NCBI GenBank assembly: GCA_964482435.1
Contig: CAYZXL010000010.1
Span: forward strand, 36,946 to 100,945
DNA length: 64,000 nucleotides
From: an uncultured Verrucomicrobiota bacterium
GTDB taxonomy: Bacteria; Auribacterota; JABMQX01
Reading direction: 5' to 3'
Positions 1-64,000 of this stretch are shown piece after piece. Numbering within the stretch: the first letter of the stretch is position 1; every line of letters begins with the position of its first letter. The translations under genes were made by a program, and so were the position numbers. The notes beneath the pieces were generated by a model. That model saw nothing but the letters and a program-made list of their open reading frames with translations, did not search any database and had not been told where the DNA came from.

Positions 1-56
1 CGCTCCCTGCCCGAGTCCTTCGCAGCCGAACGAAACGGAAATGTTTTGAAGGACGG

Positions 57-989
57 CTACCGAGGTCTCATCGCTTTGACGAGTTCCTCGTTGAGTGCGC
101 GGGCGGGGTTGAACCCAGCGGATTTCAGCCTGTGGTTGAGGGCAGCCGTCTCGAGCATCAACACCATGTCTCTTCCAGAACGGACAGGAATGGTGAGGTG
201 AGGCACTGCCTTGCCGAGGATCCGGATGGCATCTTCTTCCACCCCCAGTCTCTCATAGTCTTTCCCGGGCGCCCAGCTTTCCAGCGTCACAGCGAGGTCA
301 ATCTGGCTCTCTTCGCGGAAGCAGACCGCCCCGAAGAGCTTTTGCACGTTGATGATGCCCAGCCCGCGAATCTCCATGTGGTGTCGGGTAAGCTCGCTGC
401 CGCTTCCGACGAGATACTTGCCCTCCCGGAGCTTTATCCGGACAACGTCGTCCGTGATCAAGCGGTGCCCTCTGGCGACTAAACCCAGGGCTGTCTCGCT
501 CTTGCCCACTCCGCTCTTTCCTTCGATGAAGACGCCAACGCCGAATACCTCGACAAGATTTCCTTTGAGGGAGACGGTCGGGGCAAAAAGGTCGTCGAGA
601 AAGACAGTCACACGGTCAATGAGGTCCACCGTTATCCTCGGTGACTTGAAGACAGGTACCTTGAAGCGGTCGGCTTCCTCCAGAAGTTCCTCTGGAACGC
701 GGTATCGGCGAGCGACTATGAAACACGGGACGTCTCTACGCAGGATTTCTGTGAGGCGCGGCCGGATTACATCGGGCGGCAAGCTGCGCAGGTAAGTAAT
801 CTCGACCTTCCCGAGAATCTGTACCCGCCGCCACGGGAAGAAATCGAAGTAGCCCGCAAGGGCCAGACCCGGGCGGTTGATCTCGGGCCACTTTATCATC
901 CGGTTGAGACCATCCTTCCCGGCGACGAGCGCCAACTGAAGCTCGTCTTTCATCCTATCGTAGAACTCCGCTATGGATATTCCTTTCAT
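57..989 (-). CDS. hprK: HPr kinase/phosphorylase
   Basis: The 310-aa ORF contains the Walker A motif GKSGVGKSE followed by LITDDVV, typical of HprK, and is full length with an N-terminal domain plus kinase domain. Confidence 0.8.
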   Translation of the reverse strand: MKGISIAEFYDRMKDELQLALVAGKDGLNRMIKWPEINRPGLALAGYFDFFPWRRVQILGKVEITYLRSLPPDVIRPRLTEILRRDVPCFIVARRYRVPEELLEEADRFKVPVFKSPRITVDLIDRVTVFLDDLFAPTVSLKGNLVEVFGVGVFIEGKSGVGKSETALGLVARGHRLITDDVVRIKLREGKYLVGSGSELTRHHMEIRGLGIINVQKLFGAVCFREESQIDLAVTLESWAPGKDYERLGVEEDAIRILGKAVPHLTIPVRSGRDMVLMLETAALNHRLKSAGFNPARALNEELVKAMRPR

Positions 990-1417
990 TTGTGAATGTC
1001 CCTGCTAAGGGGTGCCACGGGCTTGGCGAAGCCGGGCGAATCGTGCTCTCGCACCACCTTACTGCGTGATGCTCGCCGACCGTGAGGGAAGCAGGCCAAC
1101 CGCCTCACAAGTACGTGGGGACACAATCCCCCGTGACGGCAGCTATGTCGAATCGTGCTGGCCCTCCATCGGGAACAACCTTAGCCCTCTTCGAGAGGCG
1201 ATTAGGCCTGCCCCCTCTTCCCTCAATTTGCGAGAAACCAAACTTTTGTAGCAAAAAAGAGGGTCAGGAGTCAACGGGGTTTTGACGCCTTGGCTTGTCG
1301 AACGGGTGCGAACGGTTTGCGGCAGTGGAACGCCACTCAGAGGATTCGAGCCGGGCTTTGCCGAGCGAAGAGGTGTTCCGGGAGAGAGACATCGCGCGGC
1401 GGCAAGCGGGCAATGCT

Positions 1418-1912
1418 TCAGGGCTCGCGCTCGCCTTTTTCGCCGGGTGCGGAAGGAGGGACGGCGCTCCTGAGCTGCTCGGCGAGCTTTTCGACTTTTG
1501 AGTTGAGGGCCTGGAGGGTGTTTACGACCTGAAGGTTAAAGTCGCGCTGTTGGGTGAACATGCGGAAGGTGTAGAACTTCAGAAGAAACCAGATAGCCTT
1601 CTTGAGCCAGACGGCGGGCCGGCCCAACAGGCCGCCTTTGGAGGGAATCTCGAAGTCGCCAATGTCTATTTCCCAGGTCTTGCGGAGGGTCCGGAGGTGG
1701 TATCGAAGGAATTCTTCTTCGCTTCTCGCCTGGGAGACCTCGAGCTTTGTGATGCCGACGAGGTTGTATTTGTCATAGACGCCGGCGGCCTTTTTCTTTT
1801 CGACCCGCTCCTTGACGGCGTGGACGATCTCTCGAACATCAATCTTGTCGAGATTTATCGAGAAGACATCATCACTCGAGGTTGTCTTTTCCTGAGACAT
1901 AGAGGCGTCCAC
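1418..1912 (-). CDS. hypothetical protein with a C-terminal amphipathic helix
   Basis: The 164-aa ORF is co-oriented between rsmI and hprK and has no recognisable motif. Its start is uncertain, and a roughly 430-bp gap separates it from hprK. Confidence 0.4.
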   Translation of the reverse strand: MDASMSQEKTTSSDDVFSINLDKIDVREIVHAVKERVEKKKAAGVYDKYNLVGITKLEVSQARSEEEFLRYHLRTLRKTWEIDIGDFEIPSKGGLLGRPAVWLKKAIWFLLKFYTFRMFTQQRDFNLQVVNTLQALNSKVEKLAEQLRSAVPPSAPGEKGEREP

Positions 1913-2128
1913 AATGGCGGTTTAACCGGGATTTCCGCAGCGACCAAACTTCGGCGGTCTTCGTCGCTGGTCTCCTCCTTGTGCGAATGGCGCGGCTCGA
2001 CGTGCGTGAACCCGCGCGCGATTCCCGAGACGGTTGTCATCTTATTCCCGAACGACCTTTCGCTCAAGAGGAATGTTTGCGGCTCAGTCCGGCTACGTGG
2101 CTGGCTGTAGTCCGCGGTGGGTTCCAAA

Positions 2129-2980
2129 TCAGGCGTCCGCCTTCTTTCGCTTGAGGAGTTCCCGATAAACGTCCTGCTTCCTGATTCCTTTCTCGGCCGC
2201 GATGAGCTTCACGGCTTCGGAAGTCGAAATGCCCAACTGTTCAGCGAGGGACTGGACTCGTTCTTCGACGTTTTCCGGTGGGGCTGGCGGTTTTTCGCTG
2301 GCACCCTCGACGATGAGGACTATCTCACCCTTTACTGGTTTCTCCTGAAAGGCGGTTACAGCCTCCGACAAAGAAGTCCTGATAATTTCCTCGTGAATCT
2401 TCGTCAGCTCCCTGGCAATCTCGATTTTTCGCTCGCCGAAAGGCGCGAGCATGTCAGCAAGGGATTCGCGAAGCCGGTTGGCTGTCTCAAAAAAGACCAT
2501 GGTCCGAGGCTCATCCTTGAGCGCGATGAATCTCTTTTTTCGCGCAACGGAGCGCGAAGGGATGAAGCCAGAGAAGACGAACTCGTCTCTGGGAAGGCAC
2601 GAGATGGATAAGGCGGCAGTCATGGCGGAGGGACCCGGGACCACCTCAACCCTGACGCCGTTTTCCACAGCCGCCTGGACGAGCCTTTCGCCGGGGTCGG
2701 ACAGAGCGGGTGTCCCAGCGTTGGTGACGAGGGCGACGGATTTTCCCTGGCGAAAGACTTCGAGCAATTCTGCGGTTCGTCTGGCTTCGTTGAATTTGTG
2801 GTAGCTGATGAGCCGTGCCCCTGATATGCCGTGCCTGTCGAGGAGGATTTTCGTCTTGCGGGTGTCTTCGCAGGCGATTACGTCGGCCTCCTTGAGGGTC
2901 CTGAGAGCCCGGAGTGAAATGTCTTCGAGGTTTCCGATTGGCGTGCCGACCACGAAGAGGATGGGCTTTGGAAGGCTCAC
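2129..2980 (-). CDS. rsmI: 16S rRNA (cytidine1402-2'-O)-methyltransferase RsmI
   Basis: The N-terminus LFVVGTPIGNLEDISLRA has the tetrapyrrole-methylase fold signature of RsmI, and the 283-aa length fits. Confidence 0.8.
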   Translation of the reverse strand: MSLPKPILFVVGTPIGNLEDISLRALRTLKEADVIACEDTRKTKILLDRHGISGARLISYHKFNEARRTAELLEVFRQGKSVALVTNAGTPALSDPGERLVQAAVENGVRVEVVPGPSAMTAALSISCLPRDEFVFSGFIPSRSVARKKRFIALKDEPRTMVFFETANRLRESLADMLAPFGERKIEIARELTKIHEEIIRTSLSEAVTAFQEKPVKGEIVLIVEGASEKPPAPPENVEERVQSLAEQLGISTSEAVKLIAAEKGIRKQDVYRELLKRKKADA

Positions 2981-4122
2981 GTCGGCTCCTTTTTCTCGCC
3001 GAATGCTTTTGCTATTTCGATTCTTTCCCGCAGCGCTGGCGACCGGGAGATGAAGCGTACAATGCGGGGCGGGTCGGGGTCAATGAGGTTGATTTCGGCG
3101 AGTTTCTCGAGAGCGGTGGCGAAAGCCTCGGGCGTGCTGCTGAGCTTAAGAGCAAAAAGGTCGGCCCCTCTTTCCATTCGGCGGGAGATTGCGGCCAATA
3201 CGGGAGAAGCGACGACGGCAAAGAGCACCAGGAAGAAGACCAAGATGGGAAAGGCCGCGAGGTCGGCAGGTTCTCTGATGCTAAGCCGCGGGAAGAACGG
3301 CGAGGCGAAAATCAGCCCGAAATGGGCGACGAGCAGAGCGGTCGCGATGGTGACAAAGTTGAGGAAAGAAGCAAGCAAGGGATGAGAGTGGCGGTCGTGG
3401 CCAAGCTCGTGAGCGGCGATGGTTTCGACTTCCCCTTCGGAAAATGCGTCGAGGAGGGTGTCGGTGAAAAAGATTGCCCTCTCTCTGCCCAGTCCGCCAA
3501 CCATTGCGTTGGCAGCGGGCGTCTCGCGGCTGACTTTCATCTGGAGGAAGCTCTGGATTTGGGAGCCGGCGTTCCGGGCAAGGGTCCTGAGCTTTTCGGT
3601 GAGGGACGGATTAGCGACAGGGGCGAGCGGGTGGCGAAGGGAGACAAGACGGTGCAGAAGGAAGCGGCGAAGGAAGAGGTCAGCGCCTAATGAGATTAGA
3701 CCCGTGGCGAGCCACCACCATTTCCCTACCCCGAAGAGGGAGGCATAGACGACGTAGAAAAACCCGATGCCGAAGACCAACCCGACGGCGGATTCGACGA
3801 CGAGGTGCCGGAGCCACGCCGCGGGACCCTCGCGCGAAAGGCCATACCTCTTTTCTACTCGCCACTCGAGCCAGTCCACGGGCAAACAGACGGCGATGTA
3901 GCTGCACAGCAGCACTGCCAGGTAAACAGGGGCAGAGACGAAAATGCTTGTGGAGAGCTTTTTCTCAAGGAACGAACGGCAATGCGCGGAGAGGCCAGAG
4001 AAGAGCATCAGCCCGGACCATCCGAGAAGGATAAACAGGCGAAGAAAACTGAGACACAAAGACGCCCGTGCGCGGGATTTCGCCCTTTCCTGCCAAATGG
4101 TTTCGGCTCGTTGCGCGGGCAC
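2977..4122 (-). CDS. M48 family zinc metallopeptidase (Ste24/HtpX-like), membrane-bound
   Basis: The protein has a HELGH zinc-binding motif (AHELGHDRH) preceded by several hydrophobic TM segments. Its 4-nt overlap with rsmI suggests an operon. Confidence 0.7.
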   Translation of the reverse strand: MPAQRAETIWQERAKSRARASLCLSFLRLFILLGWSGLMLFSGLSAHCRSFLEKKLSTSIFVSAPVYLAVLLCSYIAVCLPVDWLEWRVEKRYGLSREGPAAWLRHLVVESAVGLVFGIGFFYVVYASLFGVGKWWWLATGLISLGADLFLRRFLLHRLVSLRHPLAPVANPSLTEKLRTLARNAGSQIQSFLQMKVSRETPAANAMVGGLGRERAIFFTDTLLDAFSEGEVETIAAHELGHDRHSHPLLASFLNFVTIATALLVAHFGLIFASPFFPRLSIREPADLAAFPILVFFLVLFAVVASPVLAAISRRMERGADLFALKLSSTPEAFATALEKLAEINLIDPDPPRIVRFISRSPALRERIEIAKAFGEKKEPT

Positions 4123-4161
4123 GTGTCCCCCTCCCCTGCTCGACGGGCGCCGGAGAGGCGC

Positions 4162-4791
4162 TCACCTGGCTTCCGCCTGGAAGACGACTTGTTTGATTCG
4201 CATGAGGCGGCTGATGTTAGCGCGCTCAAGCTCCGCAAGCTTCATCTCGATATACTTAACAGTCTCGGAGATGTTCGGGATAAACACGAATTCAAGAGCG
4301 TTCACCCGGCGGCGGGTTCTTTCAATTTCCTCGGAAAGAATGACGATTGTCTTCTCGACGTTGACAAGCTCAATCATGAGAGGAAGCGTCTCGACGAGAA
4401 TCTTGAGGGAGGCGTCCAGGTCGGACGGCGTATGGGCGAGACCGTAGGTGAATGGATTGGGCTGGGTCTCAAGCTCAAGACGGGGAATGCGGACGTTCAG
4501 GAGGCGGCTGACGTGTGCCTTGAGTTTCAATTGCCCTGCCGGGTAGGACAGCGCGGGGGTGAGGAATTTCTCGGAGACGACGGCTCGGCACAGGTCGAAT
4601 TTCCAGAGAGCTTCGTGGACTTTGTCCTGAACCACTCTTCTCAGATCCCTGGCGCGCCCGACGAACTGGAGGAAGTTCCTCATCAACTGCTCCTGTTTAT
4701 CCTGGAGGAGCTTGTGGCCTCGTCGAGCAAGGGCCAGCCTTTTCTTGAGCTTGAGCAGCTCCATGCGATTGGGATTGACGTCGAGCCTCAT
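4162..4791 (-). CDS. atpD: V/A-type ATPase subunit D
   Basis: The 209-aa coiled-coil protein is the last gene of the V-ATPase operon and starts [19 protein letters not shown], typical of subunit D. Confidence 0.85.
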
Positions 4792-6182
4792 GATTCAGCG
4801 CGGCTTCCCCAAGCGGAGTCGTAATACTTTTCAATAAACTGCCTGTGAACTCGTTTCAGTTCCTCTTTGGGGAGGAGTCTTAAGCATTTCCAGCCGATGT
4901 CGAGCGTTTCATTGATGGAGCGGCTAGTCGTTTCCGACTGGCGGACAAACTCGTCCTCGAATCGCTCGGCGAACTTGATGTAAAGGCGGTCCAGTTCCGA
5001 GAGAGCCGCCTCGCCGAGGATGACGGCGAGCTCCTTGGCTTCCCGCCCCTTCGCGTAACAGGCGAAGAGCTGATTGAGGACATCGGCGTGGTCTTCGCGA
5101 GTTTTGCCGGTCCCTATTCCCTTATCCTTCAGACGGGAGAGCGACGGGAGGACGTCAATGGGCGGATAGACCCCCTTTCGGTGCAGCTCGCGGCTGAGCA
5201 TGACCTGCCCTTCGGTTATATAACCGGTGAGATCAGGGACGGGGTGAGTCTTGTCGTCCTCCGGCATGGAGAGAACGGGCATGAGAGTAATGGAACCGAT
5301 TTTGCCCTTGATTCTTCCTGCTCGCTCGTAAACGGTCGCCAGGTCGGTGTACAGGTAGCCCGGGTAGCCGCGGCGGCCTGGAATTTCTTTTCGAGCAGCG
5401 GAGACCTCTCGGAGAGCCTCGCAATAGACAGTCATGTCCATCAGGATGACCAGGACGTGCATGTCGAGGTCGAAGGCGAGATATTCTGCGGCGGTCAGAG
5501 TCATGCGCGGTGTCGCGAGCCTCTCGACGGCAGGGTCGTCGGAAAGGTTAATGAAAAGGACCGCTCGTTCGATGGCGCCGGTTTTCTCAAAATCGGTGAC
5601 GAAGAAATTGGCTTCCTCGAAGGTGACGCCCATGGCGCCGAAGCACACTGCGAATCTTTCCTCCTTGCCCAGGACTCTCGCCTGGCGGGCGACCTGAGCG
5701 GCAATCTTCGGATGCGGAAGACCTGAGCCCGAAAAAATGGGGAGCTTCTGCCCGCGGACGAGGGTGTTCATCCCGTCAATGGCGGAGATGCCCGTCTCGA
5801 TAAACTCAACGGGATAATCCCTTGCGGTCGGGTTGAGAGGGTTGCCGTTGATGTCGAGCTTCTTTTCGGGGATGATGGGCGGTGCGCCATCCTTGGGGCG
5901 ACCCGCACCGTCGAATACCCGGCCGAGGATATCCAGGGAAACCGGCAGCTCGAGACCTCGACCGAGGAACTTGACTTTTGTGCTGCCTATGTCAATGCCT
6001 CTCGTTCCCTCGTACACCTGCACGAGGGCCATGGTTTCGGAGATTTCCAGGACACGCCCCCGTCGAACGCTTCGGTCGCCGAGCTGGACCTCGCAAAGCT
6101 CGTCGTATTTGATGCCAGTAATTTTCTCGACGATGAGGAGCGGTCCGCTGATTTGAGTTACGGTGCGATATTCCTTAAGCAC
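4788..6182 (-). CDS. atpB: V/A-type ATPase subunit B
   Basis: The 464-aa protein has the non-catalytic B-subunit fold and sits immediately downstream of subunit A. Confidence 0.9.
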
Positions 6183-6212
6183 CTTGCTGTGCCTCCCAGG
6201 GTTCTTTCAAGT

Positions 6213-8048
6213 TCAGGTGTTGGGTTTCTTCGCGGGCTGCGCCGTTTTTTCTTCTTCTGGAGTTTCTTTGCCTTTCTGTCTCGATGCGGCCAACTTTTCC
6301 ACCTCGTCCTTGATTTTTGCGCCAATGGCTTCAATTTCGCTGAGATTCTCCTCGTCAACAAACTTGGCACGGGCGATGTCCTGCCGAACGGGAAGCGAAG
6401 TGATGTCCTTGAGCTCGACCTCCTGCTCGACGAGGTCCTTTGAATAACGGTAGAAGTCAATGATGGTTCGCAGGAGATGATATTGCTTTGCGATGGAGGT
6501 GTAAGTGTCGGTGGCGTCGAAGGCGTTCTGATGGAGAAAATCCTCCCGGATGGACCTCGCCGCTTCAAGAACGAGCCGGTCCTGCGGGGAGAGGGACTCG
6601 ACTCCGACGAGACGGGCAATTTCGGCGAGCTCGCTTTCGAGCTGAAGGAGGCGCATCGCTTCGGTTCTCAACTGGTTGAAGTCTTCGTGGACCTTTTCGG
6701 CGAAGTAATCCGCCAGATGCTCGAGATACAGGGAATAACTCAAGAGCCAGTTGATCGCGGGGAAGTGACGCATGTAGGCGAGCCTGTCCTCAAGACCCCA
6801 AAAGACCTTTACCACGCGGAGGGTCGCCTGGACGACAGGGTCTGAGAGGTCCCCGCCCGGCGGTGAGACCGCACCAACGATGCTCAGGGTCGCTTCCCGC
6901 TGTGGCTTGCCGAGGCACTTCACTCTGCCGGCTCTCTCGTAGAAATCTGCAATGCGGTAGCCGAGATAAGCGGGATAGCCCTCCTCTCCGGGCATTTCTT
7001 CGAGCCTGCCGGAGATTTCGCGGAGAGCCTCCGCCCAGCGTGACGTGGAATCCGCCATGACGGCAACGTGATAACCCATGTCGCGGTAATATTCGGCGAG
7101 TGTCACGCCCGTATAGACGCTGGCTTCTCTCGCGGCGACGGGCATGTTGGAGGTGTTGGCGATGAGGATTGTTCGGTGCATGAGGGTCTCTTTAGTGCGC
7201 GGGTCCTTTAGCTGGGGAAATGAAAGCAGCACGTCGGCCATCTCGTTGCCTCGCTCACCGCAGCCGATATAAACGATGATGTCGGCATTGGACCACTTGG
7301 CGAGCTGGTGCTGAATGACGGTTTTGCCGCTGCCGAAAGGACCGGGGACACATGCAGTGCCGCCTTTCGCAACGGGGAACAGCGTGTCAATGACCCTCTG
7401 GCCGGTGACGAGGGGCTCGTTGGGTGCGAGGCGCCTCTCGACGGGGCGGCCGGTTCTGACGGGCCACCGCTGAATCAGGGAGAGTGAGACAACGCCGTCT
7501 CGGGTTTTGACACGGCAGACCGTTTCCTCGACGGTGAATTCCCCTTCACGAATTTCTTCGACGGCGCCTCCGATGCCTGGCGGGACTGTGACCCTGTGGA
7601 CGACAACGGGGCTTTCGGGGATTTCGCCGATGATGTCGCCCGGGCTGAGGGTGTCGCCTTTCTTCACGATGGGCTTGAACGCCCATTTCTTCTCACGGCT
7701 CAGCGCAGGGAGTTCCAGTCCCTTCTGGATGTAGTTCCCGACCCGGGAGCGGATGATCTCCAGGGGCCTCTGGATGCCGTCGAAGATTCCGCCGATAAGA
7801 CCCGGGCCGAGCTCTGCCGAGAGCGGTTCGCCGGTTGAGACGACTGGCTCGGGCGGGCCGATTCCCGCGGTCTCTTCGTAAACCTGGATGAAAGCCTGGT
7901 CGCCTTTCAGGCCGATGATTTCGCCTATAAGCCCTTTTTCACCGACTCGGACTACGTCGTACATTCTGGCGCCGCGCATTTCTCTGGCGACGACGAGAGG
8001 TCCTGAAACGCGCGATATTTTGCCCTCTATGACTTCCTCTTTCTGCAT
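6213..8048 (-). CDS. atpA: V/A-type ATPase catalytic subunit A
   Basis: The 611-aa protein has the Walker A motif GPFGSGKT and the non-homologous insert region typical of A subunits. Confidence 0.9.
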
Positions 8049-8380
8049 TAGATTTCAGCTCCCACAGCTTTAATTGTCGCTCGGCGGATTCTTTCCGCCG
8101 CGAGTCCGGTGCCGGGCTGTCTCTCCGGCAAAAGGATGACCGCCGGGAGAGGCTTGAGGTAGTAAGGCTCCAGGAGACTCCTCATTTCTCCGGCGAGGGT
8201 CTCCGATACGAAGATTGCCGCGTATCCGGCCGCGACGATTTTATCCCAAGCCTTCCTCGCCTGAGCGGCGTCCCTGACGCCGAAGGCATCAAAACCCATT
8301 GCCCGGAAAGCCAGTGCGGCACCCGGCGACCCGAGGAAGGCTACCGGAGAGGTTTTCGTTGTTTGCTTCTCATCAGGCAT
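8048..8380 (-). CDS. atpF: V/A-type ATPase subunit F
   Basis: The 110-aa protein lies between subunits C and A. Confidence 0.8.
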
Positions 8381-9395
8381 AGCTCGCCCTCAAAAGCTCT
8401 CGCACCGCGTCCTCGGGGAAGGACTTTTCCTTCCCGTAAACGATAGTGCGGAGGCGCATGACTTCGTTTTCCTTGGCGACGACATAGCCGACCAGAGGCT
8501 CAATCCCGAAGCAGTAGTGCTTTGCCTTGCGCAGGAAACCAATCAGAAAGTCATCGGCTAACCTATCGAGAGCCGAAAGCTCCTTCCGGGACTGGTAACC
8601 CGCGAGGGCTTCCCGAAGAATCTTGCGGTATGCGTCGTCCGTGACCTTAGCGATGAGGTCTGCGAGGGGCGTTTGGAAGTTCTCAGTGAAAAACGACCGC
8701 TCGATTCTTCCCCCGGGAAGGAGAGCCTCGTTGAGCTCCTCCTCGGGCCAACCCATCACCTGCACCCGGCAGAAGGTTCGGAGGTTAATGAGGTCAATTG
8801 TTCGGCGGGCGTATTCTTCGAGAAAAGGGTTGACGCATAGATTCTTCAGGAACAGCTCGTAGTAGAACTTGTCGAGAGTCGCGTCTATCCGCTCGAGGCT
8901 CAGGTTCTCACCAAGCCGCCTCAGTGCAGCAAGGATGGTCTCACCGACGAAGGGGTCAACGTCGCTGGCAAACGTTTTCTCGTCGCGAATGCGCGTGAGC
9001 TGCTCCTGCGAGAGGAATCCAACGCTTGAGAAGCCTTCCGGCTGAGTTCCGAGAAGTCTCGCCTTCAAAAGGAGCTTCAGATTCTGGAAATCGTACTTGA
9101 GCCGAAAGGTTCTGATGATTTTGCTTCCGAGGGAAAGCTCGCACACGGTCTCGTACGCCTGCCTCAGTTCCTCGTCGAGGATTTCTTCCGTTTCCGTGTC
9201 TCCCGCGGAGACGATGTCGGCGTAATCCGGGAACTCGCCCAGAGCCCGAAGGGCCTCGGCATGGGTCTCCTCCTCGAGCAGCCGCTCCATTTCCGCCAGA
9301 GAAATCAACCGCGCCTCGAGGGCTCTGATGCGCCCGACGGCGTAGGTGTAGCGCGTGTCGGAACCGGGGGTTCTCGCCTCTCTCCACTCCTTCAT
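8373..9395 (-). CDS. atpC: V/A-type ATPase subunit C (d)
   Basis: The 340-aa helical protein occupies the conserved operon position between E and F. Confidence 0.8.
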   Translation of the reverse strand: MKEWREARTPGSDTRYTYAVGRIRALEARLISLAEMERLLEEETHAEALRALGEFPDYADIVSAGDTETEEILDEELRQAYETVCELSLGSKIIRTFRLKYDFQNLKLLLKARLLGTQPEGFSSVGFLSQEQLTRIRDEKTFASDVDPFVGETILAALRRLGENLSLERIDATLDKFYYELFLKNLCVNPFLEEYARRTIDLINLRTFCRVQVMGWPEEELNEALLPGGRIERSFFTENFQTPLADLIAKVTDDAYRKILREALAGYQSRKELSALDRLADDFLIGFLRKAKHYCFGIEPLVGYVVAKENEVMRLRTIVYGKEKSFPEDAVRELLRASYA

Positions 9396-9997
9396 TTTTT
9401 ATCTCCGAACAGGATTGCTGCAACTTGCGACTGCGATTCCTCTCTGAGCTGACGGAGGAGCGTTCCGAACGAGCAGTCCACTTCCACGTCCTCGGTGCGC
9501 AAGATGAAACCGCCACGTACATCGGGGGATGTGCCGTCGAGCCTGAGGCGTCCGTGCCTGCCTGTTTTCTTCAACTCTTCGTTCACTTGCTCAATAAAGC
9601 TCTGGTCAATTTTCTTCTCATCCTGGGGCGAGACTAAGACGCGCTCGTCGCCGGTTGTGGCGAGATTCAGGAGCATCCTTCGGATGAGGGATTGATATTC
9701 CGCCGCAGGAAGACTGACAAGCTCCTCGAGCGCCGCCTGGAAACAATCTTCTAAGAGCTTCTGCTTTTCCGTGAGGATTTCCTTGCGATGCTCCAGCTCC
9801 GCAGAGACGGTGGACTGGCGTCTGTCAAGCTCGACTTTACGGGATGCCTCGTTGAGGATTCTTTCGCCGATTTCCTTAGCCTGGGACTCGGCTCTGGCGA
9901 CGATTTCCTGGCGCTTGAGGCGACCTTCCTCCTCAATCGCCCCTGTTTCCTCCCGGGCGTTCCTGTTGATTTTCTCGAGGATGCCTTCGAGCGCCAT
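9392..9997 (-). CDS. atpE: V/A-type ATPase subunit E
   Basis: The 201-aa protein has a charged coiled-coil N-terminus and sits in the E position of the operon. Confidence 0.8.
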   Translation of the reverse strand: MALEGILEKINRNAREETGAIEEEGRLKRQEIVARAESQAKEIGERILNEASRKVELDRRQSTVSAELEHRKEILTEKQKLLEDCFQAALEELVSLPAAEYQSLIRRMLLNLATTGDERVLVSPQDEKKIDQSFIEQVNEELKKTGRHGRLRLDGTSPDVRGGFILRTEDVEVDCSFGTLLRQLREESQSQVAAILFGDKK

Positions 9998-9999
9998 TT

Positions 10000-10464
<465 letters not shown>

Positions 10465-10475
10465 TCACCTCCTGT

Positions 10476-12425
10476 TTATTCCTCGATAACCGTGAATTTA
10501 TTCTCGATTGACAACGGCCGGAATGGCCTGCCCGAAGTGCTGAAAAACTTGGAAAAGAACTCAACAAATTGAAGCCTCATGGAATGAACGAAGGCACCCA
10601 GCACGTTAATTAGAAGGGTAAAAATATGCCCTGCGGCGAGAATGGTGACTGCCAGGACGACGCCCACCAGGGGCACGCTCTTGCGAACAGTCGAGGCGAT
10701 GAGGTTGACCGTCGAAGCCATAGCCCCGGTCACTAACCCCAAAGCCCAGAGTCGAGAATAGGAGAGGACGTCGCTTAAGTACCCCGACGCCGCCCAGTAA
10801 AAGCTGAGGACGCCGAAGCCCAACTTCCCGGCGAGGGAGCGCTGGCTTCTTCCATGCGCCGCAAGGATAACCAAAGCCCCCGCGCCTATCAGAGTGAGGC
10901 AGAGCTTGACGTTGGTTGGTTTTGCCGACAGGGTTTTCAGGAAGATAAGACCGGCGCCTGTCAATCCCGCCAGGAGAACGAATATGGGCAGCTGGTCCAA
11001 GAGAGCGTCCTTGTACTTTCTCAGGCGAAGGCTCCCGTAGGCAGCTACAGCGTACCCGGTCCATATCTGGACGATGCCCAGAACGAGAGCGATGTTGAGG
11101 AGACGCGTCGGTTCCTTTTGAGGATCGAGGAGGATCGCGGGGATACCGAGCAGATTGCCCATCCAACTGCCGGTCAGCGCCCCGACGACTATCGTTGATA
11201 GCCCGCAATAGCGCATGAGCCGGAAAAACCGCGTTCCCTGCCACCCCATCTTGAGCTTCTTGAGAGCGAACAGCGAAACCAGAACAAGCACCAAACCGTA
11301 CACAGCATCACCCAGGCAAAATCCAAAAAAGACAAAGAAAAATGGAGCAAGAAACGGCGTCGGGTCAACGCCCTGGTACCCCGGATAACCGTAAACGCGC
11401 GTCAGGAATTCAAACGGGCGGACAACGTTTTTGTTTTCAAGGACGGTTGGCGGAACATCGTCCGGTGAGGGGGCGGAAACGTAAACCTCGACGGAATCGA
11501 AGAGCTTTTCCATTCTTTTCTGGGCGGCGGGGGCGTCGCTTTGCCTTATCCAGCCCTCGAGGAAGAAGCTCTCCCGGCTGTAGAGGAGCCGCTCCTTCGT
11601 TCCCTCTTTCTTTTCCATGTTCGAGAAGTAGTCCAGGAGGGCAGCGACCTTCGTCTCCTCCGAAAGCATTGTGACCGCCTTATCGCGCAGCGCCTGCCGC
11701 TCGGATTCCAGTTTCCTGTCGTCGGCGGATATATGATTCAGGACTTCCTCGACGCGAGCCGGATGGCGCGGGAGATGGTGAAGCGAAACGTCGTGCTCCC
11801 TCAGAAGCTCGGCGACCTGCTCCTCAAAAGCCCTGAGGTACGTGATGGAAAAATAGACTGTGGCCTTGTCCTGGTCCACGACTTCCATGTGCACCTCCGG
11901 AAAGGAGGCGACCGACTCCTTGAGGGCGGGGAAAGCTTTCTGGCCGACCGAGCCTAAGACGCTATTTGTGAACCGGGTTTCGCCAAGCTGGTTGAGACGA
12001 ACATCCAGACGAATCCATGGGAGAAGTTCCTTTCTTCTGCCTTCGTGCTCGAGCTTTTTCTTTTCGATGTCCCTGAGTGCGGACTCGATTTTGCGGCTGT
12101 GGTTGTACAGAGTTGGGTAGTCAAAGCCGCTGACTATTTCAAGCACTTCCTTCCGACGGAATACGGGCTTGGCGGCGAGGCGAGACCTCTTTTTCCCGGA
12201 AAGGTTTTCAAGAAAGTTCATCAGCCAGGAAAGCTTCTCGACGGCTTCTTTGACCGGCTCATAACGGGCGATCTGTCGCCCAAACGAGAAGTCCTTGTAT
12301 TCATCGCTCTTGTCCTTGAGGTCAACGACCTCCACCTGCCCTTGATGTTGCAGGAACTCAAGAACGCGGTCGCGCTCGGAGTCATGCCCGAGGATTTGGA
12401 TTTTTTTGAGCCTTGCTACTGCCAT
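10476..12425 (-). CDS. atpI: V/A-type ATPase subunit I (a)
   Basis: The 649-aa protein has a soluble N-terminal half and a polytopic C-terminal membrane half. The start overlaps the G/H gene end, indicating an operon. Confidence 0.85.
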   Translation of the reverse strand: MAVARLKKIQILGHDSERDRVLEFLQHQGQVEVVDLKDKSDEYKDFSFGRQIARYEPVKEAVEKLSWLMNFLENLSGKKRSRLAAKPVFRRKEVLEIVSGFDYPTLYNHSRKIESALRDIEKKKLEHEGRRKELLPWIRLDVRLNQLGETRFTNSVLGSVGQKAFPALKESVASFPEVHMEVVDQDKATVYFSITYLRAFEEQVAELLREHDVSLHHLPRHPARVEEVLNHISADDRKLESERQALRDKAVTMLSEETKVAALLDYFSNMEKKEGTKERLLYSRESFFLEGWIRQSDAPAAQKRMEKLFDSVEVYVSAPSPDDVPPTVLENKNVVRPFEFLTRVYGYPGYQGVDPTPFLAPFFFVFFGFCLGDAVYGLVLVLVSLFALKKLKMGWQGTRFFRLMRYCGLSTIVVGALTGSWMGNLLGIPAILLDPQKEPTRLLNIALVLGIVQIWTGYAVAAYGSLRLRKYKDALLDQLPIFVLLAGLTGAGLIFLKTLSAKPTNVKLCLTLIGAGALVILAAHGRSQRSLAGKLGFGVLSFYWAASGYLSDVLSYSRLWALGLVTGAMASTVNLIASTVRKSVPLVGVVLAVTILAAGHIFTLLINVLGAFVHSMRLQFVEFFSKFFSTSGRPFRPLSIENKFTVIEE

Positions 12426-12736
12426 TGAGACGCGAATTTTTGCTTGATGGCCTGAACTGCCTTGGCCTTATTCTTCTCAGCCTTTGTTCGAAGGTTTTCC
12501 TTCTCTTTCCCGGTTTTTTCGCGGATTTCCTGGACGAGTTTCTCGTTTTCGTTGCGCGAGTCAGCAAGAAGGGCTTTGGCGCGCTCGCGGCCTTCCGCCT
12601 GCGCTTTTGTGACGATTTCTTCCACCTCCTTCCTGGCTCGGAGGAGGTCCGCGGCGACGGCTTTTCTCGCCTCCTCGACCATTGCGCGAGCGTTCTCTTC
12701 TGCCTGCTGAATTCTTCCTAACGCTTCTTTAACCAT
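12416..12736 (-). CDS. V/A-type ATPase subunit G/H (peripheral stalk)
   Basis: The 106-aa Ala/Glu/Lys-rich coiled coil is the first gene of the operon, matching the archaeal-type H-I-K-E-C-F-A-B-D order. Confidence 0.7.
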   Translation of the reverse strand: MVKEALGRIQQAEENARAMVEEARKAVAADLLRARKEVEEIVTKAQAEGRERAKALLADSRNENEKLVQEIREKTGKEKENLRTKAEKNKAKAVQAIKQKFASQWQ

Positions 12737-12953
12737 CCTTCACCCCGGCGGAAACGCCGGACGACATCGCTTCTGCGCGGCTCAGCCCGAAAAAAGCTCC
12801 GTATTATGGCACAGCCCCGCGAAAAATGGGAAGAGGTTTCAGGGTGATAGCCTGGCCGGACAGCAGGGCTTACCGTGCCACTCTCCATCCCGCTCAGGTG
12901 GATCGGCTCCCCGCCCTAAGGCCGACGAACGGTCATCCCCTGCTCGACGCCCA

Positions 12954-13812
12954 TTAACTCACAATCCGAATGTTGAGGAGGTCGAGGATTCTGTTGAAGT
13001 CCTGGTCGGAATAGAAATCTATCTCAATCCTGCCGGTTTTTCTCCCGCGGACTATCCTGACCTTGGTCCCGAGGAATTTCTGCATTTGCTCCTCGACGGC
13101 TCTGGTGTGTTCATCGCCCGCGAAGGTCGGCCGAGGACGCGGAGGAGCCTTTCTCCTGGCGATGGCTTTTTCGCATTGGCGGACGGACAAGCCTCTGGCG
13201 ACGACTTCTTTCGCGACGACCCGCTGCTCGGCGGTGTTTTCCAGAGCAAGAAGGGCGCGGGCATGACCGAAGCTCAGCTTCTCCTCGCGGATCAATTCCT
13301 TCACATCATCGGGTAAGGAAAGAATCCTGACGTAGTTGGCGACGCTGGCTCGGTCTTTGCCGATTCTGGTGGCGACCTCCTGCTGGCTGAAGGAGAACTC
13401 CTCCATCAGGCGGTTCAGCGCGGAGGCGCGGTCGAGGGGGTTGAGGTCGTCCCTCTGGATGTTCTCGATCAGGCCAATCTGGATTGCTTCCGCATCTCCC
13501 GCCTCGACGACTATCGCCGGGATGACACGCCGCCCGGCCATCTCTGCTGCGCGGAGGCGACGCTCGCCGGCGATGACCTCGTACCCTCCTTCGACAGCGC
13601 GAACAACGATGGGCTGGATGATTCCCCTCTGGGCGATAGACGCAGCGAGCTCCGAAAGCCTCTCGCGGTCAAATGTGGTGCGGGGCTGAAGCGGGCTTTT
13701 CTTTATCTCTGATATGCGAATGCTCACCAGGCCAGGGGGCGAAGGAGGCTTTGGCACGACATCTTCGGGAATCAGGGCGTCGAGACCTTTGCCCAGTGCC
13801 TGCTTTTTCATG
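12954..13812 (-). CDS. parB: chromosome-partitioning ParB/Spo0J family protein with no adjacent parA
   Basis: The protein has the ParB N-terminus KQALGKGLDALI and the GERRLRAA CTP-binding/ParB box followed by an HTH. I prefer the start at 13812 (MKKQALGKGL) over the upstream in-frame ATG at 13838. Confidence 0.8.
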
Positions 13813-13833
13813 TGCGACCTCCCTTTCCGGTGT

Positions 13834-13850
13834 TTCAACCGGATTGAAAA
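13834..13850. promoter_or_regulatory. 17-bp near-palindrome TTTCAACCGGATTGAAA in the parB promoter region
   Basis: The inverted repeat TTTCAA..TTGAAA lies 22 bp upstream of the preferred parB start. Its half-site resembles the parS half GTTTCA, but the spacing differs from canonical parS. Confidence 0.3.
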
Positions 13851-14041
13851 TATGAAAAAATGACCTGAGGGTCAACAGGAATAGTCGTCCAGCCTGGCGC
13901 GAAGAACGGCAGCGGACATAAGGGGACGGCGGTCATGGCAAACTTTTTACCTCAGGCGGACCTTGTAGTACAATCAGGCGAATTCGTTCGTAGAAAAGGT
14001 GGTCACGACGTTGATCGGTCCAACGGGGCCACAAAAAAAAG

Positions 14042-14476
14042 ATGGGAATGAAGGAGAGAAAGATGCGCAGGATTTTGTCACTCAGTATCTGCATCGGGAT
14101 TATCTGCCTCGTCTGCGGGTGCGCCCTCATACCGCTGGCGCTGGTTGGCGGAGGGGTGGTCGGAGGGCTGGCAATAAGCGAAGACACCGTCCAGACGGAG
14201 TTCGACCGGAGCTACGACGACGTCTGGAATGCGTGCGTGGAGGTTTTAGAGAGCGCCGGGGCAATCGAGATGAAGGACAAGGAAGTCGGAAAGATTCAGG
14301 CGTATGTTCCGAAATCGAAAGTGACCGTCACGGTCGAACAATTGACCCCAGCGGCGATGCGGATTCAGGTAAAGGCCCGGAAGGCCGCCCGACTGCTGCC
14401 CGACATCAATATGGCCCACAGGATTGCCTACCGAGTAGGCATGAGCTTGAAGGAATCTCCCAGCGCCAGGAAATAG
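14042..14476 (+). CDS. putative lipoprotein
   Basis: The signal peptide carries the lipobox LVCGCA. The 144-aa product has no other recognisable motif. Confidence 0.55.
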   Translation: MGMKERKMRRILSLSICIGIICLVCGCALIPLALVGGGVVGGLAISEDTVQTEFDRSYDDVWNACVEVLESAGAIEMKDKEVGKIQAYVPKSKVTVTVEQLTPAAMRIQVKARKAARLLPDINMAHRIAYRVGMSLKESPSARK

Positions 14477-14783
14477 CAAAGTGCCTCTCTGGTGGGGCAC
14501 CGCCTTCCTTTGTTACTCGGCGCGCCTCGAGGACTGATTCCATGTTTTCACAAGTGCGACGACGTATGGGAAACGGAGCAGTTGTCTCTTAGACCATCAG
14601 CCCCACTTCGGTGGCGAACAAGGTCTCTCGCAAAGCCGCCGAGACGCGAGGGGGCGCTAAGAATCAAAAAGAGAAGATGCGTGGCATCTTAGCGTCTTGG
14701 CGAGAAAACACTGCTGATTCTCTCCGACAATACGTCACGGAATTCATGAAGGAGAGCACCGAGTCGCGGAGATTGCGTACCCG

Positions 14784-15998
14784 TCAGACCGATTTCAGTT
14801 TTGCGACCAGGGAGCGAGCAGCAGCGACGGCAAACTCCTCATCATTGATGTGGTTGTCCATCTCGACGAGCTCGACGGGCGGCTTGAGAGCCAATTTCAG
14901 GGAGGAGAGGAAAGCTTCGTCTGCCTCCCGGTCGAAAAAGGGCTGGCCCTCCCGGTCAATGGCGGAGACGCCTTTCTTCGGGAAGAGGAAGGTCGTCGGC
15001 CCTTTGGCGGCGTTCAGTTTTTCGGCGATGATGCGGCCGAGTTGAGCGTTCTCTCCCTTCGTCGTTCGCATGAGGGTGACGGTGGGGTTGTGCTGATAAA
15101 ACTTTCGGCCTCGGAATTTCTCCGGAACGGTCTCCGGCGGGCCGAAGTTCACCATGTCGAGAGCGCCTGGCGCGACTACCTGCGGAATGCCTCTTTTTGC
15201 CGCCGCCTCGAGCCTGTGCGGGCCGGCGGAAAGGACGCCTCCAACGAGCTCGTCCGCCCATTCGGTAGTTGTGATGTCAAGAACGCCGGAGATGAAGCCG
15301 CTCTCGATGAGGTCCTCCATGGCACGTCCTCCGGTTCCGGTGGCATGAAAGACAAGGACTTCGAAGCCGTTGTTTTCGAGGATTTCGCGTGCTTTGGTCA
15401 CGCAGGGGGTCGTAACGCCGAACATCGTGGCGGCGATGAGGGGTCTCTCCTCGGCTGCGGCTGGGAGCTCGGCCCGAGCCATTGCGCACACCGCGGACGC
15501 AGCGTTCGCCAGAATCCGGCGAGAGAGACGGTTGAGGCCCGCAATGTCCACCACCGAATACATCATGGTGATGTCCTTTGTCCCGACGTAAGGGCGGGTG
15601 TCTCCAGAAGCGAGAGTGGAGACCATGACTTTCGGGAAGCCGACGGGAAGGGTCCGCATGGCGGAGGTGCCGATGGTCGTGCCGGCAGACCCGCCGATGG
15701 AGATTATGCCATGGATTTTTCCGGCGTCGAAAAGCCCCTGGACGACCTTTGCTGCGCCTTCTGCCATGGCGGTGACGCTTTTTCCGCGGTCTTTTTCGGA
15801 AAGAAGGCGAGGGAGGTTTGTTCCAGCAGCTTCTGCGACAGCCTCCCTCGGAACATCGGCCTGAAAGAACGGTTCACCAAGCACCCCTGCGTCAATCACG
15901 ATGGCTGAAAGCCCGGCTGCCTCAATTCGTTCCTTGACGAACTCCGCCTCGATTCCCTTTGTATCGAGAGTCGCCACAACTGCAATTGCCTTGCTCAT
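14784..15998 (-). CDS. UPF0261 (Tm-1-like) family protein
   Basis: The 404-aa protein has an N-terminus MSKAIAVVATLDTKG and overall Gly-rich nucleotide-binding-like signature typical of UPF0261. Confidence 0.65.
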   Translation of the reverse strand: MSKAIAVVATLDTKGIEAEFVKERIEAAGLSAIVIDAGVLGEPFFQADVPREAVAEAAGTNLPRLLSEKDRGKSVTAMAEGAAKVVQGLFDAGKIHGIISIGGSAGTTIGTSAMRTLPVGFPKVMVSTLASGDTRPYVGTKDITMMYSVVDIAGLNRLSRRILANAASAVCAMARAELPAAAEERPLIAATMFGVTTPCVTKAREILENNGFEVLVFHATGTGGRAMEDLIESGFISGVLDITTTEWADELVGGVLSAGPHRLEAAAKRGIPQVVAPGALDMVNFGPPETVPEKFRGRKFYQHNPTVTLMRTTKGENAQLGRIIAEKLNAAKGPTTFLFPKKGVSAIDREGQPFFDREADEAFLSSLKLALKPPVELVEMDNHINDEEFAVAAARSLVAKLKSV

Positions 15999-16121
15999 AA
16001 GAGTTCTCCTGAGAGCTTCGCTACTGTAGTTTTTTCCCGCTGACGGGCTTACCCATCAGAGTCCGACAGAGACAATGGGACGCCAGAAGCGCTTCCTCCA
16101 GAGCCACGCCAGAAAACTTAC

Positions 16122-16149
16122 TTGACAACCAGTTGTCCGGCGATATGAT
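16122..16149 (+). promoter_or_regulatory. candidate sigma70 promoter TTGACA-16-TATGAT with embedded palindrome GACAACcaGTTGTC
   Basis: The -35 TTGACA (16122-16127) and -10 TATGAT (16144-16149) sit about 90 bp upstream of corA. A perfect 6-bp-arm inverted repeat lies in the spacer. Confidence 0.4.
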
Positions 16150-16237
16150 AAGTTGTTAGTAGAATCCGCCGGCGCCGCATGCGTTTGACGGACATAATGC
16201 TCCATGCATCAACACGCAGTCAAGATAGGCTCAGCAC

Positions 16238-17167
16238 GTGCTTACCATATTGAAAACCTGCGGAGAAGCGCTCACTGTACTACCCGCGCCAGAGGCGGAT
16301 TGCTGGATCAACCTCGTCCAGCCGACGATGGACGAGGCAGCAAGCGTCAGCCGTGACTGCGGCGTTCCCCTGAGCTTCTTGACCGACCCCCTGGACGCCG
16401 ACGAGACGCCGCGCGTGGACGTTGACGACCCGCACATGCTGATCGTTATTCGGACTCCACGATTTGATTCAAGCTTCCAGGTTCAGCACACGACATCGCC
16501 TTTAGGGGTCATCCTTTCCCCGGACCGCGTCATCACGGTCTCGACGCAGAAGGAGAGCGTGCTTGAGCCTTTCGCCAGCGGCAAGGCCAGAAACTTCTCC
16601 ACATTGAGACGGACTCGCTTCATTCTGCACGTCTTTCGAATGACGTCCCTCCTTTACCTGAGTCACCTCAAGGAAATCAACAAGAAAACGACGAACCTTG
16701 AGGCCCAAGTGCGCAAATCCCTCCGGAACGAGGCGCTGATAGGCTTGCTCGACCTCGAGAAAGGGTTGGTCTATTTTACCACTGCGCTGCGTTCTAACGA
16801 CCTCGTCATGGAACGGGTTCAGAAGACGCAATTGCTCAAAATGTCGCCCGAGGACCAGGAGCTACTTGAGGACGTTATTATTGACAACAGACAAGCCATT
16901 CAGATGGCTGACATCTATAGCAACATTCTGAGCGGCATGATGGATGCCTTTGCCTCCGTCATCTCAAATAACCTCAGCACCGTGATTAAATTCCTGACAT
17001 CCGTCACCATTATTCTAATGCTTCCGACGCTGGTGGCGAGCTTTTACGGGATGAACGTCAAATTGCCGTTCCAAAGCTCGCCGTCCGCATTTCTTATCAC
17101 CATGCTCGCGTCCCTTATTCCCTCCGCTATTGCGGTCGTAATCTTCGTGCGGAAACGCTGGTTTTAG
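16238..17167 (+). CDS. corA: magnesium/cobalt transporter CorA
   Basis: The C-terminal membrane helices contain the YGMNV (GMN) signature motif, and the 309-aa length fits. Confidence 0.85.
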   Translation: MLTILKTCGEALTVLPAPEADCWINLVQPTMDEAASVSRDCGVPLSFLTDPLDADETPRVDVDDPHMLIVIRTPRFDSSFQVQHTTSPLGVILSPDRVITVSTQKESVLEPFASGKARNFSTLRRTRFILHVFRMTSLLYLSHLKEINKKTTNLEAQVRKSLRNEALIGLLDLEKGLVYFTTALRSNDLVMERVQKTQLLKMSPEDQELLEDVIIDNRQAIQMADIYSNILSGMMDAFASVISNNLSTVIKFLTSVTIILMLPTLVASFYGMNVKLPFQSSPSAFLITMLASLIPSAIAVVIFVRKRWF

Positions 17168-17302
17168 CTATGGACCAGACGAGCTTTTCTGCGGTTGAGA
17201 TATTGCCGCGCCGGCGGCGCGAACGCGATGCAGTTGGCTTCGTCTCGGAAGGGCGCGCTGTGGCGCTGTCGAGTTTAACCGACTAATTAAGGGGCTGAAA
17301 CA

Positions 17303-18568
17303 ATGGTGCCTAAAAGGTTGGTGCTTTCATTCGTGGCAATGGTCGTCGCTGCTATTCTGATGCCGCTCTCCGAAGCGGAGGAGGCAGAGGAGGGGTTCAC
17401 GCGCATCTTCAACGGCAAGGATTTGAGTGGCTGGGACGGCGACCCGAGGTTGTGGTCGGTCAGAGACGGAGTGATTCGCGGCGAGACGACGCCGGAGAAA
17501 CTGGCATTGCGCAACACGTTTCTCATCTGGCGGGGTGGGACACTGCGCGATTTTGAACTGCGGCTTTCGTTCCGAATCTCAAGCGGGAATTCCGGGGTTC
17601 AGGTAAGGAGCAAAGACCAGGGGGAGTGGCGCGTTACAGGGTATCAGGCGGAGGTCGTCCCGAGCAGAGCGCAGATGGGGCTTTTCTACGACGAGGGGGG
17701 ACGAGGGTTTCTGGCGAGACCCGGAGAGAGTGTGGCCATAAATGAGAAAGGTGAGATAAAGGCTGTCGGGTCGGTCGGAGACCTTGAGAAAATACAGAGT
17801 GTGTACAAGGAGAAAGATTGGAACGAGCTGGCTGTCGTTGCTCGCGGCAGCCACATGGCTCAGAAGATAAACGGAGTGGTGTTTTCGGAACTGACCGACG
17901 AGGATGAGAAGGGCCGCGCCCTTTCAGGGGTCCTTGCGTTGCAGATACACACCGGTCCGCCGATGCTCGTCGAGTTCAAGGACATTCGCATTAAGGCGCT
18001 CGACGAAAAGGTCGTCTCGCTGTTCAACGGGAAAGACCTGACGGGTTGGAGAATAGCGGAAACGTGGGATTTCGCAGGACACGGGAAGGTGCACGTCGAA
18101 GACGGGAAGATTGTGCTGCAAGAGGGACAGCCGATGACGGGGATCGCGTGGGCGGGGGATTTCCCGACGGAAAATTACGAGGTGAACCTCGAGGCAATGC
18201 GTGTGAGCGGCTACGACTTTTTCTGCGGGATGACTTTTCCCGTCGAGAAATGGTGGTGCACGCTGATCGTAGGCGGATGGGGCGGGATGGTGGTCGGGCT
18301 GTCAAATGTGGACGACCTGAATGCTTCGGAAAACAGCACGACGCGCGGGATGAGCTTTGAGACGAAAAAGTGGTATCAGATTCGGCTGCAAGTGACGAAA
18401 GAGAAGATCGAGGCCTGGATAGACGGGCAGAGGGTGATCAGTCAAGTGAGGAAAGGGCACACGTTCACTGTATGGGACGTGCAAAATCCTCTCAAGCCTT
18501 TTGGCGTGGCAACGTGGAACACGAGGGGCGCGCTCCGGAACTTCACCCTGCGGCGCCTTGGAGAATGA
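17303..18568 (+). CDS. secreted protein with two tandem DUF1080 (3-keto-disaccharide hydrolase-like, LamG fold) domains
   Basis: The signal peptide is followed by two copies of the FNGKDL(S/T)GW motif and downstream D-F-E-L-type beta-strands. Confidence 0.75.
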   Translation: MVPKRLVLSFVAMVVAAILMPLSEAEEAEEGFTRIFNGKDLSGWDGDPRLWSVRDGVIRGETTPEKLALRNTFLIWRGGTLRDFELRLSFRISSGNSGVQVRSKDQGEWRVTGYQAEVVPSRAQMGLFYDEGGRGFLARPGESVAINEKGEIKAVGSVGDLEKIQSVYKEKDWNELAVVARGSHMAQKINGVVFSELTDEDEKGRALSGVLALQIHTGPPMLVEFKDIRIKALDEKVVSLFNGKDLTGWRIAETWDFAGHGKVHVEDGKIVLQEGQPMTGIAWAGDFPTENYEVNLEAMRVSGYDFFCGMTFPVEKWWCTLIVGGWGGMVVGLSNVDDLNASENSTTRGMSFETKKWYQIRLQVTKEKIEAWIDGQRVISQVRKGHTFTVWDVQNPLKPFGVATWNTRGALRNFTLRRLGE

Positions 18569-18715
18569 GCCAGTTCCAGTTATGCAATTTCGTCCTCACG
18601 GCGCGCGGCGACGCTGAAAGGAAAGCCGACTCTTTTGTCATCGGCTTTGACCGATGGTCCGGAACGTGTAGGGCCGTGCGGCCACTCATCGCCCGACGAG
18701 GCCTCATCCCAATGG

Positions 18716-20023
18716 CTACAGTTTCCACCCCTCTCTGTATTGCCGCCGGATAAACTGATTCGCTTCGGGGCAGTTGGTCACTTTGAGGTTTTCTGCATCC
18801 CACTCGATTTTCTTTCCTGCGCGGATGGCGATGTTGCCGAGGAGAACCGCCTCGGTAATGGGGCCTGAATAAGAGAAGTCGGCCATGGCGGGCAGACCTC
18901 CCTTGCAGGCGAGAATCCACTCCTCGTGGTGGCCCGGCGAGCGAGGGATCGTCGGCTCCGGGCCTTTGAAGTTGCGGAAGTGCGATTCCGGCAGAAGCTT
19001 GAACTGGTCGGCGTGCCAATCTGGGGCGAGCATTTTGCCTTTTTCGCCGATGAGGAGGGCGCCATTGTCCGGGACGTCCTGACCGTTAGCAAGCTCCTTA
19101 GGAGGTTTCTTTCCCCCGTCGTACCATGTAAGTCTTACAGCCGGCAGACGACCGCGCGCGGGGAACTCAAAGCGGAGAATGGACCATTTGGGGGCGGTCT
19201 CAACATGAACGTCGGAGACCTCCGCCTCGACGCTGGTTGGCGCGCCGAGCTTCAGACCCCAGAACACGATATCCATGTTGTGGATGCCCATGTCACCGAT
19301 CGCCCCGGTGCCGAAATCCCACCAGCCGCGCCAATTGAAAGGGACATAGCACGGATGATAGGGCCGCGAGGGGGCTGGGCCGAGCCAGAGGTCCCAGTTG
19401 AGGTCCTTCGGCACGGGCGGGGTATCGGTCGGGCGGTCAATGCCCTGGGGCCAGATGGGCCTGTCAGACCAGGCGTGCACCTCGCGGACGGCTCCGATGG
19501 CTCCAGCATGGAGAAGCTCGACGGCGCGGCGATGACCATTGTACGAGTGGCCTTGAATGCCCATCTGCGTGGCGACCTTGCGTTCGGCCGCTGTCCTGGT
19601 CATGAGCCGGGCTTCGTAAACCGAGTGAGTCAGCGGCTTCTCGCAATAGACGTGCTTGCCGAGCTTCATGGCCATCATCGCAGCAGGCGCGTGGGTGTGA
19701 TCCGGAGTGGCGATGACAACGGCGTCTATCTCCTTTTCCTTCTCGAGCATTTTTCGGAAGTCAACGTGTCTTTTTGCCTTTGGAAAGCGCTTGACGGTCT
19801 GCGCGGCACGCTGCTCGTCAACGTCACAGAGAGCAACGACGTTTTCACTGCTGACACCAGCGATGTCGTCAGCTCCGCGTCCTCCGACGCCGATGCCGGC
19901 GATGTTGAGTTTCTCGTTAGGTGATTTCAGTTGTGTCCAGATGGTTCGCGGTGCCGCCCAAAACCCGGCGCCCGCAAGCGTTGTAGCCGCAAGGAACTCC
20001 CTACGCGTCATTCTGTGACTCAT
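18716..20023 (-). CDS. TAT-exported Gfo/Idh/MocA family oxidoreductase (glycoside 3-dehydrogenase-like)
   Basis: The twin-arginine signal is RREFLAATTLAGAG. It is followed by the Rossmann motif IAGIGVGGRG and the EKP motif of the Gfo/Idh/MocA family. Confidence 0.8.
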   Translation of the reverse strand: MSHRMTRREFLAATTLAGAGFWAAPRTIWTQLKSPNEKLNIAGIGVGGRGADDIAGVSSENVVALCDVDEQRAAQTVKRFPKAKRHVDFRKMLEKEKEIDAVVIATPDHTHAPAAMMAMKLGKHVYCEKPLTHSVYEARLMTRTAAERKVATQMGIQGHSYNGHRRAVELLHAGAIGAVREVHAWSDRPIWPQGIDRPTDTPPVPKDLNWDLWLGPAPSRPYHPCYVPFNWRGWWDFGTGAIGDMGIHNMDIVFWGLKLGAPTSVEAEVSDVHVETAPKWSILRFEFPARGRLPAVRLTWYDGGKKPPKELANGQDVPDNGALLIGEKGKMLAPDWHADQFKLLPESHFRNFKGPEPTIPRSPGHHEEWILACKGGLPAMADFSYSGPITEAVLLGNIAIRAGKKIEWDAENLKVTNCPEANQFIRRQYREGWKL

Positions 20024-20159
20024 ACGAATTCTCCTTCTGCGATTGTCCGACGGGCGACCTTCGCTCCGAACACTCGAGCCGCCCTCACCATTATTTGCCT
20101 GTCAGGATTCTACACGAGCGAATGGTACCCTTCAACCGGACCTTTTCGCGCCGGGCGAG

Positions 20160-20188
20160 GGGACATTGGAGCGGGCGTGTGATATAGT
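20160..20188 (+). promoter_or_regulatory. candidate promoter GGGACA-17-TGaTATAGT (extended -10) upstream of nqrA
   Basis: The extended -10 element TGATATAGT at 20180-20188 lies about 90 bp upstream of the nqrA ATG. Confidence 0.35.
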
Positions 20189-20276
20189 ACAGGAGCATGT
20201 GTGGAGCCGGGCCGCGGCAAGTCAAATTCTCGAAGAGGATGTTCAGTGACCTGGCGTCGTTGTCGAAGGACGACAG

Positions 20277-21725
20277 ATGAAGCTGAGAGGTGGGTACAAC
20301 ATTTTGCTGAAGGGAAAGCCAGGCAGGGAGATGGAGTCGCTTCCTGAACCGCGCATGCTTTACTTGCCACTCAGAAGCAAGCGGTTCAACTTCTCGGAAA
20401 ACTGCGTGAGAGACGGAGAATGGGTAATCGCCGGTCAGGTCCTTGCGAGGGACCCGGCGAACCACTTGCTGCCACTGCTGGCGCCGAGGGCGGGGACAGC
20501 TCGGCTCGGGGCTGTCGCAGAGCATCTCATCCTGGAAGACATCGGCATGGCGCCGGAGGAACCGCGCCCTTCGGACGCGGAAGCCCCGCATGTTTCAACG
20601 GAGGTGCGGTCTGCCGACGAGAAGCGAGGCCAACTCCTGGAGCTTGGGGCGTGGCAGTTCGTGTGCGATGCGCAGACCGGTGAGCTGCCCGACCCATTTG
20701 GGACGCCGCGCGCAGTTATTGTCTCAAGTGTTCGGCTTGAGCCTTTTGTCGCCAGAGGGGACGTGCAGCTCTATGAGCAACTCCCGATTTTCGTTAGGGG
20801 GCTGGAGCATCTGCAGTCTCTCCTGGAGTATCAGCCGATGTATCTCGTTATGCCGGACACTGAGTCGGCGTTTGCCAGGCACGTGCGGGAGATGCTTCGC
20901 GGGTATGCATGGATAAAGCTGGTGGAGGTCCCGCTGCGCTATCCTTACGACGATTTCACGATTCTGGCGCGGGGTCTGGGATTGATGAAGGAGTCCGCAC
21001 CCAAAAAGGACGCTCAAAGCTCGTCCCCCATGGAGCCTTCGGTCAGCGGACCGAACGGGCCGGTGTGGGCGCTGCGGACGGAAGGGGCTCTGGCGATAGA
21101 CCGTGCGCTGACGCATTCTCTGCCATGCACGAGCAGAGTTGTTTCAGTCGGCGGGCCAGCGGTTGAGTCACCAACCCACATTAAGGCAATCCCCGGCTAT
21201 CCTCTCAAGGCGATCCTTGGTTCGCGTTTGTCCACGGGACGAGTCAGGGTGGTCAACGGCGGAGCGCTCACGGGCGAGATCATCGGGGAAGAGCAGCTTG
21301 GGCTGGACGTCGAGTGCTCCGGGCTAACGGTTCTTCCGGACGAGACCGAGAGGGAATTTTTAGGATTCGCGCGCCCGGGGTGGAGTCGGCGGTCGTATAG
21401 CCGGTGCTTTCCCGGTTCGCTCCGGCGGCCATTCGCCGAGCGTCTCACGACGGGGCTGCGTGGTGAACGACGAGCATGCATCTCGTGCAATTTCTGCGAA
21501 GAAGTGTGCCCGGCTGGCATTATGCCCCACCTGATTCACAAGTACCTTTATCAGGGCGCGCTCGAGGAGGCAGAGAGGGCGCGCGTGGACCTGTGCGTCG
21601 AATGCGGGCTGTGTTCGCTTGTGTGCCCGTCGAAGATCGAGCTTGTCAAGCAATTCTCTGAGGCGAAGGAGAGGATTCGGCGAGAGCTGGAGGAGGTCGC
21701 GGCGGGCCGGGAGGCGGAGAGATGA
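20277..21725 (+). CDS. nqrA: NqrA/RnfC-family subunit with a C-terminal 2x[4Fe-4S] ferredoxin motif
   Basis: It is the first gene of the six-gene operon. The C-terminus contains CISCNFCEEVCP and CVECGLCSLVCP (two CxxCxxCxxxCP motifs). No RnfC-type GGAGFP NADH-binding motif was seen. Confidence 0.7.
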   Translation: MKLRGGYNILLKGKPGREMESLPEPRMLYLPLRSKRFNFSENCVRDGEWVIAGQVLARDPANHLLPLLAPRAGTARLGAVAEHLILEDIGMAPEEPRPSDAEAPHVSTEVRSADEKRGQLLELGAWQFVCDAQTGELPDPFGTPRAVIVSSVRLEPFVARGDVQLYEQLPIFVRGLEHLQSLLEYQPMYLVMPDTESAFARHVREMLRGYAWIKLVEVPLRYPYDDFTILARGLGLMKESAPKKDAQSSSPMEPSVSGPNGPVWALRTEGALAIDRALTHSLPCTSRVVSVGGPAVESPTHIKAIPGYPLKAILGSRLSTGRVRVVNGGALTGEIIGEEQLGLDVECSGLTVLPDETEREFLGFARPGWSRRSYSRCFPGSLRRPFAERLTTGLRGERRACISCNFCEEVCPAGIMPHLIHKYLYQGALEEAERARVDLCVECGLCSLVCPSKIELVKQFSEAKERIRRELEEVAAGREAER

Positions 21726-22810
21726 GGCGGCTGCTTCGTTTGTTTGAACGGGCGCGCCCCCAATTCGAAGAGGGCGGCAGATTTGGTGTTCTAAAGCCGC
21801 TTTTCAACGCAATCGAGAATTTCTTTTTCTCGTCGGGTGTCTCGACGGCGGATGCCCCCCACGTCCGTGATGCGCTCGACGTAAAGCGGTACATGGCCAC
21901 TGTAGTTGCCGCGCTTCTGCCATGCGCGTTTGCGGCAGTGTACTTTTTCAGCTGGCGGGTTATGGCGATGGCAGTCGTTTCTTACGTGGTCGGCGGGGCG
22001 ATCGAAGTGTTTTTTGCCATCGTGAGGAAGGAAGAGATTAACGAAGGATTTTTGGTAACGGGCCTGATTTTCCCGCTGATTTTGCCGCCGGGGCTTCCGT
22101 TGTGGATGGTGGCTGTCGGTATCGCGTTCGGCGTGATTGTGGGAAAGGAGATATTTGGCGGCACAGGACGGAATCTCTTCAACCCGGCGCTCGTTGGGCG
22201 GTGCTTTCTGGCAATCGGGTATCCGGCGGCGATGTCGTCGAACTGGATTGAGCCAGGGACGGGCCTCGTCGGGCGGTTGGGGCAGTACATCGGCGCTTCA
22301 AGCGTGGATGCCATCACGTCGGCAACGCCTTTAGCGTTAGCGAAGCAAGGGACGCTCGTTCCACTGAGCGACCTTTTCTGGGGGAACGTGCCGGGGAGCG
22401 CGGGAGAGACATCGGCCTTTGCGATTCTTCTTGGCGGGACGTTTCTCGTTCTGACGCGGGTGGCGAACTGGCGGACGGTGGTCGGGACGCTGGGGTCGTT
22501 TGCGTTGTCAGGAGAGGTGCTGCATCTTGTCGAGCCGGGTAAGTTTGGGCCGGTGGGATGGCATCTGTGCGCTGGCGGGCTGCTGTTCGGGGCGTTTTTC
22601 ATGGCGACGGACCCGGTGACCAGCCCAATCACGAACGGTGGGAAATGGGCCTGCGCCATTATCATCGGCGTGGCGACGCTCCTCATGCGAAACCTCACCG
22701 GCTACGTCGAGGGAGTGATGTTCGCGATACTCTTAGGGAACATCGCCGCGCCTGTGCTGGATGAGGTTGCTTTTCGGTTTCGGCTGCGGAGGTTAAAGGA
22801 TGAAAGGTAG
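21722..22810 (+). CDS. nqrB: Na+-NQR subunit B (NqrB/RnfD family)
   Basis: This polytopic membrane protein has a conserved S-x-D-A-x-T-S-A-T-P-L FMN-attachment-like motif (GASSVDAITSATPLALAK) and a 4-nt overlap with nqrA. Confidence 0.85.
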   Translation: MRRLLRLFERARPQFEEGGRFGVLKPLFNAIENFFFSSGVSTADAPHVRDALDVKRYMATVVAALLPCAFAAVYFFSWRVMAMAVVSYVVGGAIEVFFAIVRKEEINEGFLVTGLIFPLILPPGLPLWMVAVGIAFGVIVGKEIFGGTGRNLFNPALVGRCFLAIGYPAAMSSNWIEPGTGLVGRLGQYIGASSVDAITSATPLALAKQGTLVPLSDLFWGNVPGSAGETSAFAILLGGTFLVLTRVANWRTVVGTLGSFALSGEVLHLVEPGKFGPVGWHLCAGGLLFGAFFMATDPVTSPITNGGKWACAIIIGVATLLMRNLTGYVEGVMFAILLGNIAAPVLDEVAFRFRLRRLKDER

Positions 22811-23429
22811 CGCCTACACGGTTGTTTATTCTGCGATTCTGGGGGCGGTTTGCGCACTTCTGCTCACCGGAGCGAGCAGGCTCACGGCGCCGTACCAGGA
22901 AGCAAACGCCGAGGCCGAAGAGAAACGCAACATCCTCCGTGTCCTGGGAATTCCCTTTGAGGAGAAAGCGTCATCGCGAGACCTTCTGAGGGTCTTTGAA
23001 AAGAACGTTCGCATCGAGAAGCGCGGAAACGCGAATTTCTATCTGTACATTGACCCGGACGCCGAGCGACGGGTTCAGGCTCTGGCGGTGCCCTTTGATG
23101 GGCCGGGGGTTTGGGGGCCTATCAAAGGTTTTCTCTCCCTGAAGCCTGACTATGAGACGATTCGCGGAATCACTTTCTACAAGCACGAGGAAACGCCCGG
23201 ACTGGGCGGCGAAATCGAGTCAGAGTGGTTCAGGAATCAGTTCAAAGGGAAGTCCATAAAGGACGCACAGGGCAGACCAGGGATTCGGATTCTGCGGGGA
23301 GGCGGGGCAAAGGCGCTAAATGAGGTTGATGGAATTACCGGCGCCACCATGACTTCTCAGAAAGTCGAGGCGATTCTGAACTCGACCATCAAGAGGATTG
23401 TTCAAGAGCGCGGAACGAATGGCAAATAA
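22800..23429 (+). CDS. nqrC: Na+-NQR subunit C (FMN-binding, NqrC/RnfG family)
   Basis: The protein has a single N-terminal TM helix and the covalent-FMN threonine motif GITGATMTSQ. Confidence 0.85.
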   Translation: MKGSAYTVVYSAILGAVCALLLTGASRLTAPYQEANAEAEEKRNILRVLGIPFEEKASSRDLLRVFEKNVRIEKRGNANFYLYIDPDAERRVQALAVPFDGPGVWGPIKGFLSLKPDYETIRGITFYKHEETPGLGGEIESEWFRNQFKGKSIKDAQGRPGIRILRGGGAKALNEVDGITGATMTSQKVEAILNSTIKRIVQERGTNGK

Positions 23430-24084
23430 AGCACCAATCGAGTGTCAATCCTGCCTTGCCGGGACGCCGGGAGGAGGAAAGGGCGTGCGAACGCTCAAGG
23501 ATGGGCTATGGGCGAATAACCCCATCTCGGTACAGGTCCTCGGCATTTGCTCGACGCTGGCGGTAACAAGCCGATTGGAGAATTCGCTTGTGATGGGGGC
23601 AGCGCTCATTTTCGTCACCGCCGGGTCAAATCTTTTTGTTTCATTGCTTCGAAACGCCACCCCGCGTCGCATCCGGATGATCGCGGAAGTATGCATCATT
23701 GCGACGTTCGTCATTGTCTTCGACCAGTTCCTGAGAGCCTTTTACTGGGACATGTCGAAACAGCTCGGGCCATACGTCGGGCTGATCATCACGAACTGTA
23801 TTGTGATGGGGCGAGCGGAGGCCTTCGCTCTCCAGAACAGGCCCCTTCTTTCCGTGATAGACGGGGCAGCCAACGGGCTTGGGTACGCGATTGTGCTGGC
23901 AATCATCGGATTTTTCCGAGAGCTTTTGGGGAAGGGAGAGCTTTTCGGTCAGCCGGTTCTTTTATCGGAATGGTACACACCCAACCAGTTGGTCATCCTT
24001 GCGCCGGGGGCATTCTTTGCGCTCGGTTTCCTCATAGCGCTGTTCAATGCGGCCAAATCCGTCCGAAAGGAGCCAAAACCATGA
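23398..24084 (+). CDS. nqrD: Na+-NQR subunit D (NqrD/RnfE family)
   Basis: This polytopic membrane protein has the conserved Cys of the NqrD/E family (GICSTLAV). The start may be the internal MANKAPIE. Confidence 0.8.
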   Translation: MFKSAERMANKAPIECQSCLAGTPGGGKGVRTLKDGLWANNPISVQVLGICSTLAVTSRLENSLVMGAALIFVTAGSNLFVSLLRNATPRRIRMIAEVCIIATFVIVFDQFLRAFYWDMSKQLGPYVGLIITNCIVMGRAEAFALQNRPLLSVIDGAANGLGYAIVLAIIGFFRELLGKGELFGQPVLLSEWYTPNQLVILAPGAFFALGFLIALFNAAKSVRKEPKP

Positions 24085-24671
24085 ACGAGCCGTCGGCTTT
24101 GCTGATAGTCATCGCGGCCATTTTCACGAACAACATCTTGCTGTCGAATTTCTTGGGAATGTGCTCGTTTCTGGTGTGCTCGCGGCAGATGGACAGCGCA
24201 ATCGGACTCGGAATGGCGGTTGTCTTCGTCATGACCTGCACGACGCCGCTGAACTACGCCATCTATTACGATCTGCTGGTCCCTCTGGGGATTCAGCACA
24301 TGGCGCTGATTGTGTTCATTGCAGTGATTGCCGCGTTCGTGCAATTCGTGGAAATGTTCGTCGAGCGGTTCACCCCGAAACTCTATTACTCCCTTGGGAT
24401 TTTCCTTCCGCTGATAACGGTGAACTGCGCGATTCTCGGAGCATGCCTGTTCATGCTGGTCCGGAATTACAACTTCGCTCAGGCAACAGGCTATGGGTTT
24501 GGGGCGGGTGTGGGCTGGGCGCTGGCAATTGTACTTATGGCCGGGCTGAGACAGAAGATGGGGTACAGCAACGTTCCGCGGCCGTTGCAGGGCGTGGCGA
24601 TTGTGATGATTATCACGGGCGTGATGGCGATGGCGTTTTTAGGATTTGCCGGAATGGTGGCCATTCAATAG
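24081..24671 (+). CDS. nqrE: Na+-NQR subunit E (NqrE/RnfA family)
   Basis: An ATG at 24081 begins MNEPSALLIVIAAIFTNNILLSNFLGMCSF, a typical NqrE/RnfA N-terminus. The ORF-track 374-aa frame upstream of this ATG overlaps nqrD and is not coding. Confidence 0.8.
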   Translation: MNEPSALLIVIAAIFTNNILLSNFLGMCSFLVCSRQMDSAIGLGMAVVFVMTCTTPLNYAIYYDLLVPLGIQHMALIVFIAVIAAFVQFVEMFVERFTPKLYYSLGIFLPLITVNCAILGACLFMLVRNYNFAQATGYGFGAGVGWALAIVLMAGLRQKMGYSNVPRPLQGVAIVMIITGVMAMAFLGFAGMVAIQ

Positions 24672-24678
24672 GCGGCGT

Positions 24679-25767
24679 ATGGTCTTTTTGTCTCCGATAC
24701 TTGCGTTCGTGGGCATTCTGGTTGGGCTGGCTGTCGTGCTGGTCGTGGCGGAGCGCGTCCTGGTCAGATATGGTGTCTGCAAGATAGACATCAACGGAGG
24801 GCAGCGCGAGCTTGAGGTGCAGGGCGGCCAGACGGTCCTTTCAGCGCTGAATGCCGAGCAAATATTCATCCCATCAGCGTGCGGGGGAAGGGGTTCGTGC
24901 GGATACTGCAAGGTTACGGTCCTCGCGGGTGGCGGGACAGTTCTTCCGACGGAGACGCCACTCCTGACAAGGCAGGAAATCCGACGAGGTGTGAGGCTCG
25001 CCTGCCAGGTGAAATTGCGAGAAGACATCCGAATAGAGATTCCTGAAGAACTCCTGGAGGTGAGGCTTTTCACGGCGAAGGTGGAAGGCACGCGATACCT
25101 CACGCACGACATCAAGGAAATCAAGGTCGCCCTCATTGACCCGCCGGACATACCGCACCGCCCCGGGCAGTACGTTCAGGTTCAGGTTCCTTCCGTGGGC
25201 GAGCCAGTCTTCCGGGCGTACTCGATCAGCTCGCCGGCCTATGAGCCGAACGTTGTTGAGCTGGTGGTGCGGCTGGTGCCCGGTGGTCTCGGCTCAACGT
25301 ACCTGCATAACGTGCGAGTCGGCGACACGATAACGTTCACGGGGCCGTTTGGGGAATTCCGGCTGAGTGAGGATCCCGAGAAGGAGGTCGTCTGCGTCGG
25401 AGGCGGATGCGGACTGGCGCCGATGAAGAACATTGTCTATTCTTTGTACAGACGCTGGCCGGACCGGCCGTGCTGGCTGTTTTTCGGGTGCCGGACAACG
25501 GAGGACGTCTTCTACCTCGAGGAGTTTGAAGAGATGGCCCACCGACACCCGAGCTTTCGGGTTGTTTACGCCCTTTCCGAACCGAGGCCGGGAGAGGAAT
25601 GGCGCGGGGAGAGAGGATTTATCCATCTTTCCGTTGACAAGTATTTGAAGCCGGGGGTGAATCGTCAGGCGTTCTTATGCGGGCCTGCCCCGATGATTGA
25701 GGCGGTCACGGAGGTTCTGAAGGAGAAGGGCTTGCAGCCGCGAGACATCTATTACGATAAATTTTGA
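24679..25767 (+). CDS. nqrF: Na+-NQR subunit F (2Fe-2S ferredoxin plus FAD/NADH-binding domain)
   Basis: The protein has an N-terminal TM helix, a plant-type [2Fe-2S] motif CGGRGSCGYCKV and an FNR-like domain (RAYSISS, GGGCGLAPM). The start is taken at MVFLSPILAF. Confidence 0.85.
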   Translation: MVFLSPILAFVGILVGLAVVLVVAERVLVRYGVCKIDINGGQRELEVQGGQTVLSALNAEQIFIPSACGGRGSCGYCKVTVLAGGGTVLPTETPLLTRQEIRRGVRLACQVKLREDIRIEIPEELLEVRLFTAKVEGTRYLTHDIKEIKVALIDPPDIPHRPGQYVQVQVPSVGEPVFRAYSISSPAYEPNVVELVVRLVPGGLGSTYLHNVRVGDTITFTGPFGEFRLSEDPEKEVVCVGGGCGLAPMKNIVYSLYRRWPDRPCWLFFGCRTTEDVFYLEEFEEMAHRHPSFRVVYALSEPRPGEEWRGERGFIHLSVDKYLKPGVNRQAFLCGPAPMIEAVTEVLKEKGLQPRDIYYDKF

Positions 25768-25780
25768 GGAGGGCAGGAGA

Positions 25781-26233
25781 ATGGCGGTTGTTACAGTTGA
25801 GGACGTGCTCAGGCATGCAAGAGACTTCGAGCAAGCCATCGCGGACTTTTACTCGAGACTATCGCAGCAGACGAGTCTTGACGGTGTCCGATTGCTGGCG
25901 GATTACATGAGCCGACACCGGGCAAGGGTCGCGTGGGCCCTCGGCTGCCTTCCTTCGGAACACGTTCAGCGAATGTGTTCCGCGCCGCTGCGCTATGAGC
26001 CGCAGGGGGCGGACTGTCGGTGCTTCGAGCGGATAGAACTGCCTCCGGCCACGACGGCGGCAAGCGTCCTGGAAACCGCGGTGACGTTCAGCGAATGCCT
26101 GGTCAGGCTTTATCGGCAGGTTGTTCAGCAGCCACTGGACGAGGAGGTCAGGGAGTTCTTTGAGAGCTTCATCCGCCTCGAACATCGAGAAGAGATAGAG
26201 CTGAAGAAGATTCAGGCGATGGATTACTTTTAA
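25781..26233 (+). CDS. hypothetical protein immediately downstream of nqrF (possible NQR accessory factor)
   Basis: The 150-aa ORF starts 14 bp after the nqrF stop on the same strand. It contains five Cys, is predicted mainly helical and has no recognised motif. Confidence 0.45.
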   Translation: MAVVTVEDVLRHARDFEQAIADFYSRLSQQTSLDGVRLLADYMSRHRARVAWALGCLPSEHVQRMCSAPLRYEPQGADCRCFERIELPPATTAASVLETAVTFSECLVRLYRQVVQQPLDEEVREFFESFIRLEHREEIELKKIQAMDYF

Positions 26234-26487
26234 GACCTCGAGGTTTCCGGCGGGACGCTCGCGCGACTCCATCAGGCCCGGCGAGCACGGGAGTCGTCTG
26301 GCAGCGCGTGCCCACTTCCAGACCCCGCCAACACACCATAGCGATACCCCCCTGCACAGTGCCCTTGACAGCCGCTTTCATAGACGGAGTGCGGGAACTC
26401 TTCTCCTGCTTTGGAGGCTCACGCTTTGCCCGCCCCGCTGCGCGCCGACGGTGCAGGGTGAGGGCACTGCCCCCGACCTCGCACACG

Positions 26488-27753
26488 CTACTTCGCTTCG
26501 CGCTTCGTGATTTGCTTCATCTCCTCTTCGGTGAAGCGGCTGTTGGCGATTGGGCCAGGCTCCCAACACTGCTCGAGCTTACCAGGTTTCGGGGCCTCAA
26601 CAGAAATGACAAAGACTTCCTCGCCGCTCGCGTCCTTTTCAATTTTGCCGCCCGCTCGGTCAACTGCCTGGCGAACAAGCTTTTCGCAAACTTCAACCAG
26701 TCGCGGGAAGTTGTACGCCGTGTGGCTGAATACACCCTCGGGGTTCAACGCTGACTTGAATCGGTCGGGGAGCTTTGAGAAACCGATCGTCGTGAAAAGC
26801 ACTCCGCCGGCACTCGACGGGTTGCAGTCGGAATCCTGCCCGCACCGAGTGGAGATGATGATTGTCTGGTCGGGGTCGCGCTTCCCATAAAGCAACCCCA
26901 TGACGATGTACGCGCCGTTGAGTTTGGCGTCTATATTGAAATCGCCTTTCGGGCCGCTGCACGAGAATTTCCGGTAGTTGGGATTGAGGTGGTACTTCTT
27001 GTTGAGAAGGTCCCACGTCTTTTCCCAGTCGTCAGGATTTTCCTTATACCAGCGGAGGAGGTCGCGAATCGTCTCGGCGTACTGGCTTTTCTCAGGAATG
27101 CACTTGAGCGCCGCCTCGACGAGCTTCACCGGGTCGCTCTCGAAAAACGCCTCGGCATACATCCCTCCGACGAACTGCCCGCCATAAACTCCGTCGCCGT
27201 AATTCATGAGCCTTCCGAATTTCTCAGCGAGAGCGATTACCGTGTTCGGCAAGCCGGGCGCGATCAAGCCCGAGTAATCCGACTCAATCTGGTAGTCAAT
27301 GTCATCGGCGTGCTTGTTGAACTGAGGGTGACCGGAATCCGGTGGCGCGATGCCCTTTCGGAGATTGTCGCGGCCAGCCCTGTTCGCATGCCAGAGAGGA
27401 TAGCCGCTGTTCGCGAAATCAATCCCAGCCTGTCGAATAGGCACATCGAAACCGTACTGCTCGAGGGTGCGGACGAAGGTCATCTCGACGTAGATGTCGT
27501 CCTGCTGGAACTGGTTGACCATACCCGGCTCCCATTTCGGCATCTGCTCCTGTGGGAGGATTTTGTTTTGCGCTTTGAATTCCGTCGGGCCGCCCCATCC
27601 CACGCCAGCCATCTGCCCGAGCCAGCCAGCCTTCATTTTCTCCTGGTACTCGCGAACCGGAAGGCGACGGGATTTTTGCTCGCCCGCCGCATAACTCAGG
27701 CATACTCCCACGACAAGTCCGACCACTACGATGCTCGCGATGAACGTCCGCAT
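26488..27753 (-). CDS. secreted ADP-ribosylglycohydrolase-like family protein (divergent)
   Basis: The start at 27753 has a strong AGGAGG RBS, and a signal/TM peptide MRTFIASIVVVGLVVG follows. The N-terminal motif GVGWGGPTEF and C-terminal motif CGQDSDCNPSSAGGV resemble ARH signatures (GDALGxPxEF and GGDTDT), but the first Asp is replaced. Confidence 0.45.
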   Translation of the reverse strand: MRTFIASIVVVGLVVGVCLSYAAGEQKSRRLPVREYQEKMKAGWLGQMAGVGWGGPTEFKAQNKILPQEQMPKWEPGMVNQFQQDDIYVEMTFVRTLEQYGFDVPIRQAGIDFANSGYPLWHANRAGRDNLRKGIAPPDSGHPQFNKHADDIDYQIESDYSGLIAPGLPNTVIALAEKFGRLMNYGDGVYGGQFVGGMYAEAFFESDPVKLVEAALKCIPEKSQYAETIRDLLRWYKENPDDWEKTWDLLNKKYHLNPNYRKFSCSGPKGDFNIDAKLNGAYIVMGLLYGKRDPDQTIIISTRCGQDSDCNPSSAGGVLFTTIGFSKLPDRFKSALNPEGVFSHTAYNFPRLVEVCEKLVRQAVDRAGGKIEKDASGEEVFVISVEAPKPGKLEQCWEPGPIANSRFTEEEMKQITKREAK

Positions 27754-28026
27754 GGCAATTTCCTCCTGTGAGATATTAGGGTTTCCTTGAAGCCGCATCG
27801 CAACGGAAGACATCCTTGTCCAGTCGCTCGCGTAACGTTGCACGAGCCAAACTGCCGTAGCAGTATCTTAATACCCAGGTGCTGCGTCAAGGGCAAAACG
27901 AGCCTTGTTCCCGACGGGAAATGGCGAGACTCACGACGCCTTCGCCACTTCCACGACCGGCACGATGGCGGGAGAAGCGGTCTTTCCGATTGAGCGGCAT
28001 TGCGCAGTCATCCCGAGCGGGCGAGA

Positions 28027-29076
28027 TTACCCATCCGACTTTTCAGGGCCCACGGCCACAGCCGGGCTGTGTCCTCCGATGACCTCTTGCAAGAAGCCCA
28101 GTCCGTAAGCCACGTGAATGATGAGGAAGAGGACCGGCAGAATCGGAAAAAGCTTCCAGCCATGTTGGGCTGCAATCCTCCCGGAAGTGAAAAGCGAGAC
28201 TGCCCCGTAAAGCCCGAGAATTAACACGTATGGTATCCAGAGCCAGCCGACAAAGAGAGAAGCAATCAGACCAAGACTCGCGAAAAGGACAAACGCGGAC
28301 GGAACAAGGTGCTTGATGCTGAGACAATCGGGATGCTTCTTCACGGCCATGGCTCTGCCCCGTCCATATATGAAATACTGCTTGAAAAGCGCACGGATGG
28401 AATGCCGCGGATAGTAGGAGAACTTGATTTCAGGATTCATGTAGATTTTTCTGCCCGCCTTCACGATTCGCCAGTTCAGCTCATCGTCGTCGGCGAAAAT
28501 CATGTCTTCGTCGGCGAGACCGACCTCGTCGAAAATTCCTCGTCGGTAGGCGCCGAATTGCACCGTGTCGGTGAACTGTGGTTGCGTGGCGTAGCGATAG
28601 CGTGCAGTGCTGACGCCGAAACGTGACGAGAGGGCAAGCCCGATAGCTTTGCCGAGCAGCGTCTCGTGGCCCATTTGCACGACTCCCCCGACCACCGCCG
28701 CCTCCTTGACTTTCCGGAGGTTCTCGACGGAGGTTCTTATGAAGTCTCTGTCGAGCACGCCCCGGGTTCCGACGAAGATGATGACATCGCCCTTAGAGTC
28801 GCGAATCCCGACGTTGAGGGCGCAGCAGACGTAACGCTTCGGGTTGGAAAGGAGCCTGATGCGGGGGTTGTCCTTGACGAAGTTGCGAACAATTCCCGCC
28901 GAAGAGTCGCTTGACAGACCGTCCACAACGATGATTTCGACTCTGTCCGCAGGGTAATCCTGGGCGAGTATGGAATCAAGACAGCGCCCCACGTATGAGG
29001 CCGCATTGTACATCGGCACGATGACTGAAACGAATTCGTCGCTCATGCTAAACCTGCCCGGCTTAAGACCGCTCAC
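28027..29076 (-). CDS. family 2 glycosyltransferase with C-terminal TM helices
   Basis: The N-terminal GT-A fold motif VSVIVPMYNAASYVGRCLDSILAQ is followed by a DxD-like ADDDE motif and two C-terminal hydrophobic helices. Confidence 0.75.
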   Translation of the reverse strand: MSGLKPGRFSMSDEFVSVIVPMYNAASYVGRCLDSILAQDYPADRVEIIVVDGLSSDSSAGIVRNFVKDNPRIRLLSNPKRYVCCALNVGIRDSKGDVIIFVGTRGVLDRDFIRTSVENLRKVKEAAVVGGVVQMGHETLLGKAIGLALSSRFGVSTARYRYATQPQFTDTVQFGAYRRGIFDEVGLADEDMIFADDDELNWRIVKAGRKIYMNPEIKFSYYPRHSIRALFKQYFIYGRGRAMAVKKHPDCLSIKHLVPSAFVLFASLGLIASLFVGWLWIPYVLILGLYGAVSLFTSGRIAAQHGWKLFPILPVLFLIIHVAYGLGFLQEVIGGHSPAVAVGPEKSDG

Positions 29077-29927
29077 GATGACTTGTTTTCAGGAAGTAAC
29101 CCGCTCGAACGCGCCGGGCGAATGGAGCCCAGAAGGTGGCTTCGGAGAAACGGAATCTTCTCCAGAAAAAGGCCAAAAACCCAGCTCAGCGGCACGATTT
29201 GTCTCGCAAGCGGCGGAATAAGCGTGACGGGCCTCAACCTGACCGAACAGCCCGGAAAAAGCTGTTTGACTTCTTTCGTTTTCACGGGGCGAATCCCCGG
29301 GTTGCGTGGGTTATCCATGCGAAGGTCGTACCACAGGATCAACCCGCCCGGCTTGAGCACACGCAGCATCTCTGCGGCGACGGCTCGCCTCAGCTCACGC
29401 TTCAGCATCGTACTGAACGCCGTCATCTGTAAGACGATGTCGAAAGACCCGTCTTGCCACGGGAGTTTCGCTGCGTTTCCCACGCGGATGTCAGCCGCCG
29501 GCAGCCTCCTTGACGCGCGAGAAATCTCCACCTCGTCGAGGTCTATGCCGCTGAGTAAATGAGGCGAAGCGCCGCAAATCACGAGATAAAGAAGCCAATC
29601 GCCTGCGCCGCAGCCCACCTCCAGAATTCTCCGGTCGGCCAGGGGAATGGCGCCTTCCCTTCGCAGGACGGCGATGAGCGACCGCATCCGTTGAGTATAG
29701 ATGAAAAGGTTGGGCAGTCGCAGAAGCGAATAGAAGTCGCTTGCGATTTCTCTTCTTCGCCTCTCGTTGTGAGCAAGGATTTCCTGGATAGGGTGTGGCA
29801 AATCAGGCTGTTTCACGGGGTCGCCCATGCCCAATACTTGTTGCTCAGTCCCCGACTTCGCACGTCCGGTCAGGTATGCGAGACCGAGTGCCTCATTTTC
29901 AGACGATGAACGGGACGGACAGGACAT
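29073..29927 (-). CDS. class I SAM-dependent methyltransferase
   Basis: The protein has SAM-binding motif I ILEVGCGAGDW and motif II LKPGGLILWYD. The true start is possibly an internal Met. Confidence 0.7.
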   Translation of the reverse strand: MSCPSRSSSENEALGLAYLTGRAKSGTEQQVLGMGDPVKQPDLPHPIQEILAHNERRRREIASDFYSLLRLPNLFIYTQRMRSLIAVLRREGAIPLADRRILEVGCGAGDWLLYLVICGASPHLLSGIDLDEVEISRASRRLPAADIRVGNAAKLPWQDGSFDIVLQMTAFSTMLKRELRRAVAAEMLRVLKPGGLILWYDLRMDNPRNPGIRPVKTKEVKQLFPGCSVRLRPVTLIPPLARQIVPLSWVFGLFLEKIPFLRSHLLGSIRPARSSGLLPENKSS

Positions 29928-30538
29928 GCAAGCGAACGCGTCAGAACACCCCGGCGCCGCCGGAGACCGGGCAACGGACGCGACATCACCTCATCGCGTG
30001 ATTCCGTCCAGACAATGCGTTACCGGACTAACGAGTCATACTATTTGTTTCGTTGGCCTGAGTCTGACAACACATTACATTATGGCCGGTTGCCGGGCAA
30101 CGTGTTTCTCGCCGGTGGTGCGGCTACTTTTGAGTGGCGTGGTTCGTGGGTCCTGGGCCACTGGTCGCATGGCAGCTTGGAAGCGTAACGCCGCCGTCCC
30201 GGCGGCAGTCGTGAGGGCGTCCCGCCCTCGCACGGCAGCCAGCCCGACAATGTGTTTCACCTTGGCCGGGTTGAGCCGGGGGCAAGATGCCCCCGAGACA
30301 GCCGGCAAGATGCCGGCGGTACGCAGACCGACGCCACTCCCCACCAGTCCTTTGTTCCCTACGATTGCCGATCTGGTGCTTCGCCACTGAAAAAGAGCCA
30401 CACCCCTCGTCGGTAGCCGTTCGGGAATGGAGAAGGCAGAATTTGCGTGCGGTTGCTCCCCCGAATCTGTTTGTGGCACGGTCATTGGTGGAAACGCGGT
30501 GATGCAGTCCGCCATCACATTCCTTACAGTCTTTTCCG

Positions 30539-31687
30539 TTATCTTCGCAAGAGCGCACGGTATAAGCCAAGCAATTCCCTTTCCTCGCTCTGCCACGTGT
30601 AGCTTCTTTCGACCAGCTCCTTGCCTCTCTGTCCCATCTTTCTGGCCTCTTCGGGATGCTCGATGAGATAGACTATGGCATCCGCAACCTGTGGCACGTT
30701 CAGAGGGTCAACCAGCAGGCCGCATTCTCCCTCGCGGACAATCTTTCGGAAGAAGGGCAAGTCGGCCGCGATGACGGGAACGCCGCATGCCATCAGCTCG
30801 AAGAGCTTAATAGGCACAATCAGCTCGTGCATTGGCGCCGGATGATACAGCAACAATCCCGCTACTGCCCCGACGCAATAGGCAAAGACATCTTTGTGCG
30901 GAACCTGTCCGCGGTACTCGACGATGCCCTTTGCTTCACAGGAGGCAATCTCGGAGCGGAGCTCCTCATCCTCCACCGGCCCCAGAAGGCGAAGCCGCAC
31001 CGCAACCCTTTTGCCAGCGGCCTCTACCGACCTGAGCATCTCCCGTGCCCCGCGCGCGGAGTTGATTGTGCCGCAGTAAACGAGGAAGGGATAGGCAGAC
31101 AGAACGCTCGGCCTGGCTTTTGCGGCGGGATATATGTACTCAAGCATAGGATAATTATGGACGACCGTTCTAAACGGGATATGAGGTGAGTACTCTTGCG
31201 ATGGGACGATGACGCCCGACAGAAGGGGAGCTGCAAGACTTTCGAAAAGCCTGGCGAGTTTCGACAGGGCAACCTTGGCCCAATGCGGCAAATAGGGCTT
31301 CAGAAGAATGTCCTTGGGCAGGTCCTCGTGGGAATCGTAGATGACCTTCTTTCCAATCAGCCTCAGGAGCAACCCTGTGGGAATCAACTCAGGGTCGTGG
31401 AAGTGGAACAGGTCCCCGCCTTCCCGGAGAACCTTCCATATTACAGCGGTGGCGAGTAGGATCCTCCTGAACCTGGATGCTGGCCTGGCAAGCGATTTAA
31501 TGCGAACGCCGCTAATCGTCTCCTTCCGCGGATGGGATGCGAGAATTACTACGTTGTAGCCTGCCCGCGCGAGGCTCCGCGCCTCTTTGTGAAAAATGCG
31601 GTCGTCCGTCGCCTGATGCACGGTCGAGAAAATAACAACCTTGGGCCTGTCACCCTTTCGCTTCACGCGAGTCTCTCCAGAGAGCAA
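30539..31687 (-). CDS. family 4 (GT-B) glycosyltransferase
   Basis: The C-terminal GT4 region with an E-x7-E-like motif (PIKLFELMACGVPVIA) is preceded by a glycosyl-donor-binding domain. Confidence 0.75.
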   Translation of the reverse strand: MLSGETRVKRKGDRPKVVIFSTVHQATDDRIFHKEARSLARAGYNVVILASHPRKETISGVRIKSLARPASRFRRILLATAVIWKVLREGGDLFHFHDPELIPTGLLLRLIGKKVIYDSHEDLPKDILLKPYLPHWAKVALSKLARLFESLAAPLLSGVIVPSQEYSPHIPFRTVVHNYPMLEYIYPAAKARPSVLSAYPFLVYCGTINSARGAREMLRSVEAAGKRVAVRLRLLGPVEDEELRSEIASCEAKGIVEYRGQVPHKDVFAYCVGAVAGLLLYHPAPMHELIVPIKLFELMACGVPVIAADLPFFRKIVREGECGLLVDPLNVPQVADAIVYLIEHPEEARKMGQRGKELVERSYTWQSEERELLGLYRALLRR

Positions 31688-32609
31688 TTGCCTGTTTCAC
31701 CGGGACGATGCGCGCGCCATCAGCTTTTGCCTGAAGGATAATCTTCTCGTACAGGTCGCCCCAGTAGCGAGGAGCCGAGAAGCTGTGGGTGTGCCATAGG
31801 ACGGTGATTGCGCCGTGCCTTTCGCCCGCCTCGCGGATGAGTGCGGAAATTCTCCTCCACGCTTCAGAAGGGTCCATGTCCATCTTCGCCTGGTCGAGAA
31901 TTGGAGCGTCGTGAACGGGCAAAGGGAGAACGGTGAAAGGGTCACCGGCGAAGGGCCGGAAGGGGTCCTTCTTCCCTTCCGGCCACCCGATGATGTAGTT
32001 CGAGCCGAGGCTTGCGTCGTAGGCGTAGCCCGCCTGGCGAAGGATGCTCCATGAGTCCATTCCCTTGCTGTAGAACCAATGGGAGCGGTGGCCGATGTTC
32101 CTGTGGCCGAGGATTTCGGACATCATCCCGAATTCTCGGCGAGCCGCCTCGAGGTCCCGGTATGAATCAATTCCGTGGACTCCGATCTCCCACCCCTCCT
32201 CCTCGAGACGACAAAGCCTCTCTCGAAGACGCTCGATGAAGTAGTCCGCAGCCCTCCGCGTTGGGGCTTCTGCTCCGCGAGGTATCTTGCCCGGATTTCT
32301 CGCTTCGGGAATGAAAAAGATAGTCGAACGAACCCCGTGCCGTCTTTCGATGTCCAGCATCTTTCTGAAGGACTCTTCAATCGGGTCGGCCAGAATCCTT
32401 GCCTTGATTAACGGGACGCTCACGCCTGATAGGAGACCGTAGAGATACTGTCTGAGGGAAATTCGCCGCCGAAGGAGCCTCGCAACGTTTCCGAAGATGC
32501 ACCGGAAGACGTGCCCTCGCAGAGTCCGAGAATGCCAGGGAAGTTCCCGAACGGAAAGAAGGTCAACATCGTGCGTCAAGACGAGGATGTAGGGCGACTG
32601 ATTCGTCAT
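31650..32609 (-). CDS. polysaccharide deacetylase (NodB-like, CE4) family protein
   Basis: The protein has the motifs LTHDVD and His-rich IGVHG and WHTHSF, typical of carbohydrate esterase 4-like deacetylases. Confidence 0.65.
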   Translation of the reverse strand: MTNQSPYILVLTHDVDLLSVRELPWHSRTLRGHVFRCIFGNVARLLRRRISLRQYLYGLLSGVSVPLIKARILADPIEESFRKMLDIERRHGVRSTIFFIPEARNPGKIPRGAEAPTRRAADYFIERLRERLCRLEEEGWEIGVHGIDSYRDLEAARREFGMMSEILGHRNIGHRSHWFYSKGMDSWSILRQAGYAYDASLGSNYIIGWPEGKKDPFRPFAGDPFTVLPLPVHDAPILDQAKMDMDPSEAWRRISALIREAGERHGAITVLWHTHSFSAPRYWGDLYEKIILQAKADGARIVPVKQAIALWRDSREAKG

Positions 32610-33574
32610 AACTTCCCTAAGGCCGTCAGAACGACCCTCCCAAGAAGCGGAGCCTTGGTGATCAGACTATACGGCTGTTGCCTCGCACCGAACGCCCGGA
32701 AAAAGCGCTCCACCTGGGGGAGGCCCGACCCCTCAAAGTCGAAACCTTTAGTCCGGTCCCTTGCAAACCGGATCAGCCACCACAGCAGGAAAGCGTTTGC
32801 TCCGCTGTTGCGAAGTTCAGGGTCCCCCCCGGACACAAGGTCATAGGCATACTTCTTATCCCATGCGAGAAAGGCAGCAGCATGGCCGCGTCCATCCGGG
32901 TCTCTGGCGACGAAGCACTGTCCAGCGTTCCGCTCTTTGCATGCGCGAACGAGGGAAAAGAAAAGCTCTTGCGGGAAAGGCCGCTTCATCTTCTGGCGCT
33001 TGAAAGTCTTATCGCACAGGAGGAGGACTTCGGCCGGCTCAGCTCGTGAGACGGTCAATGGACGGCGCTCAGCCTTTCTTATGTCGGTGCGAACGTTCTC
33101 GCGCAGCCCGGCCCAAAGGGCGCCATCGTCCGAAATGTCGTCAAGAATGTACGTGAAAATGCTCGTCTGGCGGAAGCCCGCCCAGTAGAACGGAAGCCAA
33201 TTTGGGAGGCTGTGATGGAAACACTGAAAGAAGATTGGGATGTGGCGTAGATTGTCGGCGAGCGCTTTAAGGAGTTCCATCTCGCGCGAAAGGCGTGTCA
33301 CATATTTCCCCTCCATGGGCTCCAAAACCGGTCCCCATGACTGGCTCAACTTGGGCATCCGGCAGACCTTCACGAAGGCATACCGAGCAAAATGCAGCGG
33401 AATGCCCGCGACGAGCCGGCCGCCCCTGAAGCAGCCCAATATCCTGAAATTGTCGCCGCAGGAGGCTTTTATCCACCAGCTCTCGCAGAAAACACATCCC
33501 TGCGGAGAACGGTCCACGAGGCCGTCCCAATCCGCTATCTCATCGTCGGTTAAGAAGCGCACTTCCAGGCTCAC
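32606..33574 (-). CDS. FemAB-like/GNAT-fold acyl- or aminoacyl-transferase
   Basis: The 322-aa protein has an N-terminal DUF-like region and a C-terminal GNAT-like core. It overlaps both neighbours by 4 nt, indicating an operon. Confidence 0.55.
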   Translation of the reverse strand: MSLEVRFLTDDEIADWDGLVDRSPQGCVFCESWWIKASCGDNFRILGCFRGGRLVAGIPLHFARYAFVKVCRMPKLSQSWGPVLEPMEGKYVTRLSREMELLKALADNLRHIPIFFQCFHHSLPNWLPFYWAGFRQTSIFTYILDDISDDGALWAGLRENVRTDIRKAERRPLTVSRAEPAEVLLLCDKTFKRQKMKRPFPQELFFSLVRACKERNAGQCFVARDPDGRGHAAAFLAWDKKYAYDLVSGGDPELRNSGANAFLLWWLIRFARDRTKGFDFEGSGLPQVERFFRAFGARQQPYSLITKAPLLGRVVLTALGKL

Positions 33575-34584
33575 GGCTCACCCCGCCCTGCTGCGTTGAC
33601 TGGGTTCGGCTTTGCGGCAATGACTGCCAGCAAATGCGTCGCGAGGTCTTCGGGCAGAAAGCCTTTGAACCGGTCATTGACCCTCATGCGACGCAGCGCT
33701 CGCAGCGAGGGTTCGTCCACCCTGGGGTTCTTCCACAGAATGCGAAAGCCGGCCTGCGACATCATGTCAAGGAACTGCGAGGACCGCAGGCGGTTCTGGT
33801 ACTGAATCCTGTTTTGGCCGAGGATTCTCCACACGGCGTCAGAGTACTTCAGGAAATTGACCATGGAAATGGACTTGTCGAAGCCTGCGTAGTGATCCTG
33901 CAGGCCTATCCTGTGGTACATGAAGCCGGACGGCTTGAGAACCCGATGAGCTTCTCGAAGCAAGGCTTGCGCCACAGGTACGGGAACGTGCTCCAGCACC
34001 CCTCGTGTGAAAACAAGGTCCACGCTGCACGAACCCAGGCCCGTGCGAGTCGCATCCCCGGGGGCGATGTAGGCTATGCGTGCCGAGCGCATTAGCTCGC
34101 GCACACCGGCATGAAGCTTGAGCCCTCGCCGCCAATCCTCCAAACGGCTAACAGGAACGCCCGCCTTCCTGCTTATCTCATCGAACACTCGAACGAAGGC
34201 CCGCAGAGTAGTCAAAGCGAGTTGAGACGTTACGTGCTTTGTGATGTCGTAGGTAAGAACCTGGGCCGCACCGAGGGAGGAGAATAGAAGGGGCATCGTG
34301 GGATGCCAACCGGTGCCGACCTCAAGGACAATGCTCCCATCCACCCGGAAGCCTTGCTGCCGTAACGAAGCAATCATCTCGAGGCCCCACCTCGAAACGC
34401 CTGCGACCGACGTGTCTTTTCTGAAGCCGCCGACAGACCTCGACAGAAGAAAGTTGAGCTGCCGGCCTGCCGGCGCAACGGAGAGGATTGCCTGCAAGCC
34501 TGCTTTGAGTCTCCAGTCCATGACCAGGGTGATGATTCTCGCCTCGAGCGCCACACCCGAGCGATGTTGTCCGCCCTCCCACAC
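33571..34584 (-). CDS. class I SAM-dependent methyltransferase
   Basis: The protein has motif I VLEVGTGWH and motif II LKPSGFMYHR. The start is uncertain, possibly MDWRLKAG. Confidence 0.65.
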   Translation of the reverse strand: MWEGGQHRSGVALEARIITLVMDWRLKAGLQAILSVAPAGRQLNFLLSRSVGGFRKDTSVAGVSRWGLEMIASLRQQGFRVDGSIVLEVGTGWHPTMPLLFSSLGAAQVLTYDITKHVTSQLALTTLRAFVRVFDEISRKAGVPVSRLEDWRRGLKLHAGVRELMRSARIAYIAPGDATRTGLGSCSVDLVFTRGVLEHVPVPVAQALLREAHRVLKPSGFMYHRIGLQDHYAGFDKSISMVNFLKYSDAVWRILGQNRIQYQNRLRSSQFLDMMSQAGFRILWKNPRVDEPSLRALRRMRVNDRFKGFLPEDLATHLLAVIAAKPNPVNAAGRGEP

Positions 34585-34691
34585 AACTCACAGCCGAATG
34601 TAACACCCGCCCCGCCCGTCGTCAACTAAATAGCCTTCCGAGACTTGCGGTTTCTCCCCGGACCGTAGTTCGCCCTGGATCCACGCAGCGG

Positions 34692-35873
34692 CTACAGAAG
34701 CGAACGGTAAAGGCGCTGGGCCTGCGAAGCGTAATTCTCCCAGCGAAAAAGAGTCTCGATGCGTTTTCTCCCGGCTTTTCCCATGGAGAGGCGACGGTCT
34801 CGGTTCTCTGCAAGGGCGAGGGTTGCGGAGGCAAGTCCTTGCCAGTCCCCGACGGGAACGAGAAGTCCTGTCTCATTGTGAACGACCGCCTCCGGAATTC
34901 CCCCCACCGGCGTGGCTATGACCGGTAGCTCGCAAGCCATCGCCTCTAAGATGACGTTGGGCATGCCTTCGCTGTGCGACGGTAGAACGAGGACATCGCT
35001 TGCTTGCATCCAGCGGGCGACTTCGCTGCTCGGTCGTGCCCCGCACAAAAGCACCTTCGCCCCCATTGGGACAAACCTCCTCAGAAGCGGCCCTAATCCG
35101 ACGATGACGAGGAGAGAGCGGGGCAGAGCTTTTTCGACATGCGTCCATGCTCTTGCGAGCTCCTCAAGTCCCTTCTCCTGCGAAACTGTCCCGACGTACA
35201 GGGCTACAAAAGGTCTTTCCCGCATGCCGAACTCCTCCCGCAGGCTGCTCCTGCCGCTCGCGGGGGAAAATAGCTGCGTATCAACCCCTTTATAGAGAAC
35301 GGCTACTTCCCGCCGATTTCGCGACATGGAGGACATCTTCTCGGCGAGGTCTTCGCTGGTGGCGACAGGAGCGTCGCAGTTCTCGATGACGTGTCTGGTC
35401 AGGAGGAAATTCGCTCTCGATTCCCAGGGATAGACGTTCACGTCGCTTCCTCTCGCGTGACAGACGCACGGGAGACGGAACGCCCTCGAAAGCAGCACCG
35501 CGGCCATTCCGCACGGGAGCAATCCGTGGGCATGGATGAGGTCAAAAGGCTTTTGGCGCGACCACGACCGAAAAGAGACGTACAGGGAGGGGAACATCGC
35601 AAATGGGTCGCATTTGCGATAAAACGCTCCCGGGGGGCGAGGGTAACGCGGATAGCGTACCGGAATCCCGTCCCATTCATCTGACCGAGGCACCAGTCCT
35701 AAGTCCCTCCATTTTGACCTGTACCAGAGAAGGCGAGGGGAATATGGCAGAGGCGAAAGCACCCTCATGGCTATCCCCGACCGCTTCAAGGTCAGGCATT
35801 CGCGATGAACGAAAATGCCAGCGATTGGATCAGTCTTTCGGGGATACATGTCCGAAACAACCAGGATTCTCAC
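34692..35873 (-). CDS. family 4 (GT-B) glycosyltransferase
   Basis: The N-terminus MRILVVSDMYP is followed by a C-terminal GT4 signature (VLPSHSEGMPNVILEAMACELPVIAT). Confidence 0.8.
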   Translation of the reverse strand: MRILVVSDMYPRKTDPIAGIFVHRECLTLKRSGIAMRVLSPLPYSPRLLWYRSKWRDLGLVPRSDEWDGIPVRYPRYPRPPGAFYRKCDPFAMFPSLYVSFRSWSRQKPFDLIHAHGLLPCGMAAVLLSRAFRLPCVCHARGSDVNVYPWESRANFLLTRHVIENCDAPVATSEDLAEKMSSMSRNRREVAVLYKGVDTQLFSPASGRSSLREEFGMRERPFVALYVGTVSQEKGLEELARAWTHVEKALPRSLLVIVGLGPLLRRFVPMGAKVLLCGARPSSEVARWMQASDVLVLPSHSEGMPNVILEAMACELPVIATPVGGIPEAVVHNETGLLVPVGDWQGLASATLALAENRDRRLSMGKAGRKRIETLFRWENYASQAQRLYRSLL

Positions 35874-36228
35874 CGCTTCATCCTCTGTGGTTCCTGCAAT
35901 CCTACCGATTTATGGCACCGCGGCTTGCAGCCACACCCGTTCCGTTGGCGCGGCTGACAGCCCAAGCCAGGTCATCGTAACCGCCACGTGCGCGTCTCTC
36001 ACCGGGGCTAATTAGCCATCGGCTCGCTCTCGTTGGATGAGCCCAGATGCCACCGCGGCAGTACTTGACCGGTGATTCGCCAACGGCGAGCCCGTGCTGG
36101 ACCCGCGGAGAGTTTATCACGCTGCGAATTCCCCGTGAAAGTACAAAGGGGCACACCAGGGCGACCACGTTGTCGGGGGAACAGCGGGACCACACGGCAG
36201 AGCGCTCGCCCGGCGCTTAAGAGCGGGG

Positions 36229-37608
36229 TTAAACACGGCAGATGGCGAACCTCCTTTTGCCGGAGGCAGTGGGTGGGAAATCGGTAGTCTGTTCGAATGA
36301 GACTCTCGTGTCCTCACCGAGAACGGACTTCAGGACCCGTGTGAGCAATTCCCTGTTTTCCTCGGTGAGAGCGGGCGAGGGGGTGTGTCGAAGAGTAATA
36401 GCCCCGATCTGGTCCTGACAGAGTTGGAATTCATCTATAGGTATGCGGGTTCGCTGAAGGAGATACGTCGCCAGGACCCCGGAGACCCTGAAGCCGTCGG
36501 TTCGATAGAAAAACTCGTTCACCCGGCCATCGAGGCGAAGGATGCGACGAAACGGAAGCCCAAGGCTTGCATCTGGCTCTCCGATGCAGCCTGCGTCCCC
36601 GTTACGGTATCGGAGCAGAGGAAAAGCCCTGTTGTCTAAATCCGTTATCACAAATTCGCCGGTGCCGGTAGCAGAGATACGGCCGTCTTCGCCGAGGACT
36701 TCGATGACAACGTGGTCTTCGGGGATGCAGTGAGGCAGCCCGGGGCCGGGGCGGTGGCCAAGTGCCATGATTTCCCGACATCCATAGTAATCCATAACGT
36801 CTGCCCCCGTCACCTCCTTAATCTTGTCTGCCCAGTGCGGATGAAGCACTTCGGCCGTAGGATAGACTCCCGTCAGCGCCAAACTCACTCCGGCTTTCTG
36901 GAGGTAGTCGCAGAAAAGAAACCAGGCAGAGCAATACCCCATCCCGTACCGGATGCCTTTGCGTCGGCACATTTTCGCCACAGCGACTGCTGTTCGAGAG
37001 TCGAGTTCAAAGGCAGGGAATGGGTACACACGGTTGAGACGCCGAATCAAACGGTCCTTGAGGCCAGTCTTGCCTAACCCGAGGCTTCCCCCGTAGAACC
37101 CTAACGTCGGAAAACCTGTCTTGTACCCGGACCAGGAAAGACCGCGAAGGTGGCAAGCCTCCTGAACGAAGGTCGTCCACCTATCGCAGAGCACGGTGAC
37201 GGGCTGGCCGGTTGTTCCGCCGGTGGTGCGGGAGTCGGGCTGTAGAGAAGCCACCTCGTCGGAAAGAAGCTCTTTGTAACGATGCTGCACGATTTCTCTG
37301 GTCAGCAGGGGAATCGAAGAGAGGTCTTCCAGCCCACTGAAAGTCTGCGGCGACACACCTATTCGACGAAACAACTCGCGATAGTATGGAACGTGCTCAT
37401 AGCAGTACCTCGCAAGGCCAACAAGCTTGCGGTCGCGGTATGCCTTCAGCTCTTCTATGGACATTCGTTGCGCGGCATCAACCTCCAGGAGGAGGTGCTC
37501 GAGCCGAACTCGCCACTTGCGCGCAGCAAGTCGCGCTAGTAGTTCCGGGATTAGTCCCGAGTAATAGGCCTGTACAGGATTTCTCAGTCTGCGAGAGCTT
37601 TGTCTCAT
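36229..37608 (-). CDS. CapK/PaaK-like adenylate-forming enzyme (phenylacetate-CoA ligase / F390 synthetase family)
   Basis: The protein has the AMP-binding-like motif SRTTGGTTGQP and the family's C-terminal domain. The start is taken at MRQSSRRL with a GGGGAGGTG RBS. Confidence 0.7.
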   Translation of the reverse strand: MRQSSRRLRNPVQAYYSGLIPELLARLAARKWRVRLEHLLLEVDAAQRMSIEELKAYRDRKLVGLARYCYEHVPYYRELFRRIGVSPQTFSGLEDLSSIPLLTREIVQHRYKELLSDEVASLQPDSRTTGGTTGQPVTVLCDRWTTFVQEACHLRGLSWSGYKTGFPTLGFYGGSLGLGKTGLKDRLIRRLNRVYPFPAFELDSRTAVAVAKMCRRKGIRYGMGYCSAWFLFCDYLQKAGVSLALTGVYPTAEVLHPHWADKIKEVTGADVMDYYGCREIMALGHRPGPGLPHCIPEDHVVIEVLGEDGRISATGTGEFVITDLDNRAFPLLRYRNGDAGCIGEPDASLGLPFRRILRLDGRVNEFFYRTDGFRVSGVLATYLLQRTRIPIDEFQLCQDQIGAITLRHTPSPALTEENRELLTRVLKSVLGEDTRVSFEQTTDFPPTASGKRRFAICRV

Positions 37609-38262
37609 CTGCGGCACCTCCCCACCTCTGAGGTCAATGCCAGGGCACCTCAATGGGTTGGACATGTTCTTAACAGGCTTCCTGAGGCGATGTCAAGAAA
37701 TGTCGTCGGAAGGGGAAGCCTACGTTTGAGTGGTGCATCTTGTGTCTTTGAGGGCGCCAATGCGGCGACGGATTCGAACTGATGAATCAGAAATCGCCTG
37801 CCCCCGGGTGGGTCTGCGTTGAGCCGGTTCTTCATCCAGGGAGTGTCTGACCTTTGCGCGCCGAACTCTCTCGGGCAACAACGTCTTTCCCTCGGAGGAC
37901 CGTACTCCTAAGGGCGGCGGCTGCAAAAACAACGCCACGCTACTCGTGCCGGCGCCGAGCACGATTGCGGGTCTCGCGCGCGGACGGGCGGCGCGGGTCC
38001 GGCTTTTCCTGTAAAGCGATATGGGCCGTCGAACTGTTTCGACCGAGGGGTTCCCGCTGCGTCTTTCTGCGGCGCCTCGACCAAAACGGGGTTGACTTTT
38101 GTTCCCTGGGTGGCCGAATATGCCGCCGGAACCTATTCCGATGCCAGGGACGTTGGTTCAGCTGAGCGCGAGTTCCTCCGCGCGGTCGCCGGTTGGTGGC
38201 GAGCAAGCGTGGCTGGTTTTTCTGCTGAACCTGAAAAGAAGGGGGCAGACGAGAGCGATTCA

Positions 38263-38550
38263 ATGGCGACCTGTGATCGAAACAACTCAACACTCGGACG
38301 AATTCTCCTGAAAGCGCTAAGCTCAGTGAAGCTCGCCGTCAGTCTTCTATCGCTCATAGCTCTGGTTCTGATCGTCGCAACCTTAATCAGAAATCAGGAC
38401 CACGCCCGGCGGTACATCTACCACTCCTGGTGGTTCATTTCCCTGCTTGGCCTCTTGTGTCTCAAGCTTCTTGTGTGCGTAGCGGGGCGACGGTCTCTTA
38501 AACTGAAAAAGCTGGGGACAAGGGTGACCCGAGCCGCTGGCAGAGGTTAA
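38263..38550 (+). CDS. stand-alone ResB N-terminal fragment (first TM helix plus YHSWWF motif)
   Basis: The 96-aa ORF LGRILLKALSSVKLAVSLLSLIALVLIVATLIRNQ...YIYHSWWFISLLGLLCLKLLVC reproduces the canonical ResB/Ccs1 N-terminus. It ends 2 bp before the next gene, which contains a diverged second copy of the same segment. Confidence 0.5.
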   Translation: MATCDRNNSTLGRILLKALSSVKLAVSLLSLIALVLIVATLIRNQDHARRYIYHSWWFISLLGLLCLKLLVCVAGRRSLKLKKLGTRVTRAAGRG

Positions 38551-38551
38551 G

Positions 38552-41500
38552 ATGCCCGAGGAGCAACAAAAAGGACGGCAGAAACGCGCAGCTCAGAGGG
38601 AGGCATGGGGTATGGCGGCCCCAAGGTTTTCCAAAGGCGAGGCAGTTCGGTTCGGATGGAAGACGGCGAAGCGCAATGTGGGGTTTTTTGCGGGCCTCAC
38701 TATCTTAGTCGGGATCACCCACGTTACTCCCTGGCTTATCACGGCTGCGGCCCGACAGGATGCGGGGCTTCTCCCTCGTATTGTCAGCGTCGCTTCATGG
38801 CTACCACAAATCGTGGTGCAGATGGGGGTCATGAGAATCGCCTTAAGATTCTGCGACGGCGCGAGGGGCGCACTTAGCGATTTATTCTCCTGTTTTCCTC
38901 TGTACTTCAGATATGTACTTGGTTCGAATCTATACGCGCTGATATGTTTCGGGGTGCCGTTCTGGGCATATCTACTTAGTCCGATTCTACTCGTGGCGGC
39001 GCTTTTGTTATTTGCCATCCCCGGCATTATCTGGTCAATGAAATACCAGTTCTTTGGGTATTTCATCGTTGACAGGGGAGTCCCTGCCGTGAAAGCACTT
39101 CGCGCAAGCGCGAGGATCACCAGGGGCGCTAAGCGGGAGTTGTTCGAGTTCGCTATATTGCTCGTCCTTATCAACATTCTCGGGGCCCTGTGCCTGGGCA
39201 TCGGTCTCTTTGTGACGGTCCCGCTATCGCTGCTTGCTCATGCCTTCGTGTATCGAAAGTTGCTGGCGGCTACGGAAGGTGTTCGAACAGCAGAGACCCT
39301 TGAGGCCGTTCGACCCCGTGAATCAGTACTAAGAGTGCTCGGCTCGGTGCAGCTAACCGTCACGCTCTCGTTTCTCGTAGCCGTGGCGCTGATGGTTGCA
39401 ACCCTCATCGAGAATCAGGCTCAGGCTGGTCGCAATATTTACCATTCCTGGTGGTTTATTTCGCTGCTCGGGCTTTTCTGTCTCAATCTTCTTCTCTGCA
39501 CGGCAGGGCGATGGTCCTTCAGAGCGAAGAAGATCGGGATAACTGTTGCCCACGCAGGCGTCCTGGTCATGGTCGTCGGAGTGGTCATCGGCGCCATCTG
39601 GGGGCAGCGAGGCTCCGTTCAACTCTACATCGGCCAGGCGGACGATATTTGGTACCTCGAAAATAACAAGAAGATGAAGCTCCCCTTCGTCGTTTATCTC
39701 AAATACTTTAAGGTGCAACGCTATGTTCGTGAAAGGCTTGTGGTTTACGTGGTGGACCGCAACCTCGTCCGCTCTTTCCCGATGGAAGTCGGCAAGAGCT
39801 TCAGGGTTGCCGGGACGCCGTATTCCGTGACGACCCTGCGCTACGAGCCAGACTTCGTTGTTCTCGGCAAAGGGGGTTTCGGGAGCCGCTCCAGCGAGCC
39901 AAAAAATCCAGCAGTCCAGGTTCGCGTCGAGGACGGGTCAGACAACAAGACACTGTGGGTCTTCGCAAAAGCCCCCGGCATGCACCAGGACCCGGATTCC
40001 AACGTCCGCCTCCTTTATCAGCGGGTCGAAGAAAGGATCAAGAATTTCAAATCAAAGGTCCTGCTCCTGGGCGAGAAGGTCGTCCTTGTCGTGGATGACA
40101 GGCCCGTGGAGACGGGGTACTGGGGGCTCAGTCACCCTGTTTTCAGTCCGGATGGCAGGCACGTCGCATACAAGGGTTCGGGTACAGACGGCGCATGGGA
40201 GTGCGTAGTAGTGGACGGACAGCCCGGACCGAGATACGAAGCGCTTGGCCCCAGGCCTCCCGTGTTTCATGGGGACGGTACCCTGGAATATCTGGCCTTC
40301 GGAGACGGGGTGGTCTACCGCGTTAAACACATCCCGCAAGCTAAGAGCCCGCCGGAAAAGAGGTCTCCACCCGTCGGCAAGGAAACTGGCACCGGACGCC
40401 GCAGCATTTTTGAGGAACGTACTACTCCGCCCGTCACCTCCTCGCAAAGAACAGCGCCCCTCGCTAGCAAAACAACCCCTACCCGCCGGTCGAGCCTCTT
40501 CCATGACGAGCCCACTTCCGGCCGCACCGTTGCCGTCGCACAGGCCGCGTACCAGGTCGAGGAGGAGAAGGTCGGGACAATTGACCGCTCGGCATTTGAC
40601 CACGCCAAGTTCAGCGGGGATGGATTGCACATCGCCTACCGGGTGGACAAGGATGGTAGGTGGATGGTCGCATTGGATGGGAAGGCAGGCCCCGACTTCC
40701 AATGTGCCGGACTCTCGGGGGAGTATTTCTGTGAGCGGCTTTTAGCCCTCAGTTCGGACGCAAAGCGGTTGGCGTACGCCGCCGTGGAGGCTGGCAAGAC
40801 ATTCGTGGTTATGGACGGCAGGCCGGGACCCGCGTATGACGACGTTCAGGACGTCACCCTCAGCGCGGATGGAAGGCGTGTCGCATATGTCGCCAAGAGG
40901 GGCAACAAGTCGTTCGTGGTCGTTGATGAGCAAGCCGGCCCAGAGCTCGACGAGATTAGAGACCCGGCCTTCAGTCCCGACGGGGCGCGATTTGCCTACA
41001 AGGGCAGAGTGCTGGGCGAGCAGACATACGTACTCGCCGTGGACGGCAGACCAAGGCCTGAGCTGGGCGCTGTTTCTGATTTTGTCTTCAGCCCCGACGG
41101 AAAACGAATGGCGTATGTGGCCGAGAAAAATTCCAACCGGTTTGTGGTACTCGATGGACAAGGCGGTCCGGAGTTCAGCAACATCGAGGATTTGATGTTT
41201 AGCGCGGACGGCAAGCGCTTCGCGTACGTCGGTGAGCGTGTAAGTAAAGGTGCGAGAGAAACGATCCTGGTTGTGGATGGGACTTTGATACGGGGCGTCG
41301 GCGTTTACCCCCGGCAAACCTTCAGCGCGGATGGTAAGCGCCTGGCCTACGCAGCCCCCAGCGGCGACGGGTGTCGTGTCATGCTGGACGGCAAGCCGGG
41401 CCCTGTGTATTTTGACGTGCTGGACCTCACTTTCAGTCCTGACGGGAGGCGACTCGCGTACTGCGCCAGAGAGATCCTCGCCTCCAAGACGATTGAAGTC

Positions 41501-41737
41501 AACAAGCCCTTGAGATACCAGGGCTTTTCGATGTATCAATCAGCCTACGATGAGCAGCGCGAAATGTTTTCCGTTCTTGGCATAGTCAAAGACCCCGGCC
41601 TCCCTCTCGTCTATATCGGGTTCGCGGTGATTTCGGCAGGAGTCCTCTTCAACTTCTATCTGCGCCCCATCTTGACGGGGAAAGCACGGGGAACAGCGAC
41701 CCAGAAGGCGCACGCCAGCGGAAGAAACACTGACTGA
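38552..41737 (+). CDS. resB: ResB/CcsB-like cytochrome c biogenesis protein with an N-terminal DUF975-like membrane domain and a PD40-type beta-propeller periplasmic domain
   Basis: Residues 1 to about 265 form a four-TM domain with FGWKTAKRNVGFF. Around residues 280 to 330 is a ResB N-motif (IYHSWWFISLLGLFCLNLLLC). Residues from about 530 to 970 carry at least eight FSPDG[KR]R[FLMV]AY repeats, and the ResB C-terminal region reads MYQSAYDEQREMFSVLGIVKDPGLPLVYIGFAVISAGVLFNFYL. Confidence 0.65.
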   Translation: MPEEQQKGRQKRAAQREAWGMAAPRFSKGEAVRFGWKTAKRNVGFFAGLTILVGITHVTPWLITAAARQDAGLLPRIVSVASWLPQIVVQMGVMRIALRFCDGARGALSDLFSCFPLYFRYVLGSNLYALICFGVPFWAYLLSPILLVAALLLFAIPGIIWSMKYQFFGYFIVDRGVPAVKALRASARITRGAKRELFEFAILLVLINILGALCLGIGLFVTVPLSLLAHAFVYRKLLAATEGVRTAETLEAVRPRESVLRVLGSVQLTVTLSFLVAVALMVATLIENQAQAGRNIYHSWWFISLLGLFCLNLLLCTAGRWSFRAKKIGITVAHAGVLVMVVGVVIGAIWGQRGSVQLYIGQADDIWYLENNKKMKLPFVVYLKYFKVQRYVRERLVVYVVDRNLVRSFPMEVGKSFRVAGTPYSVTTLRYEPDFVVLGKGGFGSRSSEPKNPAVQVRVEDGSDNKTLWVFAKAPGMHQDPDSNVRLLYQRVEERIKNFKSKVLLLGEKVVLVVDDRPVETGYWGLSHPVFSPDGRHVAYKGSGTDGAWECVVVDGQPGPRYEALGPRPPVFHGDGTLEYLAFGDGVVYRVKHIPQAKSPPEKRSPPVGKETGTGRRSIFEERTTPPVTSSQRTAPLASKTTPTRRSSLFHDEPTSGRTVAVAQAAYQVEEEKVGTIDRSAFDHAKFSGDGLHIAYRVDKDGRWMVALDGKAGPDFQCAGLSGEYFCERLLALSSDAKRLAYAAVEAGKTFVVMDGRPGPAYDDVQDVTLSADGRRVAYVAKRGNKSFVVVDEQAGPELDEIRDPAFSPDGARFAYKGRVLGEQTYVLAVDGRPRPELGAVSDFVFSPDGKRMAYVAEKNSNRFVVLDGQGGPEFSNIEDLMFSADGKRFAYVGERVSKGARETILVVDGTLIRGVGVYPRQTFSADGKRLAYAAPSGDGCRVMLDGKPGPVYFDVLDLTFSPDGRRLAYCAREILASKTIEVNKPLRYQGFSMYQSAYDEQREMFSVLGIVKDPGLPLVYIGFAVISAGVLFNFYLRPILTGKARGTATQKAHASGRNTD

Positions 41738-41747
41738 AAAGGGAGCC

Positions 41748-42740
41748 ATGTCACCCACAAGATTATTCTTCACCTGTGCCGAAGTAGCCTATTTCTTAGC
41801 GGGTGTGACTTTCGTAATTTACTACCTGAGCCGCAAGAGTGGCTTTCGGGTCGTTGCGATTTCTCTTCTGGTCGTCGGCGCGCTGTCCCAGGCCCTTTTC
41901 GTCGCCTGGCGATGGGGGGAAGCAGGACGCCCCCCGTTCGCCAATACGTTTGAAACGCTCGTGTTCTTCAGCCTGGTCATCGCGGTAGTCTGCATTGTCC
42001 TGGAGCTGCTTTATTCACCGAAGATTGTCGGGGCGGGCGGCGCGCTCCTCGCCCTCTTAGCCGTCGGGTACGCGAACCTGTTTGAGTGGCAAATCGAGCC
42101 CCTTATGCCCGCCCTGCAAAACAACTTCTGGTTGACCCTCCACGTCGTCTTCTGCTTCATCAGCTACGGCTCTTTCGCGGTATCTTTCGTGGCGGCTCTC
42201 ATTTTCCTTGTGATGCACGGCGGCGTCTTGCGAAAGATTTCGGCGTTTCTGGTATCTCTTTGCGTCGTGGGGCTTGTCGGTGGCCTGTTCTACGGGTTGG
42301 CGCTGCTGGGAATGGGTATCGCAGCCGCCGTGGCCGGAGGAGTTGTCGTGGCGGGGTTGATCTCACTCGCCCTGACATCCATTCTGACAAAGAAAGGAGT
42401 CACGGCCGAAGGAAGAACCAGCGTTCTCTCGGACCTGGTATGGAAGATGGTCGCGTTCGGCTTTCCGTTTCTCACTCTCGGAATCATGACTGGCTCGGTC
42501 TGGGCGAGCGTCGCTTGGGGGAGGTACTGGGGATGGGACCCGAAGGAAACGTGGTCGCTGATTACCTGGCTCGTTTACGCATTTTTCCTTCACGTGCGAT
42601 TCTCCGGCGGGCTGTTCGGCCTGAAGGCAAAATCGCTCCCGCAACTCCAGGCGATTCTCTCGGCGATTGGTTTCCTCTTCGTCCTTTTCACCTACTTCGG
42701 GGTCAACTACCTCCTGTCCGGCCTCCACGCCTACACATAA
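41748..42740 (+). CDS. ccsA: cytochrome c-type biogenesis protein CcsA/ResC (heme-handling WWD protein)
   Basis: The protein has the Trp-rich WWD motif WGRYWGWDPKETWSLITW and eight predicted TM helices. Confidence 0.85.
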   Translation: MSPTRLFFTCAEVAYFLAGVTFVIYYLSRKSGFRVVAISLLVVGALSQALFVAWRWGEAGRPPFANTFETLVFFSLVIAVVCIVLELLYSPKIVGAGGALLALLAVGYANLFEWQIEPLMPALQNNFWLTLHVVFCFISYGSFAVSFVAALIFLVMHGGVLRKISAFLVSLCVVGLVGGLFYGLALLGMGIAAAVAGGVVVAGLISLALTSILTKKGVTAEGRTSVLSDLVWKMVAFGFPFLTLGIMTGSVWASVAWGRYWGWDPKETWSLITWLVYAFFLHVRFSGGLFGLKAKSLPQLQAILSAIGFLFVLFTYFGVNYLLSGLHAYT

Positions 42741-42809
42741 TACGCGCCACCCGGTCACGAGTGGAACCCCGTTGGTCGAGACGACAGCCGTCGCCCGGAA
42801 AAAATCCCC

Positions 42810-42838
42810 TTGACAGAAATCCGGGCTTGTGCTTTATT
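42810..42838 (+). promoter_or_regulatory. candidate promoter TTGACA-17-TTTATT upstream of tetR
   Basis: The -35 TTGACA at 42810-42815 is consensus and the -10 is AT-rich. Together with the operator this sits about 45 bp upstream of the tetR start. Confidence 0.4.
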
Positions 42839-42841
42839 TTA

Positions 42842-42857
42842 GACTGACTGGTCAGTC
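42842..42857. promoter_or_regulatory. perfect inverted repeat GACTGACtgGTCAGTC (TetR-type operator)
   Basis: Seven-bp arms with a 2-bp spacer lie immediately downstream of the candidate -10 and 26 bp upstream of the tetR start. This is the classic autoregulatory TetR operator position. Confidence 0.55.
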
Positions 42858-42883
42858 AGATTTCTGGCTGGAGGCGTGGTTCA

Positions 42884-43507
42884 TTGGCTATCACAGTTAG
42901 CAAAAGAGAGTTGCGAGCCGACCGAAACCGGAACAAGATTCTCAGCGCTGCCATGAAAGTGTTTTCCGGGAAGGGGTTCCACAAGGCGACCCTCGACGAG
43001 ATTTGCAGGCGAGCTGACCTGGGCAAGGGGACTATCTACCAGCATTTCAGCAACAAGAAAGACCTGTTTCTGGCGATTGTTGATTCGTTCGCGGCAGAGC
43101 TGGGAAAGCGCATTGAGGACGCCGTAAACGGGATTGAGGACGATTTCCTCCGGCTGCGAAAGGCGGTCTCGGCGTACATGGGCTTTCACGGCGGGCATCG
43201 CGCCTTTTACCGGCTCTTGATACACGAGGAAAGCTCCTTCACGAAGGAAATCCATGAGCGGTTTCGCACGAAGTACTTCTCCCATCTACAGATTCTCGAG
43301 GAAGTCCTCCGCAGGGGAATGAAGAACGGCAAAATGAAGAAAATGAATCCCAGAACCGCAACGTTCGCCCTCATTGGGATGTGCAATCTGACGATTTTCC
43401 GGTGGCTTTTATCAGAAAGGCCGTACCCGTTAGAGAGGGAGGCGGGCCCGATCCTGAAAATCTTTCTATGGGGGATTGCACAACAGCAAGAGGGTGGAGG
43501 GGCTTAG
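42884..43507 (+). CDS. TetR/AcrR family transcriptional regulator
   Basis: The N-terminal HTH has the signature ILSAAMKVFSGKGFHKATLDEICRRADLGKGTIYQHFSNKKDL. Confidence 0.85.
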   Translation: MAITVSKRELRADRNRNKILSAAMKVFSGKGFHKATLDEICRRADLGKGTIYQHFSNKKDLFLAIVDSFAAELGKRIEDAVNGIEDDFLRLRKAVSAYMGFHGGHRAFYRLLIHEESSFTKEIHERFRTKYFSHLQILEEVLRRGMKNGKMKKMNPRTATFALIGMCNLTIFRWLLSERPYPLEREAGPILKIFLWGIAQQQEGGGA

Positions 43508-43510
43508 AGG

Positions 43511-44857
43511 ATGACTTTTGACGGCGTTTCACGGAAATTCTGGAGTTTGTGTGCAGGCGCTTCTCTCCTGATGAGCGCCTGTGCGATGGCAGGCGAAGTC
43601 GAGTCTCGGAAGGGCGCCCCTTTGTCTCTCTCCATCCAGGATAGTGTCAAGATTGCCGTGCGGAACAATCCCGTCGTGCAGATTGCGAGGGAAGAGCAAA
43701 GCGTCGCCCGTGGGAAGCTAACCGAAGCCAGGTCAGCAACCCTGCCTCACTTGGCGGCTTCGGGAACATATACATGGCTGGAGAGAGTCCCCAGCGCCAC
43801 ATTCATGGAGAGAACTTTCACGCTGGGCGAACAGGGACAGTACCTCACGTCGCTCGACCTTTCCCAGACCCTGTTCAGCGGCGGGCGCATCTCCGCTGGC
43901 ATACGGGGTGCAAAGTTCTACCGCGCCCTTGCCGAAGAGCAGCTCCGCGGGACGCAGCAGACTATCGCCTTCAGTGCCGAGAAAGCCTACTACGATGTCC
44001 TGGTCAATGCGGAATTCTATGCCGTCAGCCAGCACGCCCTCGAGCTTGCAGAAGGGCACAAAGCCGATGTGGAGAAAAGGCACGCGCAGGGGACAGTTTC
44101 GGACTACGACCTCCTTCGGGCGACCATCGAAGTCTCCAACATGCGTGCCCAGATGATCAAAGCCCGAAATGCCCTGAATCTCACGCAGACGACCTTTCTG
44201 AAAGTGCTGGCCTTACCTCTGACGACGGAATTTCTTTTGACCGACAAGCTTTCATACGAGCGAGCGACGGCGAAAATGGAGGAGAGCCTGGCAGTGGCTT
44301 TGCTCCAGCGGTCGGACTTGAAACAGGCCGACATCAAAGTAGCCATGCAGAAGGAAACCATTCGCGCCACGGCGGGAGCATTGTATCCGACGCTGGCTGC
44401 CGTCGGAACCTGGGAAGGAGGCAACGCAAGCCGGTTCTCATTTGGCGGCACGGGGTGGAGTGAGGGCTGGTACGTCGGCGCCATGGTCTCTGTCCCGGTT
44501 TTTGAGGGGATGGAAACGAAGGGAAAGTTGGCTCAAGAAAGAGCAAGGCTTCGCCAAAACGAGCTTCAAAAACAGGATTCTCTTCAGTCGGTTGAGCTGG
44601 AAGTCAAACAAGCCATCCTGAACCTCGAGGACGCCACAGAGTTTGTGGAATCCCAGAAAGAAAATGTCAGGCAGGCGGAGGAAGGCCTGCGCCTGGCCAA
44701 TGTACGCTACGCCAATGACATGGCGACGGAACTGGACGTGCTGGATGCGAGGGTCGCGCTGACTCAGGCCCGGAACAACTACGCGCAGGCGGTTTACAGC
44801 CATATGCTTGCCCGGTTATCCCTGAAGAAAGCTATGGGAGTCATTCCCCTGCCGTAG
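43511..44857 (+). CDS. TolC-like outer membrane efflux protein (OMF)
   Basis: The 448-aa protein has a signal peptide and two repeated alpha/beta-barrel halves with a TolC-like coiled-coil pattern. It lies upstream of MFP and RND genes. Confidence 0.75.
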   Translation: MTFDGVSRKFWSLCAGASLLMSACAMAGEVESRKGAPLSLSIQDSVKIAVRNNPVVQIAREEQSVARGKLTEARSATLPHLAASGTYTWLERVPSATFMERTFTLGEQGQYLTSLDLSQTLFSGGRISAGIRGAKFYRALAEEQLRGTQQTIAFSAEKAYYDVLVNAEFYAVSQHALELAEGHKADVEKRHAQGTVSDYDLLRATIEVSNMRAQMIKARNALNLTQTTFLKVLALPLTTEFLLTDKLSYERATAKMEESLAVALLQRSDLKQADIKVAMQKETIRATAGALYPTLAAVGTWEGGNASRFSFGGTGWSEGWYVGAMVSVPVFEGMETKGKLAQERARLRQNELQKQDSLQSVELEVKQAILNLEDATEFVESQKENVRQAEEGLRLANVRYANDMATELDVLDARVALTQARNNYAQAVYSHMLARLSLKKAMGVIPLP

Positions 44858-44876
44858 GCAACGAAAGGACACAGGA

Positions 44877-46094
44877 GTGCGCAAGGGCAAAATCGTGATC
44901 CTGTTGATTGTGGCCGCCCTGGCAGCGGGAACAGGCTACCGTGTGTACCGCCTTATCACTGCGAAGGAGAAACAGCCCGAGTCCTCTGATTCCGCGGCGG
45001 TGGCCGTTAAGGTTACGCCCGTGGAGGTGGGCACGATTCGACGGGACATTCGACTGACGGGTGATGTTCAGGCGGAGACAAGCGTGCAGGTCTTCCCGAA
45101 ATGCCCTGGTCGTTTGCTGGAGCCAACGGAGAAGCACCTGGAAAAGGCCCGTGCTCTATACAAGGAGGGGGCGATCTCCGAGGAGCCTGTCGCCAAAATC
45201 GAAGAAGTGGATGAGGGATACGTCGTTGCGAAGGGCCAGGTCATTGCCGTTATTGACCACGAGAACCCGGAGGCGCAGGTTAACCAGGCGAGGGCAGCGC
45301 TGACCACCGCCGACGCTCAGCTCAATCAGGCGGATGTTGCGCTCACGCAGACGGAAAAGGACCTCGAAAGAACTCGCAACCTGGAAAAGGAGGGTGCGGC
45401 TTCGAAGCAGGCTCTCGAGAAAATTGAGGCGGAATATAAGAGTCTCGTCCAGCAGAAGAACGTTGCCGAAGCGAGGGTCACCCAAAGCCGCGCTGCCTTC
45501 AACCAGGCCCAGATTCTGTTGGCGGAGTGTTTCATCACGGCGCCCATTTCCGGGATCATCTCTCAGAGATTCCTCGAGACGGGAGATATGGCGATGGTAA
45601 CGCGCCCGATCTTCGCCATCGTAGATGTGGACAAGGTTGAGGTAACCGCCGACCTTCCTGAAAGGAACCTCAACGACGTTCGAGAAGGGGCAGAGGTTTC
45701 GATGGGGGTGGACGCCTTTCCCGGGCGTGTGTTCAAGGGCATTATCACCAAAATCAGCCCGACGTTAAACGTTGTGAACCGCACCGCGAAATTGGAGATC
45801 ACAGTTCCGAATTCGGACCATGCCCTCAAGCCCGGGATGTTTGCTCGGGTGACCATGAATATTGCAGAAAGAAAGGGAGTCCCGGTTATCCCCGAGGCGG
45901 CGGTTCTCGGAGACGAATCCGGCAGGTATGTTTTCGTCGTTGGGAGCGGTGTTGCCCACCGCCGCAATGTGACCCTTGGCCTGGAAGAAGGGCCCACGGT
46001 CGAGGTGGCCGAGGGACTCCAACCCGGAGAAATGCTGGTAACCGCAGGCCATCAGAAGCTATTAGAAGGACAGTCTGTGCAAGTGGAGAAATAA
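44877..46094 (+). CDS. efflux RND transporter periplasmic adaptor (membrane fusion protein)
   Basis: The protein has an N-terminal TM anchor, a coiled-coil hairpin and beta-barrel domains of the HlyD/AcrA family, with a GTG start. Confidence 0.8.
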   Translation: MRKGKIVILLIVAALAAGTGYRVYRLITAKEKQPESSDSAAVAVKVTPVEVGTIRRDIRLTGDVQAETSVQVFPKCPGRLLEPTEKHLEKARALYKEGAISEEPVAKIEEVDEGYVVAKGQVIAVIDHENPEAQVNQARAALTTADAQLNQADVALTQTEKDLERTRNLEKEGAASKQALEKIEAEYKSLVQQKNVAEARVTQSRAAFNQAQILLAECFITAPISGIISQRFLETGDMAMVTRPIFAIVDVDKVEVTADLPERNLNDVREGAEVSMGVDAFPGRVFKGIITKISPTLNVVNRTAKLEITVPNSDHALKPGMFARVTMNIAERKGVPVIPEAAVLGDESGRYVFVVGSGVAHRRNVTLGLEEGPTVEVAEGLQPGEMLVTAGHQKLLEGQSVQVEK

Positions 46095-46176
46095 GGGGTG
46101 AGACAAGGCGGCTCTCGCGCGAATGCCTGAGCGCTCAGTGCCCGTCGTTACCCGAAAATCGGGAGTGTAGTTTGCC

Positions 46177-49100
46177 ATGAGCCTTCCTCGTTTTTGCGTC
46201 GGGCATCCCGTAACAACCCTGATGATTTTCTTTGGGGTTATCCTCATAAGCATCATCTCACTCCTTCGCCTTCCCGTGGACATGTTTCCGGAGATGACCA
46301 TCCCGTCCCTCAGTGTGATTACCCAGTATCCGGGGGCCAGTGCGGAGGACGTCGAGACGCAGGTGACGGAGCCGCTCGAAGACCGTCTCACGACGATCCC
46401 CGACCTCAAGCACATCCTCTCCACGTCCAAACAGGACCTATCTGTGATTACACTGAGCTTTGAGTGGGGAACGGACCTCGACACGCGAGCTAACGACGTC
46501 AGGGATGCCATCGGTTTCGCGGAGGTGGTCTTGCCCGACGACGCGGAAAAGCCCCTCGTCCTCAAATTTGACGTGTCCAACTTCCCCGTCATGGGTTACG
46601 GCATTACCGCCAGGGAAAGCTACCCTGACCTGAAGGAGACCGTCGAGAATGAGGTTGCTGACCCCCTCAAGCGGATTCCGGGTGTCGGCGCGGTCATGAT
46701 TCGAGGAGCACCGCGTCGTCAGGTCAACATTGACCTCGACCGCCAGCTCCTCGCGACTCATCATCTTACCCCTCAGGATGTCGTCCGTGCCATCTACAGC
46801 GAAAACCAGACCAATCCGGCCGGCAATCTCAAAGTTGGGGTCAAGGACTACTCCATTCGCGTGCCCGGTGAGTTCAAACAAGTCGAGCCGATGAAGCGAA
46901 TCGTCGTCTCCAACCAGGGAGGAAAGATTGTCCGCCTGGAGGATGTCGCTACTACGGTAGAGTATGCCTTCGCAGAGGAATTACAGCCTGTCCGAATTGA
47001 TGGTCAAAAGGGTCTTGTCCTCATGGTCCTCAGGCAATCTGGCGCCAATACGGTCAAGGTTGCCAGAGCGGTCCAGAAACAGGTAAAGGTCCTCGCCAAG
47101 CGCCTCCCGGAGGACGCCAAAGTCATTAGCGTCTGGGACGGTTCCGAAGACATTACTCGGATGATTAACGACCTCGTGACGACATTGTGGCAAGGGGGGC
47201 TGTTGACCGTCCTCGTTATCCTCATCTTTCTGCGGCAAGTCCGTGCGACGTTCATCATCGCGCTGTCCATTCCGTTTTCTCTGATCTCGACTCTGATTCT
47301 CACGTACGTCCTCGGCTACACGATTAACATGATCTCTCTCTTTGGCCTCGTCGTCGCCGTCGGAATGGTCGTGGACAACTCCATTGTCATCCTCGAGAAC
47401 ATCTCTCGGCATCGGGAGGAGGGAGAGAGCAAGAAAGAAGGCGCGCTCTACGGGGCGGGGGAGGTGGCACTGGCCGTCGCAGCGTCCACGTACACCACCG
47501 TCGTGGTTTTCCTCCCCCTGATCTTCGTCAAAGGGGTCATCAAGATTCTGTTTACACAGTTTGGAGTCGTTTTCTGCGCGACCATTCTCAGTTCCCTCTT
47601 CATCGCCGTTACTCTTACTCCGATGCTCTCCTCGAAGATACTGCCAGGGGCCTGGGACGAGACTCGGTCCAAGGGGCTTTTCCGCAGGCTTTATCAATGG
47701 TCCGGGCGGCTTCTCGACCCTATCTTTGTCGGGTACGATAAAGCGCTCGCATGGGCCTTGAACCATCGCAAGACCGTGATTGCCTTAGCGGTCGCCATCT
47801 TCGGCGGGAGCCTCTTCCTGATGCCATTCATCGGCAGCGAATTCACCCCCGATCAGGACCAGGGCTCTCTCCAGGGAACCCTTTACCTCCCTGTCGGAAC
47901 GAGGGTCGAGGAAACCGATCGGATCATGGCGGAAATCGAGGAGATTATGAAACGGGAGGTTCCCCCGGAAGAATTGTTGGTCACTTATGTTCGCTGCGGT
48001 CAGAGCGAGGAGGGGATATCAAGCATCTTTGGAGACGAAGGTCCCCACATTGGCGAATTTGGGGTGAAGCTCGTTCCGAAGACCCAGCGCAAAGAGGGCT
48101 TCAAGGAGATCGCCGAAAGGCTTCGAAAGAGAATTGCCCAGATTCCGGAGATAGAGAAATTCCGTGTTGAGACCCAGGACCCAATGGCCGGACTTCTACT
48201 CGGACAGGAGCGGCCCGTTACCGTCAACGTCTTCGGCAGAGACATGGAAAAGACCGATGCTTTCGCCGCGGAAGTCGAGAAAATCTTTCAGTCCGTGCGC
48301 GGAACAACCGACGTGGAAATCTCCCGGGTCAAAGGAAAGCCGGAGCTATGGGTGCAGATTGACCGCGACAAGGCTTCCTCGATGGGGTTGAATGTCTCAA
48401 CGATTTCTGACACGGTTCGTGCCGCGTTCTACGGCCGCGAGGCATCCAAATACAGAATCGGCGGCAACCAATACGACATCTTCGTTCGCCTCGACGACAA
48501 AAACCGCCTGACGCCCGACGATGTCCGGGAAATGGACATTCGCCTGCCGACCGGCGAGACCACGCAAGTCGCCAACCTCGCCGAGGTTGTCCCCCACCTC
48601 GGCCCCGTGACCATCGAACGAAAGGACCGCGACCGCATTGTTAACGTTGGCTCCGGCGTTGGCAAGCGGTCCATGGGCGAGATTGTGACGGATGTCAAGA
48701 AAAAAGTCGAGCGTCTTCCGCGAACGCCAGGGGTGGAGTGGCAGATGGCGGGTCAAGCAGAGGAGCAGAAGGAATCCTTCTTCTGGCTGAGGATTGCCAT
48801 TCTCATTGGCGTCATTCTCGTTTACATGGTCATGGCGGCTCAGTTCGAGTCGTTACTCCATCCTTTCGTAGTCATGTTCTCGGTTCCGTTCGCTTTCACG
48901 GGAGTCATCTGGGCTATGTTCCTCGGCGGATTTCATCTTAGTATCGTCGTTTTCATAGGGGTGCTGCTGCTCATCGGCATCGTCGTGAACAATGCTATCG
49001 TCCTGGTTGACTATACGAACATTCTCCGGGCGCGCGGCCTTGGAATCAAGGAGGCCGCCTTCCGGGCGGGAAGGACCCGGCTGCGGCCCGTTCTCATGAC

Positions 49101-49284
49101 CGCGATCACCACGATCGTAGGGCTGCTCCCGATGACTTTCGCCAAGGGACAAGGCTCGGAGTTCTGGAACCCGCTCGGCGCGACGATCCTCAGCGGGCTT
49201 TTGGTCTCGACGTTAGTTACGCTTATCGTCGTCCCAACCTTCTACACGATTTTTGAACGGAAGGGACGCTTCCAGAGGAGGTAA
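46177..49284 (+). CDS. RND family efflux permease (AcrB/CzcA superfamily)
   Basis: The 1035-aa protein has twelve TM helices and two large periplasmic loops, plus conserved RND motifs in TM4 and TM10. Confidence 0.85.
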   Translation: MSLPRFCVGHPVTTLMIFFGVILISIISLLRLPVDMFPEMTIPSLSVITQYPGASAEDVETQVTEPLEDRLTTIPDLKHILSTSKQDLSVITLSFEWGTDLDTRANDVRDAIGFAEVVLPDDAEKPLVLKFDVSNFPVMGYGITARESYPDLKETVENEVADPLKRIPGVGAVMIRGAPRRQVNIDLDRQLLATHHLTPQDVVRAIYSENQTNPAGNLKVGVKDYSIRVPGEFKQVEPMKRIVVSNQGGKIVRLEDVATTVEYAFAEELQPVRIDGQKGLVLMVLRQSGANTVKVARAVQKQVKVLAKRLPEDAKVISVWDGSEDITRMINDLVTTLWQGGLLTVLVILIFLRQVRATFIIALSIPFSLISTLILTYVLGYTINMISLFGLVVAVGMVVDNSIVILENISRHREEGESKKEGALYGAGEVALAVAASTYTTVVVFLPLIFVKGVIKILFTQFGVVFCATILSSLFIAVTLTPMLSSKILPGAWDETRSKGLFRRLYQWSGRLLDPIFVGYDKALAWALNHRKTVIALAVAIFGGSLFLMPFIGSEFTPDQDQGSLQGTLYLPVGTRVEETDRIMAEIEEIMKREVPPEELLVTYVRCGQSEEGISSIFGDEGPHIGEFGVKLVPKTQRKEGFKEIAERLRKRIAQIPEIEKFRVETQDPMAGLLLGQERPVTVNVFGRDMEKTDAFAAEVEKIFQSVRGTTDVEISRVKGKPELWVQIDRDKASSMGLNVSTISDTVRAAFYGREASKYRIGGNQYDIFVRLDDKNRLTPDDVREMDIRLPTGETTQVANLAEVVPHLGPVTIERKDRDRIVNVGSGVGKRSMGEIVTDVKKKVERLPRTPGVEWQMAGQAEEQKESFFWLRIAILIGVILVYMVMAAQFESLLHPFVVMFSVPFAFTGVIWAMFLGGFHLSIVVFIGVLLLIGIVVNNAIVLVDYTNILRARGLGIKEAAFRAGRTRLRPVLMTAITTIVGLLPMTFAKGQGSEFWNPLGATILSGLLVSTLVTLIVVPTFYTIFERKGRFQRR

Positions 49285-49298
49285 AAGGCAATTCCAGC

Positions 49299-49592
49299 AT
49301 GAAAATGGTCCTGATCGTTTACAGTCAGGCCCTCGATGACGAGGTGTTGACGGCAGTGAAGGATTGCGGCTTGCAGAACTACACAAAGTGGACGGGGGTC
49401 CTCGGAAAAGGGACCGCAAGCGGGCCGCACCTCGCCACGACGGTTTGGCCGAGGTCCAATAACGTTCTTGCACTGGTTACTGATGATAGTTTCGTCGAGC
49501 CGCTTCTCGAACGGATAACAAAGCTGAGAGCCGAGCTTCGCGGCGAAGGCGTTAAGGCTTTCGTCCTGCCGGTTGAGAGCTTCACGGAATAG
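49299..49592 (+). CDS. small PII-like fold protein trailing the RND pump (DUF3240-like)
   Basis: The 97-aa ORF starts 15 bp after the RND gene stop. Its beta-alpha-beta-beta-alpha-beta pattern resembles PII-like proteins often linked to cation-efflux pumps. Confidence 0.35.
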   Translation: MKMVLIVYSQALDDEVLTAVKDCGLQNYTKWTGVLGKGTASGPHLATTVWPRSNNVLALVTDDSFVEPLLERITKLRAELRGEGVKAFVLPVESFTE

Positions 49593-49764
49593 CGCCGCCC
49601 GGAATCTTCTCCCCATCGCACGTCGCTTCCCGTCACAGACACGCACAGGGGGCGCAGGTGAATTGTCTATTGAAGGGGGAACCTCCGCCTCGTATGATGC
49701 TGTTTACGACGCAAGAGAGATTGCCCGAGCTGTTCGCTGAGCATTTCTATACGAAAGGGTTGCT

Positions 49765-50748
49765 ATGAAGACACGCAAACTCGGTAGCTCGGACATCGAG
49801 GTTTCCGTCATTGGGCTTGGTTGCTGGGCCATGGGCGGATGGATGTGGGGCGGGACAGACGACGAGAAAGCTATCGCCGCCATTCACAAAGCTCTTGACA
49901 TCGGAATGACTCTGCTCGATACCGCGCCCGTGTACGGATTCGGCTATTCGGAAGAAATTGTCGGCAAGGCCATCCAGGGGCGTCGAAGCGAGGTCATTCT
50001 GGCGACGAAATGCGGGTTGGTCTGGGACCACCCCACAGGACAGCTTTCCATGGTTGATAAAGAAGGGCGAAAGATTTACAGAGACCTTACGAAGAAAAGT
50101 GTTCTACGGGAGGCCGAGGACAGTCTTCGCCGCCTGAAAACTGACTGGATTGATATTTACCAGTGCCATCGCCCCGACGACCTGACACCAGCCGAGGAGA
50201 CGATGGAAGCCCTGAACCTCCTCTTGAAGCAGGGAAAGATTCGAGCGATTGGCGTGAGCAACTTCTCCGTCGAGCAGATGGAGGATTTTCGACGATACGG
50301 CCCCGTCCACTCCGACCAGCCGAGGTACAGCATGCTCGACCGAGAAATCGAGCGGGAGATTCTCCCGTTCTGCCGAAAGAACAATATCGGAATCCTCGCT
50401 TACAGCCCGCTGGAGCAGGGCATCCTCACCGGCAAGGTCACGCCTGACCGCAAATTCCCGCCGAACGACTACAGAGGCGACAGGCCGTGGTTTCAGGAGA
50501 ACAATCTGAGGCGAGCGCTCGATTTCTTAGATAAGCTCAAGCCCATCGCCGCTAACCACGGTAAGAGCCTCGCGCAGCTCGGCATCAATTGGGTCATCTG
50601 CCAGGATGAGTTGATGGTGCCGCTCGTCGGCGCGCGAACGCCGGAGCAGGTCCTGGAAAACGCGGGCGCCGCCGATTGGCGGCTGAGGAACGATGAACTG
50701 AAGCTCATTGAACAGTACGTCGAGGACTTAGGGCCACCGGAGGAGTAG
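49765..50748 (+). CDS. cytoplasmic aldo/keto reductase
   Basis: The N-terminus MKTRKLGSSDIEVSVIGLGCWAMGG has no signal peptide. The AKR catalytic residues are in typical positions (D..Y..K..H). Confidence 0.8.
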   Translation: MKTRKLGSSDIEVSVIGLGCWAMGGWMWGGTDDEKAIAAIHKALDIGMTLLDTAPVYGFGYSEEIVGKAIQGRRSEVILATKCGLVWDHPTGQLSMVDKEGRKIYRDLTKKSVLREAEDSLRRLKTDWIDIYQCHRPDDLTPAEETMEALNLLLKQGKIRAIGVSNFSVEQMEDFRRYGPVHSDQPRYSMLDREIEREILPFCRKNNIGILAYSPLEQGILTGKVTPDRKFPPNDYRGDRPWFQENNLRRALDFLDKLKPIAANHGKSLAQLGINWVICQDELMVPLVGARTPEQVLENAGAADWRLRNDELKLIEQYVEDLGPPEE

Positions 50749-50784
50749 CAGCGCCGCTGAGGCGAAACTATATCCCGCAGTGCA

Positions 50785-51480
50785 CTACGCCCAGCCTTCC
50801 GCGATCAGCGTCTCATGCAATTCATCGGGATGATGCCGGCAGCGGTATTCAAGGCGGCTGGATTCTGCGTGGGCCGTGCTGTAAGGCGAGCCGGCAGCCA
50901 TGCAGTTGCGCTCGTGCAGCTCGTGCAAAAGGACGTAGGGACGCTCCTCCTCTTCAATAGCATCGTCAATCCAGACCTCGTTTTCAGGGACGAACTCGTA
51001 CACATGGTCGTGACCGCCAGCCGTGAAATCAATGTCAAAGACGCTCCGCACAAGCCGTCCGTTCACAATCCACACGCTCAGGCCGTTCTCCAGCTTTTTC
51101 CACAGGCGCTCGTGCACTGCAACGCCGTCCGGCAGTTTCCTTCCATCACGGGTCAAGCGTCTCAGGTCTCCGGCCCGGCGGCGCTCCTTACGCTCCGCGC
51201 GGTCGGCTTCGATCAGAGCCGTTTCATACGGCACGCCCCTCGCCATGAGCCGATGCTCCACCAGCAGGTGCTCGATGAAAAACTGGCGTTCATCCTCCCC
51301 GGCCTGTTGGTCTATCCACAGCTCGTTCGAGGGGATGTACGGATAACGGTAGTGCTGTCCAAAGTTGGTGAATTCTTCGTCCATGTGACCGCGGACATAG
51401 GCGCCGTCAACGATCCACACCTCCAGATTCCCTCTCTTCTCGTCCCGGCGAAGGTACGGCAGTCTGATTTGCGTGACCAT
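50785..51480 (-). CDS. hypothetical protein made of two internal ~100-aa repeats
   Basis: Residues 20-110 and 125-215 align to each other: both share a VWIV(D/N)G...(Y/F)(I/V)P.NE(L/V)WID...E...P(Y/F) core. Each repeat has a His/Glu cluster (HLLVEH / LLHELHE). Confidence 0.45.
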   Translation of the reverse strand: MVTQIRLPYLRRDEKRGNLEVWIVDGAYVRGHMDEEFTNFGQHYRYPYIPSNELWIDQQAGEDERQFFIEHLLVEHRLMARGVPYETALIEADRAERKERRRAGDLRRLTRDGRKLPDGVAVHERLWKKLENGLSVWIVNGRLVRSVFDIDFTAGGHDHVYEFVPENEVWIDDAIEEEERPYVLLHELHERNCMAAGSPYSTAHAESSRLEYRCRHHPDELHETLIAEGWA

Positions 51481-51816
51481 GGGTCCGCCCTCTATGCTAA
51501 GCAGACATATGCAACCGCCCGAGCGAATTTGCCTCTTCTTGTGCTCGGTTCAGCGACCATGCTTAGCCGTTCAGATGCCTGACAACACTGCCCAGGGTAT
51601 GCTGCGCCCGGCGCTCTACGCCAGGGGCCGTGGCAGAAGAAGCAATGGTCCCTTCAGACAGCGTCTCCTGTATAGTCCAGACAACCCTGCCCGGACCCTA
51701 TACAGGACGACCGCTGTCGCACCCTCCACAGAGGGACGTGCCACTTTGAGATACCGCACTCGTGCTTGCTGCACCGTTCTGCTTTGCCCGCAACCTGCGG
51801 GCAATCAGCATCATGG

Positions 51817-52632
51817 TCAGGAACGCCGAGCGGGAGTTGTTGGCGGGGTTTGGGCTTTCTGGGCGGGGGCGCGACCGGCAGCCCAGCCAATCGCGTTGGA
51901 GAGGAGCTTTCGGTAATTCGCGTCCTTGAAAGCGCTCGCGCCGTGACCAAACTGAATGTACACAACGGGCGCCTTCCCGCAGAGTTGCGTCCAGGCGATG
52001 ACCTTTTCGCTAAGCGGATGCTCCACCGTGAGGAGAGGCTTGACTTCGGGGCGAACGGTAAACTTATTGTAAACCTCGTCAACAATTTCAAACTCTGAAA
52101 TCCTCAGCCCTTGCGCGATCGGGTGGCTCTTGTCGGCAACCTGCACCTTGAGTTTCTCGTCGTGCTTATAGCCCGACGTCGGGTGCTTCACGCCGTCTTC
52201 TTCCCGGGCGGCTGTATAGAATTTCCCTCCGATGATTTTCTGGAAATCCGGCCAGTCCTGGTACGAGCCGAGGCAATGGTGCAGACCCACCAACCCTTTT
52301 CCGGAGCTGAGGTACATGACAAGTTTCTGCTTCTGGGCATCCGTGATTTTCTGCACCATGTCGTACAGGACAATCACGTCGTACTTCGCCAGGTCTCTAT
52401 CGTACGCTTCGCTGGTCTCCTTTTGCTCGGCGGTCTCGACCACAATTCCGTCGAGAGCCTTGAACATCGCAAAGAACGGCTCCTGCTCGAAATCATGCCC
52501 GCCAGTCACGACGAGAACCTTGATTTTCTCCGCGGGAGCGCTCGGCGCCGCGCATTGAACCGCAGCTGCAAGAATTGCGGCAAGCCCGAATACACAGATT
52601 AACGTCACCAACCCAACCCAATTTCGCTTCAC
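51817..52632 (-). CDS. secreted ThuA-like (trehalose-utilisation ThuA family) protein
   Basis: The signal peptide is followed by ThuA hallmarks KVLVVTGGHDFE, LAKYDVIVLYD, GKGLVGLHH, GGKF and HPIAQGL. Confidence 0.7.
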   Translation of the reverse strand: MKRNWVGLVTLICVFGLAAILAAAVQCAAPSAPAEKIKVLVVTGGHDFEQEPFFAMFKALDGIVVETAEQKETSEAYDRDLAKYDVIVLYDMVQKITDAQKQKLVMYLSSGKGLVGLHHCLGSYQDWPDFQKIIGGKFYTAAREEDGVKHPTSGYKHDEKLKVQVADKSHPIAQGLRISEFEIVDEVYNKFTVRPEVKPLLTVEHPLSEKVIAWTQLCGKAPVVYIQFGHGASAFKDANYRKLLSNAIGWAAGRAPAQKAQTPPTTPARRS

Positions 52633-52851
52633 TTTTTCTCCTCCTTACGCTTCGTGCGACAGGGGCCGTTGCTCGCTGTTCTACCGGGAACGCGCGCAAC
52701 TTTCCTTTGATTTTTTTTAGGATAACCCGTTTATCCTCTCGTTTCAAACATTTTGTTTCCCGGGGCGTAATGCCTCATCTGTGACGGGTTACGCTCGACG
52801 AAGGCGCTCGCTCGACGTTCTTGCCGCTTCGCAGGATGGGAGAATGGGCGT

Positions 52852-55575
52852 TCAGTCCTGGCAGACGCGGTAGAAGCGGCATTTGACGGCGGCAGCGGGA
52901 GGGGAGGTTGGATTATTTTTCTCGTCGGGAGAGTCGAGCCATTGGATGATGCTGCCGTCTCCGAGGAAAGCCGGGCCGCAGGGTTTCCAGTCGGTGGTTT
53001 CATTGAGACCGTCGTCGGTGTACTCAATCTGGTAGCGGACACCTTGAATCGTTGGTCCGAAGGCGACGGCGATTGAGGAGGTGCTGACGGTGATGGTGAG
53101 TTGCAGTGGCGGAAACGGCTCCTCCTCGCGGAGCAGAAGCGTGAGGTCATCCCAGGCGGCGTTCGCGGGAGAGCTGAACACGTCGCGGGCGAGCATCCAG
53201 AACCGGACGGATTTTGTGCCAGCAGGGACGCGATTGCTGGAGGACAATTTCATCCACTCGCCGATTACCCCGGAGTAAAGTTGCCGTCGTTCGAGAACGG
53301 TGTTGCTGGCATCGAGAAATTCAATTGCTATCAAAGGGACAACGGACTCCGTCTGGCCTGTTCGGATGACATGGCCTCCCCAATCGGCGACAATCTTTTT
53401 TTGCGGCGAATCAATCGCTTCTGAAAAAGCCGAAACGTCCACGTCCTGATAAGCTCCGAGGAGGTAGGTCTCGTTCACCAGGTTGTTTGTTTCGCGGTCG
53501 AATCTCCCCGAGGTCTGGTCTGCCCAGAAAGCCCACTTCCCCTGGACGCTCCAGCCGTCAGCGACGGCAATGAACAGGTCGTTGTCGAAGGAGTAGCGGT
53601 TGGCGGGGTCGGGTGGGAAAGTAGTGCTGGCGTTGGTCCAGTGGCAGAGGGATTGTTCTTCGGCATCGGAGTTGAGGAGAAGGTTGCGTGTTTGATCGCC
53701 CGCAGCGCCGGCGACGGTTTCGGACGGCAGCCCTTCGAGATCGGCGTCCACTGCTGTTACGTAATACGAACAACTGGTCCCTTCGACCAGGTTGAGGTCG
53801 AGGTAACGTGGTTGTGGCACCCGAGAAGGGGTGATTTTGACGAAGGGTGCATCGCCTACCTTCCTGTAAATCAAATAGCCGAGGACATCGGCTTCGGGAT
53901 TGGGTTCCCAGGCGAGGGCGATTCCTCCGAGGGTCGGCTCGGCGGAAAGACCGAAGACCTTTTTCGGGGGGATGCCGGCAGGGGCGGTGGTCTGGACTTC
54001 GGGCGACGGGTCGCTCTCTACGGGACCATATCCAGGAGCGAAGGAGCGGACCATGTAGGTGTACGTCTTGCCTTCTGCGGTGGATTCGTCAGTCCAAGAG
54101 GTCGCGGCGACGTCGGCGACTTTCTCGAAAGGCTCGGAGCCGGTTCGGCGGTAGATGTTGTAGCCGGCTGGCAAGACTCCTCCGGACGGGGGATCCCAGG
54201 AGAGCGCGATGCTTTGCTCGCCGGGAGAAACGGAAGCTGAGAGATTCGACGGCGGGTCCGGCTTGGGGACGAAATTCCATTGATATACGACAACCTCCCC
54301 GGACTTCAGAGAGATGTAGAAGCGGTTGCGGTAGCCCTTGATTGACTGAATTTGCTCTCCGTCTCCGATGCTCACGCTAAAGAGCACCTGCGGTTCGCTC
54401 GTCTTATCGGCGAGGTCGAGCACGAGAAGCTCGTCTCCCCCTACCTCGGCAGTGACGAGGTGCGTCTCATCGTGGGTCAAAACGGACGGAAGGAGCGGAT
54501 TGGACGAGATGCGGCTTCCCGGCTCATCGCCGTTCCCGTTCCAGTTGATGGGCGAGCCGAGGAACTCAGGAGCCGCACCGTCGGTGGGCATGTCGGCATT
54601 CCAGAGTAAATAGGAGCCGTCAGCGGCCACGACTTGCCGGATGCGAACAAACCAGTGGTCCGCTGGATGCATGGACGCGACCCGCTCGATCAACCACTTC
54701 CCATCGCCGGTTATGATGTCGGGCGAGACTCGCGAACGCCAGTCGCCCGAGCAGCGCGACCAGTACCGAAACGCCTCAATGGGGTCTCGCGAAAAATCCA
54801 GCATCGCTTCCGCTCCGTCCTGCCCTCCGCACCAGAGCAAATCGCGGCTCGGGTCGTAAACCTGCCCGTAAATCGTCGAGAACCCCCCGATGCCTTCCTT
54901 CACGACGGACATCTTCCGGGTGACGGAGTTGATCGAAAGCAAGTAGATTCCCTCGCCGAAAAAGACTTTGTGGCCGCCAGAGGGGTCATCGGCGTGCCCG
55001 CCGGTTCTCATGGCAGCGGCGATCATTGAGCCGCCCTTGACGAAAATGGGAGGGGATGTGGTCAAGGGATTCTCAAATTGAGCACCCGGAAATTGAAGAT
55101 TCGGGGGATAGGCAGAGTCGAGCAATTGGAATTGGTCACCGCTGACGTCAATCAGGAATATCTTTGTTCCGCAGCCGCCTCCGACGACAACTCTCTCAAA
55201 ACACGGGTCGAAAGAGATTCCGAAGGCGCCATCCTCGCCGTAAGGCATCCCTTCAAATTCCTGCTGGGCGAGGGAGCGGATTTGGGAGGGGTCTGTGACG
55301 TCGAGGATGTCGAGGCAGGCTGCCCCGCCAGGGGAGGACTCGCTCACAACGTAGAGGCGAGTGCCGTCGGCGTTGAGGGCGAGATTGTACGCACCTCCGG
55401 GCCCGGGGTCAAACTCGCCGCAGAAATCGAAACGCTCGACATTCAATCCTCCCGACGGAGTGTCAGATATGCCGGAGCTGGTGCGGGAGCGCGATTCTCC
55501 GGCAACGCGCCAAGCGCACGGGAACACGAGGAGACAACAAAGACACACAGCAAAACTGGATAGCCGTGGACGCAT
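52852..55575 (-). CDS. large secreted protein with a beta-propeller-like N-terminal region, two fibronectin type III domains and a C-terminal domain of unknown function
   Basis: The start at 55575 is followed by signal peptide MRPRLSSFAVCLCCLLVFPCAWRVAG. The two FN3 units are ...PPSNLSASVSPGEQSIALSWDPP...YTYMV... and ...PPKKVFGLSAEPTLGGIALAWEP...YYVTAVD... Confidence 0.5.
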   Translation of the reverse strand: MRPRLSSFAVCLCCLLVFPCAWRVAGESRSRTSSGISDTPSGGLNVERFDFCGEFDPGPGGAYNLALNADGTRLYVVSESSPGGAACLDILDVTDPSQIRSLAQQEFEGMPYGEDGAFGISFDPCFERVVVGGGCGTKIFLIDVSGDQFQLLDSAYPPNLQFPGAQFENPLTTSPPIFVKGGSMIAAAMRTGGHADDPSGGHKVFFGEGIYLLSINSVTRKMSVVKEGIGGFSTIYGQVYDPSRDLLWCGGQDGAEAMLDFSRDPIEAFRYWSRCSGDWRSRVSPDIITGDGKWLIERVASMHPADHWFVRIRQVVAADGSYLLWNADMPTDGAAPEFLGSPINWNGNGDEPGSRISSNPLLPSVLTHDETHLVTAEVGGDELLVLDLADKTSEPQVLFSVSIGDGEQIQSIKGYRNRFYISLKSGEVVVYQWNFVPKPDPPSNLSASVSPGEQSIALSWDPPSGGVLPAGYNIYRRTGSEPFEKVADVAATSWTDESTAEGKTYTYMVRSFAPGYGPVESDPSPEVQTTAPAGIPPKKVFGLSAEPTLGGIALAWEPNPEADVLGYLIYRKVGDAPFVKITPSRVPQPRYLDLNLVEGTSCSYYVTAVDADLEGLPSETVAGAAGDQTRNLLLNSDAEEQSLCHWTNASTTFPPDPANRYSFDNDLFIAVADGWSVQGKWAFWADQTSGRFDRETNNLVNETYLLGAYQDVDVSAFSEAIDSPQKKIVADWGGHVIRTGQTESVVPLIAIEFLDASNTVLERRQLYSGVIGEWMKLSSSNRVPAGTKSVRFWMLARDVFSSPANAAWDDLTLLLREEEPFPPLQLTITVSTSSIAVAFGPTIQGVRYQIEYTDDGLNETTDWKPCGPAFLGDGSIIQWLDSPDEKNNPTSPPAAAVKCRFYRVCQD

Positions 55576-55973
55576 GACACCCCCCCGGTGAGACTTCCAA
55601 GCCGCGACATTTCTCGAGTTATCGTATAGCAAATCGGAAAAAGCAAGTCAACAAACCCCGAAAGTTTTCAGGTAGTGCGTTAGTCCTCCGCGGCTATGGT
55701 CGTGTCGCCCGCGAGGAACAAAGCCTCTACCTCCGTAGTGCCTGTCCAATGCCGCTCGTCAAATCACGACAAGGCGATAATTCACCCCGGGCGCGCCCCC
55801 GAAATGCAGTCACGGCCCTTCAGCGTGAGTCATTGGTTCACGAAGAACCGACATCGGGGCGTACAGACGCTCATTGCCCTCACGGCCGCCACGCAATCCA
55901 GACAAAGCGCCGTTGGCACCTTATGAACCGAATTGCCGACGGGAAGGCTCAGCCCTGTCGGAGTCGCGCCTCC

Positions 55974-57296
55974 TCACAACGGCCGTATCTGGATGTTGCG
56001 GTAGATGGCTTTTGCCTTTATACCTTCCGCTTGGCCGCCGCCGTGAACCTGGACGGCGATGCCACCTTTTTCGGGGATGCGAACCTCCTTGTCCTCGTAA
56101 TCAATCATGTGGACGCCGTTCATAAAGACGGTGATTTTGGGCGGCTGGCCGGAAATCTTGATGCGGAAAATGTTCCAGTCGTCCTTCTTCCACGCGGCAG
56201 GATATTGCTCTGACCGCGCTCCGAAGCCGCCAATCCCCTCGCCGTAGATTCCGCCGACGTTGCCCCCTTCGTGATAATCCACCATGACCTGATAGGCTTT
56301 CCCGGTCTCTGTCGAGCGAAGGAATATTCCGCTGTCAATTCCCCACTCCGGTTTCGCCTCGATGACTAACTCGAAATCACCATACTCCTTGTCGGTGATG
56401 AGAATGCCGCCCTGACGAGGCGGATTCTGCTGGCCGACGATGGTACCGTTCTCGACCACCCATTTCCCGCCAGTGCCGTGTCCTGTGGTGCGGCTGACAT
56501 GCCAACCGTTGAGGGTTTTTCCGTCGAAAATCGGGGTGAAGCCCGCAACGTAATCGGGAACGGGCTTGCCCGCGGCCCAGAGCGTTGCACGGATGAGGAA
56601 AGTCTTGAAGATGTCCTGCTGGCAGGCTTTGGGGTCGTGCCCAAATCCCATGTAGAAGACTCGTCCCTTCCCAGACGATTTCGTCCAGGCGATGGGGAGG
56701 TCCTTCCCCTCGTGCGCGGCGGTCGCGAGGATGTGAATCTCAGGGTCGTCCTGCTGGAGGATGTACTGCTCGTCCGTGATGTTGAAGTCAATCAGCCCTC
56801 TCGTTAGAGGGTTTTCCTTGTCCACAACCTTCACGGCGAATTCCCGGTAAGCCGGGTGCGTGAGGAAATGCCCGCCGACGAACTTCCGATATTCTTCGTC
56901 CTCGCGGAACGAATCGCCGGCCGAATGGAAGCCAACGTAGCCCTTGCCGCTGGCGACGAAATCGAAAAGCCCTTTCTTCTGTTCAGGAGTAATCGTTCCG
57001 ACGGTGTAGTAAAAGACAATCACGTCGTAGGGGTCGAGCTTGGGGGAGATGAGAGCGTTGAGGTCCTCCTCGATTTTTGTAACCTCGAACTGCCCGAACT
57101 CCTTCAGCGTCTTCTCGACCTCATTCCCGATCCCCTTGTAGTCGTGGATGGTCCCACCGGCGAAGACGAGGACTTTCGTCTTCGAACTCGGCGCTTGCGC
57201 AGCGGTTGGCGTCAAAAAGTCCACACAGAAAGCCACAGTCGTTACGGTCAGCAAAAGTGCTCCCAAACAAGCGCACGTGAGAAAACGGTTCTTCAT
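55974..57296 (-). CDS. secreted ThuA-like domain fused to a DUF1080 (3-keto-disaccharide hydrolase-like) domain
   Basis: The N-terminal ThuA half has KVLVFAGGTIHDY, DPYDVIVFYY and GKGYVGFHSA. The C-terminal half has the DUF1080 motifs FDGKTLNGWH, YGDFELVIE and IAVQVHGG. Confidence 0.7.
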   Translation of the reverse strand: MKNRFLTCACLGALLLTVTTVAFCVDFLTPTAAQAPSSKTKVLVFAGGTIHDYKGIGNEVEKTLKEFGQFEVTKIEEDLNALISPKLDPYDVIVFYYTVGTITPEQKKGLFDFVASGKGYVGFHSAGDSFREDEEYRKFVGGHFLTHPAYREFAVKVVDKENPLTRGLIDFNITDEQYILQQDDPEIHILATAAHEGKDLPIAWTKSSGKGRVFYMGFGHDPKACQQDIFKTFLIRATLWAAGKPVPDYVAGFTPIFDGKTLNGWHVSRTTGHGTGGKWVVENGTIVGQQNPPRQGGILITDKEYGDFELVIEAKPEWGIDSGIFLRSTETGKAYQVMVDYHEGGNVGGIYGEGIGGFGARSEQYPAAWKKDDWNIFRIKISGQPPKITVFMNGVHMIDYEDKEVRIPEKGGIAVQVHGGGQAEGIKAKAIYRNIQIRPL

Positions 57297-57458
57297 GGTT
57301 GCCTCCTTGTTTTGGCTGCCTATCGCATCATCCTTCGCGGAAACGACTTGAAGGAACGCGGCTGCGTTCCCTCAGTTCTGCGAGCCATTCCGTCGAGGGC
57401 AAATAACAGTGATTCCGCGATTGCTCCGGCGTTGCCCGCCACTCCCTGGTGGAAAACC

Positions 57459-58424
57459 TCATGCCTTTTGCTCGGCGATAACCTTGTTGAGGTGCTTGAG
57501 ACTCCTCTCAGCCTGCTCGACCGTCCCGCACTCGACGGAAAGGACGCCGTTAAAGCCCGCTTTCTTCAGAATCTTGACGATGCGCGTCCAGTCAATGACC
57601 CCGTCGCCGCAGGCGCAGCCGACGGCGGTCCCGGTCACCTTCCCTCTCTCGTCCTTGCTCTGCTGTAGCTCGATGTCCTTAGCATGCATGTGGAATGTGC
57701 GGCCGGCAATTGCCTCCAGCATCTCGTAAGGGTCGCTCACTCCGCCGAGGTAGGCGTTCCCGGAATCGAAATTGAACCCGACGTTGGGGGATGGCACGAG
57801 GTTGGCGATTTTGATTATCTTATCGGTGTAAACGCTGAATTTCTGATGCGGCTCAATCCCGATTTTGACATTGTGTCGCTCGGCAACCGGAACGATGCAC
57901 TTCAGGGTGTAGTGCATAATCTTGAAGGCTGTGTCCTCATCCATCCATTCGGGAATCATCCCCTCGTCGGTGTTGCAGACGGGCGCGCCAAGTTCCGCCG
58001 CGAAGCGAATCGCCTGCTTGATATACTCTACGGAGATTTCCGGTCTTGCTAAAGGACTGTGGCAGGACAAGCCGCTCGCCTGAATGCGATGTTTCTGGAG
58101 AATGTCTCGAATCTCAAGGGGGTCTTCGCTCATCGAGATGGTGTGGTAATAGCCCGCCTCGCTCATAAGCTCGCGGCCCCAGTGCACCATCGGCTCGCAG
58201 AACTTGTATCCGATCTCGGCGGCCTTTGCGACTCCCCACTTGAAAGGCTTCTCAGCCCTTCGTATGAACTCCATATTGATGCCCGGTTTCATGCCCATGG
58301 CAACCCCTCCTTTCTCAGAATCCTCTGCGTTCGCGGTCTCGGTACGGGCGGCGAGAAGCGCCGCCGCGCCGATCAAAGAACTGTCTTTCAGGAATTCTCT
58401 TCTGGTGATGTCCTTTTGTGCCAT
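57459..58424 (-). CDS. TAT-exported sugar phosphate isomerase/epimerase (xylose isomerase-like TIM barrel) family protein
   Basis: The start at 58424 has a GAGGAGG RBS and a twin-arginine signal MAQKDITRREFLKDSSLIGAAALLAA. A TIM-barrel metal-binding His/Asp/Glu pattern follows (EPH, HAKD). Confidence 0.6.
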   Translation of the reverse strand: MAQKDITRREFLKDSSLIGAAALLAARTETANAEDSEKGGVAMGMKPGINMEFIRRAEKPFKWGVAKAAEIGYKFCEPMVHWGRELMSEAGYYHTISMSEDPLEIRDILQKHRIQASGLSCHSPLARPEISVEYIKQAIRFAAELGAPVCNTDEGMIPEWMDEDTAFKIMHYTLKCIVPVAERHNVKIGIEPHQKFSVYTDKIIKIANLVPSPNVGFNFDSGNAYLGGVSDPYEMLEAIAGRTFHMHAKDIELQQSKDERGKVTGTAVGCACGDGVIDWTRIVKILKKAGFNGVLSVECGTVEQAERSLKHLNKVIAEQKA

Positions 58425-58863
58425 ACCTTGCCTCCTCTTCTCCAGGGCGGTCGTTGTCCTGGAGAATTGCAGTTTGCGCTGGCGTGCCAGGGGGGCCTCG
58501 TGCGCCAACCCCACAGCCGCTCCGCAGGGAGCTTCTCCCGAATAGCTCGGAGCAGCGACAATAGAATCAATACCCTTCGACGAACCCATTGTCAAATGTT
58601 TTGAACCGCGCAGAGAACCCGTCCGCTGCCGCCAAGCAGATTTTCCCACCCTGCCGAGTCGCCCTTGAGGACAAACCTCGTCCGGCACATCATGGTGGTT
58701 GCCTCGGCAGAGGGGCTCTGTTAGTATTGGGAGCGTGGCGGGAGTCCTCTTTTCCAATTTGTCCGACGCAGACAAGGGTTCGCCTCATGGCCGTCGGCTG
58801 TCGCAGATATTTTGAGCGGGCATTGCGTCTGCGCCAAAAATCAAAAGGAAAGGAGAGTTCGCT

Positions 58864-59598
58864 GTGTTTAGCTTCATAGTGCGGTGTTTTCGTTGGCCTT
58901 TTTTCGTGGCCTGGGTCGCGCTGGTCCCGATGATGACGGAGTTGACATGTATAGGGGCAGAGGTCAAAGCCGAGAACAGAACCGCAGTTGAGCATGAACA
59001 GAAGCGCGGCGCCTGGGTGAAGACGAGCACCCTGGGCACAAAGAAATACGCTCCGAGCAAGAAGGAATCCGAGTTCTTTGACCGGCTGGCCTCGGATGAA
59101 AATGTCACAGGCGGTATTTTCGGAGACTATTCAATTACCGGGAAGGTCGGGAAGTACATTGGATGGTATGGAATCGTCCGACGGATCAAAGAGTCAAAGG
59201 AGAAGGGCACGACGGAGCTCCTTGTCGAAATGAAGTATTTCGACGGACTGACCGACCTGCACATCATGGCGGTGTCGTTCAACGGGGCGGGCGACTTCGA
59301 GGCGATTCTCTTGGGGACGGGGCACGACATCAAGCCCCTGAGCTTCGTCAAGGTTTACGGGCAAGTGGAAAAAGAAGTGGAGTCGGTGCCTTATGTGTCA
59401 GCGTGTTATGTCCGTGAATGGGATTGGGGGACGTTCACGTTCCTGATGGCGTATGGCGAGCAAAAGGGGAACACTGCGTGGCAAAAACTGAACAAGGTTC
59501 CCCTGGATGACATATACGACGCATGGCCCAACGGGGCGTATTATGAGAAGCGGCTCGGCGAGCGGCCGAAAGCGCCGCCCCCGGAGCCCTCGAAATAA
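58864..59598 (+). CDS. hypothetical exported protein
   Basis: The 244-aa protein has a hydrophobic N-terminus and no recognisable motif. It lies between the TIM-barrel gene and the first TAT-AKR. Confidence 0.4.
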   Translation: MFSFIVRCFRWPFFVAWVALVPMMTELTCIGAEVKAENRTAVEHEQKRGAWVKTSTLGTKKYAPSKKESEFFDRLASDENVTGGIFGDYSITGKVGKYIGWYGIVRRIKESKEKGTTELLVEMKYFDGLTDLHIMAVSFNGAGDFEAILLGTGHDIKPLSFVKVYGQVEKEVESVPYVSACYVREWDWGTFTFLMAYGEQKGNTAWQKLNKVPLDDIYDAWPNGAYYEKRLGERPKAPPPEPSK

Positions 59599-59658
59599 AC
59601 GGATGATGCGCCTCCTCCGCAGGAGGCGCGAGGCAGTGGCCAGTACCGACAAGGGAGG

Positions 59659-60804
59659 ATGAGCATGACGAAGGACACAGTGAGCAGAAGGCAATTCCTG
59701 AAGGACAGTTCGATGATCGGAGCGGCGATGGTTCTTGCGGCAGCCGGCGCTAAGCCGAGCGACGCGAAGGAACCGAAAGTGGACACGTCGAAAATCGTCA
59801 ACTACAACCCGAAGATGGGATACCGGCGCCTCGGAAAAACGAATTTGATGCTTTCGGAAGTGAGCCTCGGCGGGCACTGGAAAAATCGCGGCGGCGGACG
59901 ATACTGGGACAGGTTCGACCAGGATGAGTGCCCGGAGGACGTCGCAAGAAACCGGTCTGACATCGTCAGCAAGTGCATCGAGTGCGGCATCAACTATCTC
60001 GACATCACAACACGCGCGGAGTGCATCGCTTACGGGATGGCCCTGAGAGGGCGAAGAGACAAAATGATTGTCGGGGCGGACGACCATGTCCTGGGCCCGC
60101 GAAATCCTGCCAACCGCACGGTTGAGAAGCTTATTCTCGACGTCGAGGAATGCCTGAAAGCGTTCAAGACGGACTATTTTGACATCTGGCGAGTACAGGC
60201 GCAGATGAATCCCCCTCTTAACACTGACGCGGAAGTCGAGAACATGGTCGAAGCCTTCGAGCAACTCCACAAGCAGGGGAAAGCGAAGTGGTTTGGCGTT
60301 TCGTCCCACACGCGCTCATGGCATCAGCACATCATCGAAAAATATCCGCAAATCTCGATGATTATTTTCCCGTACACCGCCCAGTCAAAGGCCATTGACG
60401 GCAAGGAAACGATTGTCGAGCAGGGCGCCGACGAAGCCGACCCGGCGGTCAGGAGCATCTTCGAGGCGGTGAAGAAGCACGACGTCGGGGTCTGCACGAT
60501 CAAGCCGTTTGCGGGCGGCTCAGTCTTCAGCCCGCAGAAGTTCCCGGCTCCGGAGCAAGGGTCGGAGGAAGAGCACAAGCTAGCGCGATTGACTTTGCAG
60601 TACATCACCGCCAACGACGCAATCACCGCGACGCTGCCCGGCATGACGACGATGCGCGAAGTCGAGAACAACGTTCGGGCATCCTACGAGCGCGGCAAGG
60701 GCGTTTCCTGGGAGGATGTTCAGTGGCTCAAGCGAAGGACGGATGCGGCGTGGGCGAACCTTCCCGAGGAGTACGCATGGCTGCGCGAGTGGGAGTGGGT
60801 CTGA
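59659..60804 (+). CDS. TAT-exported (periplasmic) aldo/keto reductase family protein
   Basis: The twin-arginine signal is VSRRQFLKDSSMIGAAMVLAAAGA. The AKR core is paralogous to the 62015-63106 gene, with shared motifs LGKT.LM.S.V.LGGHWK and F.GFSSH.R. Confidence 0.7.
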   Translation: MSMTKDTVSRRQFLKDSSMIGAAMVLAAAGAKPSDAKEPKVDTSKIVNYNPKMGYRRLGKTNLMLSEVSLGGHWKNRGGGRYWDRFDQDECPEDVARNRSDIVSKCIECGINYLDITTRAECIAYGMALRGRRDKMIVGADDHVLGPRNPANRTVEKLILDVEECLKAFKTDYFDIWRVQAQMNPPLNTDAEVENMVEAFEQLHKQGKAKWFGVSSHTRSWHQHIIEKYPQISMIIFPYTAQSKAIDGKETIVEQGADEADPAVRSIFEAVKKHDVGVCTIKPFAGGSVFSPQKFPAPEQGSEEEHKLARLTLQYITANDAITATLPGMTTMREVENNVRASYERGKGVSWEDVQWLKRRTDAAWANLPEEYAWLREWEWV

Positions 60805-60832
60805 GGCGCTCTCCGAACGGGAATGACGCGAA

Positions 60833-61888
60833 ATGAAATGCGTGCGCCTGACTCGGGTCCCAGTTCCAGCAGCGGCGATCGTGCTCGCGGCGGCGTTCCT
60901 CGTGGCTGGGAGCGAAGATGACCAGAGGAGAAAGGAGGGCGAAGACGCGGTCCTGAAAAGCAATTCCGCGTGCATGGTGTGCCACATAGATTTTGCGGAT
61001 GAAGAACTGACCGTCCAGCATCGCAAGGCGCGGGTGACGTGCGCCGCGTGCCACGGGCCGTGCCTCGAGCACATGGACGACGAGATGGCTGCGACGAGGC
61101 CGGACCGGCTCTTCGGCCGTGCGGAAGTCAACAAGATGTGCGGCGAATGCCACGGCGAGCACAAAAACAAAGACGCAGTGGACGCGTTTCTGAAGGAATG
61201 GTACGGCAGGCGACGACCCAACGGCCAGCTCATCACGAAAGACGCTGTCTGCACCGATTGCCATGGCAGGCACGTCCGGCTTCTCGCGCCCATGCCGCAG
61301 GCTAAGCCGGAGGCTGAGAACTGGAGGCAGCTTTTCAACGGCAAAGACCTCACCGGCTGGAAGCCTGTCGGCGACGCAAAGTGGACGGTTGAGAACGGCG
61401 TTTTGGTCGGTCAGCAGAACAACGGCCAGCACGGCGACATTCTCACGGAGGAAAGCTACGACGATTTCGAGCTTGTGGTGACGTTCAAGGTTCGCCGGCC
61501 TGCCAACAGCGGCATTTGGTTTCGCGCGCTCGACAAGCTTCCCGGTTATCAGATGGACATAGTCAGTCCCGGCAACTCGTTTCACGAAAATGCCACCGGA
61601 AGTCTTCTGTCCTGGGGAGAAGTAGGCAAAGTGTCCGACGCAGCGGCTGATTGCCTGAGCAGGGTCACCGACGACAGCATCCTCAACCGCGACGGATGGA
61701 ACACCGCTGACATCATCGCCGTCGGCGACCACATCAAGGTCACCCTGAACGCGGCCGTAGCAGCCGATTTGCATGACGCCAGGCACCGCAGGGGCAAAAT
61801 TGGCTTCCAGGTTCATCCCGGAGAACGGTTCAAAGACATGAAAATCATGGTCAGGGAGGCGAAGGTTCGGACGCTGGGCGGCTCGTGA
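60833..61888 (+). CDS. tetraheme cytochrome c domain fused to a DUF1080 (3-keto-disaccharide hydrolase-like) domain, exported
   Basis: The signal peptide is followed by four CxxCH motifs (CMVCH, CAACH, CGECH, CTDCH) within about 120 aa. DUF1080 motifs follow: FNGKDLTGWK, YDDFELVVTF, NSGIWFR and IGFQVH. Confidence 0.75.
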   Translation: MKCVRLTRVPVPAAAIVLAAAFLVAGSEDDQRRKEGEDAVLKSNSACMVCHIDFADEELTVQHRKARVTCAACHGPCLEHMDDEMAATRPDRLFGRAEVNKMCGECHGEHKNKDAVDAFLKEWYGRRRPNGQLITKDAVCTDCHGRHVRLLAPMPQAKPEAENWRQLFNGKDLTGWKPVGDAKWTVENGVLVGQQNNGQHGDILTEESYDDFELVVTFKVRRPANSGIWFRALDKLPGYQMDIVSPGNSFHENATGSLLSWGEVGKVSDAAADCLSRVTDDSILNRDGWNTADIIAVGDHIKVTLNAAVAADLHDARHRRGKIGFQVHPGERFKDMKIMVREAKVRTLGGS

Positions 61889-62014
61889 GGCGCGTGAGAA
61901 ACGCGCCGCTGGAGGACTCTTCGAGTCATGGGCAGTCAGATATTGTCGCCAGATGTTCATACATGGTAAGCTATAGCTCAAGTGGTTTGACAATCAAACA
62001 GGGAGGTTTTCGGT

Positions 62015-63106
62015 ATGGCTGAAAAGAAAATAACAAGACGAGAGTTTGTTCGAGACGGCGCGATGGCGGCGGTCGGCATTGCGGCGGGCTTAGCAACCGG
62101 AGCACCCGCCCTCGGCGCCAAAGAGACGAAGATTCTCAACTACAACGAGAACATGGAGTATCGCGCTCTCGGAAAGACCGGGCTGATGGCTTCCGCGGTC
62201 TGCCTCGGCGGACACTGGAAGCGCATCAACCTCATGGCGCCCAGCGCTTTCAAGGGCGATGACTGGCTTGGTGCGAATCTCAACGACTCTGACTTCGTGA
62301 AGAATCGCGGCGAGGTTGTCAGCCGCTGCATCGAGCTTGGCATGAACTATATTGACTCGTGCACCATCGAGGAGGTGAAGACTTACAGCAGAGCCTTGAA
62401 AGGCCGTCGCGAGAAGATGTACCTCGGCTGCTCGTGGTATCAAAAGGAGATGCGAAACGATAATTTCCGCACGAAAGAGGCGCTTCTCAAGACGCTGGAC
62501 GAGGGCTTGAAGGATGCCGGTCTCGATTACGTGGACCTCTGGCGAATCACCATGCACGAGCAGAGCGGCAATCACACAAAGGCCGAGGTCGAGCAAATGA
62601 TGAAGGCGCTCGAGGCGGCCAAGAAGCAGGGAAAGGCGCGCTTCACCGGCTTCTCCTCGCACGATCGCCCGCACATCAAATGGATGATTGAGACCTACCC
62701 GGAGATCGTTGACGTGGTTGTGACGCCCTACACCGCCAACACCAAAGAGCTCCCCAAAGATAGCCTCTTCGAGACGGTGAGGAAGCACAAGGTCGGCGTA
62801 TTCGGAATCAAGCCCTTTGCCAGCAATTCGCTCTTCAAGGGCGATAGCTCGCCGACGAGCTCGACGGCGGAAGAAGATGACAAGCGGGCCCGGTGGGCCA
62901 TTCGCTGCATCCTCTCGAATGATGCAGTCACCGCGCCCATTCCGGGGTTGATCAACATTCACCAGGTGGACAACGTCACAAAAGCCGTCGGAGAGCGACG
63001 CCAGCTTGACGCCGCAGAACTTAGGCAGTTCGACGAGGCCGTCGCCGAGATGTGGGCGAAGCTGCCGGAAGAATATCAGTGGCTGCACGACTGGAAGTAC
63101 GTGTAA
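62015..63106 (+). CDS. TAT-exported (periplasmic) aldo/keto reductase family protein
   Basis: The twin-arginine signal is ITRREFVRDGAMAAVGIAAGLATGAPALGA. The protein is a paralog of the 59659-60804 gene. Confidence 0.7.
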   Translation: MAEKKITRREFVRDGAMAAVGIAAGLATGAPALGAKETKILNYNENMEYRALGKTGLMASAVCLGGHWKRINLMAPSAFKGDDWLGANLNDSDFVKNRGEVVSRCIELGMNYIDSCTIEEVKTYSRALKGRREKMYLGCSWYQKEMRNDNFRTKEALLKTLDEGLKDAGLDYVDLWRITMHEQSGNHTKAEVEQMMKALEAAKKQGKARFTGFSSHDRPHIKWMIETYPEIVDVVVTPYTANTKELPKDSLFETVRKHKVGVFGIKPFASNSLFKGDSSPTSSTAEEDDKRARWAIRCILSNDAVTAPIPGLINIHQVDNVTKAVGERRQLDAAELRQFDEAVAEMWAKLPEEYQWLHDWKYV

Positions 63107-63222
63107 GCGAGGATTGAGGTTGGCGCATAGCGCTTCACGCGGGTGGCGCGGGCAGATGTCCCGCCCATCCGCGTGATTCTATCTGATTCAAGACGGTCGC
63201 GGTTGTCTGCAAAGGAAATCGC

Positions 63223-63723
63223 ATGAGGAATGGCGCGCTCGCAGTACTCTCGGCATCGGTGGTCCTGTCGCTCTTCTCATGCGTCCACAATCCGTCTCTC
63301 GACGAGAAACGTGCAGGGGCGCTCGCCACTCCCGGCGAAAAGCATGATGCTCCAGCACCGCCCAGGCAAACTACCGCCGACAATAGTTGGTGCCATGTGT
63401 GCCACATCAATTACGCCGAGGAGGAGCTTGCCGTAACACATGCGCGCGCCAACGTCGGCTGCGCGACATGCCACGGTGAGTCTTATGCCCACCGAGGCGA
63501 CGAGGCAAACGTTACCCCACCCGACATCATGTACCCCAAGGAGAAGATTAACCCATCGTGCTTAAAGTGCCACGCTGCCGAGAAGCTCAGCGACGTTCAC
63601 AAACCGTTCCTCGCGGGCACCGCCGAGGAAAAGTATTGCACCGATTGCCACGGCGATCACCGCCTCGCCTATCGCACGCAGCGCTGGGACAAGGCGACCG
63701 GCAAGCGCCTGAAGCAAGAATAG
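63223..63723 (+). CDS. tetraheme cytochrome c lipoprotein
   Basis: The lipobox is LFSCV. Four CxxCH motifs (CHVCH, CATCH, CLKCH, CTDCH) are spaced as in the cytochrome domain of the 60833 protein. Confidence 0.75.
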   Translation: MRNGALAVLSASVVLSLFSCVHNPSLDEKRAGALATPGEKHDAPAPPRQTTADNSWCHVCHINYAEEELAVTHARANVGCATCHGESYAHRGDEANVTPPDIMYPKEKINPSCLKCHAAEKLSDVHKPFLAGTAEEKYCTDCHGDHRLAYRTQRWDKATGKRLKQE

Positions 63724-64000
63724 GCCGGCTCGTCCCGGATGAGACAAGCACCTCGGCCATTGCTCGAACGCCGTGCTCGTTCAACCGATTTTGGGATGCC
63801 TTTCTGCGCAAGAAAGTGAGCCGCACAGTTCGCCGAGAGCGCAGCGGAGCCCCATCATCGTCCTGTTCATTCTCTGCGTCTTCTGCGTTCTCTGCGGTGA
63901 GTTCCCCATGCGACTGAGGGGTTTCACAGAGGACATTTTGTGAATCGCACCGGAGCCGCCTACGTGATATGATTATTGAGTTCTCAGATTCGTTCAGGCG

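Follow-up and report, generated by a model that had tools for sequence, protein, structure and literature searches.

Why should a bacterium join a multiheme cytochrome covalently to a domain whose characterised relatives carry out no redox chemistry? This question is raised by a gene in the window, by which we mean the whole stretch of 64,000 nucleotides that was analysed. In this gene of an uncultured Verrucomicrobiota bacterium a tetraheme cytochrome c region precedes a DUF1080 (3-keto-disaccharide-hydrolase-like) domain. The characterised DUF1080 enzymes are redox-neutral 3-keto-glucoside lyases/hydratases, probably using Ca2+ (bioRxiv 10.1101/2024.03.25.586180), in agreement with the premise of an earlier sequence-only reading of this DNA that such domains have no known redox requirement. 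That reading proposed that electrons are delivered to or removed from the keto-sugar step, or that the cytochrome anchors the DUF1080 enzyme to a redox partner. The gene and its parts are laid out as follows, with four conserved distal His residues accompanying the heme-binding motifs.

60833..61888, + strand: tetraheme cytochrome c–DUF1080 fusion, an open reading frame of 351 aa
60833..60910, + strand: Sec-type N-terminal signal peptide of the fusion (aa 1-26), assigned by inspection only
60962..61276, + strand: tetraheme cytochrome c domain (aa 44-148), with four CxxCH motifs at aa 47, 70, 103 and 140 (60971-60985, 61040-61054, 61139-61153 and 61250-61264)
61277..61321, + strand: flexible Pro/Ala/Glu-rich interdomain linker (aa 149-163), AF2 pLDDT <50 at aa 149-160
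61322..61846, + strand: full DUF1080 / 3-keto-disaccharide-hydrolase-like jelly roll (aa 164-338), PF06439

The fusion is genuine and recurrent. Gene calls on five contigs, which stem from different sequencing runs, give the identical 351-aa protein, and the combination of a tetraheme with DUF1080 is found in ~65 protein clusters (90% identity) from several phyla, namely Planctomycetota, Armatimonadota and, with one MAG, Acidobacteriota. Because the same protein stands on five contigs and the architecture recurs in so many clusters, and with both domains modelled confidently by AF2, a frameshift or stop between the heme and DUF1080 regions, a mis-assembly or a chance ORF can safely be dismissed. 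The architecture is shared by homologues that are 84% to 32% identical; of the GTDB representatives scanned, which apparently do not include the species of the window, the best match is 56% identical. The tetraheme may stand N-terminal, C-terminal, or N-terminal to two DUF1080 domains, and in a rough NJ tree the C-terminal forms fall in two separate clades. The signal peptide of the fusion consists of a basic n-region (MKCVRLTR) and a hydrophobic core (VPVPAAAIVLAAAFLVAG), followed by SEDDQ; by inspection, a signal or lipoprotein-like segment opens every member of the cytochrome family. The linker is predicted by AF2 to be disordered over 12-15 residues. The AF2 model of the whole fusion is heme-free and reaches a pTM of only 0.61, so that the geometry between the domains is not reliable from it.

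The N-terminal half is a multiheme c-type cytochrome, as seen in its conserved motifs, distal ligands and export signal and in the maturation genes of the window. The four CxxCH motifs had been recognised before, and only the end of the region had been set slightly generously, at 61280 instead of 61264. A 21-sequence family alignment shows no exchange of the Cys and His of these motifs or of the distal H62, H79 and H146, and H109 is near-invariant. The four motifs observed in 351 aa are far above the chance expectation of ~0.002, a figure that we estimated from usual Cys and His frequencies. Among the fusion homologues listed, the majority have exactly four CxxCH; in a few, three are accompanied by a CxxxCH or CxxxxCH variant, and one truncated entry has two. 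Every cytochrome Pfam match of the fusion stays under its cutoff (Cytochrom_c3_2 at 23.7 vs 25). For the fold we relied solely on the profiles of NrfB, MtrA and octaheme nitrite reductase, all of which match weakly, the whole-protein Foldseek search being swamped by the jelly roll. A NapC/NirT/CymA quinol dehydrogenase was considered and rejected, PF03264 being absent from the Pfam matches of the fusion at E up to 0.01; likewise, many relatives bear lipoprotein boxes or signal-peptidase sites instead of a NapC/CymA-type membrane anchor. Two further loci of the window belong to the same subject.

38552..42740, + strand: ResB-like and CcsA-like system II cytochrome c maturation genes (PF05140 ResB, PF01578 Cytochrom_C_asm)
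63223..63723, + strand: stand-alone lipoprotein tetraheme cytochrome c, 166 aa, four CxxCH, lipobox LFSC

With the ResB/CcsA-like genes present, the genome is therefore equipped to make c-type cytochromes. The solo cytochrome begins 1335 nt past the stop of the fusion, where a homologue had been announced 1.3 kb downstream. It is a paralogue of the N-terminal domain of the fusion (34% identical, E 5e-23) and scores above the Pfam cutoffs for Cytochrome_C7 and Paired_CXXCH_1.

If the cytochrome is to serve an enzyme, which one might it be? As candidate partners a Gfo/Idh/MocA dehydrogenase and aldo/keto reductases (AKRs) had been named. The former is not supported: the window has a single gene of this kind, at a distance of 41 kb, and the conserved neighbours do not include this family. 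The latter is strongly supported, by the synteny of a Tat-exported AKR subfamily (Tat-AKR) and by a loop that co-varies with the fusion. Two such genes flank the fusion, and an AKR-cytochrome module occurs twice in tandem (59659-61888 and 62015-63723).

59659..60804, + strand: AKR1, Tat-exported divergent AKR-fold protein, type A (PF00248, TIGR01409)
62015..63106, + strand: AKR2, second Tat-signal AKR-fold paralogue, type C (PF00248 E 2.2e-21, motif TRREFVR)

In 55 of 63 family cytochrome loci, these being the family cytochrome genes with enough upstream DNA, a Tat-AKR gene lies directly upstream on the same strand; the loci were chosen through the cytochrome, and related species among them are not independent observations. 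Where the cytochrome is fused to DUF1080 this holds for 26 of 26, counting locus L015, which is outside the 55; its AKR was missed by the scripted test owing to an ORF-start artefact. The upstream AKRs score E 1e-130 to 1e-169 with the Tat-AKR family HMM (AKR2: E 3e-163), compared with 3e-18 for the ordinary AKR of the window. Viewed from the other side, two of three AKR homologues have a cytochrome-DUF1080 gene following them; some of the family cytochromes and one AKR homologue lack the partner. DUF1080 is carried by ~11% of the cytochrome family representatives. Since ~89% have the cytochrome without it, DUF1080 is accessory, and the conserved core of the module is AKR plus cytochrome. Neither this composition of the core nor the non-canonical nature of the AKR had been part of the sequence-only reading.

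AKR1 matches PF00248 at E 5.9e-14 (52 bits vs cutoff 24) and carries a Tat signal (TIGR01409 26.1 bits, motif SRRQFLK); the public gene call starts at 59665 and gives 379 aa. AKR2 is 40% identical to it. A regular expression found the twin-arginine motif in 62 of 63 family AKR partners. According to its AF2 model (pTM 0.83), which in Foldseek matches AKR11C1 and AKR14A1 at E ~1e-15, AKR1 is predicted to have the (α/β)8 AKR fold. The loop insertion GGHWKNRGGGRYW of AKR1 is found only where the partner bears DUF1080: of the 26 AKRs with a DUF1080-fused cytochrome, 24 show the pattern GGHW[KR]xRxxxR[YF]W, as against none of the 31 others. With canonical AKRs (AKR11C1 1ynp, AKR14A1 4aub and L-galactose dehydrogenase 7smi) the Tat-AKRs share the fold, at target-normalised TM 0.60-0.76, together with a conserved Asp after strand 2 and a C-terminal PG...N motif. 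Unlike them, they bear a Tat signal, lack the catalytic Tyr, Lys and His, have their nicotinamide contacts replaced and line the pocket with His, Glu, Arg and Lys residues that form a new, invariant set. When residues were compared with 1ynp, 7smi, 7ezi and the canonical AKR of the window, the Asp alone was kept from the tetrad; the segment with the Tyr is deleted, the Lys is Asp or a gap, and the His is Gln or Thr. Among the nicotinamide contacts Asn has become Ser or Thr, Gln a hydrophobic residue and Tyr an Ile. Invariant or nearly so are H71, D113, E119, Y123, D139, R146, W175, R176, H215, R217 and K280, and every one of these conserved pocket residues lies at the C-terminal end of a barrel strand. 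Thus the active site has been rebuilt yet the pocket is conserved, and the protein is not a canonical NAD(P) enzyme. Its cofactor is probably not canonically bound NAD(P); a search of the AKR-fold protein for a Cys cluster or a known cofactor motif found none. With the catalytic tetrad and the nicotinamide-binding residues missing, we infer redox competence only from Tat export and the cytochrome partner. The homologues at E below 1e-10 number 4070 and are annotated only as 'aldo/keto reductase'.

As for the DUF1080 domain itself, it is complete, as had been claimed: PF06439 matches at E 2.8e-33 (116 bits vs cutoff 26.8) over profile positions 2-186 of 187. Over most of its length the AF2 pLDDT lies at 85-97; it drops to 63 in one block, at aa 261-270. 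The model suggests a ConA-like jelly roll like that of the solved DUF1080 structures. Foldseek places the model of the fusion nearest to BT3469 (4jqt, E 2e-14), a structure without assigned activity, followed by 3u1x and 3hbk (~3e-11) and the 3-keto-glycoside eliminase/hydratases 8rr2, 9fbe, 8tda and 8v31 (E ~1e-10, more closely ~2-4e-10 for 8v31, 8rr2 and 8tda); it also returns CBM66 and the lectin domains of ERGIC-53, VIP36 and Emp46/47 (E ~1e-8 to 1e-9). With the characterised BT2157-type enzymes the alignment is only partial. The channel of BT2 is lined by E103, N134, E164, Q166, Y190, K245, Q273 and H275 (bioRxiv 10.1101/2024.03.25.586180); three of these eight are identical in the fusion, about three are substituted and two are unalignable. 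N225, Q326 and H328 of the fusion align to N134, Q273 and H275, whereas E103 aligns to Q195, E164/Q166 probably correspond to Q240/D242 (by transitive alignment through 3hbk), and Y190 and K245 find no alignable counterpart. Within the fusion family N225, Q240, D242, Q326 and H328 are all invariant.

DUF1080 is one of several domains that the tetraheme carries. Its other fusion partners are ThuA, a xylose-isomerase-like TIM barrel (here too a Tat-AKR precedes the fusion), GH123, and Laminin_G_3 together with a TIM barrel. In ~18 loci the operon encodes a secreted Laminin_G_3 protein. The genes around the family loci belong mostly to carbohydrate-active families; besides the jelly-roll proteins no conserved third gene was found around the AKR-cytochrome loci. 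Within the window, two genes of related families adjoin the module.

55974..57296, − strand: ThuA–DUF1080 fusion protein (PF06283 E 5e-44, PF06439 E 8e-33)
57459..58424, − strand: Tat-signal xylose-isomerase-like TIM barrel (PF01261 E 5e-33, TIGR01409)

The TIM barrel (321 aa in the public gene call) is of the family that includes the 3-keto-glycoside beta-eliminases and is transcribed divergently from the module. This divergent arrangement is kept in a relative (L005), and so is the ThuA–DUF1080 gene. Altogether the window holds four DUF1080 domains. A scan of 58700-64000 for promoters and terminators gave nothing informative on the + strand, and a 244-aa ORF upstream of AKR1 is confined to the same species.

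What, then, could the module do? It seems plausible to us, if somewhat short of probable, that it is a periplasmic cytochrome-linked sugar-oxidising complex, in which the cytochrome has two tasks, wiring the AKR-fold enzyme and tethering a redox-neutral keto-sugar eliminase/hydratase. The AKR-fold TIM barrel would be exported folded via the Tat pathway, and the bis-His tetraheme cytochrome c via Sec. Catalysis, with a sugar or glycoside as substrate, might fall to the AKR-fold protein as the redox-active subunit, and the four hemes might form a one-electron wire from its pocket to a periplasmic or membrane electron-transfer chain. DUF1080 would then be a redox-neutral partner, flexibly tethered beside the oxidoreductase, where it could act as an eliminase/hydratase for a labile keto-sugar product or as a sugar-binding module. 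On this proposal the covalent fusion would be there for co-localisation and channelling rather than to feed electrons into the DUF1080 site.

However, the jelly roll might carry out no keto-sugar chemistry at all. DUF1080 and the Laminin_G_3 proteins of the sister operons could be non-catalytic carbohydrate-binding modules that dock the AKR-cytochrome pair onto a polysaccharide or envelope glycan. We regard this as unlikely, although it is the alternative that survives best. The ConA-like fold with its matches to lectin domains speaks for it, as do the substitution of several catalytic or metal-binding residues of BT2 and the missing activity assignment of the closest solved structure. Laminin_G_3, which is usually a binding module, moreover stands in the place of DUF1080 in the ~18 operons. 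Nevertheless, the fusion family shows no variation at the equivalents of BT2 N134, Q273 and H275 or at the polar pair 164/166, and the tetraheme domain is joined to genuine enzymes as well (the xylose-isomerase-like TIM barrel, GH123 and ThuA). Furthermore, DUF1080 and the operon Laminin_G_3 proteins have no detectable homology (hhalign probability 0.1) and have at most their fold class in common; therefore they need not share one job.

A second alternative takes the sugar context to be incidental. The AKR-cytochrome pair might serve general periplasmic redox or detoxification purposes (e.g. aldehydes, quinones, metals), or the AKR might be non-redox and the cytochrome serve another partner, with the fusions reflecting genomic crowding of paralogous families in PVC-type genomes. 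An AKR without NAD(P) motifs would fit such a role, genes beyond the pair are not conserved, and genomes of this kind are very rich in DUF1080, ThuA and xylose-isomerase-like TIM genes. We nevertheless consider it rather improbable. All five fusion partners come from carbohydrate-processing families, three of them from the 3-keto-glycoside pathway set; the AKR loop co-varies with DUF1080 in both domain orders; and the neighbouring genes are enriched in CAZyme-type families.

More improbable still is that the hemes supply or withdraw electrons for a reaction in the DUF1080 cleft, which would make this DUF1080 subfamily itself a redox enzyme. It is true that the covalent linkage of the two domains is conserved across phyla, and the active site is not the same as in the characterised hydratases, which makes new chemistry conceivable. 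The earlier suggestion that electrons enter the keto-sugar step itself is nonetheless disfavoured, because the linker is disordered, both domain orders exist and the cytochrome is fused to other non-redox sugar enzymes. Both orders and the forms with two DUF1080 domains are hard to square with a fixed geometry from heme to cleft; no solved DUF1080 structure or assay has a redox cofactor, and the cytochrome keeps its AKR partner with or without DUF1080.

Returning to the cytochrome-linked complex that we prefer, a bolder version of it is conceivable, though we hold it to be doubtful. The Tat-AKRs might represent an unrecognised class of periplasmic oxidoreductases that have given up NAD(P) for a metal or organic cofactor in the His/Glu/Arg/Lys pocket and pass electrons directly to and from a tetraheme cytochrome of their own. 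A modular 'oxidative glycosidase' complex might be built around this redox core, with DUF1080, xylose-isomerase-like TIM, ThuA and Laminin_G_3 plugged onto the cytochrome, coupling glycan breakdown to respiration in Planctomycetota, Armatimonadota and Verrucomicrobiota. Oxidative (3-keto) glycoside cleavage has only lately been recognised as a broad alternative to classical glycosidases, and the module gives a testable form to the question of how the oxidoreductase of this pathway is re-oxidised in the periplasm. If our proposal were true, polysaccharide degradation would be linked to electron-transport chains in abundant uncultured lineages of sediment and freshwater, a large AKR family would gain a role and the AKR fold a new cofactor chemistry. 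If the AKR were non-redox, we would be left with a recurrent but ordinary pattern of domain tethering among paralogous PVC families.

In the literature searched we found no description of this architecture or of the AKR-cytochrome gene pair; several known systems resemble parts of it. Monoheme 'PVC-type' cytochrome c domains are fused to DUF1080 or ThuA in large proteins of Planctomycetes and Verrucomicrobia. These are alike in their phyla and in linking a c-type cytochrome to DUF1080 or ThuA, but their cytochrome domains are unrelated to the tetraheme described here, and we know of no report of an obligate AKR partner for them. A system of the same logic, an oxidoreductase followed by redox-neutral keto-sugar processing, is the BT2156-2160 / AL1-3 cluster, comprising a Gfo/Idh/MocA oxidoreductase, a xylose-isomerase-like TIM lyase and a DUF1080 lyase/hydratase (bioRxiv 10.1101/2024.03.25.586180; PDB 8tda, 8v31, 8rr2, 9fbe). 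In common are the DUF1080 fold with the N134/Q273/H275 equivalents and the xylose-isomerase-like TIM barrel, the adjoining one in the window being Tat-signalled. That cluster, however, is redox-neutral with tightly bound NAD and no cytochrome, its oxidoreductase is not AKR-fold, and our DUF1080 is of the shorter ~190-aa type nearest BT3469, with several active-site residues substituted. The authors who characterised the DUF1080 enzymes proposed that cytochromes might re-oxidise a partner dehydrogenase (bioRxiv 10.1101/2024.03.25.586180).

Periplasmic cytochrome-c-dependent 3-ketoglycoside dehydrogenases are indeed encoded beside DUF1080 genes (PMC9007349, PMC8121099). Like our module, this LacABC type (Caulobacter CCNA_01705; PMC9007349, PMC8121099) links a periplasmic cytochrome-c-dependent sugar dehydrogenase to a secreted DUF1080, and both have a Tat-exported component. 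LacABC has an FAD (GMC-type) dehydrogenase with its own cytochrome subunit and a separate DUF1080 protein, whereas the module has an AKR-fold partner, a bis-His tetraheme of another family and a covalently fused DUF1080. A LacABC-type FAD system was rejected as an identity for the module, the cytochrome-adjacent genes being AKR-fold and the GMC family being absent from the 25 commonest neighbour families. Finally, enzyme-cytochrome fusions as such are familiar from Shewanella flavocytochrome c3, in which a tetraheme domain is fused to fumarate reductase, and from quinohemoproteins; in these the fused domain bears a redox cofactor (FAD or PQQ). Flavocytochrome c3 likewise joins an N-terminal bis-His tetraheme wire to another periplasmic domain. 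In the module, by contrast, no redox activity is known for the fused domains (DUF1080, ThuA, TIM barrel lyase, GH123), and the enzyme presumed to do the redox chemistry is a polypeptide of its own.

The open reading frame at 60833-61888 (+) runs uninterrupted for 351 aa and carries CxxCH motifs at residues 47, 70, 103 and 140, followed by a complete DUF1080/3-keto-disaccharide hydrolase domain (PF06439) at residues 164-338 (E 2.8e-33, 116 bits, cutoff 26.8), which makes the protein a member of that Pfam family; generic cytochrome models of Pfam score slightly under their cutoffs. The fusion of a tetraheme cytochrome c to DUF1080 proposed in the sequence-only reading is thus borne out, with domain models supporting DUF1080 in the C-terminal half and no frameshift or stop between the two regions. 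So is its stand-alone homologue of the cytochrome domain downstream, found at 63223-63723 (166 aa, lipobox LFSC, 34% identical to the fusion, E 5e-23). An origin of the fusion in a frameshift or chimeric assembly is virtually impossible because the identical protein is called on five contigs of independent sequencing runs. In an alignment of 21 heme regions the four CxxCH motifs are invariant, as are N13, E26, three extra histidines and several Asp/Gly, and a fourth extra histidine is nearly so; this is the pattern expected of four bis-His hemes, with these histidines as predicted ligands. By eye and by regular expression, the N-terminus is Sec-signal-like, as in all homologues, with a lipoprotein box instead in several of them.

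Searching a collection of 5.8 billion proteins for the fusion gave 608 matches, and among the best 120 the same tetraheme domain is joined to DUF1080 in about 65 clusters. Three architectures occur: tetraheme then DUF1080 as in the window (~330-360 aa), DUF1080 then tetraheme (~315-334 aa), and tetraheme then two DUF1080 domains (~515-545 aa). In a rough neighbour-joining tree of the heme domains, drawn without support values, the forms with a C-terminal cytochrome fall into two separate clades, one within the N-terminal clade and the other, from Armatimonadota, clustering with stand-alone cytochromes, suggesting repeated changes of domain order. With the heme domain alone, 583 proteins were matched at E<=1e-3 and 259 at E<=1e-10 among 1.84 billion representatives at 50% identity; DUF1080 is present in 17 of the best 150, whose median length is 187 aa, so that within this mostly stand-alone cytochrome family the fusion recurs as a minority form. 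A heme-domain profile scan over one genome per GTDB species found at least 398 confirmed relatives. The best 80 all come from MAGs, mainly of Pirellulales, Planctomycetales, Phycisphaerae/Sedimentisphaerales and Armatimonadota, with some Verrucomicrobiota and Omnitrophota, one Acidobacteriota and one Anaerolineales.

Four distant loci, representing both domain orders as well as the long form, share a sole conserved neighbour: an aldo/keto-reductase (AKR) gene immediately upstream in the same orientation. We predicted ORFs across all retrieved loci and searched them with purpose-built HMMs. Upstream sequence of 1200 nt or more was available for 63 cytochrome genes of the family, from loci chosen via the cytochrome and not phylogenetically independent of one another. 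In 55 of these, one specific AKR subfamily lies immediately upstream, separated by at most 476 nt and in some cases slightly overlapping. The AKR precedes 30 of 37 stand-alone cytochromes and all 26 DUF1080-fused genes, the latter figure including one locus (L015) left out of the 55, whose AKR escaped the scripted test through an ORF-start artefact. A few family cytochromes stand alone in unrelated contexts. The family HMM recognises the partner AKRs at E 1e-130 to 1e-169, against 3e-18 for the window's ordinary cytoplasmic AKR (49765-50748). In the reverse test, two of three AKR homologues, picked solely for long contigs, have a cytochrome-DUF1080 gene next, the third being an orphan. The window contains two such units in tandem, AKR1 (59659-60804) with the fusion and AKR2 (62015-63106) with the solo cytochrome; judged by their identity of only 40%, the two AKRs are old paralogues and not a recent duplication. 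A third Tat-AKR paralogue begins just downstream of the solo cytochrome, ~40 nt beyond the window end (5463-5732 of locus L002; E 8e-33 on the fragment), so the array extends past the window. A 244-aa ORF with a hydrophobic N-terminus (58864-59598, +) precedes AKR1 by 60 nt in the same orientation, matches nothing in Pfam or NCBIfam, is restricted to same-species contigs and is absent from a 68%-identical relative (L005).

Clustering of neighbour genes separated three module types. Type A combines an AKR of 380-400 aa with a tetraheme domain fused to DUF1080. In type B (~18 loci) the AKR measures 332-345 aa, the tetraheme cytochrome is solo, and a secreted Laminin_G_3 protein of ~250 aa (PF13385, E ~1e-18) joins them. 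Type C, as in the window's second unit, lacks a jelly roll and pairs an AKR with a solo tetraheme cytochrome. A loop insertion after strand 1 of the AKR, GGHW[KR]xRxxxR[YF]W, occurs in 24 of the 26 AKRs paired with a DUF1080-bearing cytochrome and in none of 31 others, and the match holds for either domain order, Armatimonadota clade included; DUF1080 presence therefore tracks AKR subtype. Other fusions join the heme domain to ThuA (P0334, L089), to a xylose-isomerase-like TIM barrel (P0355, L090; 39.6 bits, cutoff 31.1) and to a GH123 catalytic domain (P0315, L091). Of the three, the TIM-barrel fusion alone has a Tat-AKR before it on its short contig, directly and at E 1e-151. In a Verrucomicrobiota MAG a 658-aa ORF after a Tat-AKR (L054, 3549-5525) combines tetraheme, Laminin_G_3 (E 1e-12) and a xylose-isomerase-like TIM barrel that scores below threshold (26.6 bits, cutoff 31.1). 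Seven-heme cytochromes (335-360 aa, seven CxxCH) follow the Tat-AKR at 1178-2185 of L045 and 5350-6432 of L057; given these versions, the heme wire may be extended in some lineages.

A twin-arginine motif, S/T-R-R-x-F-[LVIM], is present in 62 of 63 family AKRs, and the NCBIfam Tat model matches AKR1. The predicted fold is clearly that of an AKR: the AF2 model of AKR1 (pLDDT 83, pTM 0.83) matches AKR11C1, AKR14A1 and L-galactose dehydrogenase in Foldseek at E ~1e-15. Residues were mapped by profile alignments to 1ynp, 7smi and 7ezi and by a MAFFT alignment to the window's canonical AKR, which agree. From the Asp-Tyr-Lys-His tetrad the family retains Asp alone; the Tyr-bearing loop is deleted, Lys is replaced by Asp or a gap and His by Gln or Thr. 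Among the nicotinamide contacts, the Asn of the Ser-Asn pair has become Ser/Thr, Gln a hydrophobic residue and the stacking Tyr Ile. Another set is invariant or nearly so (H71, D113, E119, Y123, R130/R131, D139, R146, D173, W175, R176, K206, H215, R217, K280), and by the secondary structure of the AKR1 model all pocket residues lie at the C-terminal ends of the barrel strands, the active-site face of a TIM barrel. Because the tetrad and nicotinamide residues are replaced while this other set is invariant, the family does not consist of canonical NAD(P)-dependent AKRs; it is conserved and presumably functional, as an enzyme or a binding protein. Export through Tat suggests cofactor loading in the cytoplasm, and the obligate multiheme partner suggests a redox role. 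Direct hydride-to-heme transfer would be unusual, so some further AKR cofactor must be postulated. We regard it as improbable, if worth keeping in view, that this AKR-fold family is a new oxidoreductase class linked to cytochromes.

DUF1080 proteins of the BT2157/AL2 type are 3-keto-α-glucoside 1,2-lyases and 2-hydroxy-3-keto-glucal hydratases with probable Ca2+ dependence and no redox cofactor; their partners are a Gfo/Idh/MocA oxidoreductase, which the authors think cytochromes might re-oxidise in vivo, and a xylose-isomerase-like TIM-barrel lyase (bioRxiv 10.1101/2024.03.25.586180). For LacABC and ThuAB, both periplasmic, the literature describes a 3-ketoglycoside dehydrogenase activity that depends on cytochrome c, and LacABC genes adjoin DUF1080 genes in several bacteria (PMC8121099, PMC9007349). 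The DUF1080 domain of the fusion is modelled mostly at pLDDT 85-97 (63 at aa 261-270) and matches solved DUF1080 structures, the closest being BT3469 (4jqt, 2e-14), a protein without assigned function, followed by the characterised eliminase/hydratases 8rr2, 9fbe, 8tda and 8v31 (~1e-10). With chain numbering offset by +25, checked on Q273 and H275, the BT2 residues N134, Q273 and H275 have conserved counterparts in N225, Q326 and H328; E103 is matched by a conserved Gln, E164 and Q166 have their probable equivalents in Q240 and D242, and for Y190 and K245 the alignment assigns no position.

On evidence that is computational throughout, we propose, as the likeliest reading, a module that, taken as a whole, falls just short of an even chance. 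The Tat-exported AKR-fold protein would be the subunit that carries out redox chemistry on a sugar or glycoside, a tetraheme cytochrome dedicated to it would wire it to the remainder of the electron chain in the periplasm or membrane, and DUF1080 would be a redox-neutral keto-sugar-processing or sugar-binding module on a flexible tether beside the AKR; in sister systems Laminin_G_3, a TIM-barrel lyase or ThuA would take its role. The sequence-only reading had seen in the covalent coupling either electron transfer to or from the keto-sugar-processing step or an anchoring of DUF1080 to a redox partner. Anchoring is favoured and electron delivery into the DUF1080 cleft disfavoured, because the interdomain linker is disordered (pLDDT <50 at residues 149-160), both domain orders exist, the jelly-roll gene is separate in variants and the non-redox fusion partners of the same heme domain are varied. 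That DUF1080 is itself a lectin tether we consider improbable, if worth keeping in view; lectin-like CBM66 and ERGIC-53 are among its structural matches, alongside the eliminase/hydratases. A sugar-unrelated role for the AKR, redox or non-redox, appears less probable still; the other module neighbours are mostly carbohydrate-active (GT4, sulfatase, glucuronyl esterase, heparinase, GH123, BNR). Redox chemistry directly in DUF1080 is very unlikely, with the same four observations against it. While the general idea of periplasmic cytochrome-linked sugar oxidation coupled to DUF1080 is already known, the literature searched yielded no description of a Tat-exported, tetrad-less AKR, of the tetraheme-DUF1080 architecture, of its obligate pairing with such an AKR, or of combinatorial tethering of pathway enzymes to this tetraheme cytochrome.

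Related genes and cytochrome c maturation genes lie elsewhere in the window:

38552-42740: ResB/CcsA-type cytochrome c maturation genes
55974-57296 (-): ThuA-DUF1080 fusion, 440 aa (PF06283 E 5e-44, PF06439 E 8e-33), divergently upstream of the module
57459-58424 (-): Tat-signal xylose-isomerase-like TIM barrel (Tat motif TRREFLK), divergent from the AKR-cytochrome operon

The ThuA-DUF1080 protein again joins 3-ketoglycoside-pathway families covalently, and both it and the TIM barrel, whose mechanical ORF to 58775 (438 aa) over-extends the public 321-aa call, are kept in L005. Between the ThuA and ThuA-DUF1080 genes sits a gene (52852-55632, -) for ~907-926 aa with a signal-like N-terminus, fibronectin-III-like repeats and faint Pfam matches. 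In an Anaerolineales MAG (L041, 2711-6339) a GH29 α-L-fucosidase gene lies between AKR and tetraheme genes in a Laminin_G_3-type module. A two-DUF1080 protein (17303-18568, +) adjoins a convergent Gfo/Idh/MocA oxidoreductase (18716-20023, -), a pair that looks like the classical 3-keto-glycoside type, 41 kb from the fusion module. The ResB-like protein (38552-41737, +) is unusually long at 1061 aa, with PD40/WD40-like β-propeller repeats and a weak Peptidase_S9_N match, and is followed by CcsA (41748-42740). Genes for V/A-type ATPase subunits and Rnf (RnfC-like, RnfD) at 4788-12425 (-) and 20277-22810 (+) hint at an anaerobic or facultative energy metabolism of the source organism.
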